Positions 1 to 64,000 of a DNA stretch of 64,000 nucleotides are shown here, piece after piece (the first letter of the stretch is position 1; each line of letters starts with the position of its first letter). Source of the DNA: Oscillospiraceae bacterium (GTDB lineage Bacteria; Bacillota; Clostridia; Oscillospirales; CAG-272); NCBI GenBank assembly GCA_015063805.1, contig SVTK01000014.1:7055-71054 (forward strand), read 5' to 3'. The position numbers and the translations under genes were made by a program. The notes under the pieces are model-generated. The model saw only the letters and a list, made by a program, of their open reading frames with translations, was not told the DNA's origin and searched no databases.

Positions 1-466
1 TAGCCGTCTCGGCCCAGTAGGGGATGAGAACCTCGTTCCACTGGTACTCCAGGATGGCGAGGAAATCCTCGGGCCAGGGGCAGGTGACCCAGTTTGGGTA
101 CTTTGCACCGGGGGCGTCGCCGGGGCAGCCGGCGAAGGTGATGACGGTGTCCACGCCGATCTGCTCGGCTAAGAGCACGGCCTCACGGAAGTCGCGGTCG
201 AAGCCTTCGGCGGTAGCTTTGTCGGGATGCACGGGGTTGCCGTGTGCCGCCAGGGCGCAGACGCTGACATCATATTTCTCAAAGGTGGCCTTCCATGCCG
301 CCAGCTTGGCGGGATCCGCCAGCAGCTCGGCGGGGTTGCAGTGTGCCTTCCCCGGGTAGCCGCCTGCACCGATCTCCACGGTGTGCACGCCGAGGGCAGT
401 GAGCTTTGCCAGGGTTTCGTCCAATGGAAATGCGCCGTAAAGGTTGGCAAGTACGCTGAGTTTCAT
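1..466 (-). CDS. sugar phosphate isomerase/epimerase (xylose-isomerase-like TIM barrel), N-terminal part; gene runs off the window
   Basis: Minus-strand frame open to the window edge. ATG at 464-466 is preceded by a GGAGGA RBS. Translation MKLSVLANLYGAFPLDETLAKLTALGVHTVEIGAGGYPGKAHC...VDTVITFAGCPG resembles AP-endonuclease-2/xylose-isomerase-like TIM-barrel proteins. Absent from the ORF track because it is truncated. Confidence 0.6.
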   Translation of the reverse strand, partial: MKLSVLANLYGAFPLDETLAKLTALGVHTVEIGAGGYPGKAHCNPAELLADPAKLAAWKATFEKYDVSVCALAAHGNPVHPDKATAEGFDRDFREAVLLAEQIGVDTVITFAGCPGDAPGAKYPNWVTCPWPEDFLAILEYQWNEVLIPYWAETA

Positions 467-491
467 GGTGTTTCCTCCATTAAATTAGATT

Positions 492-632
492 GGGGCGCTG
501 CCCCAAACCCCGCCAGAGGGGCTTTTTGAAAAAAGCCCCTCTGGACTCCGCAAAAACGTTCAAAAAGGGCGTTTTTGCAGTTTTTTGTGGGGGTGTGGGG
601 GAACTTTTTTGAAAAAAAGTTCCCCCACGGTC
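492..632. repeat. composite intergenic palindromic repeat (two inverted units)
   Basis: Contains a short hairpin TGGGGCGCTGCCCCA, the palindrome AGAGGGGCTTTTTGAAAAAAGCCCCTCT, inverted tails GCAAAAACG/CGTTTTTGC, and a second palindrome GGGGGAACTTTTTTGAAAAAAAGTTCCCCC ending in ACGGTC. Same family as copies at 11.6, 27.0, 47.7, 51.3, 52.4, 54.4 and 56.4 kb. Confidence 0.7.
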
Positions 633-1727
633 TTAAAACCTAAACATCTCTCCGGTCTTGGCAGAGGTGTAGATGCCTTCCAGGATGCGGGTGACGACGA
701 TGGCCTGCTCGGGGGTGACGGCAGGGGTCTTGTCGTTGATCACCGCGTCGATCCACAGCCGGGCCTCCCGGTCCTCGGCCGATTCGCCCTTGATGCCGTC
801 AAAGAAGGCGGCACCCTTGTTGCTCAGCTGGGGGGTGAAGATGTACTTCTGGTTGTTGTGAATGCCGTTGATGCGCAGACCTTCGTTCATGTCAGCACCG
901 GCTTTGGTGCCGCAGAGGATGGTCTTTGCCTCCCGTGCGTCCACGTAGTTGAGTGCCCAGGTGGCGCGGAGGTTGATGGTGGCACCGTTTTCCATGACGA
1001 CGAAACCGAAGGCGGCATCCTCCACCGTGAATTTGGCGGGATCCCAGTTGCCCCAGTCGTTGCCCTGCTCCACCGAGTTGTTGAGGGCGTGATAGGTGGT
1101 GCCCACGCAGTACTTGGGTTTGTAGTTGTCCATCATCCAGAGGGTGAGGTCCAGGGCGTGGGTGCCGATATCGATCAGCGGACCGCCGCCCTGCTCATAT
1201 TCGTTGAGGAAGACGCCCCAGGTGGGGACGGCACGGCGGCGGATGGCCAGGGCCTCGGCGTAGTAGATGTCGCCCAGAGTGCCGGCTTCCACCTCGGCCT
1301 TGAGGTAAAGGGAGTCGACACGCTGACGGGACTGGTAGCCGATGGTCAGCTTCTTGCCGGTGCGCTTGGCAGCATCCAGCATTTTCTGTGCTTCGGCGGC
1401 ATTGATGGCCATGGGCTTCTCGCACATGACGTGCTTGCCTGCCTCCAGCGCATCCACCGTGATGAAGCTGTGAGAGCGGTTGGGGGTGAGAACATGGACC
1501 ACGTCGATGGTCTTGTCCTCCAGCAACTGGCGGTAATCGGTGTAGACCGCGGCACCTTCGATGCCGTACTTGTCTCTGGCCTTCACGGCCCGCTCTTCCA
1601 CGATGTCGCAGAAGGCCACCATTTCCACATTGTGCAGTTTGGACAGGGCAGGGAGATGCTTGCCGTTGGCAATTCCGCCGCAGCCGATAATGCCGACTCT
1701 GACTTTTTCGTTTGCTCCGATAGCCAT
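633..1727 (-). CDS. Gfo/Idh/MocA family NAD(P)-dependent oxidoreductase
   Basis: Track ORF 633..1817 trimmed to the ATG at 1725-1727, which has a GGAGGA RBS. The N-terminus MAIGANEKVRVGIIGCGGIANGKHLPAL is the Rossmann GxGxxG start typical of this family. Confidence 0.85.
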   Translation of the reverse strand: MAIGANEKVRVGIIGCGGIANGKHLPALSKLHNVEMVAFCDIVEERAVKARDKYGIEGAAVYTDYRQLLEDKTIDVVHVLTPNRSHSFITVDALEAGKHVMCEKPMAINAAEAQKMLDAAKRTGKKLTIGYQSRQRVDSLYLKAEVEAGTLGDIYYAEALAIRRRAVPTWGVFLNEYEQGGGPLIDIGTHALDLTLWMMDNYKPKYCVGTTYHALNNSVEQGNDWGNWDPAKFTVEDAAFGFVVMENGATINLRATWALNYVDAREAKTILCGTKAGADMNEGLRINGIHNNQKYIFTPQLSNKGAAFFDGIKGESAEDREARLWIDAVINDKTPAVTPEQAIVVTRILEGIYTSAKTGEMFRF

Positions 1728-1788
1728 GGGATATCCTCCTTGAGAGAGCAGAATAAATATTGTGTGGGGTGAAAAAGTATACATCATA

Positions 1789-1817
1789 ATCATACACATA
1801 TTTGAAAAAAATGTCAA
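1789..1817 (-). promoter_or_regulatory. sigma-70-type promoter for the oxidoreductase/isomerase operon
   Basis: Reverse complement reads TTGACA, 17 nt, TATGAT about 60 nt upstream of the 1727 start. Confidence 0.4.
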
Positions 1818-1909
1818 GATTTTTGCGGTGAATTGCGCAATTATATGACGACTCGGGACAAAAAAATGTCCGATGTCGGGAGCGGAGGCAGGAAAATTTC
1901 AAAAAATGC

Positions 1910-1938
1910 TTGACAGCGCGGCGGTTTTGGTATATACT
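1910..1938 (+). promoter_or_regulatory. sigma-70-type promoter of the T-box leader
   Basis: TTGACA (1910-1915), 17-nt spacer, TATACT (1933-1938). Confidence 0.5.
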
Positions 1939-1944
1939 GCTGAT

Positions 1945-2222
1945 AGGTATCCCCTTTCGGGAACCTGGCTTTGATCGGAAAGAATCCGCCACAGACTTCC
2001 AAAAGAGAGCACCGCCGCGGTTCGCCGCGTGCTGAAAGCGGTGCGGGAAGAGCGGCGGGCTGTGCATCCGTGAGCCACCGGGATAATCCCCGGCGCAGCG
2101 CAGCGTTACGGCGCAGAGGCGTCGCGGTTACCGCCGCGCCCGATCAAGTGAGAAAGCAGAGTGGAACCGCGGTTTGCCGCCTCTGTGTTTGTTGTGGCAC
2201 AAACACGAGGCGATTTTTTTAT
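1945..2222 (+). promoter_or_regulatory. T-box riboswitch leader, probable Cys specificity
   Basis: AGAGAG box and GCUGAAAG distal-loop-like motif. Candidate specifier UGC followed by A at 2063-2066. T-box sequence AGAGUGGAACCGCGG at about 2157-2171; its UGGA bulge would pair with a UCCA 3' end (U73 discriminator of tRNA-Cys). Terminator GCCTCTGTGTTTGT/ACAAACACGAGGC plus T7 at 2177-2220. Downstream genes are cysE and cysS. Confidence 0.75.
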
Positions 2223-2252
2223 CCGCCGCCTGCTTTCGCGAAAGGAGTTCTT

Positions 2253-2978
2253 ATGGGAACCAAAATCAAATTTGAAACCTCGTCCCCCGCGCTTCGTCGG
2301 GGAAAGAAGGTCATTGGCACCGTAGTGCGGGAGATCAAGGAGGAGATCGCCGTCATCCGTGAGCGTGACCCTGCGGCCCGCTCGGACATTGAGGTGCTGC
2401 TGCTCTATTCCGGTCTGCACGCACTGCTGGCCTACCGTGCGGCCCATTATCTGCACGAAAAGAAGCACTACCTGCCCGCCCGCTTCATCAGTCAGGCGGC
2501 CCGTGCACTGACGGGGATAGAGATCCATCCCGGTGCCAAAATCGGCCGGGGGCTCTTCATCGACCACGGCATGGCTGTGGTGATCGGTGAAACCGCCGAG
2601 CTGGGGGACAACTGCACCCTTTATCAGGGGGTGACCCTGGGCGGTACGGGCAAGGACGTGGGCAAGCGTCACCCAACCCTGGGCAACAACGTGATGGTGG
2701 GTGCCGGTGCCAAGGTGCTGGGCCCCTTCAAGGTGGGGGACAACGCCAAGATCGCCGCCAATGCGGTGGTGCTCAAGGAAGTGCCTCCCGGTGCGACGGC
2801 GGTGGGGATTCCCGCCAAGGTGGTGCGCCGCGACGGTGAGCGTGTGGGCGACCTGGACCAGATCCACATTCCCGACCCCGTGGCCCAGCAGCTGGCCGCT
2901 CTGCAGGCGCGTATTGAAGAACTGGAGAAAAAAGAAAAGGAACGTGAGGCTTCTGCCGCCGAAAACGGTACCCGCTGA
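2253..2978 (+). CDS. cysE: serine O-acetyltransferase
   Basis: ATG at 2253 follows AAAGGAG. Hexapeptide-repeat region [44 protein letters not shown] is typical of CysE. The upstream part of track ORF 1971.. is the T-box leader. Confidence 0.9.
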
Positions 2979-3014
2979 GGGTACCGCGGTGCGGACTCCT
3001 TCTGCGGAGGAATT

Positions 3015-4457
3015 ATGCGATATATGCGAAAGACTAAGATTGTCTGTACCATCGGTCCCGCGTCCCGGGATCAGAGGATGATTGAGAAGCTGCTGCGGGC
3101 GGGGATGAACGTAGCGCGGCTGAACTTCTCCCACGGCACACACGAAAATCATGCCGAGACCATCCGTGATATCCGTGCAGTGCGGGACCGTTTGGGTCTG
3201 CCCGCTGCCATTATGCTGGACACCAAGGGGCCTGAGATTCGTCTGGGGTGTTTTGCGGGAGGGAAGGTTACGTTGGAAGCGGGGGCGGCTTTTGTCCTCA
3301 CCACCCGGGAGGTGGAGGGGAATGAGACCATTGCCTCCATCACCTATGCCGATCTGCCCCGCCAGCTGAAGGCGGGGGATCATATCCTCATCGACGACGG
3401 CCGCATTCGCCTTGCCGTAGAGACGGTGGAGGATACCGACATTCACTGCGGGGTGTTGGTGGGGGGCGCGGTCAGCGACCGCAAGAGCATCAATCTCCCC
3501 GGCGCACGGCTGGATATGCCCTACCTCTCCCCTGCGGACGAGGCGGATATCCGTCTTGGCATCGAGATGGATGTGGATTTCATTGCCGCATCCTTTGTCC
3601 GCCGCAAGGAGGACGTGATCGCCCTGCGCAAGTTTGTGGACTACTGGGGCGGACGCAATATCCGCATCATTGCCAAGATCGAGAATATGGAAGGCATCGA
3701 CAATTTCGATGAGATCCTCCGTTATGCCGACGGCATCATGGTGGCTCGTGGAGATATGGGTGTCGAGGTTGCCTTTGAGCGGCTGCCCGGCTTGCAGAAG
3801 CAGTTTATCCGCAAGTGCTACCATGCGGGAAAGATGGTCATCACCGCAACCCAGATGCTGGAGTCCATGATCCATTCCCCCACCCCCACCCGTGCTGAGA
3901 TCACCGATGTGGCCAATGCCGTTTTCGACGGCACCTCGGCGGTGATGCTCTCGGGGGAGACGGCCATGGGTGATTATCCCGAACAGGCGGTGCAGGTCAT
4001 GGCCAGCATTGCGCGGCAGGCCGAGCACGACGCCTTTGAGATGGGCGCCTGGCGACATGCGCAGTTTGAGCTGGACAGCTCCGACACCACCAATGCTATC
4101 TGCGATGCGGCCTGCACCACCGCCCGAGACCTGGGCGCGGCGGCCATTATCGCCGTGACCAAGTCTGGCACCACCGCCCGCCGGGTTTCTAAATTTCGTC
4201 CCAAGGAACCCATTGTGGCGGCCACCCCCATCCCCAAAACCTTTCACCAGCTTGCCCTTTCCTGGGGCGTGTATCCCGTCCTTTCCCGGATGCAGGACAG
4301 CTCGGATGATCTGATCATGCACGCCATCGACTGCGCCAAGCAGATCGATGCGGTGAAGGTTGGCGATATTACCGTCATTACCGCGGGCGTCCCCCTTAAT
4401 CTGGCCGGGACCACCAATCTGCTCAAGGTGCAGATGGTGGAGGACAATTTGGACTGA
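3015..4457 (+). CDS. pyk: pyruvate kinase
   Basis: MRKTKIVCTIGPAS, NVARLNFSHGTHE and MVARGDMGVEV motifs; 480 aa. Confidence 0.95.
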   Translation: MRYMRKTKIVCTIGPASRDQRMIEKLLRAGMNVARLNFSHGTHENHAETIRDIRAVRDRLGLPAAIMLDTKGPEIRLGCFAGGKVTLEAGAAFVLTTREVEGNETIASITYADLPRQLKAGDHILIDDGRIRLAVETVEDTDIHCGVLVGGAVSDRKSINLPGARLDMPYLSPADEADIRLGIEMDVDFIAASFVRRKEDVIALRKFVDYWGGRNIRIIAKIENMEGIDNFDEILRYADGIMVARGDMGVEVAFERLPGLQKQFIRKCYHAGKMVITATQMLESMIHSPTPTRAEITDVANAVFDGTSAVMLSGETAMGDYPEQAVQVMASIARQAEHDAFEMGAWRHAQFELDSSDTTNAICDAACTTARDLGAAAIIAVTKSGTTARRVSKFRPKEPIVAATPIPKTFHQLALSWGVYPVLSRMQDSSDDLIMHAIDCAKQIDAVKVGDITVITAGVPLNLAGTTNLLKVQMVEDNLD

Positions 4458-4498
4458 GGCGACCCGCATCAAGGATAAAAATGTTAAGGAGAAAAATC

Positions 4499-5926
4499 AT
4501 GCTGCTTTACAATTCCCTCTCGCGTACCCGCGAAGAATTTGTTCCTCTGGAGCCCGGCAAGGTGAAAATGTACACCTGCGGTCCCACCGTTTACCATTTT
4601 GCCCACATCGGCAACCTGCGCACCTATATCATGGAGGACGTGCTGGAGAAGACCTTCCGCTACCTGGGCTATGATGTGACCCGTGTCATGAACATCACCG
4701 ACGTGGGCCACCTGGCCTCGGATGCCGACACCGGTGAGGATAAGATGCTCAAGGGTGCCCGCCGCGAGAACAAGTCGGTGATGGAGATCGCCAAGTTCTA
4801 CACCGATGCCTTCTTTGCCGACTGCGAAAAGCTCAACATCAAGCGTCCCGACGTGGTGGAGCCTGCCACCAACTGCATCGATGAGTATATCAAGATCATC
4901 GAGGGCCTGTTGGAGAAGGGCTCGGCCTATGCGGCGGGGGGGAATATCTATTTTGACACCTCCACCCTGCCCAAGTACTACGTCTTCAACGACCATGACG
5001 AGGAGGATCTCGCCGTGGGCGTCCGTGAGGGTGTGGAGGAGGATACCAATAAGCGCAACAAGAATGACTTTGTGCTGTGGTTCACCAAATCCAAGTTCGA
5101 GGATCAGGCCCTGAAGTGGGATTCCCCCTGGGGTGTGGGCTATCCCGGCTGGCATATCGAGTGCTCGGGCATTTCCCTCAAACACCTCGGCGGCACCCTT
5201 GACCTCCATGCCGGTGGTATCGACAACGCCTTCCCCCACCACACCAATGAGATCGCACAGTCCGAGAGCTACCTGGGCCACAAGTGGTGCAACTACTGGT
5301 TCCATGTGCATCATCTCAACACCGACACCGGCAAGATGTCTAAGTCCAAGGGTGAATTTCTTACCGTTTCTCTGCTGGAGCAGAAGGGGTACGCGCCTCT
5401 GGCCTACCGTCTCTTCTGCCTGCAGAGCCATTACCGCCGCAACCTGGTCTTCTCCTGGGAGAACCTGGACAATGCCGTGGTGGCCTACAACAAGCTTATC
5501 GCCCGCATTGCGGCGCTTAAGCCCGAGGGGGAGGTGGACGAGGCTGCCCTGGCCGAACTCAAGGCGGGCTTCGCCGGCGCGCTGGAGAACGACCTGAACA
5601 CCTCCCTTGCCGTCACCGCTCTCTACGATGCGTTGAAGGCCAAGACGAGTGACGCCACCAAGCTGGCTGCTCTGGCCGACTTCGACCGGGTGCTTTCCCT
5701 TAACCTGATCGCAGCTGCTGAGGCGCTGCGCAATCAGCAGGCTGAGGCCAAGGCAGCCGAGACCGAGGCGGGGGATCCCGAAATTCTTGCCGCCATCGCT
5801 GCCCGTGCCGCCGCCAAGAAGGAGCGGAATTTTGCCGAGGCAGACCGCATCCGTGACGAGCTTGCCGCCCGGGGCATCATCCTGGTGGACACCCGCGAGG
5901 GTACCACCTATCGGATCGAGAACTGA
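4499..5926 (+). CDS. cysS: cysteine--tRNA ligase
   Basis: Class I aaRS motifs HIGN (FAHIGNLR) and KMSKS. Start chosen at ATG 4499 after AAGGAG; an in-frame alternative is at 4481. Confidence 0.95.
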   Translation: MLLYNSLSRTREEFVPLEPGKVKMYTCGPTVYHFAHIGNLRTYIMEDVLEKTFRYLGYDVTRVMNITDVGHLASDADTGEDKMLKGARRENKSVMEIAKFYTDAFFADCEKLNIKRPDVVEPATNCIDEYIKIIEGLLEKGSAYAAGGNIYFDTSTLPKYYVFNDHDEEDLAVGVREGVEEDTNKRNKNDFVLWFTKSKFEDQALKWDSPWGVGYPGWHIECSGISLKHLGGTLDLHAGGIDNAFPHHTNEIAQSESYLGHKWCNYWFHVHHLNTDTGKMSKSKGEFLTVSLLEQKGYAPLAYRLFCLQSHYRRNLVFSWENLDNAVVAYNKLIARIAALKPEGEVDEAALAELKAGFAGALENDLNTSLAVTALYDALKAKTSDATKLAALADFDRVLSLNLIAAAEALRNQQAEAKAAETEAGDPEILAAIAARAAAKKERNFAEADRIRDELAARGIILVDTREGTTYRIEN

Positions 5927-5927
5927 G

Positions 5928-6425
5928 ATGAAGATTAAAGCATTTTACGAAAAATGGCGAGAGGTGATTCTGTACCTCGCCTTTGGGGTGCTGACCACGG
6001 TGGTGGGGCTGGGCACCTATTCCCTCTGCTTTGTGCTGGCCGAGAAGGTCTTCCATCTGGATCTGGCCGACAAAACCAGCGCGGTCTACCTGGCGGTGTA
6101 CACCACCGCCCAGGTGGTGCAGTGGCTGGCCGCCATCCTCTTCTCCTTTTTCACTAACCGCAAGTGGGTGTTTGAGGGAGCAAGAGAGGGTTCTGCCCTA
6201 CGTCAGCTGATTGTCTTCGCCGGGGGCCGCGTGGCGACCCTGGGCCTGGACGTGGTGCTGACCTATGTGGGGGTCATTGCCCTCACTGCCCTGCTGTCGG
6301 GGGATGTGCTGGATCTGTATTTCATTCAGCTCAGTGCCGAATTGGTGGCCAAGCTGGTGGCCTCGGTGGCGGTGGTCATCGCCAATTACTTCATCAGTAA
6401 GTGGTTTGTGTTCAAAAAGAAGTGA
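5928..6425 (+). CDS. GtrA family membrane protein
   Basis: ATG lies 1 nt after the cysS stop. Four predicted TM segments and a C-terminus NYFISKWFVFKKK typical of GtrA-like proteins. Confidence 0.75.
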   Translation: MKIKAFYEKWREVILYLAFGVLTTVVGLGTYSLCFVLAEKVFHLDLADKTSAVYLAVYTTAQVVQWLAAILFSFFTNRKWVFEGAREGSALRQLIVFAGGRVATLGLDVVLTYVGVIALTALLSGDVLDLYFIQLSAELVAKLVASVAVVIANYFISKWFVFKKK

Positions 6426-6466
6426 TCCTGCGGCTGCCGCAGAAAGAAAAATTTACGAATTTCCTG

Positions 6467-6495
6467 TTTACAATCGCGCATACTTATACTATAAT
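6467..6495 (+). promoter_or_regulatory. sigma-70-type promoter upstream of stp-prkC
   Basis: TTTACA (6467-6472), 17 nt, TATAAT (6490-6495). Confidence 0.4.
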
Positions 6496-6573
6496 TAAAG
6501 GTACGCCGCCCCCCGACGAAGGGTTGTGCGGTTCGCGGTTTGCATTGCACATACGGGATAGAGAGGTTTATTT

Positions 6574-7371
6574 ATGAAGATATTGCACGGAAAAACCGAC
6601 ATCGGACGGCGCCGGAAGGTCAATCAGGATACCTTCGCGGTGCTGAGCCCGTCTGCCGATCTTGCACTCTGCGTCGTCTGCGACGGCATGGGTGGAGCGG
6701 TGGGAGGGGCCGAGGCCAGCAGACTGGCCTGCGATACCTTCTGCGCATCGGTGAACGGACTGATCGATGAGATCCGGGAGATCTCCGGTGCGGTCTGCAG
6801 TGATGCCGAGGCCTGTGCCGCCCTGCGGGGGCGGCTGGCGGGGTGTATTCCCGATGCCCTTTGCGATGCGGCGGAGGCGGCCAATGCCGCAGTCTATGCG
6901 GCGGCGGAACAAGATCATACTCTGCAGGGTATGGGCACCACGCTGGTGGCGCTGTTCTGCTGGGAGGACTATGCCTGTGCCGTCAATGTGGGAGACAGCC
7001 GCCTGTATGCAGTCACCGATGATGAGATCCGTCAGCTTTCCCGTGACCATTCCTATGTGCAGTACCTCATTGATATGGGCAAGCTTACCGCCGAGGAGGC
7101 CAGACAGAGCAGCAACCGCAATATCATTACCCGTGCGGTGGGCACTGCCGCCGACCTGGACTGCGATGTCATTGATATTCCCCCCGAGCTGGTGAAAAAC
7201 GCTACCTTCCTGCTTTGCTCCGACGGCCTTTCCGGCATGGTGGAGGATGGACAGATGGCGGAGATCATCCGCGGAGAAGGCAGCGCTGAGGAGAAGGTGG
7301 ATGCCCTGGTTGACCGCGCCAATGCGGCGGGGGGCACCGACAACATTACGGTGGTGCTTTGTCGCAGATAA
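6574..7371 (+). CDS. prpC: PP2C-family Ser/Thr protein phosphatase (Stp/PrpC)
   Basis: GKTDIGRRRKVNQDTF, VCDGMGG and GGTDNITVVL motifs. Sits immediately upstream of prkC as in other Firmicutes. Confidence 0.9.
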   Translation: MKILHGKTDIGRRRKVNQDTFAVLSPSADLALCVVCDGMGGAVGGAEASRLACDTFCASVNGLIDEIREISGAVCSDAEACAALRGRLAGCIPDALCDAAEAANAAVYAAAEQDHTLQGMGTTLVALFCWEDYACAVNVGDSRLYAVTDDEIRQLSRDHSYVQYLIDMGKLTAEEARQSSNRNIITRAVGTAADLDCDVIDIPPELVKNATFLLCSDGLSGMVEDGQMAEIIRGEGSAEEKVDALVDRANAAGGTDNITVVLCRR

Positions 7372-7434
7372 GGATGCGGGCCGAAAATACGAAAAAGGAG
7401 CCTTGCCCGGCAAGGCGAAGATAAACAGGATATT

Positions 7435-9639
7435 ATGATGGAAAATTACGATCGCTTTGTGGGGCAGGTCTTCGACAAGCGATATAAGCTGGAGCGGGTG
7501 ATCGGCGTGGGCGGAATGGCCGTGGTCTTCCTCGCTTACGATACCCTGATGAAACGTCCTGTGGCAGTGAAAATGCTCAAGGACAATGTCGCCGCCGACG
7601 AGCAGTCGGTGAAGCGGTTCATCAACGAATCCAAGGCGGTTGCCATGCTGTCCCACCCCAACATCGTCAACATCTACGACGTTTCGGTGAAGGACAACAT
7701 CAAATATATCGTCATGGAGTATATCGAGGGCATTACCCTCAAGAACTACATGACCCGCCGCGGGCCCCTCTCCTTCCGTGAGGTGCTCAGCTACACCGAG
7801 CAGATTCTGCGTGCGCTGGATCATGCCCATGCCAAAAATATTGTGCATCGGGACATCAAGCCCCAGAATATCATGCTGCTCAAGAACGGGCAGATCAAGG
7901 TCACCGACTTCGGCATTGCCAAGCTGCCCGACGCCGAAACCCTGACCATGACCGATAAGGCCATCGGCACGGTGTACTATATCTCCCCCGAACAGGCCAG
8001 CGGCAAGCCCATTGACCAGCGCTCCGACCTGTATTCCCTCGGCGTGGTGATGTACGAGATGGCTACCGGGCGTCTGCCCTTCTATGCAGACAGTCCCATT
8101 TCGGTGGCCCTGATGCAGGTCAACGATACGCCTCCCACCCCCCGTTCCGTGGACAGCGGTATTCCCCGGGGACTGGAGCAGATCATTCTCTCGGCGATGG
8201 AGAAGAACCCCGCCCTGCGCTTCGAAAATGCGGGACAGATGCTCCGTCAGCTGCAGCGGCTCCGTGCCGACCCCAATATTGTGTTCAAGCCCTCCCGCAA
8301 GCTGCAGCAGGCACGGCGCGCCGAGGAAAAAGCCGCCGCCGCACGCCGCCGCAAGGAGAATCATAAGCCCAGCCAGTCCATGCTGCCCATTATTCTTGGG
8401 GTATCCACCGCACTTCTGCTGGTGATGATCGTGGCGGGCTGGTATGTGCTGGACAATCTGCTCTTTACCGAGGATACGGGGCAGGTAAGCGTCAAGGTCC
8501 CCCCTGTGGCAGGGCAGATCTATACCGATGACGCAGCCCTTGGCTTTGATCCCCGCTATTATCGGGTGACGGTGGAATATCGCTACGATCCCGATACCGC
8601 ACCCGGTACCATTCTGGAGCAGGAGCCCAAGGGCGGTCTGACCAAAAAAGCGGTGGCCAATGCCCAGCGGGTTGAGGTGGTGCTCACCGTCAGCCGGGGA
8701 GCCGAGACGGTGATCCTCAACGACTATACCATCATGGAAGCGCGTCTGGTGGAATCCACCCTGCGTTCCATGGGCTTTGTGGTGAAGCGGGAACCGATCT
8801 ATTCCGATGTGGTGCGGACGGGCTATGTGGCCCGCACCGTTCCCGCTCCCGGTGACCCCATCAATATCGGGGATACGGTGGTGCTGTATGTCAGCCGTGG
8901 TGAGAATATTCAGAATGTGATCATGCCCGATTTTGTGGGGCTTCCCGAGGCCGAGGCCAATGCCGAGCTTCGGCGGAACGAGCTTTCCCTGGGTGAGGTG
9001 ACCTATGTCAACTCCAACCGACCCGCGGGGACGGTGCTGGAGCAAAGTGTGGTGGCCTATACCCTGGTGCCCAAGAAGGCCACGGCGGTGGACTTTGTGG
9101 TCAGCGGCGGTCCTGCCTTCGGGGCTGTGGTGATGCCCGATCTGAAGGGCATGAGCCTGGAGCAGGCGAGAGTTCTTCTGTCTGAGCTGGATATGGTTCT
9201 CTATATTGAGGGAATGGTGCGCAGCGATGTGGCAGGCGGCCTGATCGTGGAGCAGGATGTGGCCCACGGTACCGACCTCAAGGAAAACAGCTACACGGCC
9301 GTGCGGGTGAAGGTCAGCGGCGGCCCGGGTTATGTGGACCCCAACGCCGGCTTGAATCCTGGCGGTGATCCCGCAAAAACCGAGCCTCCCGAAACCACTC
9401 CGGTGATGCCCGGCGGCGATGATATCGACGGGGACGGCATTCCCAACGATCGGGACAACGACATCGATGGTGACGGGGTTCCCAACCATCGTGACGGGGA
9501 TATGGACGGAGACGGAAAATCCAACAGCATTGACGCGGATATGGATGGTGACGGGGTTCCCAACCATCGGGACAGTGATGCTGACGGAGACGGTGTCCCC
9601 GATCGGCAGATAGGCGGTTCCGGATCAACGGAGCGCTGA
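7435..9639 (+). CDS. prkC: PASTA-domain Ser/Thr protein kinase with C-terminal Asp-rich Ca-binding-type repeats
   Basis: Hanks kinase motifs GVGGMAVV, VAVK, HRDIKPQN, DFG and SPE. TM segment LPIILGVSTALLLVMIVAGWYVL, then three PASTA-like repeats and a DxDxDGxPNxRD repeat tail. Confidence 0.9.
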   Translation: MMENYDRFVGQVFDKRYKLERVIGVGGMAVVFLAYDTLMKRPVAVKMLKDNVAADEQSVKRFINESKAVAMLSHPNIVNIYDVSVKDNIKYIVMEYIEGITLKNYMTRRGPLSFREVLSYTEQILRALDHAHAKNIVHRDIKPQNIMLLKNGQIKVTDFGIAKLPDAETLTMTDKAIGTVYYISPEQASGKPIDQRSDLYSLGVVMYEMATGRLPFYADSPISVALMQVNDTPPTPRSVDSGIPRGLEQIILSAMEKNPALRFENAGQMLRQLQRLRADPNIVFKPSRKLQQARRAEEKAAAARRRKENHKPSQSMLPIILGVSTALLLVMIVAGWYVLDNLLFTEDTGQVSVKVPPVAGQIYTDDAALGFDPRYYRVTVEYRYDPDTAPGTILEQEPKGGLTKKAVANAQRVEVVLTVSRGAETVILNDYTIMEARLVESTLRSMGFVVKREPIYSDVVRTGYVARTVPAPGDPINIGDTVVLYVSRGENIQNVIMPDFVGLPEAEANAELRRNELSLGEVTYVNSNRPAGTVLEQSVVAYTLVPKKATAVDFVVSGGPAFGAVVMPDLKGMSLEQARVLLSELDMVLYIEGMVRSDVAGGLIVEQDVAHGTDLKENSYTAVRVKVSGGPGYVDPNAGLNPGGDPAKTEPPETTPVMPGGDDIDGDGIPNDRDNDIDGDGVPNHRDGDMDGDGKSNSIDADMDGDGVPNHRDSDADGDGVPDRQIGGSGSTER

Positions 9640-9765
9640 ACGGATACGCATGGAAAGCCGCGGCAGACAACCGGCGGGGGAGGGCAATCCTCCCTCGGCC
9701 GGAGGCCCGGCTTGCCTTTTCTTTTCCCGCGGGAGCGCGGAATCTGTATGGATGCAGGTGAACAT

Positions 9766-10725
9766 ATGCAGGAAACAGCCACCGTCCGCGGACGCATCCT
9801 CCGGGGTGTGGGCGGACTGTACAGCGTATTGCTCGACGGCGCGGAGGGGAGCATTGTCTCCTGTCGCGCCCGCGGGCTTTTTCGCCATTTGGACATTACC
9901 CCCCTGCCCGGGGACCGGGTGGAGCTTGCTCTCACCGAGCGGGCAGACACCGCGGAGGACAGCGGAGACGGGGGCGAGATGATGATCGCCGAGATCATCG
10001 ACCGCCGCTCGGCCCTGATCCGCCCGCCCATGGCGAATCTGGACTATCTTTTCATTACCCTGGCTTCGGCCAAGCCGGCGCCAGTTCCCGAAACGGTGGA
10101 CAAGCTGACGGCCATTGCCCAGCACAACGGCATTGAGCCGGTGATCGTCATCGGCAAGGCTGAGCTGAATCGGAACATGGCTGCCGAGCTCACCGATATC
10201 TACTGCCGTGCGGGATTTTCGGTCTTCCCCCTCAGCTGCCGCACGGGGGAGGGAATCGATGACCTACGGGCATTTATCAACGCGAATCTGCCCGGGCGGG
10301 TGGCCGCCTTTGCGGGGGCATCGGGGGTGGGGAAATCCACCCTGCTGACGCAGCTTTTTCCCACCTTGGATCTGCAGACCGGGGGACTTTCCCGCAAGAT
10401 CGAGCGGGGACGGCACACCACGCGGCAGGTGGATCTCTATCCCCTTACCCTGGAGAACGGCGAGCAGACATTCCTGGCTGATACCCCGGGCTTCAGTATG
10501 CTGGATTTTGCCCGGTTTGATTTTTTCTCGCTGGAGGATCTGCCCCATGCCATGCGGGAGTTTGCGCCCCACCTGGGGAAGTGCCGCTACACCGACTGCA
10601 CCCACCTCTGCGAGGAAGGGTGCGCCATTGTGGAGGCGGTGGCGGCAGGGGAGATTCCCGAGAGCCGCCACGCCGGCTACTGCGCCATGTATGCGGTGCT
10701 CAAGGAGAAAAAAGCCTGGAAGTGA
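9766..10725 (+). CDS. rsgA: ribosome small-subunit-dependent GTPase A
   Basis: P-loop GASGVGKSTLL and C-terminal zinc cluster CRYTDCTHLCEEGC. Start placed at ATG 9766 (AGGTGA RBS); the track ORF starts at 9712, so the start is uncertain. Confidence 0.85.
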   Translation: MQETATVRGRILRGVGGLYSVLLDGAEGSIVSCRARGLFRHLDITPLPGDRVELALTERADTAEDSGDGGEMMIAEIIDRRSALIRPPMANLDYLFITLASAKPAPVPETVDKLTAIAQHNGIEPVIVIGKAELNRNMAAELTDIYCRAGFSVFPLSCRTGEGIDDLRAFINANLPGRVAAFAGASGVGKSTLLTQLFPTLDLQTGGLSRKIERGRHTTRQVDLYPLTLENGEQTFLADTPGFSMLDFARFDFFSLEDLPHAMREFAPHLGKCRYTDCTHLCEEGCAIVEAVAAGEIPESRHAGYCAMYAVLKEKKAWK

Positions 10726-10746
10726 CCTGACGGAAAGGAGAAGCTC

Positions 10747-11397
10747 ATGAAGGCGTTTGTTTACATCGGCGGCGGGATCGATCCCGCAGGCCTGGACGAG
10801 CATCCCGGCGAGGGGGAGCTTTGCATTGCCGCCGACAGCGGCTGGCGCAATGCCTGCCGCCTTGGGGTGCGGGTGAATCTGCTGGTGGGGGACATGGATT
10901 CCCTGGGGGCAGAGGCCGGCTCTGCCATGGCGGAGGTGGAAGCCCTGGGGGGCGAGGTGATGCGGGTCCCGGCAGAGAAGGACGAGACCGACACCCAGCT
11001 GGCGGTGCACGAGGCCGTGCGGCGGGGTGCCGATGAGATTGTGATCGTCGGCGGCCTTTCGGGACGGCTGGATCATACCCTGGCCAATCTTTCGGTGCTG
11101 GAGGCACTGGCGGAGCATCGCATTGCGGCGCGGATCACCGACGGCCGCAATCGGGTGCGCTTCCTCAAAAATGACAGCCTTCTGCTGGCGGCGGGGGGAT
11201 TCCGCTATCTTTCCCTCATCCCGGTGGACGAGGTCTGCCGCGGGGTGTCCGCCGAGGGCTGCCGCTATCCCCTCAAGGGGGCGACTCTGCGCCGCACCAA
11301 TGCCGCCTATTCCACCAGCAACGAGATCCTGGGGCCGGTGGCACTGATCTCGGTGCGCCGGGGACGGCTTTTCGTGGTGGAGTCCCGGGAGGACTGA
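10747..11397 (+). CDS. thiN: thiamine diphosphokinase
   Basis: LLVGDMDSLG motif and C-terminal thiamine-binding domain. AAGGAG RBS. Position after rsgA matches Bacillus synteny. Confidence 0.85.
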   Translation: MKAFVYIGGGIDPAGLDEHPGEGELCIAADSGWRNACRLGVRVNLLVGDMDSLGAEAGSAMAEVEALGGEVMRVPAEKDETDTQLAVHEAVRRGADEIVIVGGLSGRLDHTLANLSVLEALAEHRIAARITDGRNRVRFLKNDSLLLAAGGFRYLSLIPVDEVCRGVSAEGCRYPLKGATLRRTNAAYSTSNEILGPVALISVRRGRLFVVESRED

Positions 11398-11500
11398 CTT
11401 TCTCACCCATTTTTCGCCGCGGCATATGCTGTGAACAGGGAGCTGTTTTCCCGCGGACAGTGCGGGAAGGGCAGGCTCGCCCGAGAAAGGGGGCTGTTCC

Positions 11501-11578
11501 GTGAAGGTCGTGGTGATCCGTTCCCCCAAGCTGCTGGCACCGTTTCTGCGGCGGTGGTTTGGGATTAAGAAAACATAA
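11501..11578 (+). CDS. spoVM: SpoVM-like 25-aa peptide (untracked small ORF)
   Basis: GTG start 7 nt after AAGGGGG. Translation (M)KVVVIRSPKLLAPFLRRWFGIKKT matches the pattern of B. subtilis SpoVM MKFYTIKLPKFLGGIVRAMLGSFRKD. It lies directly after thiN, as spoVM does in B. subtilis. Confidence 0.55.
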   Translation: MKVVVIRSPKLLAPFLRRWFGIKKT

Positions 11579-11592
11579 ATGCAGAAGGGGAA

Positions 11593-11641
11593 GGCAGGGG
11601 CCTTTTTGAAAAAAGGCCCCCTGCACCCTCAAAAACTTTCC
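11593..11641. repeat. intergenic palindromic repeat, single unit
   Basis: Palindrome GCAGGGGCCTTTTTGAAAAAAGGCCCCCTGC followed by the tail ACCCTCAAAAACTTTC. Confidence 0.65.
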
Positions 11642-11696
11642 TGCCCGCCTTGGATTTCGCTTCGTCTTGGTCTGCGGCGGGCGCAAAGGAGATTAT

Positions 11697-13700
11697 ATGT
11701 CACAATTTCTTCCCCTATCCCGCGCCGAGATGGAAGGGCGGGGCTGGGATGCACCCGATTTTGTCTATGTGACGGGAGATGCCTATGTGGATCACCCGTC
11801 CTTTGGTGTGTCCATTATCTCCCGCGTGCTGGAGGATGCGGGCTACCGTGTGGCGATTCTGTCGCAGCCCGATTATAAGTCCTGCGATGCCTTCCGCGCC
11901 TTCGGTAGGCCCCGACTGGGCTTTCTGGTGACGGCGGGGAACATCGACTCCATGGTGGCCCACTACACCGCCGCCAAGAAAAAGCGCAGCTATGATTACT
12001 ATTCCCCCGGCGGCAAGGCGGGACTTCGTCCCGACCGGGCGACCATTGTGTACTGCAACCGCATCCGCGAGGCCTATGGGGATGTGCCCATCATCATCGG
12101 CGGGCTGGAGGCATCCCTGCGCCGTTTCGCCCACTATGATTACTGGGACAACAAGGTGCGCCGCTCGATTCTGGTGGACTCCCGCGCCGACATTCTGACC
12201 TACGGCATGGGAGAGAAGATCCTGCTCCGCATCGCCGAGCTGCTGGCCAAGGGAGTCCCGGTAAAGAAGATCCGGGATGTGCGGGGGACGGTTTACCTCT
12301 GCGCCCCCGAGGATAAGCTGCACTATCCCGTGGCGGGAGAGTTCGATTATAATGTGCTGAAAACCGACAAGCGTGCCTATGCCGAGGCCTTTGGGGTGCA
12401 GTACCGGAACCAGGATGCCATCGGCGGGCAGGCCATTGTGGAGCGGTACGATGCCAAGCTGCTGGTGCAGAATCCCCCCATGCCTCCCCTTGAGCGGGAG
12501 GAGCTGGACCGGGTCTATGCGCTGCCCTATATGCGCACCTATCATCCGTCCTACGAGGCGGCGGGGGGCGTGCCTGCCATTGAGGAGGTGCGCTTCTCCA
12601 TCACCCATAACCGGGGATGCTTCGGGGCCTGCAACTTCTGCGCCCTTGCTTTCCACCAGGGACGGACGGTGCGCTCCCGCTCTGTCGAGAGTGTGGTGGA
12701 GGAGGCACGGAAGATCACGGCCATGCCCGATTTCAAGGGCTACATTCACGACATCGGCGGTCCCACCGCCAATTTTCGCTATCCCGCCTGCAAAAAGCAG
12801 CTCACCGATGGGGTTTGCGCCGGCCGGAAGTGCCTGGCGCCCAAGCCCTGTCCCAATCTTGAGGTGGACCACAGCGAGTACATCAAGCTCATCGAGCAGG
12901 TGGAGGCACTGCCTCGGGTGAAGCGGGTGTTCATCCGCTCGGGGATTCGCTTCGACTATCTGCTGGCCGACAAATCCGATGCCTTCTTCCGCAAGCTGGT
13001 GCGGGACAACGTGTCGGGGCAGCTGAAGGTGGCCCCCGAGCATTGCTCGGCGGATGTTCTGCGGTGCATGGGCAAGCCCGATTATTCGGTTTATTCCCGC
13101 TTCCGCGAGAAATATTTCGCCCTCTGTGATGCGGTGGGCAAGGAGCAGTACCTGGTGCCCTATCTCATGTCCAGCCATCCCGGCTCGACCCTCAACGATG
13201 CGGTTGAGCTGGCGCTTTGTCTCAAGCGGGAGGGCTATGCCCCCGAGCAGGTGCAGGATTTTTATCCCACCCCCGGGACGGCGTCCACCGTTATGTACTA
13301 CACCGGCATCAATCCGCTGACGGGGAAGGAGGTCTACGTGGCCACCGACTACCACGAGAAGCAGCTGCAGCGGGCTCTGCTGCAGTATAACCGCCCTCAG
13401 TCGGCAGATCTGGTGCGTGAGGCGCTGATGCTCTGCGGCAGAGAGGATCTCATCGGTCACGGCAAGCACTGCCTGGTGAAGCCGGCGGGCAAGCCTGCAG
13501 CCGGGCGAGGGGAGGCTCCCCGCGGCCCTAAGGCTGACGGACGGGGCAAGGCCCGGGACGGCGGCAGAAAGCCGAAGGAAGCGGCAGCCGGGGCAAAGAA
13601 CCGTCGGGACAACGCGTCCGCCAAGGGAAAAGATGCCCGCAAGCCCGCCCGCAGCCCTGCATCCGGGAGCAAACCGGGACGGGGAAGGAAGAAAAAGTAA
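11697..13700 (+). CDS. ygiQ: YgiQ-family (UPF0313) radical SAM protein
   Basis: ATG at 11697 after AAGGAG. N-terminus MSQFLPLSRAEMEGRGWDAPDFVYVTGDAYVDHPSFG and radical SAM cluster CFGACNFC. Long basic C-terminal tail. Confidence 0.85.
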   Translation: MSQFLPLSRAEMEGRGWDAPDFVYVTGDAYVDHPSFGVSIISRVLEDAGYRVAILSQPDYKSCDAFRAFGRPRLGFLVTAGNIDSMVAHYTAAKKKRSYDYYSPGGKAGLRPDRATIVYCNRIREAYGDVPIIIGGLEASLRRFAHYDYWDNKVRRSILVDSRADILTYGMGEKILLRIAELLAKGVPVKKIRDVRGTVYLCAPEDKLHYPVAGEFDYNVLKTDKRAYAEAFGVQYRNQDAIGGQAIVERYDAKLLVQNPPMPPLEREELDRVYALPYMRTYHPSYEAAGGVPAIEEVRFSITHNRGCFGACNFCALAFHQGRTVRSRSVESVVEEARKITAMPDFKGYIHDIGGPTANFRYPACKKQLTDGVCAGRKCLAPKPCPNLEVDHSEYIKLIEQVEALPRVKRVFIRSGIRFDYLLADKSDAFFRKLVRDNVSGQLKVAPEHCSADVLRCMGKPDYSVYSRFREKYFALCDAVGKEQYLVPYLMSSHPGSTLNDAVELALCLKREGYAPEQVQDFYPTPGTASTVMYYTGINPLTGKEVYVATDYHEKQLQRALLQYNRPQSADLVREALMLCGREDLIGHGKHCLVKPAGKPAAGRGEAPRGPKADGRGKARDGGRKPKEAAAGAKNRRDNASAKGKDARKPARSPASGSKPGRGRKKK

Positions 13701-13761
13701 GCCGATGGAGGGAAAAAACGAAAAAAATTCATCATTCTGTAAACTTTTTTTCGGAAATCCC

Positions 13762-13790
13762 TTGCATCGGGGCGAAAGTTGTGCTATACT
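13762..13790 (+). promoter_or_regulatory. sigma-70-type promoter of the rimP-nusA-infB operon
   Basis: TTGCAT (13762-13767), 17 nt, TATACT (13785-13790). Confidence 0.45.
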
Positions 13791-13897
13791 ATCATTGTCA
13801 TAGTATGGATAAAGTAGAAGAGTGGGTTGACAGACCCACTCTTCCTTGTTTGAAACGACATTTTTTATTGCATTCGGGGAAGGAGTGAAGCGAAGAT

Positions 13898-14380
13898 TTG
13901 AAGAAATCCACGAAAAATATTGCCTCAACGGTGCGTGAGCTCATCGCCCCCACGGCGGAGTCGCTGGGCCTCATCCTCTGGGACGTGGAGTACGTCAAGG
14001 AAGGCACCGAGTGGTACCTGCGTGTGACCATTGACACCGAAGAGGGCGTGACCATCGAGGACTGCGAAAAAATGCACCGTGCCATCGATCCACTGCTGGA
14101 CGAGGCCGATCCCATTGAGAACAGCTATCACCTGGAGGTCTGCTCCCCCGGCCTTGAGCGGGAGCTGAAGACCGATTTCCATTTTGCCGCCTGTGTGGGT
14201 GAGCCGGTAGAGGTTCGCCTCTTTGCCCCCATGGACGGAAGCAAGAGCTTCTGCGGCATTCTCGCCCCCATCGAAGACGACTGCATCCGCATCGAAGACG
14301 AGGGCGGCATTCGTGCCTTCCCCCGCGCCGCGGTGGCCCGGGTGCAGACCCTCTTCGATTTTGACGGAGTTGAGGAATGA
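13898..14380 (+). CDS. rimP: ribosome maturation factor RimP
   Basis: TTG start. LILWDVEYVKEGTEWYLRVTID and YHLEVCSPGLERELK are typical RimP sequences. Upstream of nusA. Confidence 0.9.
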   Translation: MKKSTKNIASTVRELIAPTAESLGLILWDVEYVKEGTEWYLRVTIDTEEGVTIEDCEKMHRAIDPLLDEADPIENSYHLEVCSPGLERELKTDFHFAACVGEPVEVRLFAPMDGSKSFCGILAPIEDDCIRIEDEGGIRAFPRAAVARVQTLFDFDGVEE

Positions 14381-15159
14381 GAACACGGATGATTCGGTGG
14401 CTTGCGGTACTGACCGCCGCCATCCTGCTGGCAGGCTGTTCCTTCAGTATTGACGAAATCTCCATCGGTAACCGCCGGGTGATCCGCGCGGAAGGTGAGG
14501 ATGTGCAGGAGATTGACCTGCTCCTCTTTGCCGAGCAGGCGGGGGACCACACACTCTCCATTGAAGGGATCCATTTCGTCAACGGCGGCATTGAGCTGAC
14601 CATTGATCCTGCGCTGGAGGACAACATCACCATGTCAGCCCCCCAGGTGGTGATGGATACCATCAAGGTGAAAATCGACCATGAAAACGGTGTGATCGCC
14701 ATTTCCGGCAACGAGAAGCTCAGCTTTTCCGAGGCCGAGCTGGAGATTACCGTGGGCGTCCCGGTGAAATCCCTGTCGGTGGAGGGCGGCGTTGAAGTGG
14801 ATGCCGTTCTGCCCGAGGTGAAGGATTTTGTGCTGGACGTGGCCGGTGCCGTGGACGGCGAGATTCAATTCGGCAGCCTGGAGGCGCTTGATGTAGAAAT
14901 CGATGGGGCAGGGAGCCTGGAGCTTTTGGGCAGCTGCGGGAAGGCGGAGGTCACGGTCAACGGCGCCGGCAGCATTGATGCCGAGACGCTGATCTGCACC
15001 GAGGCCGAGGTGACCATCAACGGTGCCGGAAGCTGCAAGATTCATGTGACCGATACCCTGGATGCCGAGGTGAACGGGGTGGGATCGGTCCGCTACTTTG
15101 GTAAGCCCCAAACGGTGAACCGCGCCGTGGACGGTCTGGGCACCGTCAGCGAGGGCTGA
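14377..15159 (+). CDS. DUF2807 (GIN/adhesin-head-like) domain lipoprotein
   Basis: Signal peptide with lipobox LLAGC. Repeated G-x-G-S beta-strand motifs (NGAGSIDA, NGAGSCKI, NGVGSVRYFGKP) are typical of DUF2807. ATGA overlap with the rimP stop. Confidence 0.65.
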   Translation: MRTRMIRWLAVLTAAILLAGCSFSIDEISIGNRRVIRAEGEDVQEIDLLLFAEQAGDHTLSIEGIHFVNGGIELTIDPALEDNITMSAPQVVMDTIKVKIDHENGVIAISGNEKLSFSEAELEITVGVPVKSLSVEGGVEVDAVLPEVKDFVLDVAGAVDGEIQFGSLEALDVEIDGAGSLELLGSCGKAEVTVNGAGSIDAETLICTEAEVTINGAGSCKIHVTDTLDAEVNGVGSVRYFGKPQTVNRAVDGLGTVSEG

Positions 15160-15227
15160 CCGCATCTGTATCCGTAAATTATTGATTCATTCACATATAT
15201 GTAAGTAAAACCGAAAGGAAAACAATC

Positions 15228-16256
15228 ATGAACAAGGAGTTATTCGCCGCACTTGACCTGCTGGAAAAGGAAAAGGGCATTCCGAAGGAATATATGCTCG
15301 AGAAGATTGAGGCCGCACTGCTTGCCGCCTACAAGAAGGAGCAGGGAAACAACACCAACGTGCGTATCGTTCTTGATCCTGTCAAGGAGGATATGCGGGT
15401 GTACCAGCAGCGCACCGTGGTGGAGGAAGTTGAGAACCCTGTCACCGAAATTTCCCTCGAAGACGCACAGAAGCTCTCCCGCCGTCACACCTTGGGCGGC
15501 ATCGTGGAGAATGAGCTGAAGACCAAGAACTTCCGCCGTCTCTCTGCCACCAATGCCAAGCAGGTGATTATTCAGGCCATCCGTGAGAAGGAACGCAGCC
15601 TGGCCATTGAGGTTTATGAGAGCAAGCGTGAGGAGATCATCACCGCCACCGTCCTCAAGATCGACGATTCCGACGGCGCAGTTGTCCTGGCCACCGGTAC
15701 CTCCAACGCCGTTCTCCAGAAGAGCGAGCAGATCCCCGGGGAGGTCTTCCATATCGACGAGAAGGTGAAGGTCTTCATCTCCGAGGTGCTCAAGAACAAG
15801 GAGCGCGGTCCCCTGGTCACCCTGTCCCGTGCCCATTCCGGCCTGGTCAAGCGTCTCTTTGAGCTGGAGATCCCCGAGATTCAGGACGGCGTGGTTCTGG
15901 TGAAGACCGTTGCCCGTGAGGCAGGCTCCCGCACCAAGATCGCTGTCATGAGCCGTGATCCCGACGTGGATCCTGTGGGCGCCTGCATCGGTAACCACGG
16001 GATGCGTATCGCCAGCATCATCGAGGAGCTCCGCGGCGAGAAGATCGACATCGTCAAGTACAGCGATTCCCTGGAGGAATTCGTAGCCGCCGCTCTGGCT
16101 CCCGCCGAGGTCCGCTCGGTCACCATGGACGGCGAGCGCTCCTGCCGGGTTATCGTGGCTCCCGATCAGCTCTCCCTTGCCATCGGCAAGGTGGGACAGA
16201 ATGCCCGTCTTGCCGCCCATCTGACCGGCTGCAAGATCGATATCAAGGCAGAGTAA
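15228..16256 (+). CDS. nusA: transcription termination/antitermination factor NusA
   Basis: MNKELFAALDLLEKEKGI N-terminus with S1 and two KH regions; 342 aa. Confidence 0.95.
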   Translation: MNKELFAALDLLEKEKGIPKEYMLEKIEAALLAAYKKEQGNNTNVRIVLDPVKEDMRVYQQRTVVEEVENPVTEISLEDAQKLSRRHTLGGIVENELKTKNFRRLSATNAKQVIIQAIREKERSLAIEVYESKREEIITATVLKIDDSDGAVVLATGTSNAVLQKSEQIPGEVFHIDEKVKVFISEVLKNKERGPLVTLSRAHSGLVKRLFELEIPEIQDGVVLVKTVAREAGSRTKIAVMSRDPDVDPVGACIGNHGMRIASIIEELRGEKIDIVKYSDSLEEFVAAALAPAEVRSVTMDGERSCRVIVAPDQLSLAIGKVGQNARLAAHLTGCKIDIKAE

Positions 16257-16288
16257 ACCCTAAGCAAAAAAGTAAGGAGGCGAAGACC

Positions 16289-16579
16289 GTGAACGATCAG
16301 CCGAAGAAAGTGCGCAAGATCCCCGAGCGGCAGTGCATGGGCTGCAATGAGAAGAAGCCCAAGCCCGATCTGCTCCGTGTGGTGCGTGCCCCCGACGGAA
16401 GTGTTTCCCTGGATTTCACCGGGAAGAAGTCGGGCCGCGGCGCGTATATCTGCCGTGACGTGCGGTGCCTGCAGAAGGCGGTCAAGACCCGCCGGCTGTC
16501 CCGCAGTCTTGAGTGCGAGATCCCTGACGAAGTGTTCGCCGCCATGGAGGAGGAATTACGCCAGCATGCCGAAAACTGA
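16289..16579 (+). CDS. ylxR: YlxR/RnpM family (DUF448) RNA-binding protein
   Basis: GTG start after AGGAGG. RQCMGCNEKKPKPDLLRVV and GRGAYIC motifs. Located after nusA. Confidence 0.85.
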   Translation: MNDQPKKVRKIPERQCMGCNEKKPKPDLLRVVRAPDGSVSLDFTGKKSGRGAYICRDVRCLQKAVKTRRLSRSLECEIPDEVFAAMEEELRQHAEN

Positions 16580-16946
16580 CCGACCTGCGGATGTGGGAAG
16601 GCTGCTTGGGGCACTTGGCCTGTGCGCCCGTGCGGGACGTCTGATCTATGGAGTTCCCATGATCTGCGACGCACTTCGGGCGGGACGGAGCGGAAAGATC
16701 CCGCTGTTGGTGCTGGAAGCTGCCGACACCTCCCCCAACACCCATAAACGCATTACCGATCGCTGTGCCTACTACGCGGCTGAGACAGTCCGCCTCCCGG
16801 TGGAGGGAGCTGAACTGGCCCACGCCGTCGGCCACACAGGCGTGTTGGCCGCTGTGGGCGTGACCGATCCGAACCTGGTTCGGGCGGTCCGCGCCGCACT
16901 CCCCGCGCAGCCCGTGAACAAGCCCCCCGACAGTACGGCGGGATGA
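16566..16946 (+). CDS. ylxQ: L7Ae/YlxQ family ribosomal-protein-like RNA-binding protein
   Basis: ATG at 16566 overlaps the ylxR end. [22 protein letters not shown] and [13 protein letters not shown] are typical of the L7Ae family. The upstream part of track ORF 16347.. is an out-of-context extension. Confidence 0.75.
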
Positions 16947-17052
16947 CAGAACTAACCGATCAACCGAATCATCGGCACTCCCGCCCGCCGCACCGCGGGC
17001 TGACATCGCAAGAAAGGAAGCCTTTGCCCGGCAAAGGCATGGTGATAATTTT

Positions 17053-19929
17053 ATGGCACAAAATGCACAATATCGCGTCAACCAGTTTGCAAAGGACCTC
17101 AACATAAAGAGCAAGGCCATCATCGATCTGCTCGCCGAGCAGAAGATCGAGGTCAAGACCCAGACCACCCTGGAGGGGAACGATTTCAACATCATGCTGG
17201 ACGGCCTGACCCGCCAGCATCAGATCGAGGGCATCGACGACTACCTCTCGGGTAAGACCACCATTCACTCTACTTTCGCGGCCCAGAATGCCGAGGAAAG
17301 AGCCAAGGCTGCCGCAGAGGCAAAGGCCGCCGCAGAGGCAAAGGCCGCCGCAGAGGCAAAGGCCGCCGCAGAGGCAAAGGCTGCTGCAGAAGCAAAGGCT
17401 GCTGCTGAAGCAAAAGCCGCCGCAGAGGCAAAGGCTGCTGCAGAAGCAAAAGCCGCCGCAGAGGCAAAGGCCGCCGCAGAAGCAAAGGCCGCCGCAGAGG
17501 CAAAGGCTGCTGCAGAAGCAAAGGCTGCTGCAGAGGCAAAAGCTGCTGCCGCACGCGCGCAGGCACAGCAGCCCCGTCCCCAGGGCGACAGATCTCAGGG
17601 TGGCTTCAACCGTCCCCAGGGTGACCGTCCTCAGCAGGGCTTCAACCGTCCTCAGGGCGACAGACCTCAGCAGGGCTTCAACCGTCCCCAGGGTGACCGT
17701 CCTCAGCAGGGCTTTAACCGTTCCCAGGGCGACAGACCCCAGGGCGGTTTCAATCGTCCTCAGGGCGACAGACCTCAGGGTAGCTTCAACCGTCCCCAGG
17801 GCGACAGACCCCAGGGTGGTTTCAACCGTCCCCAGGGTGACAGACCCCAGGGCGGGTTCAACCGCGACCGGGACAACGACCGTCAGCAGTCGGCGCCCAA
17901 GCCCAAGTTCCAGCCCCAGGCCATCGTCCGGGGTCAGACCCCCAAGGGCACCGAGGCCAAGCGCAAGACCGGCGAGACCCGCATTGTCGACACCCGCACC
18001 ACGGTGGTGGACCTTTCCAAGTACGATGAGCGTCTGGACAGCTATGTGGATCATCGCCAGGACAACGTCCGCACCGACCGTCAGAAGGTGAAGAAGCAGA
18101 ACAACCGGGACAACGCCGCTGCCAAGGAGCGCGCCGCTATGGATAAGCTCCGCCGCAAGGAGGCCATGAAGGCCAAGCAGCAGCCCCTGCAGCTGGCCCT
18201 GCCCGAGGAGATCTCGGTGGGCGAGCTTGCTTCCCGCCTGAAGGTGACGGCGGGCGAGGTCATCAAGCGCCTGATGAAGCTGGGCGTGATGGCCACCGTC
18301 AACCAGGTCATCGATTATGATACCGCCTACCTCATCGGTGATGAGCTGGGCGCTGTGATTACCCGGGAAGTGGTGGTCACCATTGAGGAGCGTCTCTTTG
18401 ACGAAAGTGAGGATGCCGAGGAGAACCTGCAGCCCCGCAGCCCTGTTGTCTGCGTCATGGGCCACGTTGACCACGGTAAGACCTCTCTGCTGGATGCCAT
18501 CCGCCACACCAGCGTGACCTCCGGCGAGGCCGGCGGCATTACCCAGCACATCGGTGCATACCGGGTCAAGGTGGGCGACAAGGAGCTGACCTTCCTGGAT
18601 ACCCCCGGTCACGAGGCCTTTACCGCCATGCGTGCCCGCGGTGCACAGTCTACCGATATTGCCATCCTTGTGGTGGCTGCCGATGACGGCATCATGCCCC
18701 AGACGGTTGAGGCAATCAATCACGCTAAGGCCGCAGGGATTGACATCGTTGTTGCCATCAACAAGATGGATAAGCCCACCGCAAATCCCGACATGGTTAA
18801 GCAGGCCCTCACCAACTACTCCCTCGTTCCCGAGGAGTGGGGCGGCGACGTGATCTGCTGCCCTGTTTCCGCCCTCACCGGCATGGGTCTGGATGACCTG
18901 CTGGAGAACGTCCTGCTGGTGGCCGAGATGAAGGATCTGAAGGCCAACCCCAACCGCCGTGCCAAGGGTCTGGTTATCGAGGCGAAGCTGGACAAGGGCC
19001 GCGGTCCCGTGGCCACCGTTCTGGTGCAGAACGGTACCCTCCACACCGGCGACATCGTCATCGCCGGCACAGCAGTTGGCCGTGTCCGCGCCATGACCGA
19101 CCACAACGGCCGTCAGCTCAAGACCGCAGGCCCCTCCGTGCCGGTTGAGATCATTGGTCTTGCCGAGGTTCCTCAGGCAGGCGACGAGTTCAACGCCGTC
19201 GAGGACGAGCGCATGGCCCGTACCCTGGCCGAGCAGCGCAAGGACAAGGTCAAGGAAGAGGCCTTCCGTGCCAACGCCCGTGCAAATCTGGACGATCTGT
19301 TCAGCCAGATCAAGGAAGGCGTCAAGGAGCTTTCCATCATCGTCAAGGCCGACGTGGGCGGCTCTGCCGAGGCGGTCAAGGCGTCCCTGGAGAAGATCTC
19401 CAACGAGGAGGTCAAGGTCCGCGTGATCCACTCCGCCGTGGGCGGCATCACCGAGGGCGACGTTATGCTGGCGGCAGCTTCCAATGCCATTATCGTTGGC
19501 TTCAACGTCCGTCCCGATAAGGCGGCCATTGATTCCGCCGAGCGTCAGGGGGTTGACATCCGCACCTACCGCGTCATCTACGAGTGCATCGAGGAGATCG
19601 AGGCGGCCATGAAGGGTATGCTGGCACCCCAGTTCCGCGAGGTTGTCCTGGGCCACGCCGAGGTCCGTCAGACCATCCATGTGCCCAACGTGGGTACCAT
19701 CGCCGGCTCCTATGTCCAGGACGGTAAGGTTGCCCGTAACGCACAGATCCGCGTTGTCCGCGACGGCATCGTGATCTATGAGGATAAGATTTCTTCGCTG
19801 AAGCGCTTCAAGGACGATGCCCGCGAAGTGGCATCGGGCTTCGAGTGCGGTATTGGCCTGGAGAAGTTCAATGATATCAAGGAAGGCGATATTCTCGAGG
19901 CCTTCATCATGGAGGAGATCGCACGGTAA
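17053..19929 (+). CDS. infB: translation initiation factor IF-2
   Basis: G-domain motifs [20 protein letters not shown] and NKMD. Repeat-rich N-terminal region; 958 aa. Confidence 0.95.
17302..17550 (+). repeat. in-frame 18-bp tandem repeat (AAAEAK, about 13 copies) inside infB
   Basis: GCC GCC GCA GAG GCA AAG units with synonymous variants (GCT, GAA, AAA). Confidence 0.85.
17575..17862 (+). repeat. in-frame 36-bp tandem repeat ([12 protein letters not shown], 8 copies) inside infB
   Basis: Eight consecutive 12-codon units counted by hand in the translation. Confidence 0.85.
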
Positions 19930-19973
19930 AGGCTGCCGATGCGCCTGACACTTTTCGGAAAGGAGTATGCCTC

Positions 19974-20402
19974 ATGACGCATGAAAAATCCTGCGGTGCA
20001 GTGGTTCTTCGCCGCGAGGAAGACGGGATGTTTGTATTGCTGATCCGACACAGGAAGGGCGGGCATCGCTCCTTCCCGAAGGGTCACGTGGAGAGGGGCG
20101 AGAGCGAGCGCCGCACCGCTGAGCGGGAGGTGCTGGAGGAAACCGGCGCACGGATCAGTATCAAGGAGCGCTTCCGTGTCCCCATTCACTACCGTCCCAT
20201 GCCCGGGGTGGAGAAGGAGGTTGTGTACTTCCTGGCCTTCACCGACGACCCGGCCATCCGCCCGCGAGAAGGCGAGATCGCCGAGGTGGAATGGGTCCCA
20301 CTGGAGAGAGCCGAGGGTGCACTCTCCCACGACAATGACCGCATGGTGCTCCGCTCCGCTCGCCGCTACCTGGCGGCCAAGGGAAGGAAGGAGCAGGCAT
20401 AG
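19974..20402 (+). CDS. NUDIX hydrolase
   Basis: Nudix box GHVERGESERRTAEREVLEETG. AAGGAG RBS. Confidence 0.85.
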   Translation: MTHEKSCGAVVLRREEDGMFVLLIRHRKGGHRSFPKGHVERGESERRTAEREVLEETGARISIKERFRVPIHYRPMPGVEKEVVYFLAFTDDPAIRPREGEIAEVEWVPLERAEGALSHDNDRMVLRSARRYLAAKGRKEQA

Positions 20403-20404
20403 GA

Positions 20405-20455
20405 AAAGGCGTGCCGCGCAGATTGCGCGGCACGCCTTTCTTTGGTGCGCAAAAG
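20405..20455 (+). terminator. intrinsic terminator after the Nudix gene
   Basis: AAAGGCGTGCCGCGC / GCGCGGCACGCCTTT stem followed by a TCTTTGG T-rich tail. Confidence 0.7.
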
Positions 20456-20548
20456 GGCGGATCCCTTTTGCCTTTTGTGCCGGTAAACCTAGCTTTGTTC
20501 ATTTCACCGAAGAACAGCTCATATTCTGACCGTCACGATTTTTCAGTG

Positions 20549-20577
20549 TTGAATTATTCATAATTATACGGTATACT
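20549..20577 (+). promoter_or_regulatory. sigma-70-type promoter of the low-GC lipoprotein gene
   Basis: TTGAAT, 17 nt, TATACT. Confidence 0.4.
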
Positions 20578-20711
20578 GTACATTGATGGAACTTTTTTGA
20601 AACAAACACGTCCGAATATATAGTCAGAATCAATAAACCGGTATCCGTATGGTGAAATGAATACGTAAAAACGGTTCGGGAAATAAGAATTTGGAAAAGG
20701 AGATTATCTGC

Positions 20712-22067
20712 ATGAGGAAGCTAAGTGTATGTGTTTCATTGCTGCTGCTACTGTCACTGTTTGCGTGTAATCAAGATATCCGTCCAAATGCCGATACAGA
20801 CATTGAGGAGACAATTCCGCAGGAGACAATTCCGCAGGAGACAATTCCGCAGGAAACAATTCCGCAGGAGACTACTCCGCAGGAAACAACCACGGGCGAA
20901 GTCATTGCCATCCCATCTTTTGAAGAGGTCTATCACAAGGCGGAATGGGTATATTCGCTATTTACCAGGTATGGGAAATTAACCTACACCGAAAATGAAA
21001 TCCTGCATAACAACGAGCGATATCGAGAAGTAAAGATGAGTGAGTTTGATACGCTTGATGAGCTGCGCGCCCTTTGCCTTTTGTATTTCAATCAAAATGT
21101 CACGCGCGTATTGATGAACACCCGGGCGGAAACAGATTGTCCGCTTTACATCGAGCAAGACGGCAAACTTTATCGATTCAGTAGATATACTGCGCCCTAC
21201 GCATACGATGCACCGTATAATTACACCTTTGACCTTCAAACCGATGACGGTGGGCACAATTATGCCAACATATATGCAAGGATGGATTCAAACGGGCAGC
21301 AGCTTCCTTGTCAGACATACTGCGGGTATGAAATCGGTGAAACCGGTGAAATCATCTTTGTCAGATTTGATCTGATGGCCCACTCCTTCTTCAAACAGTA
21401 TCGGGTGATTGAAATAACTCCCGATTTGGAACCGCTGACAAACGGCGGTGCGTGGACCTGTGTTGCAATATATGGGGAAAACGGAAACACCGGCAGCGGT
21501 TGGGGAGGAAAAATCCAGGCCTCTGAAGATGGAATTGTATATTTCGTGTTCGGCAGCACCAGAGGAAAATACGACAATTCCATAGAACGGTATGTGACAT
21601 TTAAGGTTACGATAACAAACGGAAGTATCGTTTCTTGTGAAGAAGCAGAAAATACCATTGCCGATTTTTTGAGTGGGTCAGCATCGGTATATAAAGGTGA
21701 GGCTTTTGCCAAAGAGAATGTCGAAATCATGACGAAAGCACGATATACCACCGATGCGTACAATGCATATATGATTGTATATACCGTTCAAATAGAAGGT
21801 GATGAAATTAGTATATACGCGTATGCAGACGGTACAGACATGGGTGGTCAATACACAGGCACATTTGAATATGACAATGAAACCGGTGAAATCATTTTTC
21901 ATCTAACATATCATTTCTTTAGAGATGATAACGGGCCAAACGAAGAAGATATCGGCGAAGTTCGCGGAAAACTCTATGAAAGCAATGGATTGGTTGCTTT
22001 TGTTTGTACGGATGCCGGAGAAGCAATCATTAACGAAGGAATGCCGCTGATATTCGTGAAAGATTAA
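20712..22067 (+). CDS. hypothetical lipoprotein (low-GC islet)
   Basis: ATG at 20712 after AAGGAG. Signal peptide and lipobox LSLFAC, an ETIPQ repeat linker, then a roughly 380-aa domain of no family I recognise. Confidence 0.7.
   Translation: MRKLSVCVSLLLLLSLFACNQDIRPNADTDIEETIPQETIPQETIPQETIPQETTPQETTTGEVIAIPSFEEVYHKAEWVYSLFTRYGKLTYTENEILHNNERYREVKMSEFDTLDELRALCLLYFNQNVTRVLMNTRAETDCPLYIEQDGKLYRFSRYTAPYAYDAPYNYTFDLQTDDGGHNYANIYARMDSNGQQLPCQTYCGYEIGETGEIIFVRFDLMAHSFFKQYRVIEITPDLEPLTNGGAWTCVAIYGENGNTGSGWGGKIQASEDGIVYFVFGSTRGKYDNSIERYVTFKVTITNGSIVSCEEAENTIADFLSGSASVYKGEAFAKENVEIMTKARYTTDAYNAYMIVYTVQIEGDEISIYAYADGTDMGGQYTGTFEYDNETGEIIFHLTYHFFRDDNGPNEEDIGEVRGKLYESNGLVAFVCTDAGEAIINEGMPLIFVKD
20808..20897 (+). 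repeat. in-frame 15-bp tandem repeat (ETIPQ x4, ETTPQ, ETTTG)
   Basis: GAGACAATTCCGCAG repeated, with degenerate copies at the 3' end. Confidence 0.85.
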
Positions 22068-22143
22068 AGACCAGCTCGATCCGGCAATTTGTTTGCAGGA
22101 AGGAAAAACGACAAATTCCAATCTGTCCAACAGTTAAACCATG

Positions 22144-22179
22144 AAAAGCGGAGGTTCCATGCCTCCGCTTTTGTTGTTT
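22144..22179 (+). terminator. intrinsic terminator after the lipoprotein gene
   Basis: AAAAGCGGAGG / CCTCCGCTTTT stem followed by GTTGTTT. Confidence 0.7.
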
Positions 22180-22303
22180 AACCGTTTTGGCACCGTTACC
22201 CATCGGTGGCGGTTGGGGTTTATTTATTTCCGAAAAATTGGCGAAAGATATGACGGATAGGCCTGTATCAGCGCAAAAAGAAAAGGGATACGGCGGATTT
22301 CTG

Positions 22304-22332
22304 TTGCATTCCGGGGGCGAATGTGGTATAAT
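22304..22332 (+). promoter_or_regulatory. sigma-70-type promoter of the queT leader
   Basis: TTGCAT, 17 nt, TATAAT. Confidence 0.5.
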
Positions 22333-22340
22333 GGTGACAC

Positions 22341-22385
22341 CGGTGAGTTCGAAACCTTCCTCACCTAAAACAAAACTAAAGGAGC
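22341..22385 (+). promoter_or_regulatory. preQ1-I riboswitch
   Basis: P1 hairpin GGUGAG/CUCACC with loop UUCGAAACCUUC, then an A-rich tail UAAAACAAAACUAAAGGAG. Loop CCUU can pair with the AAGG of the SD. Sits directly upstream of a QueT transporter gene. Confidence 0.75.
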
Positions 22386-22390
22386 CTGTC

Positions 22391-22876
22391 ATGAAACATC
22401 GCAATTCTACCCGCCATCTGGTGCAGGCGGCCCTGATCGCCGCCGTGTATGTGGTGCTGACCTACCTGGTCAACGCCCTGGGCTGGGCGAGCGGTGCCGT
22501 TCAGCTGCGGCTGTCCGAGGCACTGACCGTCCTGCCGTTTTTTGTTTCCTCGGCTGTGCCCGGGCTTTGGTGCGGGTGCCTGCTGGCCAATCTCCTCACG
22601 GGCTGTGCGCCTTGGGATGTGGTCTTCGGCAGTATTGCCACTCTGCTGGGGGCACTGGGGACCCGTGCCCTGCGGCACCGTTCCCCCTATCTGGCCTGCG
22701 TTCCGCCTATCCTGGCCAACACCCTGATCATCCCATTTGTTCTGCGGCTGGTCTACGGAGACGCCACCCCCATGGGCTTTTTGTTCCTCACGGTAGGATT
22801 GGGTGAGGTGCTTTCCTGCGGGGGGCTGGGAACGGCACTTTTGCTGGTGCTTCGCCGTCGGGGCGGCCTGCGCTGA
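22391..22876 (+). CDS. queT: queuosine precursor transporter QueT (ECF S-component-like)
   Basis: ATG at 22391 after AAAGGAG. Polytopic membrane protein of 161 aa. Association with the preQ1 riboswitch supports the call. Confidence 0.8.
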   Translation: MKHRNSTRHLVQAALIAAVYVVLTYLVNALGWASGAVQLRLSEALTVLPFFVSSAVPGLWCGCLLANLLTGCAPWDVVFGSIATLLGALGTRALRHRSPYLACVPPILANTLIIPFVLRLVYGDATPMGFLFLTVGLGEVLSCGGLGTALLLVLRRRGGLR

Positions 22877-22882
22877 GCGGCC

Positions 22883-22911
22883 TTGACATTGCTCCCCGCC
22901 TGTGCTAAAAT
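22883..22911 (+). promoter_or_regulatory. sigma-70-type promoter upstream of uppP
   Basis: TTGACA, 17 nt, TAAAAT. Confidence 0.4.
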
Positions 22912-22979
22912 ATCGGCAGACGGGCATATGTCCTGCCGCCTGTGCATAGGGGTATAGTATCTCTTTTGGGGAGGTACCT

Positions 22980-23819
22980 ATGCTCGACTGGCTTAAAATT
23001 CTTCTTCTTGGCCTTGTGCAGGGGGTGACCGAATGGCTGCCCATTTCCTCCACGGGGCATCTGATCCTGCTCGAGGGGCTTTTTTCCCTCCCGGTGTCGG
23101 AGGAATTCTTTTCCCTCTTTTCGGTGGTGATCCAACTGGGCTCCATTGCGGCGGTACCGGTGCTTTATGCCCGGCCCCTCTTCGCGCCCCTGCGCGCCAA
23201 ATGTGCCGGGGAGCGGCAGGCGGGGCTTCGGCTATGGCGGAACATTCTGCTAGCCTGTCTGCCTTCGGCGGTGCTGGGGTTTTTGCTGGATGACCTCATT
23301 GATTCGACTCTGGACGGCCCCCTGACGGTGGCCTGTACCCTTGTCCTGTACGGCGTTTTTTTCCTTGCGGCCGAGAGACGGCGGGGGGTACGGGAGCGGG
23401 GGATAACGGGGGAGGTTCCCCTTTCTCGGGCCGTGGGCATCGGCTTCTTTCAGGTACTTGCCCTGATTCCCGGAACATCCCGCTCGGGGGCGACCATCCT
23501 CGGGGGAATGCTGCTGGGGCTTGACCGGGGAACGGCGGCGGAGTTTTCCTTCTTTCTGGCCATCCCCACCATGGTGGGGGCCAGCGGCCTGCGGGGTGCG
23601 AAGTTCGCCCTGGCCCTGGCACGGGGCGAGGTGAGCTGTACGGCCACCGAGTGGCTGATGCTGGGGTTGGCCGCCGTGGTGGCCTTTGCCGTGTCCTGTG
23701 CCGTGATCCGCTTTCTGCGGGATTTTGTCCGCCGTCATACCTTCCGCGTATTTGGAATTTACCGCATTCTGCTGGGCGGGGCGGTGCTTGCCGCCGCGCT
23801 GGCAGAGCGATTTTGTTGA
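22980..23819 (+). CDS. uppP: undecaprenyl-diphosphate phosphatase
   Basis: BacA/UppP motifs VTEWLPISSTGH and PGTSRSGATI. Confidence 0.9.
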   Translation: MLDWLKILLLGLVQGVTEWLPISSTGHLILLEGLFSLPVSEEFFSLFSVVIQLGSIAAVPVLYARPLFAPLRAKCAGERQAGLRLWRNILLACLPSAVLGFLLDDLIDSTLDGPLTVACTLVLYGVFFLAAERRRGVRERGITGEVPLSRAVGIGFFQVLALIPGTSRSGATILGGMLLGLDRGTAAEFSFFLAIPTMVGASGLRGAKFALALARGEVSCTATEWLMLGLAAVVAFAVSCAVIRFLRDFVRRHTFRVFGIYRILLGGAVLAAALAERFC

Positions 23820-23837
23820 ACAGAAAGGGAGCTGACT

Positions 23838-25088
23838 ATGACCAACCAGGCTCTTCCTCCCCGCGCGCCCCTGGCCGATCGGGTACGTCCCCGCACCATC
23901 GATGAAATGGTGGGGCAGGCCCATCTTTTCGGTGAGCGGGGTGTCCTGCGCCGTATGCTGGCGGCGGGGCGCATTCCCAATATGATCTTTTTCGGTCCTC
24001 CGGGGGTGGGTAAGACCACGGCGGCCTCCATTATCGCTGCCGCATCCTCCCGCCGGTTGATCCGACTCAATGCCACCACGGCGTCGCTCTCCGACATCAA
24101 GGCGGCGGCTGCCGAAACGGGGAATCTCTTCGGGGGCGGCGGGGTGCTGCTTTACCTGGACGAGATCCAGTACTTCAACCGCAAGCAGCAGCAGTCGCTG
24201 CTGGAATACATCGAGGACGGGCGGATCACGCTGATCGCTTCCACCACCGAGAATCCGCATTTTTGTCTGTATAACGCTCTGCTCTCCCGCTGTTCGCTGT
24301 TTGAGTTCAAGCCGGTGAAGGGAGAGGAGCTGACGCCGGCTCTCACCCGTGCCCTGGATATCCTCAATGCCGAGGGAGGGGAAGGGGAGGTTCAGCGCAT
24401 CCTGACCCCCGAGGCCATTGCGCGCATTGCCCGGGGATCGGGCGGGGATGTGCGCCGCGCTCTCGGTCTGCTGGAGAACGGCTACTACGCCGCCGAAGAG
24501 GACGGGCGGATCACCGCTGAGGCCATTGAGGCCTTCAGCCCTGCGGGAATCGGCAACTTTGACGAGGACACCCACTACGATCTCCTCTCCTGCCTGCAGA
24601 AGTCGATCCGCGGCTCGGATCCCGATGCGGCGGTGTTCTATCTGGCCAAGCTGCTGAGCCTGGGCGAGCTGATCTCGGTCTGCCGCCGTCTGCAGGTGAT
24701 TGCCTCCGAGGACATCGGCCTGGCCTATCCCCTGGCCGCTGTGGTAACCCAGGCCTGCTGTGCCTCGGCCCGGGAGTTGGGGATGCCCGAGGCGAGACTG
24801 CCCCTGGCCAATGCCGCCATCCTGCTGGCCACCGCCCCCAAGTCCAACGCGGCCCACAATGCGGTGCTGGCCGCCGCCGCCGATGTGGAGGCGGGGAAGG
24901 GCATCACGGTGCCCGAGCATCTGGCGTCTCCCCTGTTCAAGGGATACAAATATCCCCACGATTACCCCGGCCACTATGTCAAACAGCAGTATCTGCCCAC
25001 CGATCTTGCCGACGCCCGCTACTACGAATGGGGCGAGAACAAGCAGGAGCAGGCGGCCAAGAGCTATTGGGAAAAGCTGAAGCAGTAA
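23838..25088 (+). CDS. rarA: replication-associated recombination protein A (AAA+ ATPase)
   Basis: Walker A FFGPPGVGKTT, Walker B LYLDEIQ, and an MgsA-type C-terminal domain. Confidence 0.9.
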   Translation: MTNQALPPRAPLADRVRPRTIDEMVGQAHLFGERGVLRRMLAAGRIPNMIFFGPPGVGKTTAASIIAAASSRRLIRLNATTASLSDIKAAAAETGNLFGGGGVLLYLDEIQYFNRKQQQSLLEYIEDGRITLIASTTENPHFCLYNALLSRCSLFEFKPVKGEELTPALTRALDILNAEGGEGEVQRILTPEAIARIARGSGGDVRRALGLLENGYYAAEEDGRITAEAIEAFSPAGIGNFDEDTHYDLLSCLQKSIRGSDPDAAVFYLAKLLSLGELISVCRRLQVIASEDIGLAYPLAAVVTQACCASARELGMPEARLPLANAAILLATAPKSNAAHNAVLAAAADVEAGKGITVPEHLASPLFKGYKYPHDYPGHYVKQQYLPTDLADARYYEWGENKQEQAAKSYWEKLKQ

Positions 25089-25119
25089 GCGGATGCCGCT
25101 TCCCACGAAAGGATAAACC

Positions 25120-27000
25120 ATGAATCTGACCACAGAAATCGCTGTCATCGGCGCGGGCCATGCGGGGGTGGAGGCTGCCCTTGCCGCCGCACGGCTGGGC
25201 TGTGACACGGTGCTATTTACCCTGTCCCTGGATGCCATTGCCAATATGCCCTGCAATCCCTCCATCGGGGGAACGGGGAAGGGGCATCTAGTGTACGAGA
25301 TCGATGCCCTGGGGGGCGAGATGGGGCGGGCGGCCGATGCTGTTACCCTCCAGTCCCGCACCTTGAACCTGGGAAAGGGCGCGGCGGTGCACTCCAAGCG
25401 GATCCAGGCCGACCGCCGCGCCTATGCTGCTTACATGAAGCGGGTGTTGGAGAAAACACCGGGCCTTCGGTTGGTGCAGGCCGAAGTGACGGCACTGATT
25501 ACCGAGCCCGATGCCGACGGCACGCCCCGGGTCTGCGGGGTAGAAACGCGGCTGGGGGAGCGGTGGAGCTGCGGCGGTGCCATCATTGCCACGGGTACGC
25601 ATCTGGACGGGCGGGTGTTTGTGGGTGACCGCAACTATGCCGCTGGTCCCGACGGACTGTTGCCGGCGGTTGGTCTTTCGGCTTCGCTGGAGGCCCTGGG
25701 GCTGACCCTGATGCGCTTCAAGACCGGCACGCCTGCCCGGGTGAAACGGCAGTCGGTGGATTTCTCGGTGCTGGAGATCCAGCCCGGGGAGGACAAGCCC
25801 ACCCCTTATTCCGCCGACACCCCCGAGGATGCCTTTGACAGCATGGAGCAGCTGCCCTGCCATATCGTTTACACCAACGCCGAGACCCACCGCATCATTC
25901 GCGACAATATTTCCCGCTCTGCCATGTACTCGGGACAGATCCACGGCACGGGCCCCCGCTATTGCCCTTCCATCGAGGACAAGCTGGTGCGCTTTGCCGA
26001 CAAGGAGCGGCATCAGCTTTTCGTGGAGCCCATGGGTGCCGACACCGATGAACTGTACATCCAGGGCTTTTCCACCTCACTGCCCCCCGACGTCCAGCAC
26101 GCCATGCTTCGCTCGCTGGATGGCTTTGCCCACGCCGAGATCATGCGCTACGCCTATGCCATCGAGTATGATTGTGCCGATCCGACGCAGATGACGGCGG
26201 ATCTTGCCTTCCGCGCCGTGCGGGGGCTGTGGGGCGCGGGGCAGTTCAACGGAACCTCGGGCTATGAGGAAGCGGCGGCCCAGGGGCTGGTGGCGGGAAT
26301 CAACGCCGCCCTGGCGCTGCGCGGACGGGCGCCCATGATTTTGTCCCGATCCTCTTCTTATATCGGTACGCTTATCGATGATTTGGTGACCAAGGGAACC
26401 AATGAACCCTACCGCATGATGACTTCCCGCTCGGAGTACCGCCTGCTGCTGCGGCAGGACAACGCCGACCGCCGGCTCACGCCCATCGGCCGGGAGATTG
26501 GGTTGATCGGCGACGAACGTTGGACCGAATATGAAGCCAAGCAGGCGGCCATTGAAGCCGAATGCATGCGGCTGGAGTCGACGTATCTCTCCCCTTCGGC
26601 CGAGAACAACGCTGTCCTGGCTGAGTTCGGCCAGCCTCCCCTTGCCACGGGGATATCTCTGGGCGACCTGCTCCGCCGACCCGGGATTGACTATGCTTCG
26701 CTGGCGAAACTCGACCCCGCCCGTCCCGCCCTGTCCCGCAGAGTGGTAACCGGCGTGGAGGTGGGGATCAAATACGCCGGCTACATCAAGCGCCAGCTGG
26801 CCGAAGTGGCCCGGCTGGAAAAGCGGGAGGCCTACCGCCTGCCCGAGGATATCGACTATTCCGCCATCACTGGCCTGCGCATCGAGGCGGCGCAAAAGCT
26901 GACCCGCCTCCGCCCCATGACCTTGGGCCAGGCCACCCGCATCAGCGGCGTCAGCCCGGCTGACATCGGGGTGCTGATGATTTATCTGGGGATAAAGTGA
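25120..27000 (+). CDS. mnmG: tRNA uridine 5-carboxymethylaminomethyl modification enzyme MnmG
   Basis: FAD-binding VIGAGHAGVEAA, GPRYCPSIEDK motif; 626 aa. Confidence 0.95.
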   Translation: MNLTTEIAVIGAGHAGVEAALAAARLGCDTVLFTLSLDAIANMPCNPSIGGTGKGHLVYEIDALGGEMGRAADAVTLQSRTLNLGKGAAVHSKRIQADRRAYAAYMKRVLEKTPGLRLVQAEVTALITEPDADGTPRVCGVETRLGERWSCGGAIIATGTHLDGRVFVGDRNYAAGPDGLLPAVGLSASLEALGLTLMRFKTGTPARVKRQSVDFSVLEIQPGEDKPTPYSADTPEDAFDSMEQLPCHIVYTNAETHRIIRDNISRSAMYSGQIHGTGPRYCPSIEDKLVRFADKERHQLFVEPMGADTDELYIQGFSTSLPPDVQHAMLRSLDGFAHAEIMRYAYAIEYDCADPTQMTADLAFRAVRGLWGAGQFNGTSGYEEAAAQGLVAGINAALALRGRAPMILSRSSSYIGTLIDDLVTKGTNEPYRMMTSRSEYRLLLRQDNADRRLTPIGREIGLIGDERWTEYEAKQAAIEAECMRLESTYLSPSAENNAVLAEFGQPPLATGISLGDLLRRPGIDYASLAKLDPARPALSRRVVTGVEVGIKYAGYIKRQLAEVARLEKREAYRLPEDIDYSAITGLRIEAAQKLTRLRPMTLGQATRISGVSPADIGVLMIYLGIK

Positions 27001-27004
27001 CGGG

Positions 27005-27174
27005 GGAGAGGGAAGAGGGGGCCTTTTGAAAAAGGCCCCCTCTTCCCTCTTGTCCGCGGCTTTGCCGCGGACAATTCACCCAACTCCCGCGAAAACTTCC
27101 AGAAAATTTGTTTTGAAAGTTTTTGCGGAGGGGTTTGGGGAGGTGCTTTTTTCAAAAAGCACCTCCCCAAGGTC
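27005..27174. repeat. composite intergenic palindromic repeat (two inverted units plus a nested hairpin)
   Basis: Palindrome GAGGGAAGAGGGGGCCTTTTGAAAAAGGCCCCCTCTTCCCTC, an extra hairpin GTCCGCGGCTTTGCCGCGGAC, tails CTCCCGCGAAAACTTCC / GAAAGTTTTTGCGGAGG, and palindrome GGGGAGGTGCTTTTTTCAAAAAGCACCTCCCC followed by AAGGTC. Confidence 0.7.
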
Positions 27175-27286
27175 TTTTCTGTGAAATGCCCAATTCTGTC
27201 CCTGTCTTTTTGTGCATTATTCCATCTTTCTTTTTGGGGGCGGATGTGGTAGAATAATGGGGCACGAGATTTTGGGAGGGATGAAG

Positions 27287-27985
27287 ATGAAACTGTGCGG
27301 TCTGCAGAAGCTTACGCTGTTGGATTTTCCCGGCAAGGTGGCCTGCACGGTGTTCACCGGCGGGTGCAATTTCCGCTGTCCCTTCTGCCACAACGCCCAG
27401 TTGGTGCTGCTGCCCGACGGGCATGATTCCCTTGACACTGAGGAGTTTTTCACCTTTCTCGGCCGGCGGCAGGGGATCCTTGACGGTGTATGTGTGACGG
27501 GGGGAGAGCCTCTCCTGCAGCACGACATTGCCGATTTTCTCCGCCGTATCCGCAGTCTCGGCTTTGCGGTGAAGCTGGACACCAACGGGTCTTTCCCCGA
27601 GCAGCTCAAAGCGCTGGTGCGGGAGGGGCTGGTGGACTATGTGGCCATGGACATCAAGCACGCCCCCGATCAGTATGGTGTTGCCGTGGGCATTGAAGGC
27701 TTTGACACAACCAAGGTGGAGGAGAGCATTGATTTTCTGCTTTCCGGCGCGGTGCCCTATGAGTTCCGCACCACTGTGGTGGCCGAAATCCATCACGATG
27801 GGGATTTTGCCGCCATCGGCCGCCGCATCCGCGGGGCGGAGCGGTATTATCTGCAGTCCTTCCGGGACGAGGGGGATCTGCTCACCGGCGGGCTGACTGC
27901 GCCGACACGGGAACAGATGCAGCGCTGGCGGGAGGAAATCGCACCCTATGTGGGGGAAGCGGTTATTCGAAGCGAAACAAAGTAA
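27287..27985 (+). CDS. nrdG: anaerobic ribonucleoside-triphosphate reductase activating protein
   Basis: Radical SAM cluster GGCNFRCPFCHN; GLQKLTLLDFPGKVA N-terminus. Start at ATG 27287 gives the best spacing to GGGAGGG; in-frame alternatives are at 27281 and 27257. Confidence 0.85.
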   Translation: MKLCGLQKLTLLDFPGKVACTVFTGGCNFRCPFCHNAQLVLLPDGHDSLDTEEFFTFLGRRQGILDGVCVTGGEPLLQHDIADFLRRIRSLGFAVKLDTNGSFPEQLKALVREGLVDYVAMDIKHAPDQYGVAVGIEGFDTTKVEESIDFLLSGAVPYEFRTTVVAEIHHDGDFAAIGRRIRGAERYYLQSFRDEGDLLTGGLTAPTREQMQRWREEIAPYVGEAVIRSETK

Positions 27986-27986
27986 A

Positions 27987-28033
27987 GCACTAAATCTTGT
28001 GATTTTGGAAGAAAAATTTTCTATATCTTGTGT
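27987..28033 (+). promoter_or_regulatory. tandem NrdR boxes
   Basis: GCACTAAATCTTGTGA (27987-28002) and TTTCTATATCTTGTGT (28018-28033). Each matches about 12/16 of the NrdR-box consensus acaCwAtATaTwGtgt. Start-to-start distance is 31 bp, directly upstream of the nrdD promoter. Confidence 0.6.
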
Positions 28034-28041
28034 TTTACCCC

Positions 28042-28070
28042 TTGACAAACAAAACTAAATATGGTATGCT
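28042..28070 (+). promoter_or_regulatory. sigma-70-type promoter of nrdD
   Basis: TTGACA, 17 nt, TATGCT, with a TGG upstream of the -10. Confidence 0.45.
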
Positions 28071-28106
28071 ATACCCGACGCCGCTCGCGGTGTCGGGTAT
28101 TTTTAT
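28071..28106 (+). terminator. terminator-like hairpin between nrdG and nrdD, abutting the nrdD -10
   Basis: ATACCCGACGCCGC / GCGGTGTCGGGTAT stem followed by TTTTTAT. Confidence 0.5.
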
Positions 28107-28159
28107 CCAAACCTTAATCGAACGACCCAAATAAATGAAAATGACAAAAGGAGAACACG

Positions 28160-30535
28160 ATGTACCAGGTAGTAAAACGCGACGGAAAAATTGCCGACTT
28201 TAACATTGCCAAAATCAGCGCCGCCATTACCAAGGCTTTTGAAGCTCAGCAGAAGCCCTTTAATCCCGACATCGTCGACCTGCTCGCCCTGAAGGTGACA
28301 GCCGACTATACCGAGAAGATCAAGGACAACAAGGTTACCGTGGAGGACATTCAGGACAGCGTGGAGTCTGTGCTGATCCAGGCGGGCTACGCCGATGTGG
28401 CCAAGTGCTACATCCTCTACCGTAAGCAGCGGGAGAAGATCCGCAACATGAAGGCCACTATGCTGGACTACAAGGAGCTGGTGGACAAATACGTCAAGGC
28501 CTCCGACTGGCGCGTGAAGGAGAACTCCACCGTCACCTACTCGGTGGGCGGTCTGATCCTCTCCAACTCGGGTGCCATTACCGCAAACTATTGGCTCTCC
28601 GAGATCTATGACAGCGAGATCGCCAATGCCCACCGCAACGCCGATATCCACCTCCATGACCTGTCCATGCTCACCGGCTACTGCGCCGGCTGGTCCCTGC
28701 GTCAGCTCATCGAGGAAGGTCTGGGCGGCATTCCCGGAAAGATCACCTCTGCTCCCGCCAAGCACCTGGCTACTCTCTGCAACCAGATGGTCAACTTCCT
28801 TGGCATCATGCAGAACGAGTGGGCCGGCGCGCAGGCATTCTCTTCGTTTGATACCTACCTCGCTCCCTTTGTGAAGGTGGACAACCTGGACTACGAGCAG
28901 GTCAAGAAGTGCATCGAGTCCTTCATTTACGGTGTCAATACCCCCTCTCGCTGGGGTACCCAGGCGCCCTTCTCCAACATTACCCTTGACTGGACGGTTC
29001 CCGCTGACCTGGCCGAGAAGCCTGCTATCGTGGGCGGTAAGGAGATGGACTTCACCTATGGCGACTGTAAGGCCGAGATGGATATGGTCAACCGTGCGTT
29101 CCTGGAGATCATGATCGAGGGTGACGCCAACGGCCGCGGCTTCCAGTATCCCATCCCCACCTACTCCATCACCCGCGACTTTGACTGGTCCGAGACCGAG
29201 AACAACCGTCTTCTCTTCGAGATGACCGCCAAGTACGGCACGCCCTACTTCTCCAACTACATCAACTCCGATATGGAGCCCAGCGACGTGCGCTCCATGT
29301 GCTGCCGTCTGCGTCTCGACCTGCGCGAACTGCGCAAGAAGTCGGGCGGATTCTTTGGCTCGGGTGAGAGCACCGGCTCGGTGGGCGTTGTCACCATCAA
29401 TATGCCCCGTATCGCTTACCTGGCTGAGAATGAGGAAGACTTCTACCGCCGCCTCGATCATATGATGGATGTGTCGGCCCGCTCCCTCAAGACCAAGCGT
29501 ACCGTCCTCTCCAAGCTGCTGGACGAGGGCCTGTACCCCTACACCAAGCGTTACCTGGGCGGCTTTGACAATCACTTCTCCACCCTGGGTCTTGTGGGCA
29601 TGAACGAGGCCTGCCGCAACGCCAAGTGGCTGCGCTGCGACCTCACCCACCGCCGCGCCCAGGAGTTCACCAAGGAAGTGCTCAACCATATGCGCGAGCG
29701 CCTGGTGATCTATCAGGAGCAGTACGGCGACCTGTACAACCTGGAGGCTACTCCCGCCGAGTCCACCAGCTTCCGTCTGGCTAAGCACGACATCGAGCAT
29801 TATCCCGATATCCTCACCGCCGGCGGCGAGGGGGAGACTCCCTACTACACCAACTCCAGCCACCTGCCCGTGGGCTACACTGCCGATATCTTCGAGGCCC
29901 TGGATGTGCAGGACGAGCTGCAGACCCTCTACACCTCGGGTACCGTCTTCCACGCCTTCCTTGGCGAGAAGCTTCCCGACTGGCGTTCCACCGCGGCCCT
30001 TGTGCGCAAGATCGCCGAAAACTATAAGCTCCCCTATTACACCATGTCTCCCACCTACTCGGTCTGCCGTCAGCACGGCTACATTGCGGGTGAGGTCTAC
30101 ACCTGCCCTGACTGCGGTGCTGTTACCGAGGTCTACTCCCGCATCACGGGCTACTATCGCCCCGTGCAGAACTGGAATGCGGGTAAGGCACAGGAGTTCA
30201 AGCATCGCCTGACCTATGACATTGCAGGCTCTCACCTCAAGGAGAAGAAGCAGACCGAGGCACCTGCCGCTCCCGTGGCTGCTCCTGCGGCAGAGGGTGC
30301 TGAGCTGCTGCTCTTCACCACCCCCACCTGCCCCAACTGCCCCCTGGCCAAGGCCGCTCTTGACCGCGCCGGGATCGCCTATACGGTGATCAACGCCAAC
30401 GAAGAGCCCGAGCTCTGCCGCAGTCTGGGCATCGCAACCGCACCCTCCCTGGCCGTTCGCGCAGGGGATGAGGCTGCGGTCTACGCAGGAGTTCCTGCCA
30501 TCAAGCAGTTCATTGCCGCCTCCGTGAAGGCATAA
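28160..30535 (+). CDS. nrdD: anaerobic (class III) ribonucleoside-triphosphate reductase with a C-terminal thioredoxin-fold CxxC domain
   Basis: ATP-cone N-terminus MYQVVKRDGKIADFNIAKI. Zn-ribbon CRQHG...CPDCG and glycyl-radical motif SRITGYYRPV. After that comes an Ala/Pro linker and a 78-aa LLLFTTPTCPNCPLAK... domain. Confidence 0.95.
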   Translation: MYQVVKRDGKIADFNIAKISAAITKAFEAQQKPFNPDIVDLLALKVTADYTEKIKDNKVTVEDIQDSVESVLIQAGYADVAKCYILYRKQREKIRNMKATMLDYKELVDKYVKASDWRVKENSTVTYSVGGLILSNSGAITANYWLSEIYDSEIANAHRNADIHLHDLSMLTGYCAGWSLRQLIEEGLGGIPGKITSAPAKHLATLCNQMVNFLGIMQNEWAGAQAFSSFDTYLAPFVKVDNLDYEQVKKCIESFIYGVNTPSRWGTQAPFSNITLDWTVPADLAEKPAIVGGKEMDFTYGDCKAEMDMVNRAFLEIMIEGDANGRGFQYPIPTYSITRDFDWSETENNRLLFEMTAKYGTPYFSNYINSDMEPSDVRSMCCRLRLDLRELRKKSGGFFGSGESTGSVGVVTINMPRIAYLAENEEDFYRRLDHMMDVSARSLKTKRTVLSKLLDEGLYPYTKRYLGGFDNHFSTLGLVGMNEACRNAKWLRCDLTHRRAQEFTKEVLNHMRERLVIYQEQYGDLYNLEATPAESTSFRLAKHDIEHYPDILTAGGEGETPYYTNSSHLPVGYTADIFEALDVQDELQTLYTSGTVFHAFLGEKLPDWRSTAALVRKIAENYKLPYYTMSPTYSVCRQHGYIAGEVYTCPDCGAVTEVYSRITGYYRPVQNWNAGKAQEFKHRLTYDIAGSHLKEKKQTEAPAAPVAAPAAEGAELLLFTTPTCPNCPLAKAALDRAGIAYTVINANEEPELCRSLGIATAPSLAVRAGDEAAVYAGVPAIKQFIAASVKA

Positions 30536-30548
30536 CCGTATATTCCGC

Positions 30549-30598
30549 CAAAGGCGGGGCGCTGTGCAGACACACAGTGCCCCGCCTTTGCTGTTTTT
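30549..30598 (+). terminator. intrinsic terminator after nrdD
   Basis: 18-bp stem CAAAGGCGGGGCGCTGTG / CACAGTGCCCCGCCTTTG followed by CTGTTTTT. A second hairpin GAAAGGCTCCCTC/GAGGGAGCCTTTTC follows at about 30611-30640. Confidence 0.75.
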
Positions 30599-30711
30599 GC
30601 CTTCCGCCCGAAAGGCTCCCTCTCGGAGGGAGCCTTTTCGTTCCCGCATGGTTTATCTCCGCAGCTTGCTGTGGCTTTCGGTGGGAATTTGGAAAAAATT
30701 TTCTTCTTCTG

Positions 30712-30740
30712 TTTACAAATACCCAAAAGTATGGTATACT
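30712..30740 (+). promoter_or_regulatory. sigma-70-type promoter of yybS-gdpP-rplI-dnaB
   Basis: TTTACA, 17 nt, TATACT, with TGG upstream of the -10. Confidence 0.45.
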
Positions 30741-30790
30741 GTTAGAATATAATAGGTGTATTATCGCGATGCGGAAAAGGAGGTGGCGGC

Positions 30791-31825
30791 GTGGAAAAGC
30801 AGGCTCCCAAGAAAAAGCTTCCCTTTGGCGGGGCTGAGCTTCCCCGTCTGCGTGTTCTGCCCGTCATTCTCTTCTCGGTTCTTTGTGTGCTGGTATTTGT
30901 GCTGGCTGCCCCCGCTCCCTTGCGGATGGATCCCGCAAATCCTGCCGATATTGCCTATGTCTTCATCCGACTGTCCATGCTGCTCTGCGCGGCGGCGGGG
31001 GTGGGCTGCGGTGCGTTCCTGCTGATCTTCGCGCCCCTTCCCGTTACCCTTGCGCTGATTCCCCTGACCGGCGGGCTGAGCTATTTCCTTTCCCGGGACG
31101 TGTGGACGGCGGTGGCGGCCATGGGCTTCTTTGCCGCGCCCTTCCTGCTTCGCCGACTTTTGGAGGTCGGGATGCCCCGCACCGGGGCGGTGGTCCGGCT
31201 GTCGGCCTGCCTTGGGGCGATCTTCCTGCCTTTCTTCTACCGCTCGGTGGCGGTGGCCATGGGTACGGCGGCACCGAAGGAAATCTTAACCAGGATTGGC
31301 GACAGCTGCCGCGCGGCCTTCTCCGCCGTCACGGTGGAGTACATGGGCAAGGCGTACACCTACTCCGCGCAGGACGCGGCCCTTATGGCACAGCTTCTGC
31401 TGATCCTGCTGCCAGCCATGATCCTGCTGATCTGCAATATCACGGCCTGGATCTCCCATTGCTTCGCTGTGCTGCTCTTCCGCACCCACGGCATGGAGCG
31501 GCTGATCCCTCCCGAGGCCCGTCGTCTTGTGCTGAGCCGTGTAGGCGCAGTGATCTTCCTTGCCGCCTGTCTTGGGTCGGTGATCTTCTCGGGCAGTGCC
31601 GAGATCGGTCTTCCCGAAGCGCTTTCCCTGAACCTCTTTCTCATCCTTGAGACCCCCTTTGCGGCGGTGGGGGTAAGAACGCTGATCGAGTTCTTCCGCC
31701 AGCGGGGCGGATTCCCTCTGGTCCTTGTGATTTTTGCGCTCCTCTTCTGTGAACTCAGCCTTTGCTTCCTGTTCCTCGCCCTGGCGGGAGTGGTGAGCAC
31801 TCTGCGAAAACCGAAAACGGCTTGA
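30791..31825 (+). CDS. yybS: YybS-like (DUF2232) polytopic membrane protein
   Basis: GTG start 7 nt after AGGAGG. Many TM segments. Located directly upstream of gdpP-rplI-dnaB, as yybS is in Bacillus. Confidence 0.6.
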   Translation: MEKQAPKKKLPFGGAELPRLRVLPVILFSVLCVLVFVLAAPAPLRMDPANPADIAYVFIRLSMLLCAAAGVGCGAFLLIFAPLPVTLALIPLTGGLSYFLSRDVWTAVAAMGFFAAPFLLRRLLEVGMPRTGAVVRLSACLGAIFLPFFYRSVAVAMGTAAPKEILTRIGDSCRAAFSAVTVEYMGKAYTYSAQDAALMAQLLLILLPAMILLICNITAWISHCFAVLLFRTHGMERLIPPEARRLVLSRVGAVIFLAACLGSVIFSGSAEIGLPEALSLNLFLILETPFAAVGVRTLIEFFRQRGGFPLVLVIFALLFCELSLCFLFLALAGVVSTLRKPKTA

Positions 31826-31861
31826 TGTCCTCCGGGTCATCGCCGAGAGAAAGGAATCGTT

Positions 31862-33877
31862 ATGTCAAAACAACCGAAGCGATCCCCTCTGTCCCTGTCC
31901 CATCTGCCCCTGGCTGTTTGCCTGGGCGGCGGTCTGCTGCTCTTTGCGGTGCATATTCTTATCTGTTCCCTTACCCAGGCCTCTCCTGCGGTGAGCGGAC
32001 TGGCTTTGCTGGCGGTGTATGTGATGCTGGTAGCCGGCGTCTTTATTTTCCATCGGACGCGGTTGGCGCGGCTGGCGGTGAGAGACACCCATCTGCCTGC
32101 TTTGGGCAACCTGATGATGGAGATGCTCACCGGCATTGATGCCCCTTTCCTCATTACCGATGAGCTGGGCGGGGTGATCTGGTACAACCGGGCTCTGCTT
32201 TTCCTGACGGGACGGCGGGATTCCCTCTATGGCGGAAACATCACCGCCTTCTGTCCCCTCTCCATGAACGAGCTGATTCGCGACGAGCGGATAAAGGAGG
32301 AGGGTGTTCCCCTCTCTATGAACGGCCGCCACTTCCGGGCGAAGACCTATCGGATGCCGGTGTCGGGCAAAAACTTCTGGCTGACGGTGTTTGATGAGGA
32401 GACCGCCCTTGTGGCCATGGCTGCTGAGGCCGCTGCACAGCGGACGGTGGTAGCGCATATCATGCTGGACAACCTGGAGGAGCTGGCACAGTATGTGCGG
32501 GAGAGCCTCCGCTCGGCCACCAACGAGGTGGACCGCATTCTCAAAGGATGGGCCGCGGGGATGCACGGCGTCCTCACCGAGACCGACCGAAACCGCTATG
32601 TGCTGATCTTTCCGGCAGAACAGCTGGAGGCCTGCATCGCCGACCGGTTTGCCATCTTTGACGAGATCCGCAACGTCCGCATCGGCGAGAACGGGATGCC
32701 CATCACCGTTTCCATGGGAATCTCCGCCCTGGGAGATACCCTGGAGGAGCGGGCAAAGCACGCCAATGCTGCCCTGGACACGGCACTGCAGCGGGGCGGT
32801 GATCAGGTGGCCCTGAAGACCGAAGAGGGAGTTTCCTTCTACGGCGGCCGTACCAAGATGGTGCAGAAGCGGACCAAGGTCCGTGCGCGGATCATTTCGG
32901 GCGAGCTTTGCTCCATGATCGCGGCGGCGGGGAATGTGCTGATTATGGGTCACCGCTATCCCGACTTCGATGCCATCGGCGCCTGCGTGGGCGTGGCCCG
33001 GCTGTGTATGTTCTGCGGGGTCAAGGCCAAAATCGTGCTCAACCGCGCGGATGCCAATGTCCGGACCTGTCTCAGCCGTATCTCGGAGGTGGAGGAGTAC
33101 GAGGATGTCTTCATCGACAGCGCCTCGGCGCTGGATCTGGTTCGCTCCGATACGCTCCTTATTGTGGTGGATGTGAATAACTTCGATATTGTGGAGGCCC
33201 CCGAGATTGCGGCCAACGTGCAGACCATCGCCGTGATCGACCATCACCGCAAAACGGTGGATACTGACCGCAAGCTGGCGCTTGCTTATATCGAGCCCTC
33301 CGCCAGCTCGGCCTGCGAGCTGATCGCCGAGATCCTTGAGCAGTGCCTGCCCCAGGGCGGCCTGCTCAAGGAAGAGGCTAACCTGATGATGTCGGGTATG
33401 CTGCTGGATACCAAGCAGTTCAGCGCCAACACCGGTACCCGTACCTTCTCGGCGGCCCTGTATCTCCGCAGTGAAGGGGCCAATCCCGGTGAGGTGCAGT
33501 CCTTCTTCAAGGCTGACCTGGACGAGTTCGTCCGGGAAGCCCGCTTCGCTTCCAACGTGGTGATCTACCGCAACATGATCGCCATCGCCTACTTCGACGG
33601 CGAGGGACAGGACTCCGACCGCGTGGCGGCGGCCAAGGCGGCCAATAAGCTGCTGACGGTGCGCCGGGTGGCTGCTTCCTTTGCCCTGGTGCGCATCGGG
33701 GACACGGTGCACATCTCGGCCCGCTCGGACGGCTCGCTGAACGTACAGCTCATCATGGAGTCCATGGGGGGCGGCGGTCACTTCGACGGCGCAGGTGCTC
33801 AGGTGGAAACCCACAGTGTTGCCGACGCCATGAATCTGCTCAAATCCGCCATCGACGGCTATCTGGATGCCGATTGA
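31862..33877 (+). CDS. gdpP: cyclic-di-AMP phosphodiesterase GdpP (DHH/DHHA1)
   Basis: Two N-terminal TM segments, a PAS-like and a degenerate GGDEF-like region, DHH motifs (GHRYPDFDAIG, VIDHHRK) and DHHA1 GGGGH. Confidence 0.85.
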   Translation: MSKQPKRSPLSLSHLPLAVCLGGGLLLFAVHILICSLTQASPAVSGLALLAVYVMLVAGVFIFHRTRLARLAVRDTHLPALGNLMMEMLTGIDAPFLITDELGGVIWYNRALLFLTGRRDSLYGGNITAFCPLSMNELIRDERIKEEGVPLSMNGRHFRAKTYRMPVSGKNFWLTVFDEETALVAMAAEAAAQRTVVAHIMLDNLEELAQYVRESLRSATNEVDRILKGWAAGMHGVLTETDRNRYVLIFPAEQLEACIADRFAIFDEIRNVRIGENGMPITVSMGISALGDTLEERAKHANAALDTALQRGGDQVALKTEEGVSFYGGRTKMVQKRTKVRARIISGELCSMIAAAGNVLIMGHRYPDFDAIGACVGVARLCMFCGVKAKIVLNRADANVRTCLSRISEVEEYEDVFIDSASALDLVRSDTLLIVVDVNNFDIVEAPEIAANVQTIAVIDHHRKTVDTDRKLALAYIEPSASSACELIAEILEQCLPQGGLLKEEANLMMSGMLLDTKQFSANTGTRTFSAALYLRSEGANPGEVQSFFKADLDEFVREARFASNVVIYRNMIAIAYFDGEGQDSDRVAAAKAANKLLTVRRVAASFALVRIGDTVHISARSDGSLNVQLIMESMGGGGHFDGAGAQVETHSVADAMNLLKSAIDGYLDAD

Positions 33878-33918
33878 GGCAAAAATAGAAAATTTCCCGA
33901 ACAACGGAGGTATATAAC

Positions 33919-34365
33919 ATGAAAGTCATTCTTACCCAGGATGTCAAGGGTCAGGGCAAAAAGGACCAGCTGGTCAACGTCTCGGACGGATATGCCCGCA
34001 ATTTCCTGCTCCCCCGGGGGCTGGCCATTCCCGCTGACGCCAAATCCATCAACGAAATGAAGAACAAGGAAGCTTCTGCCCAGTACAAGCTGGAGACCGA
34101 GCGCAAGGCCGCACGGGAGCTGGCAGAGAAGCTTTCCTCCCTTACCGTGAAGCTTATGGCTGCGGCAGGCACCGACGGCCGTATCTACGGCTCGGTGACC
34201 ACCAAGGATATCGCCGAGGCGCTGCAGAAGCAGCACAACATCACCATTGACAAGCGCAAGATGGTGCTGGCCGATCCCATCAAGGCCTTTGGCACCTACC
34301 GCATCGATGTCAAGCTCTATCCCGAGATCTCGGGGCAGATCACCGTTGTGGTTTCCGATAAATAA
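33919..34365 (+). CDS. rplI: 50S ribosomal protein L9
   Basis: [36 protein letters not shown] is a canonical L9 N-terminus. Confidence 0.95.
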
Positions 34366-34388
34366 AGGACGAGAGGGAGGATCCCGGC

Positions 34389-35732
34389 ATGGCCGAAGAG
34401 CTGACCCGCAAATTACCCTTTTCGCTGATCACCGAGCAGTCCCTGCTCGGCTCCATCCTCATTGATCCCGATAGCTTCAATGAGATCGCCGACAGTGTGT
34501 CGGCCACCGATTTCTATCTCACCGAGCATACCCAGATCTATCTGGCCATGCAGGAGCTTTTCCTGCGCAACCGGGAGATCGATATCGTCACCCTCATCGA
34601 TATGCTGGTGCAGAAGGGAATCTACGATAAATCCGGCGGCGAGGAGTACATCCGTCTCATTGCCGAGACGGTGCCCAACGCCCTCAATGTCAAGGACTAT
34701 GCCCGTATTGTCAAGGACAAAAGCTCCCTGCGCCAGCTGATTACCGCCTGCGGAGAAATTCTGGAGTCGGCCTACAGCGAGCAGGACGAGGTGGCATCCA
34801 TCATCGGTACCGCCGAGAGCAAGATCTTTTCCATCGCGCAAGGACGGGACAGCAAGAATTTCGTCCATATCCGCGATGTCATGCTGGGGGTTTTCGACCG
34901 CCTGCATCAGCTGGGCATCGACAAAAACGCCCTGCAGGGCACCAAGACCGGCTTCTCGGGGCTGGACAACGTGCTGGCGGGCATGGGCAATTCCGACCTG
35001 ATTCTGGTGGGTGCCCGTCCCGGTATGGGTAAGACCTCCTTTGCCCTGAACATTGCCACCAACGTGGCACAGGCAACCAAGAAAAAGGTCTGTATCTTCT
35101 CGCTGGAGATGTCCAGCGAACAGCTGGTCTCCCGTGTGCTCTCCTCCGAGGCCATGGTGGACAGCTACACCCTGCGTACCGGCGAGCTGAAGCCCGAGGA
35201 CTGGGATCACCTGGCCGAGGCATCCTCGGTGCTCTCGGGGTGTGATATTCTCATCGACGATACCACCGGCATTACCGTTACCGGGATGAAGGCCAAGCTC
35301 CGCCGGGTGGAGAACCTGGGACTGGTGGTCATCGACTACCTGCAGCTGATGCAGGCCGACCGCAAAACCGACAACCGGGTACAGGAGGTGGCCGACATCT
35401 CCCGTAACCTCAAGATTATGGCCAAGGAGCTGAATGTGCCCATCATCTGCTGCGCACAGCTCTCCCGCGGACCGGAGTCCCGTACCGACAAGAAGCCTAT
35501 GCTCTCCGACCTCCGTGACTCGGGTGCCATCGAGCAGGATGCCGACGTGGTTATGTTCCTCTACCGCGATGAGTACTACAAGACCGACCGTGACCCCTCC
35601 AATCAGGAGGTCAACATTGCCGAGGTCATTGTGGCCAAGAACCGCCACGGCTCCACGGGCAACGTGGAGATGGGCTGGATCGGCAAGTACACCAAGTTCC
35701 GCACCATCGTCAAGGACAGCAGCGGCACATGA
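34389..35732 (+). CDS. dnaB: replicative DNA helicase
   Basis: Walker A GARPGMGKTSF and DnaB N-terminal domain; 447 aa. Confidence 0.95.
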   Translation: MAEELTRKLPFSLITEQSLLGSILIDPDSFNEIADSVSATDFYLTEHTQIYLAMQELFLRNREIDIVTLIDMLVQKGIYDKSGGEEYIRLIAETVPNALNVKDYARIVKDKSSLRQLITACGEILESAYSEQDEVASIIGTAESKIFSIAQGRDSKNFVHIRDVMLGVFDRLHQLGIDKNALQGTKTGFSGLDNVLAGMGNSDLILVGARPGMGKTSFALNIATNVAQATKKKVCIFSLEMSSEQLVSRVLSSEAMVDSYTLRTGELKPEDWDHLAEASSVLSGCDILIDDTTGITVTGMKAKLRRVENLGLVVIDYLQLMQADRKTDNRVQEVADISRNLKIMAKELNVPIICCAQLSRGPESRTDKKPMLSDLRDSGAIEQDADVVMFLYRDEYYKTDRDPSNQEVNIAEVIVAKNRHGSTGNVEMGWIGKYTKFRTIVKDSSGT

Positions 35733-37138
35733 TGGAACGCTTTGATGCCGCGCTCATCGAGGAGAATCTCCCTTCGGGGGTGCCTGTTTTGCTGGCTTTC
35801 TCGGGAGGCGGGGATTCCCGTGCGGCGCTGTCGGTGCTGGCCGGGCATTGCGCCCGGGTGGGCAGACCTCTGGGGGCGGCTCACCTTGACCACGCCATTC
35901 GCCCGGCTTCGGTAGAGGATGCGGCCTTCTGCGCCGCGGTCTGCGCCGAGCTTGGGGTGACCTTCCATACCCGGCGGGTGGATGTGCCTGCCATGGCTGA
36001 GGGGGGCCTGGGGCTGGAGGAGGCTGCGCGGAATGCGCGGTATGCCTTCTTCGCCGAGCTGATGGCCGAGCAGGGCTACGGCGCCGTGATCACCGCCCAC
36101 CAGGCCGACGACAACCTGGAGACCATGCTCATGCGGTTGGTCCGCGGAAGCGGTCTGCGGGGGCTGTGCGGCATCCCCCCTATGCGTCCGTTGGGGAGCG
36201 GGCTCCTGCTCCGTCCCTTCCTGCGGGTCTCCCGCGCCGAGATGGAGGAATACTTGAACCGACACGGGCTGGCTTATCTCACCGATGAGACCAACACCGA
36301 CCGAACATATCTGCGCAACCGCCTGCGGGCCGAGGTGATCCCTGTGCTGTCGGCCTGCAATCCCACGATGCTTTGCCGCGCCGCCGATACCGCCGAGGCC
36401 CTTCGGGCCGATGCGGCCTATCTGGAGCAGGCGGCAGAACAGCTGTATGAAACGCTCCCCACCCCCAACTGCGCGCCCGCCGATTGGCTGCGGAGCCAGC
36501 CCGACGCCATGCGCCGACGGCTCTATTTGCTCCTGTACCGCGGGGGCGGCGGCAGCGGGATGCCGGAGCAGACCCATTTCCGCGCCCTCGACCGATTGCT
36601 GGAGGGGGAGCGTCAGCCTGCCTCACTTTCTCTGCCCGGTGCCGTAACGGCAAGGCTGGAGAGGGGCGAGTTGGCTTTCTTTCCCGGCGGGGAATGCCCG
36701 CTGCCCCATGCCGACTGGCAGATGCCGGCGCGGAAGGGAAGGGTGGAGGTTCCCGAGCTGGGAGCTTTGCTCTGCCTTGGGGAAGGGGAAGAAATGGGGG
36801 AATTTGTAAACAATCTTGCCCGAGGGGCAAATATTTACAGATTATTTATCAATCGGTGCCTGAATTTTGATAAAATAATCGGGTGGCCCCATTGGCGGCT
36901 CCGCCGGGCAGGCGATCGCATTCTGCTCGGTGGGCATCATCGCAGCGTGAAGAAGCTGCTCTCTGCCGCAGGAATTCCTGTGACACTGCGCGGGCGGCTG
37001 CCCATCCTCTGCGACGAGGAGGGTATCGTATTTTTGCCCGGCGTCGGTCTGCGTGACGGACTTGGCGACGGCAGTGTCACGTTGGCTGTGATCTTTCCGC
37101 AGGATGCGGATGAACAATGCAAGCACGAAAGGAAGTAA
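35729..37138 (+). CDS. tilS: tRNA(Ile)-lysidine synthase
   Basis: PP-loop LLAFSGGGDS. ATGA overlap with dnaB. Followed by hpt-ftsH as in other Firmicutes. Confidence 0.85.
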   Translation: MMERFDAALIEENLPSGVPVLLAFSGGGDSRAALSVLAGHCARVGRPLGAAHLDHAIRPASVEDAAFCAAVCAELGVTFHTRRVDVPAMAEGGLGLEEAARNARYAFFAELMAEQGYGAVITAHQADDNLETMLMRLVRGSGLRGLCGIPPMRPLGSGLLLRPFLRVSRAEMEEYLNRHGLAYLTDETNTDRTYLRNRLRAEVIPVLSACNPTMLCRAADTAEALRADAAYLEQAAEQLYETLPTPNCAPADWLRSQPDAMRRRLYLLLYRGGGGSGMPEQTHFRALDRLLEGERQPASLSLPGAVTARLERGELAFFPGGECPLPHADWQMPARKGRVEVPELGALLCLGEGEEMGEFVNNLARGANIYRLFINRCLNFDKIIGWPHWRLRRAGDRILLGGHHRSVKKLLSAAGIPVTLRGRLPILCDEEGIVFLPGVGLRDGLGDGSVTLAVIFPQDADEQCKHERK

Positions 37139-37141
37139 ACC

Positions 37142-37699
37142 ATGAATCCCAACATTGCCAGTGTATTGGTTGACGAGGCGGAAATTGACCGCATCACCAC
37201 GCGGATCGCCGCCGAAATTGATCGCGACTATCAGAACACGGGGCGCAAGCTGCTGCTGCTGTGTATTCTCAAGGGCTCGGTGGTCTTCATGGGCGACCTG
37301 ATGAAAAAGATCACCCTGCCGGTGGAGATCGACTTTATGAAGGTGTCCTCCTACGGCTCGGGTACTGTCTCGGGCGGCCAGGTGAACATTCTCCTGGACC
37401 TGCACCGCAAGGATCTGCCCGATGTGGACATCATCATCGTGGAGGATATCATCGACAGCGGACGCACCCTGTCCTATCTCATGGAATATCTGCGGCTCAA
37501 GGGGGCGCACAGCGTCAGGACCTGCACTATGCTGGACAAGCCCGAGCGCCGTGATGAAAAGCTGCGGGACTTCCGCCCCGATTATGTGGGTGCGGTGATT
37601 CCCGACGAGTTTGTGGTGGGCTACGGCCTCGACTACGACGAGCAGTACCGCGCGCTGCCCTATGTGGGTATCCTCCGACCCGAGGTCTACGGCGGCTGA
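37142..37699 (+). CDS. hpt: hypoxanthine phosphoribosyltransferase
   Basis: PRPP-binding IIIVEDIIDSGRTL motif. Confidence 0.9.
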   Translation: MNPNIASVLVDEAEIDRITTRIAAEIDRDYQNTGRKLLLLCILKGSVVFMGDLMKKITLPVEIDFMKVSSYGSGTVSGGQVNILLDLHRKDLPDVDIIIVEDIIDSGRTLSYLMEYLRLKGAHSVRTCTMLDKPERRDEKLRDFRPDYVGAVIPDEFVVGYGLDYDEQYRALPYVGILRPEVYGG

Positions 37700-37822
37700 A
37701 TTTGAAAAAATTTGCGCGAGACCGCACGTCGGTCCCTCGCATGATGCGCATATTGCGCGGCATAATAACTTATATTTATTGTATCATCACGTCCGGCCAT
37801 TTGCCGGCGAGGGGAGGTTTGA

Positions 37823-39877
37823 ATGAAAGTCAATTTTAAGGTGATCATCTTCTATATTGTGCTGATCGCTGCGGTGATCTTTATGCTGGGTTTCATGCTC
37901 TCCGGCGGGAGCAAAGCAAAGCTGCAGTATTCGGACATCGTGGACTTCTTTGAGAAGGAACAGGTGACCAGCTTCGTCATAGACGATGATAACGTGCTGA
38001 CCATGAGCGTAAAGACCACCGTGGAGGGTAAGGAGGTTAAGCTTGACCTGTCCTACCACCTGCGGGATGTGGGTCTTTTCTATACCGATCTGGGTGAGCT
38101 GATCCGGGATCAGCGGGCAAGAGGTGTGCTGACCGATTATGACTACGAGGCACCTCCTGTGATTTCGCCCTGGCTGAGCTTCCTGCCCTATATTCTCATC
38201 ATGGGCCTTTTCGTTGGTCTGTGGTTCTTCATGATCAACCGCAGCATGGGGGGCAAGGGCGGCAGCAAGATCAATTCCTTCGGCAAGTCCAAGGCCCGTC
38301 TCTCCTCCGCCGACAAGAACCCCATCCGCTTCAAGGATGTGGCAGGTGCCGATGAGGAGAAGGCTGAGCTGGAAGAGGTGGTGGAGTTCCTCAAGGATCC
38401 CACCCGCTTTACCAAGCTGGGGGCAAAGATTCCCCACGGCGTCCTGCTGATGGGCCCTCCAGGGACCGGTAAGACCCTCCTGGCCAAGGCTGTGGCCGGC
38501 GAGGCAGGGGTGCCCTTCTACTCCATCTCCGGCTCGGATTTTGTGGAAATGTACGTCGGTGTGGGCGCATCCCGCGTCCGCGACCTCTTTGATACTGCCA
38601 AGAAGAGCCCCGCGTCCATCATCTTCATCGATGAGATCGATGCGGTGGGCCGTCACCGCGGCGCAGGCCTGGGCGGCGGTCACGACGAGCGCGAGCAGAC
38701 CCTGAACCAGCTGCTGGTGGAGATGGACGGCTTCGGCTCCAACGACGGCATTATCGTCATGGCGGCCACCAACCGCCCCGACATTCTGGATCCCGCCCTG
38801 CTCCGTCCCGGCCGCTTTGACCGGCAGATCACGGTAAACTATCCCGACATCAAGGGCCGCGAGGATATCCTCAAGGTTCACGCCAAGAACAAGCCCCTGG
38901 AGGGCGAGGTGGATCTCTCGGTGGTGGCAAAATCCACCATCGGCTTCACCGGTGCCGACCTGGCCAACCTGCTCAACGAGGCCGCTCTGCTGGCGGCGCG
39001 GAAGGGCAAGTCCCTCATCGGCATGAACGACATCGAGGAGGCCTTCACCAAGGTTATCGTGGGCCCCGCCAAGAAGTCCAAGGTGGTCTCCGAGAAGGAG
39101 CGCAAGCTGACGGCTTACCACGAGGCGGGCCATGCCATTGTGGGCTATCTCTCCGACGATTCCGAGAGCGTGCATCAGATTTCCATCATTCCCGCGGGCC
39201 GCGCAGGGGGCTACACCCTGTCCCTGCCCAAGGAGGACCGCTCCTACCGCTCCAAGCTGGATATGGAGACCGATATTCTGGGTCTGCTGGGCGGCCGTGT
39301 GGCAGAAAAGCTCATTCTGGGCGACATTTCCACCGGTGCTTCCAATGACATCCAGCGTGCCACCGCCATTGCCCGGAGCATGGTGACCAAGTACGGTATG
39401 AGCGATACTCTGGGTCCCATCGTTTACGGCTCTGACCATGACGGCGAGGTGTTCCTGGGGCGCGACTTCAGCGCAACCCGTGACTACTCCGAGGATACCG
39501 CCGCCCGCATCGATGCCGAGATCAAGCGCATTGTCACCGAGGCCTATGACCGCGCCATGAAGCTCCTGGAAGAGAATGTGGATAAGCTGCACTTTGTGGC
39601 AGGCTTCCTCTTCAAGAACGAAGTCATGGACGGTGACCAGTTCGCTGCTGCCATGGCAGGAAATCCCACCGTGGAGGAGCTGGAGGAAATGGTGGCCGAG
39701 AAGAAGCGCAAGAGCGAGGAAGAGAATGCCGCCAAGGCTAAACGCGACGCCGAGGAAGCCAAGCGCCGCGAGGAAGAAGAAAAGGAGCGCCTGGAAGAAC
39801 AGCGCCGCCGCTTTGATCCCGCTGCAGGTGCCGATGACGGCGAGGTTCGCGAGGACAGCGACAACAAGGATGAATAA
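37823..39877 (+). CDS. ftsH: ATP-dependent zinc metalloprotease FtsH
   Basis: AAA Walker [12 protein letters not shown] and zinc motif HEAGHA. Two N-terminal TM segments and a charged C-terminal tail. Confidence 0.95.
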
Positions 39878-39884
39878 AAAAACG

Positions 39885-39917
39885 CAGGGAGATGCCGGTG
39901 GGCATCTCCCTGTTTTC
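39885..39917 (+). terminator. intrinsic terminator after ftsH
   Basis: CAGGGAGATGCC / GGCATCTCCCTG stem followed by TTTTCAT. Confidence 0.75.
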
Positions 39918-39929
39918 ATGGGCGCAAGC

Positions 39930-39964
39930 AAAAAAAGAACCGCACCCATGTGAAACGGATGCGG
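39930..39964 (-). terminator. intrinsic terminator after tRNA-Gly (minus strand)
   Basis: Reverse complement reads CCGCATCC...GGGTGCGG stem followed by TTCTTTTTTT. Confidence 0.6.
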
Positions 39965-39970
39965 ACTCTC

Positions 39971-40044
39971 TGGAGCAGGCGACGGGAATCGAACCCGCAG
40001 CACCAGCTTGGGAAGCTGGGGTTTTACCACTAGACTACGCCTGC
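39971..40044 (-). tRNA. tRNA-Gly (anticodon CCC), CCA encoded
   Basis: Reverse complement GCAGGCGTAGTCTAGTGGTAAAACCCCAGCTTCCCAAGCTGGTGCTGCGGGTTCGATTCCCGTCGCCTGCTCCA folds as a cloverleaf. Acceptor stem GCAGGCG/CGCCTGC, anticodon loop TTCCCAA, T-arm GCGGG-TTCGATT-CCCGT (C-G, G-C, G-C, G-C and a closing G-T wobble). Confidence 0.9.
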
Positions 40045-40055
40045 GAACATCATAT

Positions 40056-40084
40056 AGTATACCGCAATTCAGGGAAAATGTCAA
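40056..40084 (-). promoter_or_regulatory. sigma-70-type promoter of tRNA-Gly
   Basis: Reverse complement reads TTGACA, 17 nt, TATACT, ending about 11 nt upstream of the tRNA 5' end. Confidence 0.5.
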
Positions 40085-40125
40085 TGGGAATGCGAAATTT
40101 TTTTGGAAAAAATGCAAGAACCCTC

Positions 40126-40154
40126 TTGCAATCCACGGCGGGTTGTGCTATAAT
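40126..40154 (+). promoter_or_regulatory. sigma-70-type promoter of secG
   Basis: TTGCAA, 17 nt, TATAAT, leaving a leader of about 115 nt. Confidence 0.45.
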
Positions 40155-40276
40155 AGCTATACGTCAGTTTTTGCGTGTGCGGTTTTTGCCGTCCACGGGT
40201 GCCGCTGTCTTTCCGCCGAGGGCAGCTGCCTGCATGAAGATAAAGATGTGCGGCGGGGAAATGGAGTTTACGCGAA

Positions 40277-40522
40277 ATGAATGTTGTTGAAATCATTATC
40301 GGTGTTGCACTTCTGCTGATGGCAGTTTTCCTTGTTGTATCTATTCTGATGCAGTCGGGTAAGGACAAGCGCCTGTCCGGTACCATTGCCGGCGGTGCTG
40401 AGACCTTCTTCGGCAAGGAAAAGGCAAGCACGATGGATAAGGTGCTCTCCAAGGTGACGACGATTGTTGCCATTGTCTTCGCTGTGCTGGTCGTGGTCAT
40501 GTACATGATCCAGGGCCTGTAA
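40277..40522 (+). CDS. secG: preprotein translocase subunit SecG
   Basis: 81 aa with two TM segments. LMQSGKDKRLSGTIAGGAETFFGK is the typical SecG central motif. Confidence 0.85.
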   Translation: MNVVEIIIGVALLLMAVFLVVSILMQSGKDKRLSGTIAGGAETFFGKEKASTMDKVLSKVTTIVAIVFAVLVVVMYMIQGL

Positions 40523-40547
40523 GCACGGCTTTGCCTGTTTGGGCATG

Positions 40548-40596
40548 ACAAAACCGCTTTTGGGTATGCTTTATCCGAGAGCGGTTTTGTTTTTTG
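40548..40596 (+). terminator. intrinsic terminator after secG
   Basis: ACAAAACCGCT / AGCGGTTTTGT stem followed by TTTTT. Confidence 0.65.
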
Positions 40597-40628
40597 AAAA
40601 TCCCACGGAATTTGAAGGAATTGAATCT

Positions 40629-42755
40629 ATGACCAAGAAATCAAGCTTTGCCCGAAAGGCAAGCGCAAAGAAAAAATCAGCCAAGTCCCGCCGTCCTGCC
40701 CCCGGCCGCGGGCAGAGCAGGAACCCTCGCCGCAAATATGCGGCCCCTCGTGCCGAGCGGCGGGTCTATGCCCCCACGGCGGAAGGAATCTTCCACGGCA
40801 CCGCCCGGGGCTTCGGCTTCATCACCCCCGATCCTGTTGGCGGCGCGGTGGGGGAGGATCTGTTTGTTCCCGCTCGCTTCACCGGCGGGGCAATTGACGG
40901 GGATCGGGTGCGCTACCGGGTGCAGAGCGACACCGACACGCGGCGTTTCGGCCGCGGGGAGGAGAGCCGCACCGAAGCCGCGGTGACTGAGGTGGTGGCT
41001 CACAGTGTCACCTCCCTTGTGGCTGAGTTTTGCGTCGAGGCACATATCAGAGGGCGTAAGACGGTGCGCCGTTTCTACGCCATCCCCGAGAACAAAAAGC
41101 TGGCCTTTGAGGTGGAGATCGCCTCTTCCCACACCCTGGGCGCACGGCGGGGAGACAAGATCCGCCTGGAGCTGGTGGAATATCCCACCGCTTCTGTTCC
41201 CGCACGGGGGAAGGTGACCCAGATCTATGGGCCGAAGGCGAGCAGGGAGGCCAACTATGCCGCCATTCTGGACGACAACGGCATCCCCACCGTCTTTCCC
41301 GATGAGGTGCTGGCCGAGGCGGCAGAGGTATCGGCACGGCGGGTCACCTCCCGTGGGCGGCTGGATCTGCGGAACGAGATCATTTTCACCATCGACTCAG
41401 CGGAGGCCAAGGATCTGGACGATGCCATCTCCCTCAAGCGCACCTCTGACGGCTGGCAGCTGGGAGTCCACATCGCCGATGTTTCCCATTACGTCAAGGC
41501 GGGGGCGGCCATTGACCGGGAGGCCATGAATCGCGGCACCAGCGTTTACTTCACCGATCAGGTGGTGCCCATGCTGCCCGAGGCCCTGTCCAACGGATGC
41601 TGCTCCCTGAACGGCGGTGTCAGCCGCTATGCCATGTCCGCTCTGCTGGAGCTTGCCCCCGACGGCAGCCTGCGGGGCTGCCGCCCGGTGCCGTCGGTGA
41701 TCAAGTCTACGGTGCGCGGGGTGTACAGCGAGGTCAACGATCTCTTCGAGCGGGGGGAAGACTCGCCCTTTGCCGAAAAGTATGCCGCCGTTCTTCCCAC
41801 CCTCCGGGATATGCGGGAGCTTTACCGTATCCTGGCCGCTCGGGGCGCGTCCCGGGGGGCACTCGCTTTGGATACCGCTGAGGCGAGAATCGTGCTCAAT
41901 GACGAGGGGGAGCCGGTGGACATCCGCCGCGTGGAGCGGGGAGATGCCGAGAAAATGATCGAGCAGTTCATGCTCACCGCAAACGAAGGCATTGCGGTTT
42001 GGCTGGGGGAGAGAAATCTGCCCTGTGTCTACCGCGTGCATGAGAAGCCCCTGGGCGAGAAGATGCAGGCCTTTGCCGAGTTTGCCATCGGCCTTGGCCT
42101 GCCTGTGGGCCGCATTGGGCAGGGGGATCTCGCTCCCACCGCTCTGGCCACCGATCTGCGGCGGGTGCTGGCGGCGGCAGAGGAGCGGGGCCTTGCGCAG
42201 ATGGTTTCTATCGTGCTGCTGCGCTCCCTGCAGAAGGCACGCTATTCCACCAAGGCGCTGGGCCACTTTGGCCTGGGCATCGCCGAATACTGCCATTTCA
42301 CTTCTCCCATCCGCCGCTATCCCGACCTGTCGGTGCATCGGATCATCCGGGCGGCACTGACGGAGAAGGCATCGGGGCGGGAGCTGGACAAGCTCACCTC
42401 CTTCGCCGCACGCTCGGCCAAGCAGTCCAGCGAAAACGAGCTCCGCGCCCTTACCGCCGAGCGGGAGATCGAGGATCTGTACAAGACCATCTTCATGGCC
42501 GCCCATGTGGGAGAGGAATTTGATGCGCGGATCTCCTCGGTGACGGGCTTCGGGCTGTTCGCCGAGCTGGAGAACACCTGCGAGGGGCTGATCCCCATCA
42601 CCTCGCTGGATGGTTTCTTTGTCTTTGACGAGAAGCACTACCGCCTGACCTGCGGAAGTCGGGTCTACGGGCTGGGGGACGCGATTCGGGTGCGGATCGA
42701 GAGCGCCGACGTGTCGGCCCACAAGATCGAGATGCGGATCGTGGAAAACGATTGA
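40629..42755 (+). CDS. rnr: ribonuclease R
   Basis: ATG at 40629, downstream of the secG terminator; track ORF 40539.. spans that terminator. Basic N-terminal tail, cold-shock-like regions, RNB domain (IDSAEAKDLDDAIS) and C-terminal S1. Confidence 0.9.
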   Translation: MTKKSSFARKASAKKKSAKSRRPAPGRGQSRNPRRKYAAPRAERRVYAPTAEGIFHGTARGFGFITPDPVGGAVGEDLFVPARFTGGAIDGDRVRYRVQSDTDTRRFGRGEESRTEAAVTEVVAHSVTSLVAEFCVEAHIRGRKTVRRFYAIPENKKLAFEVEIASSHTLGARRGDKIRLELVEYPTASVPARGKVTQIYGPKASREANYAAILDDNGIPTVFPDEVLAEAAEVSARRVTSRGRLDLRNEIIFTIDSAEAKDLDDAISLKRTSDGWQLGVHIADVSHYVKAGAAIDREAMNRGTSVYFTDQVVPMLPEALSNGCCSLNGGVSRYAMSALLELAPDGSLRGCRPVPSVIKSTVRGVYSEVNDLFERGEDSPFAEKYAAVLPTLRDMRELYRILAARGASRGALALDTAEARIVLNDEGEPVDIRRVERGDAEKMIEQFMLTANEGIAVWLGERNLPCVYRVHEKPLGEKMQAFAEFAIGLGLPVGRIGQGDLAPTALATDLRRVLAAAEERGLAQMVSIVLLRSLQKARYSTKALGHFGLGIAEYCHFTSPIRRYPDLSVHRIIRAALTEKASGRELDKLTSFAARSAKQSSENELRALTAEREIEDLYKTIFMAAHVGEEFDARISSVTGFGLFAELENTCEGLIPITSLDGFFVFDEKHYRLTCGSRVYGLGDAIRVRIESADVSAHKIEMRIVEND

Positions 42756-42758
42756 TGG

Positions 42759-42790
42759 GAGGGGGGCGCCTGTTCGCCCCCCTTTTTTGT
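42759..42790 (+). terminator. intrinsic terminator after rnr
   Basis: GGGGGGCG / CGCCCCCC stem followed by TTTTTTGTT. Confidence 0.75.
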
Positions 42791-42822
42791 TACCAATAAT
42801 TGCAAAAAAAACCGCGGGGACA

Positions 42823-42851
42823 TTGACAAATCTGTGCTTTTGCGGTACAAT
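42823..42851 (+). promoter_or_regulatory. sigma-70-type promoter of yicC-remA-gmk-rpoZ
   Basis: TTGACA, 17 nt, TACAAT. Confidence 0.5.
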
Positions 42852-42886
42852 AATTATATATATCCATTGACGAGGTGAAAGTGCGC

Positions 42887-43771
42887 ATGCAGAGTATGAC
42901 TGCCTTTGGCCGGGCCGTGAAGACGGTGGCAGGCAAGGAAATTATCGTAGAGATCAAGTCGGTGAACAACCGCTACCTGGATTGCAGCGTGCGGACACCC
43001 CGAAGCTACTCCTTCATTGAGGAAAAGATCAAGCCCCACCTGTTGGCGGCAGGGGTTACCCGGGGAAAGGTTGAGGTCAACCTTTCGGTGAATACGGTGG
43101 ACTCCCCCGAGGTGACGGTGGTGCTGGACGAGGCCTATGCCGCTTCCTATGTGGCCGCGCTTGAGCAGCTGCGGGATCGCTTCGGCCTTAAGGATGATAT
43201 TTCCACCATGCGGGTGGCGGCCAACCGCGAGCTTTTCAACGTGCAGGCTGCCGAGACCGATCCCGAGGAGGCCTGGGGCGATATCTCCGCGGTGCTGGAT
43301 GAAGCGCTGGCGGTGTTCTTGGCCGGCCGCGCCGCGGAAGGTGAGCGTCTTGCCCGGGACCTGGCTGCCAAGCTGGACGGAATCAAGGTGCTGGTGGACC
43401 GCATTGAGGTGCTCTCCCGGGACGATATTGCGGCATACCACGACCGCCTGCTAACCCGTTTGCGCAACGTACTGGAAGACAATCGGGTAACCATTGACGA
43501 AAACCGTATTCTCACCGAGTGTGCCATTTTTGCCGATCGGGTGGCGGTGGACGAAGAGCTGGTGCGCCTGCGCAGTCATTTTGATGCCTTTGCCTCCATT
43601 TCGGCCTCGGCTGAGCCCGTGGGCCGTAAGCTGGACTTTTTGATGCAGGAGATGAACCGGGAGATCAACACCATCGGTTCCAAGTGCTCCAACACCGAGA
43701 TCGCCCATTTGGTGGTGGAGGTCAAGAGCGAGCTGGAAAAGATCAGAGAGCAGATCCAGAATCTGGAGTAA
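42887..43771 (+). CDS. yicC: YicC/YloC family endoribonuclease
   Basis: ATG at 42887 after GAGGTGA. MQSMTAFGRA N-terminus and C-terminal EMNREINTIGSK motif. Confidence 0.85.
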   Translation: MQSMTAFGRAVKTVAGKEIIVEIKSVNNRYLDCSVRTPRSYSFIEEKIKPHLLAAGVTRGKVEVNLSVNTVDSPEVTVVLDEAYAASYVAALEQLRDRFGLKDDISTMRVAANRELFNVQAAETDPEEAWGDISAVLDEALAVFLAGRAAEGERLARDLAAKLDGIKVLVDRIEVLSRDDIAAYHDRLLTRLRNVLEDNRVTIDENRILTECAIFADRVAVDEELVRLRSHFDAFASISASAEPVGRKLDFLMQEMNREINTIGSKCSNTEIAHLVVEVKSELEKIREQIQNLE

Positions 43772-43795
43772 GCCCTCGGAGAAAAGGGGAAAAAT

Positions 43796-44080
43796 ATGAA
43801 ATTCATTAACATCGGCTTTGGCAATATGGTGGCGGTAGATCGAGTGGTAGCTCTGGTCGCCCCCGATTCTGCGCCCATCAAGCGTCTCATTCAGGATGCC
43901 CGGGACGAGGGACGGGTGATCGATGTCAGCTGCGGCCGCCGCACCCGTGCGGTGATCGTGACCGACTCGGAGCACGTGATTCTTTCGGCAATCCAGGCCG
44001 AGACCATTGCCAACCGTCTGGATGACAGCGTGGACGAGGAAGAGACGGCGGAGGAGGAAGACGAGACCGCCGATCAATAA
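43796..44080 (+). CDS. remA: RemA/YlzA (DUF370) family regulator
   Basis: [35 protein letters not shown] is typical RemA. Acidic C-terminal tail. Confidence 0.85.
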
Positions 44081-44096
44081 ATTTGTGAGGATACCC

Positions 44097-44708
44097 ATGA
44101 AAAAAGGACTTTTGCTGATTATTTCGGGGCCTGCGGGCAGCGGGAAGGGAACGGTTCTCTCCCATATGCTGGCGGGGCGCGATGACTTTGCCTATTCGGT
44201 CTCCATGACCACAAGAGATCCCAGACCCGGTGAGGTGAATGGGGTGAATTATCACTTCGTTACCCACGAGGAATTCGATCGCCTAGTGGCCGAGGACGGC
44301 CTGTTGGAATATACCCGCTATGTGGGCAACGGCTACGGCACGCCCCGCGCCCAGGCCGAGGAAGTGCTGGCTTCCGGCCGCCATCTGATCCTTGAGATCG
44401 AGGTGGACGGTGCCATGCAGGTCAAGGAGAAATTCCCCGAGGCAGTGGCCATTATGCTGCTTCCCCCTTCCTTTGCGGTGCAGGAGGCCCGTCTGCGCGG
44501 CCGCGGCACCGAAACCGAGGATAAGATCCTGAACCGTCTGGATCAGACCCGTCGGGAGGTTCCCCTGGTGGATCGTTACGATTACATTGTGCGCAACGAG
44601 GATGGCGGTGCCGAGCAGGCAGCCGCGGATATTTTGGCCATTGTGCGGGCCGAGCAGCTGAAGGCTGCCCGGGATCCCCGCGCGGCCCAGCGCTATTTCG
44701 CCGACTGA
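44097..44708 (+). CDS. gmk: guanylate kinase
   Basis: P-loop SGPAGSGKGT and TTRDPRPGEVNGVNYHF motif. Confidence 0.9.
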   Translation: MKKGLLLIISGPAGSGKGTVLSHMLAGRDDFAYSVSMTTRDPRPGEVNGVNYHFVTHEEFDRLVAEDGLLEYTRYVGNGYGTPRAQAEEVLASGRHLILEIEVDGAMQVKEKFPEAVAIMLLPPSFAVQEARLRGRGTETEDKILNRLDQTRREVPLVDRYDYIVRNEDGGAEQAAADILAIVRAEQLKAARDPRAAQRYFAD

Positions 44709-44795
44709 GATCGGCGGGGCGGGGGCATACTGATAGGGGATGCGCCGCCGAATGAATTTGCATCTATTTCAAGCTGAGATAAAAGGAGAAACATC

Positions 44796-45206
44796 ATGAT
44801 TTACCCCTCCATTGAAGAACTGACCAGAGGAAAATACAATCGTTACGAGCTGGTGATTGCCACCGCCAAGTGCGCGCGCCTGGTGACTGACGAGTACATG
44901 AAGCAGCGCGAGACCGCTGAGAAGCTCATCGCCGAGAAGCAGACCGACAAGAGCCTGTCCTCCATGATCAAGCGGGAGTACCGGGACGAGAAGGCGGTCA
45001 AGAACGCCATCAACCGCCTGCACAGCGGGGAGTTTGTCATTGTGGAGCGCGATCCCGACGAGGTGCGTGAGGCACCTGCCATGGAAGAGCCCAGACCGGT
45101 TCCGGTCAACCTGGCTGAGCTGTTTGCTGATGAGAACGGCGACGCTGATGTTGAGGACGAAGAGGACGAAGAGGACGAGGACGCCGCCGAGGAAGGCGAC
45201 GAGTAA
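44796..45206 (+). CDS. rpoZ: DNA-directed RNA polymerase subunit omega with a long acidic C-terminal extension
   Basis: NRYELVIATAKCARLV core. Located after gmk. 136 aa, ending DVEDEEDEEDEDAAEEGDE. Confidence 0.85.
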   Translation: MIYPSIEELTRGKYNRYELVIATAKCARLVTDEYMKQRETAEKLIAEKQTDKSLSSMIKREYRDEKAVKNAINRLHSGEFVIVERDPDEVREAPAMEEPRPVPVNLAELFADENGDADVEDEEDEEDEDAAEEGDE

Positions 45207-45214
45207 TTTTCGGG

Positions 45215-47680
45215 ATGGAAAACGTATACGCCGAAGTCCATGTGCTCGGGGTTCCCGGTCAGGTTGACCGTCGGTATACCTATTTTGTTCCCGCGGCTCT
45301 GCGGGAAGAGATGCGGCCCGGGCTGTTCGTGCGTGTCCCGTTCGGGGGAGGCAACCGCGACCGCATTGCGCTGACGGTTGCCCTCACCGAGGAATATACC
45401 GGCAATATTGAACTAAAGCCCGTGCTGGCAGTCTGTGACGACTGCGTTTCGCTGGATGCGGAACTGCTCGGGCTATGTCTGTTTATGAAGGAGCAGACCC
45501 TATGCACCGTAGGGGATGCGGTTCATGCCATGATTCCCGCCGCAGCACTGGGGAAATTTGTGCGCCGCTTCCGTGCGGTGGCGGGTGCCGCGGTGCCCGA
45601 GGATGCGGCGGGACGGCTGATTTGGGATGCCGTCTCGGCCAAGGGGAGCATGACTTATGACAGCCTGCGGGCGCGGTTCGGCGGTCAGGTGACCGATGCC
45701 TTGAACCGTCTGACCCGTGCAGGGATTCTGCTGTGTGAGACAGAGCTGAAGGAGCCTGCCGACCGAAGGGCTTCCCTGTGGCGGCTGGCGCCGGCTTTGG
45801 CCGGCAAGTCTGCCGAGGAGATCTTCGCCGGAGCGAAGCTCCGCTCGGCGGGGCAGAAGGCGATTGTGGCCGAGCTCTGCGCCGGCGGGGGCAGGGAAGA
45901 AGAGGAGCTGCTCAACGCGGCGGCGGCCTCCCGTACCCAGCTGAAGGCCCTGGCCGGGCGGGGAATGATCGTGGAGGAGCGCGTGGATCTGTGGCAGAAT
46001 CTGCCCGCCGCGCCCACCAAGGATCCCCGGGACAATCGGCTCTCTCCGGCACAGCAGGCGGCTTTTGATACCCTTTCCGCTCTGTATCGGCGGGGAGAGG
46101 CATCGGCCGCGCTGCTCCACGGCGTCACCGGCTCTGGCAAGACCCGGGTGATGCTGTCCATGATCGATGAAGTTCTGCGGGACGGGCGGCAGGTGATCCT
46201 GCTCCTGCCCGAGATTGCGCTGACCCCCCAGTCGGTGGCCATTTTCTGCGCCTATTACGGGGCGCGGGTGGCGGTGATCCACTCGGGACTGTCGGCAGGC
46301 GAGCGGCTGGACACCTATCGCCGCATCCGTGCCGGGGAGGCCGACCTGGTGATCGGCACCCGCTCGGCGGTGTTTGCGCCCCTGCCCAATTTGGGGATGA
46401 TCATCCTCGACGAGGAGCAGGAGCATACCTACAAATCGGACAACGATCCGAAATACCATGCGCGGGATATTGCCCGTTACCGCTGTGCCGAGAAGAAGGC
46501 ACTTCTGCTGCTGGCTTCGGCAACGCCGTCGCTTGAGAGCTACCGCAAGGCCAAGGAAGGGGTATACACCCTGGTGCCCCTCACCGAGCGTTATGGAGGA
46601 GCAGTACTCCCCGATGTGACGGTGGCGGATATGCGGCAGGAGATGCGGGAGGGCAACATCGGCCCCATCGGCCGCACGCTGGATGCGGCGCTGGCCGAGA
46701 CCCTGGCGGCAGGGGAGCAGGCGATCCTGTTCCTGAACCGGCGGGGGTATCACACCGGACTTTCCTGCCGTTCCTGCGGCGGGAACGTAACCTGCCCCAA
46801 CTGCTCGGTGTCCATGACCTACCACAAGCATGAGCGGCACCCCAAGGGAGGATACCTGGTCTGCCATTGGTGCGGCGCGCGGATGGATGTGCCCGAGGAA
46901 TGTCCCGCCTGCGGCTCGTCCCACCTGTCCTTTATGGGCTACGGGACCCAGCAGCTTGAGGAGGAGCTCTCCCGCCGCTACCCCGGTGCGCGGATTCTGC
47001 GGATGGATACCGATACCACCTCCACCAAGCTTGCCCATGAAACCCTGCTGGGGCGTTTTCGCGCGGGGGAGGCGGATATTTTGCTGGGGACCCAGATGGT
47101 GACCAAGGGGCATGACTTCCCCAATGTGACCCTGGTGGGGGTACTGCTGGCAGATATGTCGCTGTATGTGGACGATTATCGGGCGGCGGAGCGGACCTTT
47201 TCGCTGCTGACCCAGGTGATTGGCCGTGCCGGCCGCGCCGAGAAGCGGGGGCGTGCGGTGATTCAGACCAACAATCCCGATCACGAGGTGATCCGCCTGG
47301 CCTGCGCCCAGGATTACCCTGCCTTTTATGCCAGGGAGGAGCGGCTGCGTCGGGCTTTGGTGTTCCCGCCTTTCTGCGATGTGGTGCTGCTGACCCTGAC
47401 GTCCTCCGACGAGCAGGCGCTGATGTTGGCCACTGACCTGCTGCGGCGGGGCTTGCCGAAGATTGCCGAACGGCAGTTTTCGGATGTGGCTTATGTGGCG
47501 TTTGGTCCCTTTGAGGCGCCGGTTTATCGGGTGGAGGGGCGCTATCGGATGCGGATGGTGCTCAAGTGCAAGCTGAACCGGCGGAGCCGGGCTATGTTTG
47601 CTGAGGTTTATTCCCGTTTCACCGCCAAGGCGCCGGCAAAGACGGTGCTGACGGTGGATTATAATCCCACGAATTTGTGA
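45215..47680 (+). CDS. priA: primosomal protein N' (replication restart helicase PriA)
   Basis: Walker A GVTGSGKT, DEEQ box, and Zn-binding CRSCG...CPNC / CHWCG...CPACG. Confidence 0.9.
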   Translation: MENVYAEVHVLGVPGQVDRRYTYFVPAALREEMRPGLFVRVPFGGGNRDRIALTVALTEEYTGNIELKPVLAVCDDCVSLDAELLGLCLFMKEQTLCTVGDAVHAMIPAAALGKFVRRFRAVAGAAVPEDAAGRLIWDAVSAKGSMTYDSLRARFGGQVTDALNRLTRAGILLCETELKEPADRRASLWRLAPALAGKSAEEIFAGAKLRSAGQKAIVAELCAGGGREEEELLNAAAASRTQLKALAGRGMIVEERVDLWQNLPAAPTKDPRDNRLSPAQQAAFDTLSALYRRGEASAALLHGVTGSGKTRVMLSMIDEVLRDGRQVILLLPEIALTPQSVAIFCAYYGARVAVIHSGLSAGERLDTYRRIRAGEADLVIGTRSAVFAPLPNLGMIILDEEQEHTYKSDNDPKYHARDIARYRCAEKKALLLLASATPSLESYRKAKEGVYTLVPLTERYGGAVLPDVTVADMRQEMREGNIGPIGRTLDAALAETLAAGEQAILFLNRRGYHTGLSCRSCGGNVTCPNCSVSMTYHKHERHPKGGYLVCHWCGARMDVPEECPACGSSHLSFMGYGTQQLEEELSRRYPGARILRMDTDTTSTKLAHETLLGRFRAGEADILLGTQMVTKGHDFPNVTLVGVLLADMSLYVDDYRAAERTFSLLTQVIGRAGRAEKRGRAVIQTNNPDHEVIRLACAQDYPAFYAREERLRRALVFPPFCDVVLLTLTSSDEQALMLATDLLRRGLPKIAERQFSDVAYVAFGPFEAPVYRVEGRYRMRMVLKCKLNRRSRAMFAEVYSRFTAKAPAKTVLTVDYNPTNL

Positions 47681-47684
47681 GGTG

Positions 47685-47756
47685 CGGGGCGCCGCCCCGG
47701 ACCCTGCCCGAACCCCTTTTTGAAAAAAGGGTTTCGGGGCTTCCCAAAAACTTTCG
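47685..47756. repeat. intergenic palindromic repeat, single unit
   Basis: Short hairpin CGGGGCGCCGCCCCG, palindrome CCCGAACCCCTTTTTGAAAAAAGGGTTTCGGG, and tail CTTCCCAAAAACTTTC. Starts 5 nt after the priA stop. Confidence 0.65.
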
Positions 47757-47805
47757 GGCACGCCCTTGCGTTTGGGTGTGCAAATTTGAAGAGAGAGGTA
47801 TAGAG

Positions 47806-48273
47806 ATGGCTAAGTTGAATATTGTGAAGGATGGAGATCCTGTTCTGCGGAAGGTATGCCGCCCTGTGGAGACGGTGACGCCCCGGATCCGCACGTTGTT
47901 GGATGATATGATCGAGACCATGCGGGCGGCCAATGGTTGCGGACTGGCGGCACCCCAGGTGGGTGTGCTTCGCCGTGTGGTAGTGGTTGAGTGCGAGGAG
48001 GGCAAGGTGATTGAGCTGATCAATCCCCGGATCATTGCCCACGCGGGCAAGCAGGAGGAGGCCGAAGGCTGTCTGTCGGTGCCCGGCCGCTGGGGGATCA
48101 CGAATCGCCCCCGTCATGTGACGGTGCGTGCCCTGGATCGCTACGGTAATGAGTTTGAGGTATCCGGCAGTGATCTGCTGGCCCGTGCATTTTGCCATGA
48201 GCTGGATCATTTGGATGGGGTGCTGTTCACTGATAAGGCCATCCGTATGCTGGAGCCCGACGAGGTGGAATGA
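47806..48273 (+). CDS. def: peptide deformylase
   Basis: GCGLAAPQ, EGCLSVPG and HELDHLDG motifs. ATG at 47806; the track ORF extends upstream into the repeat. Confidence 0.9.
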   Translation: MAKLNIVKDGDPVLRKVCRPVETVTPRIRTLLDDMIETMRAANGCGLAAPQVGVLRRVVVVECEEGKVIELINPRIIAHAGKQEEAEGCLSVPGRWGITNRPRHVTVRALDRYGNEFEVSGSDLLARAFCHELDHLDGVLFTDKAIRMLEPDEVE

Positions 48274-49244
48274 TGAGTGAAAAACTGCGCATTCTATTTA
48301 TGGGCACCCCCGATTTTGCCTGTGTGACCCTGCGCGCGTTGTGCGAGGGTGATGCCGGTGTGGTGGGGGTTGTGACCCAGCCCGACAAGCCGAAGGGTAG
48401 GGGATACACCCTGATGCCTCCTCCGGTGAAGGTTTATGCCGAGGAGCAGGGACTGCCGGTGTATCAGCCCACCACGCTGAAGGCGGGAACCGAGGATGGG
48501 GATGCCTTTGCGCTGACTTTGCGCGAGTTGGATCCCGATCTGATTGTGGTGGTGGCTTACGGCAAGATTTTGCCGGGCTATGTGCTGGAGTATCCCCGGC
48601 TGGGCTGCGTGAATGTACACGGCTCGCTTCTGCCGGCCTATCGCGGTGCGGCGCCCATGCAGCGGGCGATTATCGACGGCTGCAGTGAGACGGGAATCAC
48701 CACCATGCTGATGGCCGCGGGACTCGACACGGGTGATATGCTGTTGAAGCGGGTAGTGCCCATCGGTGAGAACGACAATTTTGAGGATATTCACGATCGC
48801 ATGGCCGAGGTCGGCGCGGCGCTTCTGCTGGAAACGGTGGAGGGACTGGTGGCCGGTACGATCACGCCCGAGTCGCAGGATGATGCGCTGGCGACCCACG
48901 CTGCCAAGATCGAGCGGGAGGACTGTGTGCTGGACTTTTCCCGTCCTGCCCGGGAGGTACACAACCGCATCCGCGGGCTGTCGCCGATTCCCCTGTCCTC
49001 GGCTGCGATGCCGGGCGGCAAGCGGGTGAAGATCCTGACTTCCGTGGTGGCGGATGACAGGACGCCCCATGAGGTGCCGGGAGAGATCCTTTCCCTGGAC
49101 AGCACCGGCGAGGGCCGGGTGGAGATCGCCTGCGCTGTGGGCAGCATTTATGCCCTGCGTCTGCTTCCCGAGGGGAAGGGACGCATGGGTGCGGCTGATT
49201 TCATCCGCGGCAGACGGGTCGCGGTGGGCGATATCTGGAGCTGA
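48270..49244 (+). CDS. fmt: methionyl-tRNA formyltransferase
   Basis: ILFMGTPDFA N-terminus and NVHGSLLPAYRGAAPMQRAI motif. Overlaps the def stop. Confidence 0.9.
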   Translation: MMSEKLRILFMGTPDFACVTLRALCEGDAGVVGVVTQPDKPKGRGYTLMPPPVKVYAEEQGLPVYQPTTLKAGTEDGDAFALTLRELDPDLIVVVAYGKILPGYVLEYPRLGCVNVHGSLLPAYRGAAPMQRAIIDGCSETGITTMLMAAGLDTGDMLLKRVVPIGENDNFEDIHDRMAEVGAALLLETVEGLVAGTITPESQDDALATHAAKIEREDCVLDFSRPAREVHNRIRGLSPIPLSSAAMPGGKRVKILTSVVADDRTPHEVPGEILSLDSTGEGRVEIACAVGSIYALRLLPEGKGRMGAADFIRGRRVAVGDIWS

Positions 49245-49305
49245 GCTCCCCCATCCCCGACGCGCCGCCGGTGCGGCGGGGATCTGTGCATTTCGGAGGA
49301 TAACG

Positions 49306-49974
49306 ATGGATTATATTTATTATTTGCTGATTGCGGCCATGATTTTTGTGGCATGGGCGCAGATTTCGGTGAAGACCACCTTTGCAAAGTATTCCAAGGT
49401 GGCCACGAGAAACGGGCAGACGGGGCATGATGCGGCGCGCTGCATTCTGGACGCCAACGGTCTGCAGAACATTCCCATTCAGCCTGTGGGGGGTGAGCTG
49501 ACCGACCATTATTCTCCCGCCGAGCAGGTGATCCGCCTGTCCCAGCCGGTGTACGGTGTGGCCAGTGCGGCGGCGGTGGGGGTGGCGGCTCACGAAGCCG
49601 GCCACGCGGTGCAGAACGCCGTGGGCTATTTCCCCATGAAGCTGCGGGCTGTGATCATCCCTGTGACCAGATTCGGTTCGGGGGCGGCGATTCCCCTCTT
49701 CTTTTTTGGGTTGTTTTTGAGCTTCGGCATTCTTGTCGATATTGGCCTTGGGCTGTTCTTCTTCTCGGTACTTTTCCAGCTGATCACCCTGCCGGTTGAG
49801 TTCAACGCCAGCCGTCGGGCCATGGCGGCGCTGCGGGAAAGCGGTGCCTATTCGGAGGAGGAGCTGCACGCGGCGCGTAAGGTGCTCACCGCCGCGGCCA
49901 TGACCTATGTGGGTGCCCTGGCGGTGTCCATGCTGCAATTCTTGCGCCTGCTGTCCATTGCCAGGAGGCGCTGA
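49306..49974 (+). CDS. membrane zinc metallopeptidase (YugP-like, PF04298-type)
   Basis: ATG at 49306 after GGAGGA. HEAGHAVQ zinc motif with N- and C-terminal TM segments. Confidence 0.8.
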   Translation: MDYIYYLLIAAMIFVAWAQISVKTTFAKYSKVATRNGQTGHDAARCILDANGLQNIPIQPVGGELTDHYSPAEQVIRLSQPVYGVASAAAVGVAAHEAGHAVQNAVGYFPMKLRAVIIPVTRFGSGAAIPLFFFGLFLSFGILVDIGLGLFFFSVLFQLITLPVEFNASRRAMAALRESGAYSEEELHAARKVLTAAAMTYVGALAVSMLQFLRLLSIARRR

Positions 49975-49975
49975 C

Positions 49976-51259
49976 ATGGGGGAAAAGATGCAAGCGGCCC
50001 CCAAGTCCCCCCGTGCCCTGGCGCTGGAACTGCTCCGGGACTGGGCCGAGAAGGGGCAGTATCCCAACATTGCCCTGGACCATGCCTTGAAGCGGAATGC
50101 CCTCGGCGGCCCTGACCGGGCCTTGCTCACCACCCTGGTTTACGGGGTGATCGAGCGGGCACTGACTTTGGATGCCATCATTGATACGCTGGCCGATCGT
50201 GAGATTGAGCCGGCGGTGCGGGATATTCTGCGGCTGGGGATCTATCAGATGCGGTATCTCGACCGCATTCCCGCCCACGCGGCGGTGAACGAAACGGTGG
50301 CTTTGGCGCCCCGTCGGGTGCGGGGATTTGTGAACGCCATCCTGCGGAGCTACGGGCGGCGGGCGGCGGAGTTCGTCTTTGCCGCGCCGGCTGATGCGGC
50401 ATCCATGTCGGTGGCCTACTCGGTGTCTGAGCCCATCTGCGCGGCATTTATTGAGGCCTTCGGGCTTGAGCGCGCGTCCTCGATTCTGGCGGCGTTTGGA
50501 AAAAATCCGCCCCTGAATCTGCGGGTGAACACCCTGCGGGTGAGCCGGGAGGATTACCTCGCGCGGTTGGCCGAAGCGGAGATCGAGGCTTCTCCCTGCG
50601 GGGTACACAGCGGGATTCGGCTGGCGGGATCCATGAATCCCACCGAGCTCCCCGGCTTTTCGGCGGGGGACTGCTTTGTGCAGGACGAAGCTTCCCAGCG
50701 CTGTGTGGCGGCGTTGGGGGCGCAGGCAGGTGAGCTGGTGCTGGACCTCTGCGCCTGTCCCGGGGCGAAGTCCTTCGGGGCGGCCATTGATATGGAAAAC
50801 TGCGGTCGGGTGATCTCGGCCGATCTACATGAGAACAAGCTTTCGCTGATTGCGGCGGGAGCGGAGCGGCTGGGGATCTCCATCATCGAGACGGCGGCGC
50901 GGGATGCCCGTTTGCCGGTGGGAGAATTGGTGGGGCGCGCCGACCGTGTGATCTGCGATGTGCCCTGCTCCGGGCTTGGGGTGCTGGGCAAAAAGCCCGA
51001 TTTGCGCTACAAGTCCATTGATGCGGTGGGGCGGCTGCCGGCCATTCAGGCGGCGATCCTGGAGACAGCGGCGGGTTATGTTCGGGCAGGGGGGCGACTG
51101 GTGTATTCCACCTGTACTCTGCTTCCTGCCGAAAATGCCGGAGTGACGGGGCCGTTTTTGGCGGCACATCCCGAATTTACGGTGATCGAGGAGCGGACGT
51201 TGGCGCCCGACACCGATGGAACGGACGGATTTTACTATTGTGCGATGGAGCGGAGATAG
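49976..51259 (+). CDS. rsmB: 16S rRNA (cytosine967-C5)-methyltransferase
   Basis: ATG at 49976 after AGGAGG. NusB-like N-terminal domain. SAM-binding DLCACPGAKS and catalytic DVPCSGLGV. Confidence 0.85.
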   Translation: MGEKMQAAPKSPRALALELLRDWAEKGQYPNIALDHALKRNALGGPDRALLTTLVYGVIERALTLDAIIDTLADREIEPAVRDILRLGIYQMRYLDRIPAHAAVNETVALAPRRVRGFVNAILRSYGRRAAEFVFAAPADAASMSVAYSVSEPICAAFIEAFGLERASSILAAFGKNPPLNLRVNTLRVSREDYLARLAEAEIEASPCGVHSGIRLAGSMNPTELPGFSAGDCFVQDEASQRCVAALGAQAGELVLDLCACPGAKSFGAAIDMENCGRVISADLHENKLSLIAAGAERLGISIIETAARDARLPVGELVGRADRVICDVPCSGLGVLGKKPDLRYKSIDAVGRLPAIQAAILETAAGYVRAGGRLVYSTCTLLPAENAGVTGPFLAAHPEFTVIEERTLAPDTDGTDGFYYCAMERR

Positions 51260-51263
51260 GATG

Positions 51264-51336
51264 CGGGGCTCTGCCCCGTACCCCGCTGGGGGAGCCTTTT
51301 GAAAAAGGCTCCCCCAGACCCCTGCGAAAACTTTCC
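51264..51336. repeat. intergenic palindromic repeat, single unit
   Basis: Short hairpin CGGGGCTCTGCCCCG, palindrome CTGGGGGAGCCTTTTGAAAAAGGCTCCCCCAG, and tail ACCCCTGCGAAAACTTTCC. Confidence 0.65.
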
Positions 51337-51362
51337 AACATGGATGAATTGAAAGGTTGAAG

Positions 51363-52394
51363 ATGAATCTACTTTCTTTGACGCTGCCTGAGCTTGAGGG
51401 GCGGATGGCTGAGCTGGGCCAGCCGCGATACCGCGCGGGGCAGATTTTTGAACAGCTGCACCGCGGGACTGCACCCCGGGATATGACCAATCTGCCGCTG
51501 GCACTGCGTGAGGTGCTGATGGCGGACTATCATCTGCCCGCTGTTGCCCGCAAGCTGGTGTCGGCGGTGGATGGAACGATCAAGTATCTTTTCTCCCTCG
51601 CCGACGGCAACTGCGTGGAGAGTGTGCTGATGCAGTACAAGCACGGGGTAACCATATGTCTCAGCACCCAGGTAGGCTGTCGGATGGGATGTGCCTTCTG
51701 TGCCTCCACCATTGGGGGCAAGGTGCGGGACCTGGAAGCGGGGGAGCTCATCGGACAGATCCTGGCCGCCCAGGCAGACAGCGGTCTGCGGGTTGGGGGC
51801 ATTGTGCTCATGGGCATCGGCGAGCCGCTGGATAACTATGACAACGTATTGCGCTTTCTGCGCCTGGTGGGAGATCCCAAGGGACTGAACATCGGATACC
51901 GGCACATTTCGCTCTCCACCTGCGGGCTTTGCGACAAGATCGCACAGCTGGCCGAGGAGGACCTGCCCATTACCCTGTCCATCTCCCTCCACGCCCCCGA
52001 TGATGAAACCCGGTCGGCTCTGATGCCGGTGAACCGCAAATGGGGAATCGACACGCTGCTGTCCACCTGCCGGGACTATTGGAACAAAACAGGACGGCGC
52101 ATTTCCTTTGAATATACCCTGATCGCGGGAGAGAACGATTCCCTCGCCCAGGCGGAAAAATTGGCGGAACGCCTCAATCGCGGCTTGCGCAGCCGTACCG
52201 AGACCATGCCCATTCATGTGAATCTTATCCCCGTGAATCCTGTGGGTGAGCGGCAGTTCTCGGCCTCGGACGGGCGTGCCATCAAGGCCTTCGCCGCCGT
52301 GCTGGAGAAGCGCGGCATCCGTGCCACTGTGCGCCGCAAGCTGGGCAGCGACATCGATGCCTCCTGCGGCCAGCTGCGCCGGGGCGAGGTGTAA
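51363..52394 (+). CDS. rlmN: 23S rRNA/tRNA (adenine-C2)-methyltransferase RlmN
   Basis: Radical SAM CRMGCAFCAS and RYRAGQIF N-terminal motif. ATG at 51363; the track ORF starts at TTG 51357. Confidence 0.9.
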   Translation: MNLLSLTLPELEGRMAELGQPRYRAGQIFEQLHRGTAPRDMTNLPLALREVLMADYHLPAVARKLVSAVDGTIKYLFSLADGNCVESVLMQYKHGVTICLSTQVGCRMGCAFCASTIGGKVRDLEAGELIGQILAAQADSGLRVGGIVLMGIGEPLDNYDNVLRFLRLVGDPKGLNIGYRHISLSTCGLCDKIAQLAEEDLPITLSISLHAPDDETRSALMPVNRKWGIDTLLSTCRDYWNKTGRRISFEYTLIAGENDSLAQAEKLAERLNRGLRSRTETMPIHVNLIPVNPVGERQFSASDGRAIKAFAAVLEKRGIRATVRRKLGSDIDASCGQLRRGEV

Positions 52395-52556
52395 GACCTT
52401 GGGGAGGTGCCTTTTGGGGGGCGCCTTTTGAAAAAGGCTCCCCCCAACCCCCCCGCGAAAACTTTCAAAAAGGGGCGTGCCTGAAAGTTTTTGCGGGATT
52501 CTTAAGGGAGCTTTTTTCAAAAAGCTCCCTTAAGTGGGGTATGGGGCAACGCCCCA
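52395..52556. repeat. composite intergenic palindromic repeat (two inverted units)
   Basis: GACCTTGGGGAGG... then palindrome GGGGGGCGCCTTTTGAAAAAGGCTCCCCCC and tail CCCCGCGAAAACTTTC. Facing it are GAAAGTTTTTGCGGG, palindrome CTTAAGGGAGCTTTTTTCAAAAAGCTCCCTTAAG and short hairpin GGGGCAACGCCCC. Begins at the base after the rlmN stop. Confidence 0.7.
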
Positions 52557-52580
52557 TTATACAAAGAAAGGACGTTACAT

Positions 52581-54380
52581 ATGTATAATTCCGCACTTCG
52601 ACAGATCACCCATGAAGCCGACCTCTGTGTAGTCGGCGGAGGCCTGGCGGGACTTTGTGCCGCTGTGGCAGCGGCCCGCGGGGGAATCCGCGTGATCCTC
52701 ATCCAGGACCGCCCGGTACTTGGCGGCAACGCATCCAGCGAGATCCGGATGTGGGTGCGAGGGGCGAAGGGCAAGTGCAACCGGGAGACCGGCATCCTCT
52801 CCGAGATGGAGGAAGAGAATATCTACCGCAACCCCACCCTGGAGGCACCTCTTTGGGACAGCGTCATGTTCGGCACCGCCCTGGGAGAGAGGAATCTGGA
52901 GCTGATCATGAACTGTTCGGTGGCAGATGCCGGTACCGAGGACGGGCGCATTGTATCGGTGACGGGCTGGCAGCTCACCACCTATACCTGGCACACCGTG
53001 AAGGCAAAATACTTTGCCGATTGCTCCGGGGACAGCATCCTGGCTCCTTTGGTGGGGGCGCGCTACCGTGTGGGCCGGGAGGCTGAGTCAGAGTTCGGCG
53101 AGTCCATCGGCCATGCAGAGGCTGACCGCAAGACCATGGGTATGTCCTGCCTGCTTCAGGCGAAGGAAACCGATCACCCCGTAAAATTCATTCCTCCCGA
53201 TTGGGCTAATGTGTACGAATCCGATGACGCCTTCATTGCGGCGGTGTCCCCGCTGACCGGGAAGGCCCTGATCCGCGACCACAAGGTGGGCACCTCCGGG
53301 GGCAACCTGTGGTGGATGGAGCTGGGCGGTGAGGATGACAGCATCCATGACACCGAGCGCCTGCGTGACGAACTGCTGAAGGTTGCCTTTGGGGTGTGGG
53401 ATCACATCAAAAACCGCGGCGACCACGGTTATGAAAACTGGAAGCTGGAATGGGTGGGCTTTCTGCCCGGCAAGCGGGAATCCCGTCGGTATGAGGGGGG
53501 CCTGATGCTCACCCAAAATCATATTGCCGAGGGCGGAAAATTCGACGATGTGGTGGCCTTCGGCGGTTGGCCCATGGACGATCACAATCCCTGCGGCATC
53601 CGCATGACAGCGGCCAGGGAGGAGCCATCTATTCTGTATAAAGTGCCTTCTCCCTACGGCATTCCTTATCGTGTGCTCTATTCGGCGGATGTGGCCAACC
53701 TCTTCATGGCGGGGCGCAACATCAGCGCCACCCATGCTGCCCTTTCCTCTACCCGCGTCATGGCCACCTGTTCGCTCATGGGCCAGGCGGTGGGTACGGC
53801 GGCGGCCATTGCCTGCCGACAGGGCATTGATCCTGCCGAAATCTATCCCACATATGTCCCCGAGCTGCAGGCCTGTCTGATGGAGGACAACTGCTTCCTG
53901 CCCGGCCTGCGCCGGGAGATGCCCGCGCTGACCCGCCGGGCTAAGATCGACCTGTCCGCGGATGCGCTGGCCCTCCTGCAGGACGGCATCGAGCGGCCCC
54001 GGGAGGATGCCGACCATGCGGCGGAGCTTCCCCTGGGTGGGGAGATCACCTTTTCCTTCGATGCGCCCGAGACGGTGCACGAGCTGCGGCTGGTGTTTGA
54101 TCCCGACTTCACTCGGGAGACCATCACCCCCAACCGGAAGATGCAGGTCTTCGCCCAGCGCCTCCACACGGGATTTGATTTTGTCCCGGTGAAGGTTGCG
54201 GCCACCCTGGTGCGTCGCTTTACGGTGCTGGCCGACGGCGTCGAGGTGGCGGCGGTGGGAGAGAACTATCATTCGCTGGTGAAGCTTCCCCTGAACGTGA
54301 CGGCGAAGACGCTGACCGTGCGGTTCGAGGAAACCTGGGGCGCGGAGAGCGTGAGACTGTATGCTTGTGATGTGAAATAA
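52581..54380 (+). CDS. FAD-dependent oxidoreductase (PF12831-like)
   Basis: Dinucleotide-binding DLCVVGGGLAGLCAAVAAARGG and LIQDRPVLGGNASSE; 599 aa. Confidence 0.75.
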   Translation: MYNSALRQITHEADLCVVGGGLAGLCAAVAAARGGIRVILIQDRPVLGGNASSEIRMWVRGAKGKCNRETGILSEMEEENIYRNPTLEAPLWDSVMFGTALGERNLELIMNCSVADAGTEDGRIVSVTGWQLTTYTWHTVKAKYFADCSGDSILAPLVGARYRVGREAESEFGESIGHAEADRKTMGMSCLLQAKETDHPVKFIPPDWANVYESDDAFIAAVSPLTGKALIRDHKVGTSGGNLWWMELGGEDDSIHDTERLRDELLKVAFGVWDHIKNRGDHGYENWKLEWVGFLPGKRESRRYEGGLMLTQNHIAEGGKFDDVVAFGGWPMDDHNPCGIRMTAAREEPSILYKVPSPYGIPYRVLYSADVANLFMAGRNISATHAALSSTRVMATCSLMGQAVGTAAAIACRQGIDPAEIYPTYVPELQACLMEDNCFLPGLRREMPALTRRAKIDLSADALALLQDGIERPREDADHAAELPLGGEITFSFDAPETVHELRLVFDPDFTRETITPNRKMQVFAQRLHTGFDFVPVKVAATLVRRFTVLADGVEVAAVGENYHSLVKLPLNVTAKTLTVRFEETWGAESVRLYACDVK

Positions 54381-54384
54381 TAAG

Positions 54385-54503
54385 ACCTTGGGGGGAGCCT
54401 TTTGAAAAAGCTCCCCCCTTTTTGCGACGTTTGGACCGTTCTCGGTCCAAACTCGGCGGAAGACAGCGAATCCGCTGTCTTCCTTCCCCCCGCGAAAACT
54501 TTC
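54385..54503. repeat. intergenic palindromic repeat unit interrupted by two unrelated hairpins
   Basis: GACCTTGGGGGGAGCCTTTTGAAAAAGCTCCCCCC, then hairpins TTTGGACCGTTCTCGGTCCAAA and GGAAGACAGCGAATCCGCTGTCTTCC, then the family tail CCCCCCGCGAAAACTTTC. Confidence 0.5.
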
Positions 54504-55824
54504 AGGCGGGGGTGTTTTGGTATTCGTTTTCGAATGTTATGTTCCAGTCGCCTGATGCCTGTGCGGAGTAGTAGTTGATGACCGCGTCAAAGGTGTCGCT
54601 GCCGTCGGGGAGGTAATGGAAGCATGTATAGGCTTCATCGCCGGCAGTGCGCATCATGATGCGGGGTGCCATCGGTTCAAAGGGGAGCTCGCCATCGTAT
54701 GGCGACCTCGACTCGATCACCAGATGCGGCTCAAGGAAGGCGTAATACTCTGTGCTGTAGTTGATGTTGTATTCGTATTTGATCCCGTTTTGTTCGCGGG
54801 TTGAGGTGGAAAACAACAGATAACCCTGCGGGAAGTTTTGTTCAAGGGTCTCCTTATCGTATGCCCCCATGGGATTGTTATAGCCGACTGCGGTGATCAT
54901 GCCTTGGGTTACCCCGTCGGGAACTGTGAATTCCTGGTTCAGCGTTACGACTTTGCCCGGTTGGGGCAGTTCGATGGGTACAACCACCGGCGTGTCGGGG
55001 AAGAAGCTTGAGAATGTAATGCTCTTCGATACAAAGCGCACGATTTCAGCGGACGGTGTTATATCGGCGGTGAAGATGTTTGTTTTGCCGATTCTCTTCA
55101 GTTGAAAAAATTTCTCATTTCTGTCAACCACATAGAAGTTGCCCACGGGGGTGACCGAGCCGCGTCCGTCGGCATATTCAAGTTCAACGGCAAATGTGGT
55201 AAGATCGTCGGTGAGGGGGATCAGCGTCAGACGCATGCCGCATTGTTCGGTGGTATATTTTTGGTACTGGGCGGGCATGCGGCTGAATTTTACGAGCTTG
55301 CCGTCAAACACTATACCTTCGGCCGCCTGTTTGCTTGAAATGTTCGGGATTTTGATTTGATACATACCGCACATGGTGCTGTTTGTGGCAACTTGGGTGA
55401 CCTCAATGAGGGAAAGCTCTGCATCGGGATACGGTATCAGTTCGTGCGCATCCATCTCGTCGTAGCGGACGGTGGATTTAATCCAAAACTGTACCGTGCC
55501 CTCCAGCCAAAAACCGTATGCGGTGGTATAACGGGCATTGTCGCCGCTTGTATTGTCCAGCATCATGTACAGCGGCTCTGCGGTGCCGTCCTCAACATTG
55601 ACCACACCGATGCCCGGGAAAAACCATTGTCTGAGCGCGGGAGAAGCTGATACTACGGTAATACCTGCTGTAAGAATCAGGATCGCGGCGATGATCGGGA
55701 TGGGATGCAGGCGAACATTGCGGCGCGGTACTGCACGTTCACGGATATTTGCTTTCATTTTGTTGAGCTGATTTTGATCGGGAGAAAGTGTGTCAAACAG
55801 ATGTTTCATGTTTCTGTGATTCAT
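54502..55824 (-). CDS. putative membrane-anchored anti-sigma factor / sigma-associated protein
   Basis: Starts 1 nt after the sigma-factor stop, with an AAGGAGG RBS inside the sigma gene's 3' end. Short cytoplasmic N-terminus, one TM segment (IPIIAAILILTAGITVVSA), and a roughly 370-aa extracytoplasmic domain of unknown family. Confidence 0.5.
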   Translation of the reverse strand: MNHRNMKHLFDTLSPDQNQLNKMKANIRERAVPRRNVRLHPIPIIAAILILTAGITVVSASPALRQWFFPGIGVVNVEDGTAEPLYMMLDNTSGDNARYTTAYGFWLEGTVQFWIKSTVRYDEMDAHELIPYPDAELSLIEVTQVATNSTMCGMYQIKIPNISSKQAAEGIVFDGKLVKFSRMPAQYQKYTTEQCGMRLTLIPLTDDLTTFAVELEYADGRGSVTPVGNFYVVDRNEKFFQLKRIGKTNIFTADITPSAEIVRFVSKSITFSSFFPDTPVVVPIELPQPGKVVTLNQEFTVPDGVTQGMITAVGYNNPMGAYDKETLEQNFPQGYLLFSTSTREQNGIKYEYNINYSTEYYAFLEPHLVIESRSPYDGELPFEPMAPRIMMRTAGDEAYTCFHYLPDGSDTFDAVINYYSAQASGDWNITFENEYQNTPA

Positions 55825-55825
55825 G

Positions 55826-56296
55826 TTAATCCTCCTTGATGATTTTTCGCATCAATTCGCGGGCCCGCTGAAGTTGGGTACGGACAGTACTTTCATTGCG
55901 CCCGAGAAGTGCAGCGATGTGGGCGGTGGCCATGTCTTCATAGTAGAACAGATAGACCACTTCGCGGTATTTTTGCGGCAGTCTGCGCAGAATTTCGGCT
56001 GTCTCCAGCGGCTTGGCATCGTCGGAATACGACACAAGTGTTTCGGGGATGTCCTCAAAATCAACGCGCCCAATGCGGTTGAGTGTGCGCTTGATGTTGA
56101 TGCACTCGTTGTGTGCGGCGCGCAGAAAGTAGGCCTTTTCATGCTCGTCCGACGCAAATTCCACATTGCTTCGGAGATAGCGCAGGAAAATATTCTGTAC
56201 TGCATCCTCCGCATCCTCGCGCCGCCCGAGCTTTAGATAGCACATGCGGTAGATTCGTGCTGCGTTGCGTTTGTATACCGAGTCGATGTCATTCAT
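55826..56296 (-). CDS. ECF-type RNA polymerase sigma-70 family factor
   Basis: Region 2 (AEDAVQNIFLRYL) and region 4 HTH (YEDMATAHIAALLGRNESTVRTQLQRAR). Start placed at ATG 56296; the track ORF extends to 56353. Confidence 0.85.
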   Translation of the reverse strand: MNDIDSVYKRNAARIYRMCYLKLGRREDAEDAVQNIFLRYLRSNVEFASDEHEKAYFLRAAHNECINIKRTLNRIGRVDFEDIPETLVSYSDDAKPLETAEILRRLPQKYREVVYLFYYEDMATAHIAALLGRNESTVRTQLQRARELMRKIIKED

Positions 56297-56395
56297 GGAT
56301 GTCACATCCTTTCCGGGGGTGTGTCTGAAATGCATTTCTGATATATTATACAACCCGGGGAGCGGTTTTGTCTGCTTGGAGTGGAAAATTTTTTT

Positions 56396-56520
56396 GACCT
56401 TGGGGAGGGGCCTTTTGAAAAAGGCCCCTCCCCAAACCCTTCCGCCAAAACTTTCAAACGAGGCGCGCCGGGAAGTTTTCGCGGGGGTTCGGGGGAGCCT
56501 TTTTCAAAAGGCTCCCCCGA
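56396..56520. repeat. composite intergenic palindromic repeat (two inverted units)
   Basis: GACCTTGGGGAGGGGCCTTTTGAAAAAGGCCCCTCCCC with tail AAACCCTTCCGCCAAAACTTTC, facing GGAAGTTTTCGCGGGGGTTC and palindrome GGGGGAGCCTTTTTCAAAAGGCTCCCCC. Confidence 0.7.
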
Positions 56521-56608
56521 TGGGCGGCATCCCGCAAGCAAACCTTGACAAATTCTCGCTTTTGCGGCATAATATAGGCATAGACCCATACCCGAAAGGA
56601 TGATACCC

Positions 56609-58042
56609 ATGAAGCGAAGAAGCGGCGTGCTGATGCACGTTTCCTCCCTGTGGGGGGATTTTTCCTGCGGCTCCTTTGGCAATGAGGCGCTGGAATGGAT
56701 CGATTTTCTGGCCGACTGCGGCTTTTCTGTCTGGCAGGTGCTGCCCTTCTGCCTGCCCGATGAATATAATTCCCCCTATAAGTCCTTCAGTGCTTTCTCG
56801 GGGAACCCCAATTTCATTGACCTGCCCAGCCTTTACCGCGACGGCCTCATCACTGCGGCCGAGCTGGGAGCGGCGGCACAGCAGACCCCCTATCTCTGCG
56901 AATTTGACCGCCTCGGCCGGGAGCGGATGGCGCTTCTTGCCCGTGCGGCAGGGCGATATACCGATGACGGGGAGATGGAGGACTTTTTTGCCGCCCATCC
57001 TCAGGTGGAAAATTTCTGCCGCTTCATGGCACTGCGTGCGGCCAACGGGGATCGACCCTGGACTGTCTGGACGGTGGACACCCCCGATCCCGCTCTGCTT
57101 GCAACCTGGCGGTTTGCCGAGTACACCTTCTTCCGCCAATGGGCGAAGATCAAGGCCTATGCCAACCGCCGGGGGATTTCGGTGGTGGGGGATGTGCCCA
57201 TCTATGTGGCCCACGACAGCGCCGATGTTTGGAGCGCCCCCGACCAGTTCCTGCTGGACGGGGAGGGAATGCCCACCGATGTGGCGGGGGTTCCCCCCGA
57301 TTACTTCTGCGCCGACGGCCAGTTGTGGGGAAATCCCCTTTACGATTGGGAGAAGATGCAGGCCGACGGCTTTGCCTGGTGGCGTGCGCGAATGGGCTTC
57401 ATGACCGAGCTCTTTGACGGCGTGCGCATCGACCACTTCCGGGGGATCGAATCCTATTACGCCATCCCCGCGGGGGAGACCACTGCCAAAAACGGCCGCT
57501 GGATCAAGGGGCCGGGTTTGGAATTTGTTCGCGCCATGCAGCAGGTCTGCGGCGACAAGCTGCTGATCGCCGAGGATTTGGGGGAGATCACGGCAGAGGT
57601 GGCTGCCCTGGTGAAGGACAGCGGTCTGCCCGGGATGCGGGTGCTGCAGTTCGCTTTCCTGGGGGACGAGAATTCTCCTCACCTGCCCCACCACTACCCC
57701 AACAACTGTGCGGCATACACCGGAACCCATGACAACAATACCCTCCTCGGCTACATTTGGGAGATGCCCGAGGCTGATCGCCGCCGGCTCTTCGCCTACT
57801 GCGGCTATGCGGGGGGAGATTGGGATCACTGTGCCGATGCCATCCTGCGTACCATGTTTGCCAGCCATGCGGGGCTGCTGGTGCTTCCGGTGCAGGATCT
57901 GCTTTTCTATGGAAGCGATACCCGCTTCAATACCCCCGGCAAAACCGGCGGCAACTGGAGCTATCGCCTGGCACGGGATCAGCTGCCCATGATTGACCGG
58001 GCAAAATTCAGAGAATGGAACCGCCTGTTCGGACGGGCGTAA
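56609..58042 (+). CDS. malQ: 4-alpha-glucanotransferase (amylomaltase, GH77)
   Basis: RSGVLMHVSSLWG N-terminus, GDVPIYVAHDSADVW and GVRIDHFRG motifs. ATG at 56609; an in-frame alternative is at 56600. Confidence 0.9.
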   Translation: MKRRSGVLMHVSSLWGDFSCGSFGNEALEWIDFLADCGFSVWQVLPFCLPDEYNSPYKSFSAFSGNPNFIDLPSLYRDGLITAAELGAAAQQTPYLCEFDRLGRERMALLARAAGRYTDDGEMEDFFAAHPQVENFCRFMALRAANGDRPWTVWTVDTPDPALLATWRFAEYTFFRQWAKIKAYANRRGISVVGDVPIYVAHDSADVWSAPDQFLLDGEGMPTDVAGVPPDYFCADGQLWGNPLYDWEKMQADGFAWWRARMGFMTELFDGVRIDHFRGIESYYAIPAGETTAKNGRWIKGPGLEFVRAMQQVCGDKLLIAEDLGEITAEVAALVKDSGLPGMRVLQFAFLGDENSPHLPHHYPNNCAAYTGTHDNNTLLGYIWEMPEADRRRLFAYCGYAGGDWDHCADAILRTMFASHAGLLVLPVQDLLFYGSDTRFNTPGKTGGNWSYRLARDQLPMIDRAKFREWNRLFGRA

Positions 58043-58063
58043 TTTGATTCGGGAGGTGCGGAC

Positions 58064-58660
58064 ATGGAGAAGTCGCTCCGGGGCTTGATCCCTATAGATC
58101 CCAACTCGCTGACGGTGGCTCCGGAGGCACTGCTGCAGGCCATGGGATGCCCTGCCGCCGCGCAGACTGCGCCGCTTCGCCATTTGGCGGAGGAGGCCGT
58201 GCGGGGCGCCGGGCGTGCCGCCGCACCGCAGGCGCTGTGGCGCAAATTTGAACTGGTGCGGGAGGGAGACGCCCTTTCCCTTGGGGGAACGGCGGTCGCT
58301 CTGCCCGGCGGGGACATTGCGGCGCATCTTCGGGGATGCGGCTCCTGTATTGTCTTTGCCGTGACCCTGGGGCTGGGCACCGAGCGGTATCTGGCCGGGC
58401 TTGCGGCCGACCCTGCCGCCGCTCTCTATGCCGACACGGCCTGCAGCTTGCTCATTGAGGAGGCGGCGGATTACGCCGAGGGGGAAATGCCCCGCCACAC
58501 CACCTGGCGGTACAGCCCGGGGTATGGGGACCTGCCCCTCACCCTGCAAGGGAAGCTGCTCTCTCTGTTGGATGCCCCCCGTCGGCTGGGGCTGACCCTC
58601 ACCGATTCGGGGCTGATGCTGCCGAGAAAAAGTATTACGGCCATCGTGGGATGCGCCTGA
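58064..58660 (+). CDS. stand-alone methionine synthase reactivation (AdoMet-binding activation) domain protein
   Basis: WRYSPGYGDLPL and LTDSGLMLPRKSITAIVG resemble the MetH activation domain (PF02965-type). Lies immediately upstream of a MetH gene that lacks that domain. Confidence 0.7.
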   Translation: MEKSLRGLIPIDPNSLTVAPEALLQAMGCPAAAQTAPLRHLAEEAVRGAGRAAAPQALWRKFELVREGDALSLGGTAVALPGGDIAAHLRGCGSCIVFAVTLGLGTERYLAGLAADPAAALYADTACSLLIEEAADYAEGEMPRHTTWRYSPGYGDLPLTLQGKLLSLLDAPRRLGLTLTDSGLMLPRKSITAIVGCA

Positions 58661-58678
58661 GAAAAGGAAGAAACGAAA

Positions 58679-61069
58679 ATGAAGGATTGCAGAAGCAGTT
58701 TTGTTTTGTTTGACGGTGCCATGGGCACCATGCTCCAGGCTCGCGGCCTGCGGGGCGGGGAAGTGCCCGAGGCGCTGAACCTCACCCACCCCGATGTGGT
58801 GCGGGCGATCCATGCCGAGTATGCGGCGGCGGGTGCAGATGTGATCACCGCCAACACCTTCGGTGCTAACCGGCGGAAGCTGGCAGAGGGGGATGCCTCT
58901 CTCTCGGTGGAGGCGGTGGTTTCCGCCGGTGTGAAGCTGGCCCGGGAAGCCGCCGATAGGGCGGGACGGGATGTGGCGGTGGCGTTGGACATCGGTCCAA
59001 GCGGCGCACTGCTGGAGCCCCTGGGAACCCTTTCCTTTGACGATGCCTACGACCTGTTCGCTGAAGTGGTGCGGGCAGGTGCGGCGGCAGGTGCCGATCT
59101 GGTGCTCATCGAGACCATGGCCGACCTGCTGGAGGCCAAGGCGGCGCTGCTGGCGGCCAAGGAAAACTGCGATCTGCCGGTGTTTGTCACCATGACCTTC
59201 TCGGCGGATGGGCGCACCTTCCTGGGCACCGATCCTGCCGCGGCGGCGGTGACGCTCTCGTCCCTGGGGGCGGATGCCATCGGACTGAACTGTTCCCTCG
59301 GGCCGGTGGAGGCACTGCCGTTGGTGCGGAAAATTCTTGACTATGCCACGGTTCCCGTGATGGTACAGCCCAACGCCGGCCTGCCTCGCATTGAGGGGGA
59401 GAAAACCGTGTACGATATTACCCCCGAGGCCTTTGTGGAGACCTGCTCCGCCATGGCGGCGGAGGGGGTCACGGTGCTGGGGGGCTGCTGCGGCACTTCC
59501 CCCGCCTTCATTCGGGGGCTTCGGCAGATGCTGGACGGACGTGCACCTGCTCCCCGCACTCCGGTTCGCCGCACGGTGTTTGCGGGAACGGGGGGCGTGG
59601 TGGAGCTGGCCGGGGCGAATATTGCCGTCATCGGCGAGCGGATCAACCCCACGGGGAAGAAGAAGCTCAAGGAAGCCCTGCGCAATCACGACGATGCTTA
59701 TGTGGTGAGCGAGGCTATCGCCCAGCAGGAGGCAGGCGCGGATATTCTGGATGTAAACGCCGGCCTGCCCGAGCTGGATGAGCCTGCCGTCCTCCGCCGT
59801 TTGGTGGGGGCGATCCAGGCGGTGTCCCCGCTGCCCCTGCAGATCGACAGCTCCGATCCCGCTGCCATCGAAGCAGCGGTGCGGGTCTATTGCGGCAAGC
59901 CCATCATCAATTCGGTCAACGGCAAGGAAGAGAGCCTTGTCGCCGTTCTGCCCATTGCCCGCCGTTACGGCGCGGCGGTGGTGGGGCTGACTTTGGACGA
60001 GGGGGGCATCCCCGATACCGCCGAGGGGCGGCTGGCCATTGCCCGGCGCATTCTCGATCGCGCTCTCGCCCTGGGCATTCCCCGGGAGGATGTGCTCATC
60101 GACTGCCTGGTGCTCACCGCTTCCACCAACCAGGCCCAGGTTCGCGAGACCCTGCGGGCCGTTTCCATGGTGAAGCGGGAGCTGGGGCTTCGCACGGTGC
60201 TGGGGGTAAGCAATGTCTCCTTCGGCCTGCCTGCCCGGGAGACCCTCAATGCCACTTTCCTCTCCGCCGCTTTTGGCGCGGGGCTGGATATGCCCATTCT
60301 CAATCCCCTGGCCGCGCCCTATCGCAATGCCGTTGCGGCCTATCGGGTGATCTGCGGACAGGATGCGGGGGCTGCCGCCTTCATTGAAGCCGCTCCGGCT
60401 ATGGTCACTGCCGCCGCGCCTGCGGCGAATGCCCCCGCGGCCGCCGATGCCGCTCCCGAGGGGCTGGCCGGCTACATCCTCAGCGGACGAAAGAAGGAAA
60501 CGGCAGAAGCGGTGCGGACCATGCTGGCTGATCTGCCCCCCATGGAGATCATCAACGGGCATCTGATCCCGGCGCTGGACGAGGTTGGCGTGCGGTTTGC
60601 CCAGGGCAAGCTTTTCCTGCCCCAGCTCATGGCTTCGGCCGATGCGGCCAAGGCGGGCTTCGAGCTTTTGCGGGCTGTCCCCAACGCCGAGACCGAGACC
60701 CGCGGGGAGATCCTGCTGGCCACGGTGAAGGGGGATATTCACGACATCGGTAAGAACATTGTGCGGATGCTGCTGGAAAATTACGGCTACGGGGTCATTG
60801 ACCTCGGCCGCGACGTGCCCCCGGAGGAGATTGTTGCCGCCGCGCTGGCACACCGGGTGAAGCTGGTGGGACTGAGCGCTCTCATGACCACCACGGTGGG
60901 GGCCATGAAGGAGACGATTGATGCCCTGCGGGCTGCAGGTGCCGATTGCCGGGTCATGGTGGGCGGCGCGGTGCTCACTCCCGAATATGCCAAGCTGGTA
61001 GGTGCCGATTTCTACGCCGCCGATGCGGCGGAGGCCGCACGGATCGCGGGTGAGGTATTCGATGCATAA
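58679..61069 (+). CDS. metH: cobalamin-dependent methionine synthase (Hcy-binding, pterin-binding and B12-binding modules; no activation domain)
   Basis: FDGAMGTMLQ and GGCCGT (Hcy module), NVSFGLP (pterin module), and B12-binding GDIHDIGKNIV (DxHxxG), SALMTTT. Confidence 0.9.
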   Translation: MKDCRSSFVLFDGAMGTMLQARGLRGGEVPEALNLTHPDVVRAIHAEYAAAGADVITANTFGANRRKLAEGDASLSVEAVVSAGVKLAREAADRAGRDVAVALDIGPSGALLEPLGTLSFDDAYDLFAEVVRAGAAAGADLVLIETMADLLEAKAALLAAKENCDLPVFVTMTFSADGRTFLGTDPAAAAVTLSSLGADAIGLNCSLGPVEALPLVRKILDYATVPVMVQPNAGLPRIEGEKTVYDITPEAFVETCSAMAAEGVTVLGGCCGTSPAFIRGLRQMLDGRAPAPRTPVRRTVFAGTGGVVELAGANIAVIGERINPTGKKKLKEALRNHDDAYVVSEAIAQQEAGADILDVNAGLPELDEPAVLRRLVGAIQAVSPLPLQIDSSDPAAIEAAVRVYCGKPIINSVNGKEESLVAVLPIARRYGAAVVGLTLDEGGIPDTAEGRLAIARRILDRALALGIPREDVLIDCLVLTASTNQAQVRETLRAVSMVKRELGLRTVLGVSNVSFGLPARETLNATFLSAAFGAGLDMPILNPLAAPYRNAVAAYRVICGQDAGAAAFIEAAPAMVTAAAPAANAPAAADAAPEGLAGYILSGRKKETAEAVRTMLADLPPMEIINGHLIPALDEVGVRFAQGKLFLPQLMASADAAKAGFELLRAVPNAETETRGEILLATVKGDIHDIGKNIVRMLLENYGYGVIDLGRDVPPEEIVAAALAHRVKLVGLSALMTTTVGAMKETIDALRAAGADCRVMVGGAVLTPEYAKLVGADFYAADAAEAARIAGEVFDA

Positions 61070-61081
61070 AAGGAGGACGGT

Positions 61082-61330
61082 ATGGATTTTGTCCTGGGTA
61101 TACTGGCCTTTTACGGCTGTATTCTTTTGTCTGTTGTCGCTGTTGTGGTCAACGCGGTAGATCTGTGCCGGGCAAAGAAGAAAAACAAGCTGACGCCCGG
61201 TGCGGTGTCGGAGGAACAGATACGGGATTATAAAACCGCATTGATCTCTTTTGCGGCAATCGCGTGTGTGCTTTTGGCGGTGGTAATTGGTGTTATCTCT
61301 TTGCTGGATACGGCCGTTGCCTATATGTGA
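61082..61330 (+). CDS. small two-TM membrane protein, paralog 1 of 3
   Basis: 82 aa with AAGGAGG RBS. Two hydrophobic helices flank the basic loop CRAKKKNKLTPGAVSEEQIRDYK. No family recognised. Confidence 0.6.
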   Translation: MDFVLGILAFYGCILLSVVAVVVNAVDLCRAKKKNKLTPGAVSEEQIRDYKTALISFAAIACVLLAVVIGVISLLDTAVAYM

Positions 61331-61357
61331 AGTATTTGGTCCATAAAGGAGAACGTT

Positions 61358-61606
61358 ATGGAATTATTGCTGGGTATGCTGGCCTTTTACGGCGTTACCA
61401 TCTGGACTATCGTCTCCGCTGTGGTAAACGCGGTGAAATTTTGTGGGGCAAAGAAGAAAAACAAGCTGACCCCCGGCACCGTATCGAAGGAGGAAATGCG
61501 GGAGTACAAAATCGAACTGATTTCCTCTTTGGCAATCGCGTGTCTGCTTACGGCGGTAGTGACCGGTGTCACGGTTCTGATGTACACGGCCGTTGCCTAT
61601 ATGTGA
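61358..61606 (+). CDS. small two-TM membrane protein, paralog 2 of 3
   Basis: 82 aa, roughly 60% identical to paralog 1 by hand count. AAAGGAG RBS. Confidence 0.6.
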   Translation: MELLLGMLAFYGVTIWTIVSAVVNAVKFCGAKKKNKLTPGTVSKEEMREYKIELISSLAIACLLTAVVTGVTVLMYTAVAYM

Positions 61607-61634
61607 GGTATTCGACGCATAAAAGGAGGACGAT

Positions 61635-61883
61635 ATGGGATATATTCTGTCACAAATTTTGTTTTACGGCATTCCCCTCGGGGTGCTTGCCTTTTTCATC
61701 GTGAGCCTGGTGCGCTTCTGTGGGGGAAGAAAGGCGAATATTCTGACCCCCGGTGCGGTACCGGCGGAGGAAATGCGGGCGCGGAAGATCATGCTCGTGG
61801 TTTCTTCGGTGATCGTTGGCCTGCTGGCGGCGGTGGTGATCGGTTTTACGATTCTGCTGTTCACGGCCATCGCCTTTATGTGA
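61635..61883 (+). CDS. small two-TM membrane protein, paralog 3 of 3
   Basis: 82 aa, more diverged but with the same architecture (FCGGRKANILTPGAVPAEEMRARK loop). AAGGAGG RBS. Confidence 0.6.
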   Translation: MGYILSQILFYGIPLGVLAFFIVSLVRFCGGRKANILTPGAVPAEEMRARKIMLVVSSVIVGLLAAVVIGFTILLFTAIAFM

Positions 61884-61890
61884 GGTGGAT

Positions 61891-62031
61891 ATGAAAGAGC
61901 GTACATTTCGGATTTTGCTTTGGTCGGTGATGGGGGTTTGCCTTGCGCTGACGGCGGCGCACCTGGCCTATGCCATTTATGCATATCAGCATTGCTCCAT
62001 CATTTATTTCATTGCAAAGGAGTTGTGGTGA
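61891..62031 (+). CDS. possible 46-aa single-TM peptide (untracked small ORF)
   Basis: ATG 5 nt after GAGGTGG. Translation MKERTFRILLWSVMGVCLALTAAHLAYAIYAYQHCSIIYFIAKELW. Its stop lies 1 nt before the next gene's ATG. No homology recognised. Confidence 0.35.
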   Translation: MKERTFRILLWSVMGVCLALTAAHLAYAIYAYQHCSIIYFIAKELW

Positions 62032-62032
62032 G

Positions 62033-63034
62033 ATGAAGGGGAGACGTATTCTTCGGCAGGGATTGACCCTGTTGCTCTGCGTGGGGCTTTTTGCCGCCTT
62101 CAACGGCAGTATGTATCTGCTGCTCACGGGGCGGCTGGCCAACAATTTCAGCGGTGCCACCCGGGCGCAGATGGTGGATGTGGGGGCATATCTCCCCCAC
62201 GAGCCCGACTCTGATCTGCCCCGGATCGAGGCCGGCCTTGAGCTGACGGGAGAGCTTCCCGTACTGGACGGGGCGGCGGCCCTGGTGCCGGTTTACGCCG
62301 CGGTGATCGACAACCTCTATCCCGAGGGCTCGGTGACCTATGTGGGCGGAACTTTTTCGGACGACAACTATTACGGGGAGAATTTTGCCCCCGACAGCAA
62401 GATGCAGTACCGCAACACCGTGCGGGGCTACCGCGCCGTGGTGGACGGGGACTGTGATATCCTCTTCTGCGCCGCCCCCTCCGCCGAACAGAAGCAGTAT
62501 GCCGCCGACGCGGGGGTGGAGCTGATCTATCTGCCGGTGGGCAGAGAGGCCTTCGTCTTCTTCGTCAACGCAGACAACCCCGTGGATGATCTCACCGTGG
62601 AACAGGTGCGGGGAATCTACGGGGGCGAGTACACCAACTGGGCCCAGGTAGGCGGTCCGAACCGCATCATCAATCCCGTGACCCGGCTGGAGGGAAGCGG
62701 AAGCCAAACCATGATGGAGGCCTTCATGAAGGGGCAGCCCATGGGAGGCAAATCCCTTTTCGCGGTGACGGGTGGATCGATCGGGTTCTCCTTCCGCTAT
62801 TATTTGGCGGGAATGGTGGACAATCCGGGGGTGAAAATGCTTGCGCTGAACGGCGTTTATCCCGATGCCGACAATATCCGGGACGGCAGTTATCCCGTGG
62901 TGGCTGAGTTTTACGCCATCTACCGCGCCGACAATGCCAATCCCAATGTGCCGCTGATCCTGGATTGGCTGCTCTCCGCCGAGGGACAGTCGCTCATCGA
63001 GGCCTGCGGGTATGTGGGTGTACAGGAAAAATAG
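62033..63034 (+). CDS. membrane-anchored PstS-like (PBP type 2) substrate-binding protein
   Basis: N-terminal TM anchor. Motifs GSGSQTMMEAF, IGFSFRYY and LALNGVYPDADNIRDGSYPV resemble phosphate-binding-protein-like domains. Confidence 0.6.
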   Translation: MKGRRILRQGLTLLLCVGLFAAFNGSMYLLLTGRLANNFSGATRAQMVDVGAYLPHEPDSDLPRIEAGLELTGELPVLDGAAALVPVYAAVIDNLYPEGSVTYVGGTFSDDNYYGENFAPDSKMQYRNTVRGYRAVVDGDCDILFCAAPSAEQKQYAADAGVELIYLPVGREAFVFFVNADNPVDDLTVEQVRGIYGGEYTNWAQVGGPNRIINPVTRLEGSGSQTMMEAFMKGQPMGGKSLFAVTGGSIGFSFRYYLAGMVDNPGVKMLALNGVYPDADNIRDGSYPVVAEFYAIYRADNANPNVPLILDWLLSAEGQSLIEACGYVGVQEK

Positions 63035-63048
63035 AAAGGAAGTTTGGC

Positions 63049-63567
63049 ATGAAGTATGGCATCTGCGTGTGCGGGCTGAACGGGAGCGGGAAAACCACCC
63101 TTGCCCGTGCACTGGCGGAGGAGATGGCCTTCAAACACATGGATGTGGAGGACTATTATTTCACCTCCGCGGATAATCCCTACGCGACAGCCAGGACGCG
63201 GGAAGCGGTGGAGGAGTTGCTTTTGGCGGACATCCGGCAGAACGCTTGCTTTGTTTTTTCTGCCGTCAACGGCAATATGAATGCGGAGATTAATGGGTAT
63301 TATGATCTGATCATTTACCTCGAGGTACCGTTGGATATTCGCATGAAGCGGATTCGTCAGCGTGCGGTGGACAAGTTCGGGGACAAGGTTCTCCCGGGCG
63401 GGGTAATGTGCGAGCAGGAAGAGAAATTTTTTGCTTACGCCGAGAAAAGAAAGCCCGATGCCATTGAAGATTGGCTGAAAACGGTGCCGTGCAGGGTCCT
63501 TCGCCTTGACGGCACGCAGTCCGTGCAGGAAAATGTGCGGAGAGTCAGAGATGTTGTTTGCCGGTAA
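63049..63567 (+). CDS. P-loop NTPase / AAA-family kinase-like protein
   Basis: Walker A CGLNGSGKTTLA; 172 aa. Small nucleotide-kinase-like size. Confidence 0.6.
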   Translation: MKYGICVCGLNGSGKTTLARALAEEMAFKHMDVEDYYFTSADNPYATARTREAVEELLLADIRQNACFVFSAVNGNMNAEINGYYDLIIYLEVPLDIRMKRIRQRAVDKFGDKVLPGGVMCEQEEKFFAYAEKRKPDAIEDWLKTVPCRVLRLDGTQSVQENVRRVRDVVCR

Positions 63568-63604
63568 GATTCGTCCGAAAGATAAGAATTTGACGGGGTA
63601 AAAA

Positions 63605-63820
63605 ATGAAAAAGCATAAAATCAGTTCTATGTTTTTCTACATCGCCGCAGTGTTGTTCGACTTGGCGGCAATCATTAGTTTTGTTGGTGGAAACCACAAT
63701 TCCATCGGTATTGTGTGGTTATGTCTTGGCTCAACGTTCCTTTGTCTCGGTTCATCCTATTCAAGAAAGAACAAAGAGAACGAAGAAAATCAAGACGACG
63801 AGGAAAATCAAGAAAAATAA
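63605..63820 (+). CDS. small hypothetical membrane protein with an acidic tail (low GC)
   Basis: 71 aa with two hydrophobic segments and a C-terminus NKENEENQDDEENQEK. AT-rich compared with its neighbours. Confidence 0.45.
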   Translation: MKKHKISSMFFYIAAVLFDLAAIISFVGGNHNSIGIVWLCLGSTFLCLGSSYSRKNKENEENQDDEENQEK

Positions 63821-63888
63821 ATTCCAATTTGTTGTTCCGTTTTTGATTGTAGTCCAAAGAAACATAAAGGGCAATCAGGCGAAAATTG

Positions 63889-63930
63889 AACTCCCCCAAA
63901 ACCGGGTTGACGGTTTTGGGGGAGTTTTTA
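63889..63930. terminator. bidirectional intrinsic terminator between convergent genes
   Basis: AACTCCCCCAAAACCG / CGGTTTTGGGGGAGTT stem flanked by an A-tract upstream and a T-tract downstream. Confidence 0.75.
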
Positions 63931-63934
63931 TCCT

Positions 63935-64000
63935 TACTCGCCCAGCAAAGCGCGGGCGGCGGTGCCGTTGTCGGCGGCGGTGAGGGTGTCCTCGGTGACG
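63935..64000 (-). CDS. 3' end of an unidentified minus-strand CDS running off the window
   Basis: Open minus-strand frame ending ...TAADNGTAARALLGE with TAA at 63935-63937, just past the bidirectional terminator. Too short to identify. Confidence 0.3.

Follow-up and report, generated by a model that had tools for sequence, protein, structure and literature searches.

The 64,000-nucleotide stretch of Oscillospiraceae DNA analysed here (in the following referred to as the window) harbours twelve copies of a real and apparently undescribed family of intergenic repeats. With about even confidence we regard these units as interspersed, structure-constrained DNA repeats of the REP/BIME kind which come closer to the BoxC/PIT (TMECO) elements of E. 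coli. Its hosts belong to a clade of gut Oscillospirales/Clostridia. The covariation of its stems is real, and the layout of the unit is, as far as can be read from the sequence, that of an intrastrand triplex.

Trained on 46 non-redundant units, a covariance model recovers exactly the 12 units at 8 loci which the earlier note had reported and nothing else at E<0.01 in the window, corresponding to a density of about one unit per 5 kb. In related loci the model yields 103 matches within 699 kb. If up to two mismatches are permitted, the core CTTTTTGAAAAAG is matched 24 times on both strands of the window compared to 0.94 expected matches, and 23 of these 24 fall into the eight loci; likewise, all eight occurrences of AAAACTTTC in the window lie within units. 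All 12 units are intergenic, with none located inside the long open reading frames taken as genes. Directly 5' of seven of them stands a stop codon, each of the seven being co-oriented with its gene. Six loci, for which a distance of within about 15 nt had been claimed, begin as measured 0 to 14 nt past the stop, namely those behind the spoVM-like sORF (end 11578), mnmG (27000), priA (47680), rsmB (51259), rlmN (52394) and the FAD-oxidoreductase gene (54380), while in the seventh case the unit at 577-632 borders immediately on the stop codon of a gene on the minus strand (633-1817). Four pairs of units are arranged tail to tail. The two tails of a paired locus are able to form a central hairpin, as had been proposed, the DNA fold of 52392-52560 amounting to -57.7 kcal/mol (z = -8.5).

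Unit 1 (492-561, plus strand; model match 511-561, 67.6 bits) is of the two-hairpin type and consists of the small hairpin GGGGCGCTGCCCC, AAACCCCGC, the main hairpin CCAGAGGGGC-TTTTTGAAAAAA-GCCCCTCTGG, the spacer ACTCC and the tail GCAAAAACGTTC. Its inverted tail-to-tail partner, unit 2 (577-632, minus strand; match 577-630, 38.7 bits), comprises GACCGT, GGGGGAAC-core-GTTCCCCC, ACACCCCCAC and a degenerate tail (AAAAAACTGC), and the stop which it abuts is a TAA (633-635). Unit 3 (11592-11640, plus strand, 55.5 bits) is a solo copy with a short stem, composed of GCAGGGGCC-core-GGCCCCCTGC, ACCCTC and AAAAACTTTC, and follows at a distance of 14 nt the stop of the 25-aa SpoVM-like sORF (11501-11578), whose translation reads MKVVVIRSPKLLAPFLRRWFGIKKT. 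Unit 4 (27005-27100, plus strand; match 27011-27100, 50.8 bits) starts 4 nt past the open reading frame 25120-27000, assigned to mnmG by the earlier note; it exhibits a main stem of 17 bp and an additional hairpin (27050-27074) inserted between this stem and the tail GCGAAAACTTCC. The inverted partner of unit 4 is unit 5 (27115-27174, minus strand, 70.4 bits), built from GACCTT, TTGGGGAGGTGC-core-GCACCTCCCCAA, ACCCCTCC and GCAAAAACTTTC, whose run of nine triplets is the longest among the window units. The solo unit 6 (47685-47755, plus strand; match 47705-47755, 55.4 bits), again of the two-hairpin type, is located 5 nt past the stop of priA (47678-47680), a gene whose PriA domains were found in the syntenic locus L196; its main stem CCCGAACCCC represents one of the few pyrimidine-rich left arms.

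The highest model score, 71.3 bits, belongs to unit 7 (51264-51335, plus strand), a solo two-hairpin copy between rsmB (stop 51257-51259) and rlmN (start 51363) which folds as RNA into two hairpins of -47.5 kcal/mol (z = -6.0). Unit 8 (52395-52466, plus strand; match 52413-52466, 66.5 bits) starts at the first base after the rlmN stop, where GACCTTGGGGAGGTGCCTTTTG, a truncated arm, is fused to a complete main hairpin with spacer and tail. It faces unit 9 (52483-52557, minus strand, 68.7 bits), an inverted partner of the two-hairpin type whose stem CTTAAGGGAGC is of a type also present in other genomes (L040, L064 and L088). In unit 10 (54384-54503, plus strand; matches 54389-54427 and 54456-54503), which begins 3 nt past the FAD-oxidoreductase stop, GACCTT and the main hairpin are followed by TTTTT, two unrelated inserted hairpins and the tail CCCCCCGCGAAAACTTTC, the latter abutting the stop (54502-54504) of the converging gene 54502-55824. 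Finally, unit 11 (56396-56455, plus strand, 66.1 bits; GACCTT followed by TTGGGGAGGGGCC and the core) and its inverted partner, unit 12 (56471-56522, minus strand, 69.4 bits), are situated in a divergent promoter region between the start of a sigma-factor gene and the promoter of a GH77 gene, with promoter-like sites flanking the pair at 56374-56345 (minus strand) and 56545-56573 (plus strand). This pair thus lies between two divergent gene starts and not at the 3' end of a gene.

Each unit is made up of one or two modules and a tail which ends it. A module consists, in this order, of a purine-rich arm, a loop, the Watson-Crick pyrimidine-rich arm, a short A-rich linker and a third, pyrimidine-rich segment which mirrors the second arm. 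The loop of the main module is the invariant AT palindrome TTTT-GA-AAAA; its centre is the dinucleotide GA (loop UGAA) rather than a single G as formerly supposed. The description of a GACCTT-type end has to be amended as well, since GACCTT is 5' flank and the main stem begins with the GGGG that comes next. The tail, (A/G)AAAA-C-TTYC, is the parallel complement of the core. Core TTTTGAAAAA and tail AAAACTTYC are always found on the same strand, and the asymmetric GA centre points the same way with respect to the tail in 12 of 12 window units. Apart from these two elements no part of the unit is invariant in genomes of 40-64% GC, and their conservation is overstated outside the window because the pattern used to gather the loci there required both core and tail.

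The stems, in contrast to core and tail, vary between copies while preserving their pairing. Among the 46 units 95.4% of the stem cells pair and two-sided changes are present at 11 of 14 pairs, the number of double-change cells being 166 compared to 50.6 in shuffles, with none of 500 shuffles reaching as high a value. Among the 87 distinct model matches these figures become 95.6%, 13 of 14 pairs, and 318 compared to 89.8. The co-varying, self-complementary stems claimed before are thereby confirmed. G:U pairs account for only about 8 of 1200 stem cells in these 87 matches, and the mismatches on the tail-bearing strand comprise 21 A:C and 7 G:T (p = 0.0125 for 28 events of doubtful independence). 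The near-absence of G:U argues against selection on RNA, and it weakens, together with the excess of A:C, the second half of the earlier suggestion that a protein-recognised cruciform or an RNA hairpin is involved.

A purine-rich left arm is present in 31 of 35 non-redundant units (p = 3.5e-6), and the spacer of the non-redundant units is 70% pyrimidine. Aligned with the reversed right arm, the spacer scores 5.26 within its own unit and 4.03 with other units (p<0.0002), a signal which persists both under GC-matched permutation and within-unit shuffling; the mirror alignment is superior to the direct one in 18 units and inferior in 3 (p = 0.0015). The small hairpin obeys the mirror rule as well (p = 0.0002), as GGGAC/GTCCC goes with CCCTG, GGAAC/GTTCC with CCTTG and GGGGT/ACCCC with CCCCA. 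In addition, the type of the tail is predicted by that of the core in 84 of 93 units: C:G cores are accompanied by a G in the tail in 23 units, by C in 4 and by A in none, and T:A cores by A in 61 of 66. Canonical triplet runs reach a median of 6 and a maximum of 12 compared to 3.9 upon shuffling of the third strand, the typical run being as short as 5-7 triplets. Arm asymmetry, mirrored third segment and core-tail coupling, none of which appears in the earlier note, make BoxC/PIT/TMECO the closest known analogue, so that the family is not to be compared with REP only.

One tentative proposition, which we judge rather improbable, is that the mirrored and co-varying third segment results from actual selection in favour of an intramolecular triple helix, two such helices being built per unit. 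Such a triplex would run along alternating strands: in the basal half the G-rich strand would contribute G.G-C and A.A-T triplets, the AT core would use T.A-T triplets, and the GC linker would join the two halves. If true, the family would be the first among bacterial repeats to have three-stranded pairing backed by covariation of its sequence in many species. The triplex might then constitute a programmed DNA structure which makes replication or transcription pause and favours recombination at the borders of genes or, on the transcript, a bacterial counterpart of the ENE/MALAT1-type 3'-end triple helices by which the 3' tail of the RNA would be hidden from exonucleases.

Canonical T-tract terminators are found elsewhere in the window at 30549, 28071, 22144, 39912 (minus strand), 63888 and 20449 by a scan which left out 40001-44000; 22144 and 30549 coincide with sites named previously, while close to the listed 39885 and 20405 the scan places its terminators at 39912 and 20449. 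The unit-bearing spacers are devoid of canonical terminators, and the scan flagged no unit in gene-sense orientation, its sole hit on a unit being a weak one (27134-27171) on the strand opposite to the orientation of that unit. The statement that no U-tract follows the stem holds for 11 of 12 units, the exception being unit 10 in which TTTTT, identified by eye, directly succeeds the main stem. A reading of TTGAAA in core or tail as part of a promoter was rejected on inspection, since a suitably spaced -10 element is missing, as was a sigma-54 site due to wrong spacing; the resemblance to a CodY box, rejected as well, is loose and off by one position. Among the families of Rfam 15, only a tRNA reaches the gathering threshold in the window and none matches the units. 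The best sub-threshold match on units, BjrC80 (RF02354; 56397-56540, 44 bits compared to a curated cut-off of 80), was dismissed as generic GC hairpins far below the cut-off. The literature on the core sequence, on REP/RAYT in Firmicutes/Ruminococcaceae and on intergenic repeats of Oscillospiraceae provided no description of the family, in agreement with the earlier note, which had recognised no named one.

The family occurs in about 35-40 genomes of uncultured and cultured Oscillospirales/Clostridia (40-64% GC), a cultured host being Acutalibacter caecimuris (M00118); complete or near-complete carriers include GCA_045545395.1, GCA_045597265.1, this M00118 genome and the JAJTBE01 bin. Identical stem subtypes are shared by different species, the distribution among lineages is patchy, and tandem arrays exist in L064, L088 and L049. 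In a metagenome scan, 80 loci of RlmN relatives at 55-69% identity contained no units save one marginal AT-rich palindrome (L169) and are therefore useless with respect to insertion polymorphism. In the closer relatives L196, L197 and L198 (94-98% RlmN identity), all five shared spacers carry units, and the presence/absence polymorphism proposed as a check was accordingly not seen at these five sites. The units themselves have changed: the stems of the orthologous priA units are altered or replaced in L196-L198, the stem in the priA-def spacer of L198 having been switched to a type also present in L100, the core between rsmB and rlmN has decayed in L198, and a hairpin has been deleted in L197. 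The family is present in L199 as well (88% identity; same assembly as L099), where these sites hold a decayed minimal unit or none: a decayed unit is retained between rsmB and rlmN, while the spacer after rlmN is free of units and contains a canonical bidirectional terminator instead. Units mark the exact boundaries within which the FAD-oxidoreductase gene and the sigma/anti-sigma pair are either present or missing, and in L197, which does not possess the sigma/anti-sigma pair, a unit of the unit-11 type directly follows the 3' end of the FAD-oxidoreductase gene. One gene bracketed by unit pairs is presumably, judged by eye, a thioredoxin-reductase-type flavoprotein. Crude gene calls based on open reading frames give 25 co-directional and 15 converging ORF ends at the loci, and in tandem gene contexts 16 solo units co-oriented compared to 6 which are not, signals of moderate strength only. 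Clustering of 114 flanking proteins yielded orthologue pairs only and no recurrent neighbour gene; a tblastn search of the sampled DNA for a Y1 transposase gave no match, the probe, an IS608 TnpA sequence, being of low sensitivity. No convincing copy was found among 2.9 million viral contigs (five uninspected pattern matches) or in a plasmid collection (one weak match), and the inspected flanks display neither a consistent direct repeat nor a definable target-site duplication.

Under the preferred reading as structure-constrained DNA repeats, each strand of a unit would fold into a very stable hairpin whenever it becomes single-stranded in the course of replication or transcription; alternatively, the hairpins may be extruded by supercoiling, aided by the AT-rich centre. 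The third segment would then be accommodated in the major groove of the hairpin, thus creating an intrastrand triplex, presumably of the pyrimidine motif on the tail-bearing strand and, on the G-rich complementary strand, of the purine-motif/T.A-T kind, for which stability at neutral pH is expected. The units would occupy tolerated sites, mostly just past stop codons, and be retained at them over long times. Other copies would remodel them by recombination, leading to replacement of whole stems, deletion of hairpins and tandem arrays, and genes would be gained and lost through breakage or recombination at the units. Where transcribed, a unit would furnish the upstream mRNA with a strong 3' hairpin which, by analogy with REP, probably slows down 3' exonucleases and dampens read-through; this effect is regarded as secondary and not as the selected feature. 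The location of the pair 56396-56522 in a divergent promoter region supports a role at the DNA level. Several observations count against this reading. Triplex and cruciform are derived here from the layout of the sequence, with typical runs of 5-7 triplets, and the triplex of the tail-bearing strand would require several protonated cytosines. Neither a mobilising enzyme nor a target-site duplication nor a clean empty site was found. Moreover, the conservation of sites, the kept hairpins, the co-orientation with genes and the proximity to stop codons are equally expected of a selected RNA 3' element.

It is less probable, in our view, that the units act mainly as such an RNA element at transcript ends: transcribed together with the upstream gene, the hairpins, possibly with the C/U-rich segment folding back into an RNA triple helix, would then bar the way to 3'-5' exonucleases. 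It could also effect termination or attenuation independently of a U-tract, perhaps through loading of Rho on C-rich single-stranded segments. Co-oriented placement of seven window units directly past a stop codon, the excess of co-directional over converging ORF ends, the lack of canonical terminators in unit-bearing spacers of a genome that has them elsewhere, the terminator replacing the unit behind rlmN in L199, the stability of the hairpins exemplified by unit 7 and their preserved pairing at orthologous sites all conform to it, and pyrimidine-motif triplexes are possible in RNA (PMC4666352). The scarcity of G:U pairs and the preponderance of A:C over G:U on the transcribed strand are, however, the opposite of what selection on RNA predicts. 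Besides, 11 of 12 units are devoid of a U-tract, inverted partners and the pair at the divergent promoters are left unexplained, and the related BoxC/PIT elements showed no terminator activity (PMC4666352).

Two further explanations appear considerably less probable still. According to one of them the units are MITEs or MITE halves moved by a transposase encoded elsewhere in the genome, in which case the tail-to-tail pairs would represent complete elements with inverted ends TAAGACCTTGGGG...CCCCAAGGTCTTA inserted at TA/TAA. The pairs do measure 130-170 bp, possess long inverted arms and end in ...TAAGACCTTGGGG / CCCCAAGGTCTTA, and TA(A) precedes 9 of 12 GACCKT-type ends (ten listed ends plus those of units 2 and 10); the patchy distribution, the stem subtypes common to different species and the swapped stem at an orthologous site would also suit mobile elements. 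Yet the flanking TA(A) lies within the inverted symmetry and is at the same time simply the stop codon, no direct target duplication can be delimited, and solo units, which have one GACCTT-type or hairpin end plus a tail end and no second end of the former type, are common. Neither the relatives at 94-98% identity, with no presence/absence polymorphism, nor the 114 neighbours, with no recurrent transposase, nor the low-sensitivity Y1 probe, nor the handful of viral and plasmid matches lend support to mobility. The other, similarly improbable, explanation holds that a host protein binds to the units, which would form arrays of its sites: a nucleoid-associated protein, a topoisomerase or perhaps a hairpin-specific HUH/RAYT-type enzyme would recognise the invariant AT core together with the tail, and the variable stem would do no more than present them. 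This would account for the restriction of invariance to core and tail in genomes of widely differing GC content and for the constant orientation of the GA centre, and it has a precedent in REPs, which bind gyrase, IHF and Pol I and serve as substrates of RAYT enzymes. It leaves the mirrored, co-varying third segment and the purine/pyrimidine asymmetry unexplained, though; no candidate protein was found near units, and the core resembles known operators only loosely, the spacing being wrong in the case of the CodY box, for instance.

Gut Oscillospirales are abundant, mostly uncultured, and almost unannotated in their non-coding DNA. Located at many gene boundaries and coinciding with gene gain and loss, the units bear on annotation, on assembly breaks of metagenome bins and on genome rearrangement. 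Whether intrastrand triplexes are selected for in bacteria has been an open question since the work on PIT/BoxC because the copies of these elements are too uniform for covariation. Here, three blocks vary across copies and species while maintaining their Watson-Crick and mirror relations, thus offering a natural test set, and with Acutalibacter caecimuris one cultured host is available for experiments.

The earlier comparison with REP/BIME- or MITE-like systems stands as far as general organisation is concerned: like REP/BIME, the units are many-copy, interspersed, mosaic extragenic palindromes with conserved apex and co-varying stems which are often found right past stop codons, either singly, in head-to-head clusters of alternating orientation with variable linkers or in tandem arrays, at sites conserved between related species and with stable transcript hairpins. 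Membership in REP/RAYT or MITE families does not follow from this, though: the alignment of 46 units reveals no conserved 5' head of the GTAG type, the DNA sampled yielded no RAYT/Y1 gene, no target-site duplication could be delimited, and insertion polymorphism was not observed among the relatives at 94-98% identity. The palindrome of REP/BIME is imperfect while the present one is long and nearly perfect, and, unlike REP/BIME, the units carry a conserved single-stranded motif, the tail AAAACTTYC, 3' of the hairpin on the gene-sense strand. Core and tail are common to many species whereas REP families are usually confined to a single one. With MITEs of Firmicutes/Neisseria (RUP, BOX, Correia) the units have in common that they are short, non-coding and intergenic, fold into long hairpins and combine mosaic modules in various ways; they differ in that terminal inverted repeats flanked by a target duplication are not defined, close relatives show no insertion polymorphism, a parent IS is missing and solo half-units are frequent. 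Intrinsic terminators resemble them by a GC-rich hairpin just downstream of stop codons, but in the units the T- and A-runs reside within the apex instead of flanking the hairpin (a T-run follows the stem in 1 of 12), and the apex is conserved while the stem varies. BjrC80, an sRNA of Bradyrhizobiaceae, merely shares a series of GGGG...CCCC hairpins with the most GC-rich unit pair, AT core and tail being absent from it.

The closest correspondence is to BoxC/PIT/TMECO of E. coli and other Proteobacteria (Hoyne & Maher 2000; Holder et al. 2015, PMC4666352). These TMECO/BoxC elements lie between genes and are found as inverted pairs. A triplex forms in vitro, though none was observed in duplex DNA or in vivo; local rearrangement and small deletions that spare a hairpin are associated with the elements, which showed neither promoter nor terminator activity (PMC4666352). 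Both groups are intergenic, G/C-rich and multi-copy, frequently form inverted pairs of two subtypes, are patchy between close relatives, experience local hairpin-keeping deletions in rearranged neighbourhoods and show no link to phages, plasmids or transposons; in both, a purine, a pyrimidine and a mirrored third block follow consecutively, giving rise to a potential intrastrand triplex. The TMECO consensus 5'-CCCTCNCCC N3-6 GGGNGAGGG N3 GGGNGAGGG has no match in the window on either strand, and the block order differs: pyrimidine-purine-purine (class II) in TMECO compared to purine-pyrimidine-pyrimidine (class III) in the present units, the other strand of which reads purine-purine-pyrimidine (class I). 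The ITxF search, limited to loops of 1-6 nt and to stems of at least 6, would overlook the present units, whose first loop is a conserved AT palindrome of 10-12 nt which extends the hairpin and which, unlike TMECO, possess up to two modules and a conserved tail. Their host phylum is Bacillota, and while TMECO copies are nearly identical, the blocks of the present family vary and co-vary between copies.

With every unit oriented such that its tail lies at the 3' end, a common architecture is observed. The main hairpin, which may be preceded by a small one (GGGGC-nnn-GCCCC, with A(A/C)CCC(C/T)GC behind it), has arms of 7 to 18 bp flanking the invariant TTTTGAAAAA and is separated by a C-rich spacer from the tail, (G/C)C-(A/G)-AAAA-C-TTYC. 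In the alignment of 46 units the symmetry centre of the palindrome is the dinucleotide GA, leading to a UGAA loop, which is why the core always contains one A more than T; in all 12 units of the window the GA orientation is that of the tail. GACCTT, which the earlier note had taken for an alternative end module, turned out to be 5' flank: the GGGG behind it opens the main stem or, in two loci from other genomes (L030 and L094), the small hairpin. Two units harbour unrelated hairpins between stem and tail, namely one at 27050-27074 and two inside 54384-54503 (short and GC-rich, at approximately 54428-54452 and 54459-54484); the stem-tail joint seems to tolerate or attract insertions. Unit 52395-52466 opens with an arm of another unit in truncated form. 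Minimal units, in which the stem flanking the same core is 5-7 bp long and directly followed by GCRAAAACTTTC, occur in low-GC genomes (L007, L022, L033, L049, L061), sometimes in tandem repeats, and may represent ancestral or reduced forms.

Within the window the core CTTTTTGAAAAAG is matched 24 times on both strands with up to two mismatches (0.94 expected), 23 of these matches falling at the eight loci, and the exact AAAACTTTC is found eight times, always within units (0.25 expected). A covariance model derived from the alignment of 46 non-redundant units, taken from the window and other genomes, recovers with filters off all 12 units noticed earlier, spread over 8 loci, and no other match at E<0.01, weaker opposite-strand echoes of the palindromes also being among its matches. 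Reading of the sequence confirms that two units face inward at 52395-52556. No unit lies inside any of the long ORFs taken as genes.

The claim that the stems co-vary while each copy stays self-complementary is borne out. In the 46-unit alignment 95.4% of the cells are paired, a percentage partly built in as the units had been picked for at least seven paired positions; in slid controls pairing drops to 53-74%. Eleven of the 14 pairs show two-sided changes, and 166 double-change cells are present compared to 50.6 in shuffles, none of 500 being as high. For 87 distinct model matches from 100 loci the corresponding values are 95.6%, 13 of 14 pairs, and 318 versus 89.8 cells. The diversity of pair types at the outer positions is unaffected by the selection for seven or more pairs.

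A further regularity concerns the spacer, which is 70% pyrimidine. It mirrors the right arm belonging to the same unit, equivalent to a parallel complement of the left arm, which is rich in purines in 31 of 35 non-redundant units (p = 3.5e-6). Examples of right arm and spacer are CCTCCCC-AAA-CCCCTCC, CCTCCTCA / ACTCCTCC, CTCCTCCTTCCCCC / CCCCCCATCCTCC and TTTCCCCC / CCCCTTT. Local alignment of the spacer with the reversed right arm scores 5.26 for true pairs and 4.03 across units (permutation sd 0.14, p<0.0002), while alignment with the right arm as reverse complement gives no signal. The mirror alignment surpasses the direct one in 18 units, the reverse being true for three (p = 0.0015), and the signal persists in high-GC loci alone and against within-unit shuffles. 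We consider it a real constraint because shared subfamily descent gives correlation between segments but not mirrored-base identity. Shine-Dalgarno-like GGAGG or GGAGGTG is frequent in left arms (e.g. at 27159-27170 on the minus strand and at 52401-52412 of the window); CCTCC in right arm and spacer complements this GGAGG and, being mirror-symmetric, forms part of the mirror signal. The small hairpin follows the same rule (p = 0.0002), albeit with exceptions: GGGGC/GCCCC goes with CCCCG, GGGAC/GTCCC with CCCTG (three genomes), GGAAC/GTTCC with CCTTG and GGGGT/ACCCC with CCCCA. Likewise, core and tail are related as parallel complements (TTTTT-G-AAA and AAAAA-C-TTT, respectively). Moreover, the two are coupled: with C:G-closed cores the base before the A-run of the tail is G (23), C (4) or A (0), whereas with T:A-closed cores it is A in 61 of 66 units. 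This is not an ascertainment effect, since the collecting pattern let either tail join either core. Canonical triplets (C.G-C or T.A-T), one mismatch being allowed per run, form runs with a median length of 6 and a maximum of 12, compared to a mean of 3.9 for a shuffled third strand.

In the textbook layout of an intrastrand triple helix, a tract of purines is combined with the pyrimidine tract to which it pairs in Watson-Crick fashion and with a third tract in mirror order; the layout of the units, as read from their sequence, appears to fit it. On the tail-bearing strand the order purine-pyrimidine-third strand would correspond to a class III triplex of the pyrimidine motif, which would require protonated cytosines. 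The complementary G-rich strand, in the order third strand-purine-pyrimidine, would correspond to class I, with G.G-C and A.A-T triplets in the basal part and T.A-T triplets in the AT core; a GC dinucleotide would mark the strand switch of its purine tract. The coupling between core and tail (C:G cores with G or C, T:A cores with A) would yield exactly the triplets expected at the junction of AT core and GC linker.

A solo unit folds as RNA with -47.5 kcal/mol (z = -6.0) and an inverted pair as DNA with -57.7 kcal/mol (z = -8.5), the latter fold comprising the central tail-to-tail hairpin proposed for the paired loci. In agreement with the proximity to stop codons pointed out by the earlier note, seven window units begin 0-14 nt past a stop in the orientation of that gene. 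The inverted partners at 52483-52557 and 56471-56522, and probably also that at 27115-27174, follow no identified gene, and one pair (56396-56522) is located between divergent promoters. According to gene calls across loci, which are crude and ORF-based, a co-directional long ORF ends at most 50 nt upstream of 25 of 60 units and a converging ORF ends beyond the tail of 15 of 60; where the neighbouring genes lie in tandem, solo units share their orientation in 16 cases against 6, and convergent unit spacers outnumber divergent ones by 12 to 4. Our scan of the window detects canonical terminators in none of the unit-bearing spacers and, as stated previously, does detect them elsewhere in the window. 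A short ORF of 25 aa at 11501-11578 (MKVVVIRSPKLLAPFLRRWFGIKKT) resembles SpoVM, which suggests that the organism forms spores.

As to whether the constraint acts on DNA or on RNA, G:U pairs account for about 8 of 1200 cells in the 87 model matches. Internal mismatches on the tail-bearing strand are A:C or C:A in 21 cases and G:T or T:G in seven (p = 0.0125, the 28 events perhaps not all being independent), so that these mismatches would be wobble pairs on the complementary strand only. This bias is opposite to that predicted by selection on the gene-sense transcript and fits a constraint at the DNA level, possibly on the G-rich strand. We consider it unlikely that stabilisation or attenuation of transcript 3' ends is the primary role of the units, which is the main rival explanation, while such effects are likely to accompany them as a side effect. 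We favour, at about even confidence, the reading that the units form an interspersed repeat of the REP/BoxC kind, constrained in structure at the DNA level and laid out like an intrastrand triplex.

Outside the window, one genome per species was scanned with a core-gap-tail pattern, the loci thus being preselected for core and tail, and at least 111 loci matched. Among the matches listed, bona fide units with stems are present in at least 63 loci and at least roughly 35-40 assemblies, labelled Clostridia, Eubacteriales, Oscillospiraceae, Acutalibacter caecimuris, Anaerofilum, Porcipelethomonas and Ruminococcus (the labels of a few bins being doubtful), at a local GC content of 40-64%. Pattern matches in other phyla are stemless and look like chance matches. 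In viral contigs the pattern matched five times, and plasmids yielded one weak match. The stem subtypes CTTAAGGGAGC, CCAGAGGGGC, GGGGAGGTGC and GTCAAGRCCC are common to different species. In 80 metagenome loci of RlmN relatives (55-69% identity) no units are found, except for a marginal AT-rich palindrome in L169.

Four loci syntenic with the window (RlmN identity 98% for L196, 95% for L197, 94% for L198 and 88% for L199) give insight into the fate of individual units. All five unit-bearing spacers common to the window and L196-L198 are still occupied. Between priA and def the stem is wholly replaced in L198 yet self-complementary (GTCAAGACCC versus CCCGAAACCC); its spacer AATCCC matches the new stem, and the same subtype is present in L100. 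Between rsmB and rlmN the stem differs in every genome compared, the core being decayed in L198, and after rlmN of L197 the hairpin of the second unit is gone while its flanks are kept. Although the assembly of L199 does carry the family (L099 is from the same assembly), the 16 kb of L199 contain no intact unit: a minimal unit in decayed form is present between rsmB and rlmN (CGCCGCTTTTGCAAAACGGGCG...CCCGTAAAACATAC), 53 nt directly after the stop are missing from the priA-def spacer, and a canonical bidirectional terminator follows rlmN. The occupied orthologous spacers with altered stems indicate that units persist at a site over long times while being remodelled, for which recombination with other copies is the simplest explanation; the comparison gives no indication of recent insertion. 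The relatives differ in gene content exactly at units: the blocks 52581-54380 (the FAD-oxidoreductase gene, absent in L198) and 54502-56353 (a convergent sigma-70/anti-sigma pair, absent in L197 and L198) are present or absent among close relatives. In L197 the unit type from upstream of the GH77 gene of the window directly follows the FAD-oxidoreductase stop; recombination between the two GACCTTGGGG ends would leave such a junction. Tandem arrays of three to four units are observed in L064, L088 and L049. That of L064 (6340-6820, Acutalibacter caecimuris M00118), four 125-nt periods of a unit plus a conserved 50-nt linker directly after a gene, offers a convenient experimental system in a cultured species.

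Repeats of other kinds are also present in the window. Three tandem 276-nt repeats at 61069-61886 each contain an 82-aa ORF (61082-61330, 61358-61606, 61635-61883) whose product looks hydrophobic and membrane-like; L196 has two 82-aa ORFs and one of 46 aa, L197 and L198 one copy each. ORF 17053-19929, a large gene resembling infB (translation initiation factor IF-2), harbours in its N-terminal region (17251-17933) about 15 AEAKAA copies with an 18-nt period followed by about eight copies of another, 12-residue motif with a 36-nt period. At 9421-9615, the C-terminus of the large protein encoded by ORF 7435-9639, 39-nt repeats specify D-x-D-G-D-G-x-P-N-x-x-D motifs which look like thrombospondin type 3 calcium-binding repeats. 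The region 20001-22000 is a low-GC island (47.7% versus about 60% elsewhere); it holds ORF 20691-22067, whose hydrophobic N-terminus with a Cys behind it looks lipoprotein-like by eye, and which contains QETIP five-residue repeats with a 15-nt period at 20791-20904.

Concerning known systems, the units had not been recognised as a named family, and indeed no Rfam family reaches threshold on them; at curated thresholds Rfam matches nothing in the window but a tRNA gene (39974-40044, minus strand). The proposed likeness to REP/BIME, extragenic palindromes with RAYT transposases, is right in kind and incomplete. Two hallmarks of REP/BIME are lacking: the 5' GTAG-type head is absent from the units, and no RAYT gene was found in the sampled loci. 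The closest counterpart is the BoxC/PIT/TMECO element of E. coli, an intergenic G/C-rich three-block motif often arranged in inverted pairs (PMC4666352). Its single strand forms a triplex in vitro, whereas neither in duplex DNA nor in vivo could one be detected; the element is active neither as promoter nor as terminator and is linked to local hairpin-keeping deletions and rearranged neighbourhoods (PMC4666352). The present units fall outside the search of that study because it was limited to loops of 1-6 nt and stems of at least 6. They share logic and behaviour with TMECO but differ in sequence, block order and host phylum and, unlike TMECO, possess an AT-palindromic loop, two modules plus a tail, and variable, co-varying blocks.
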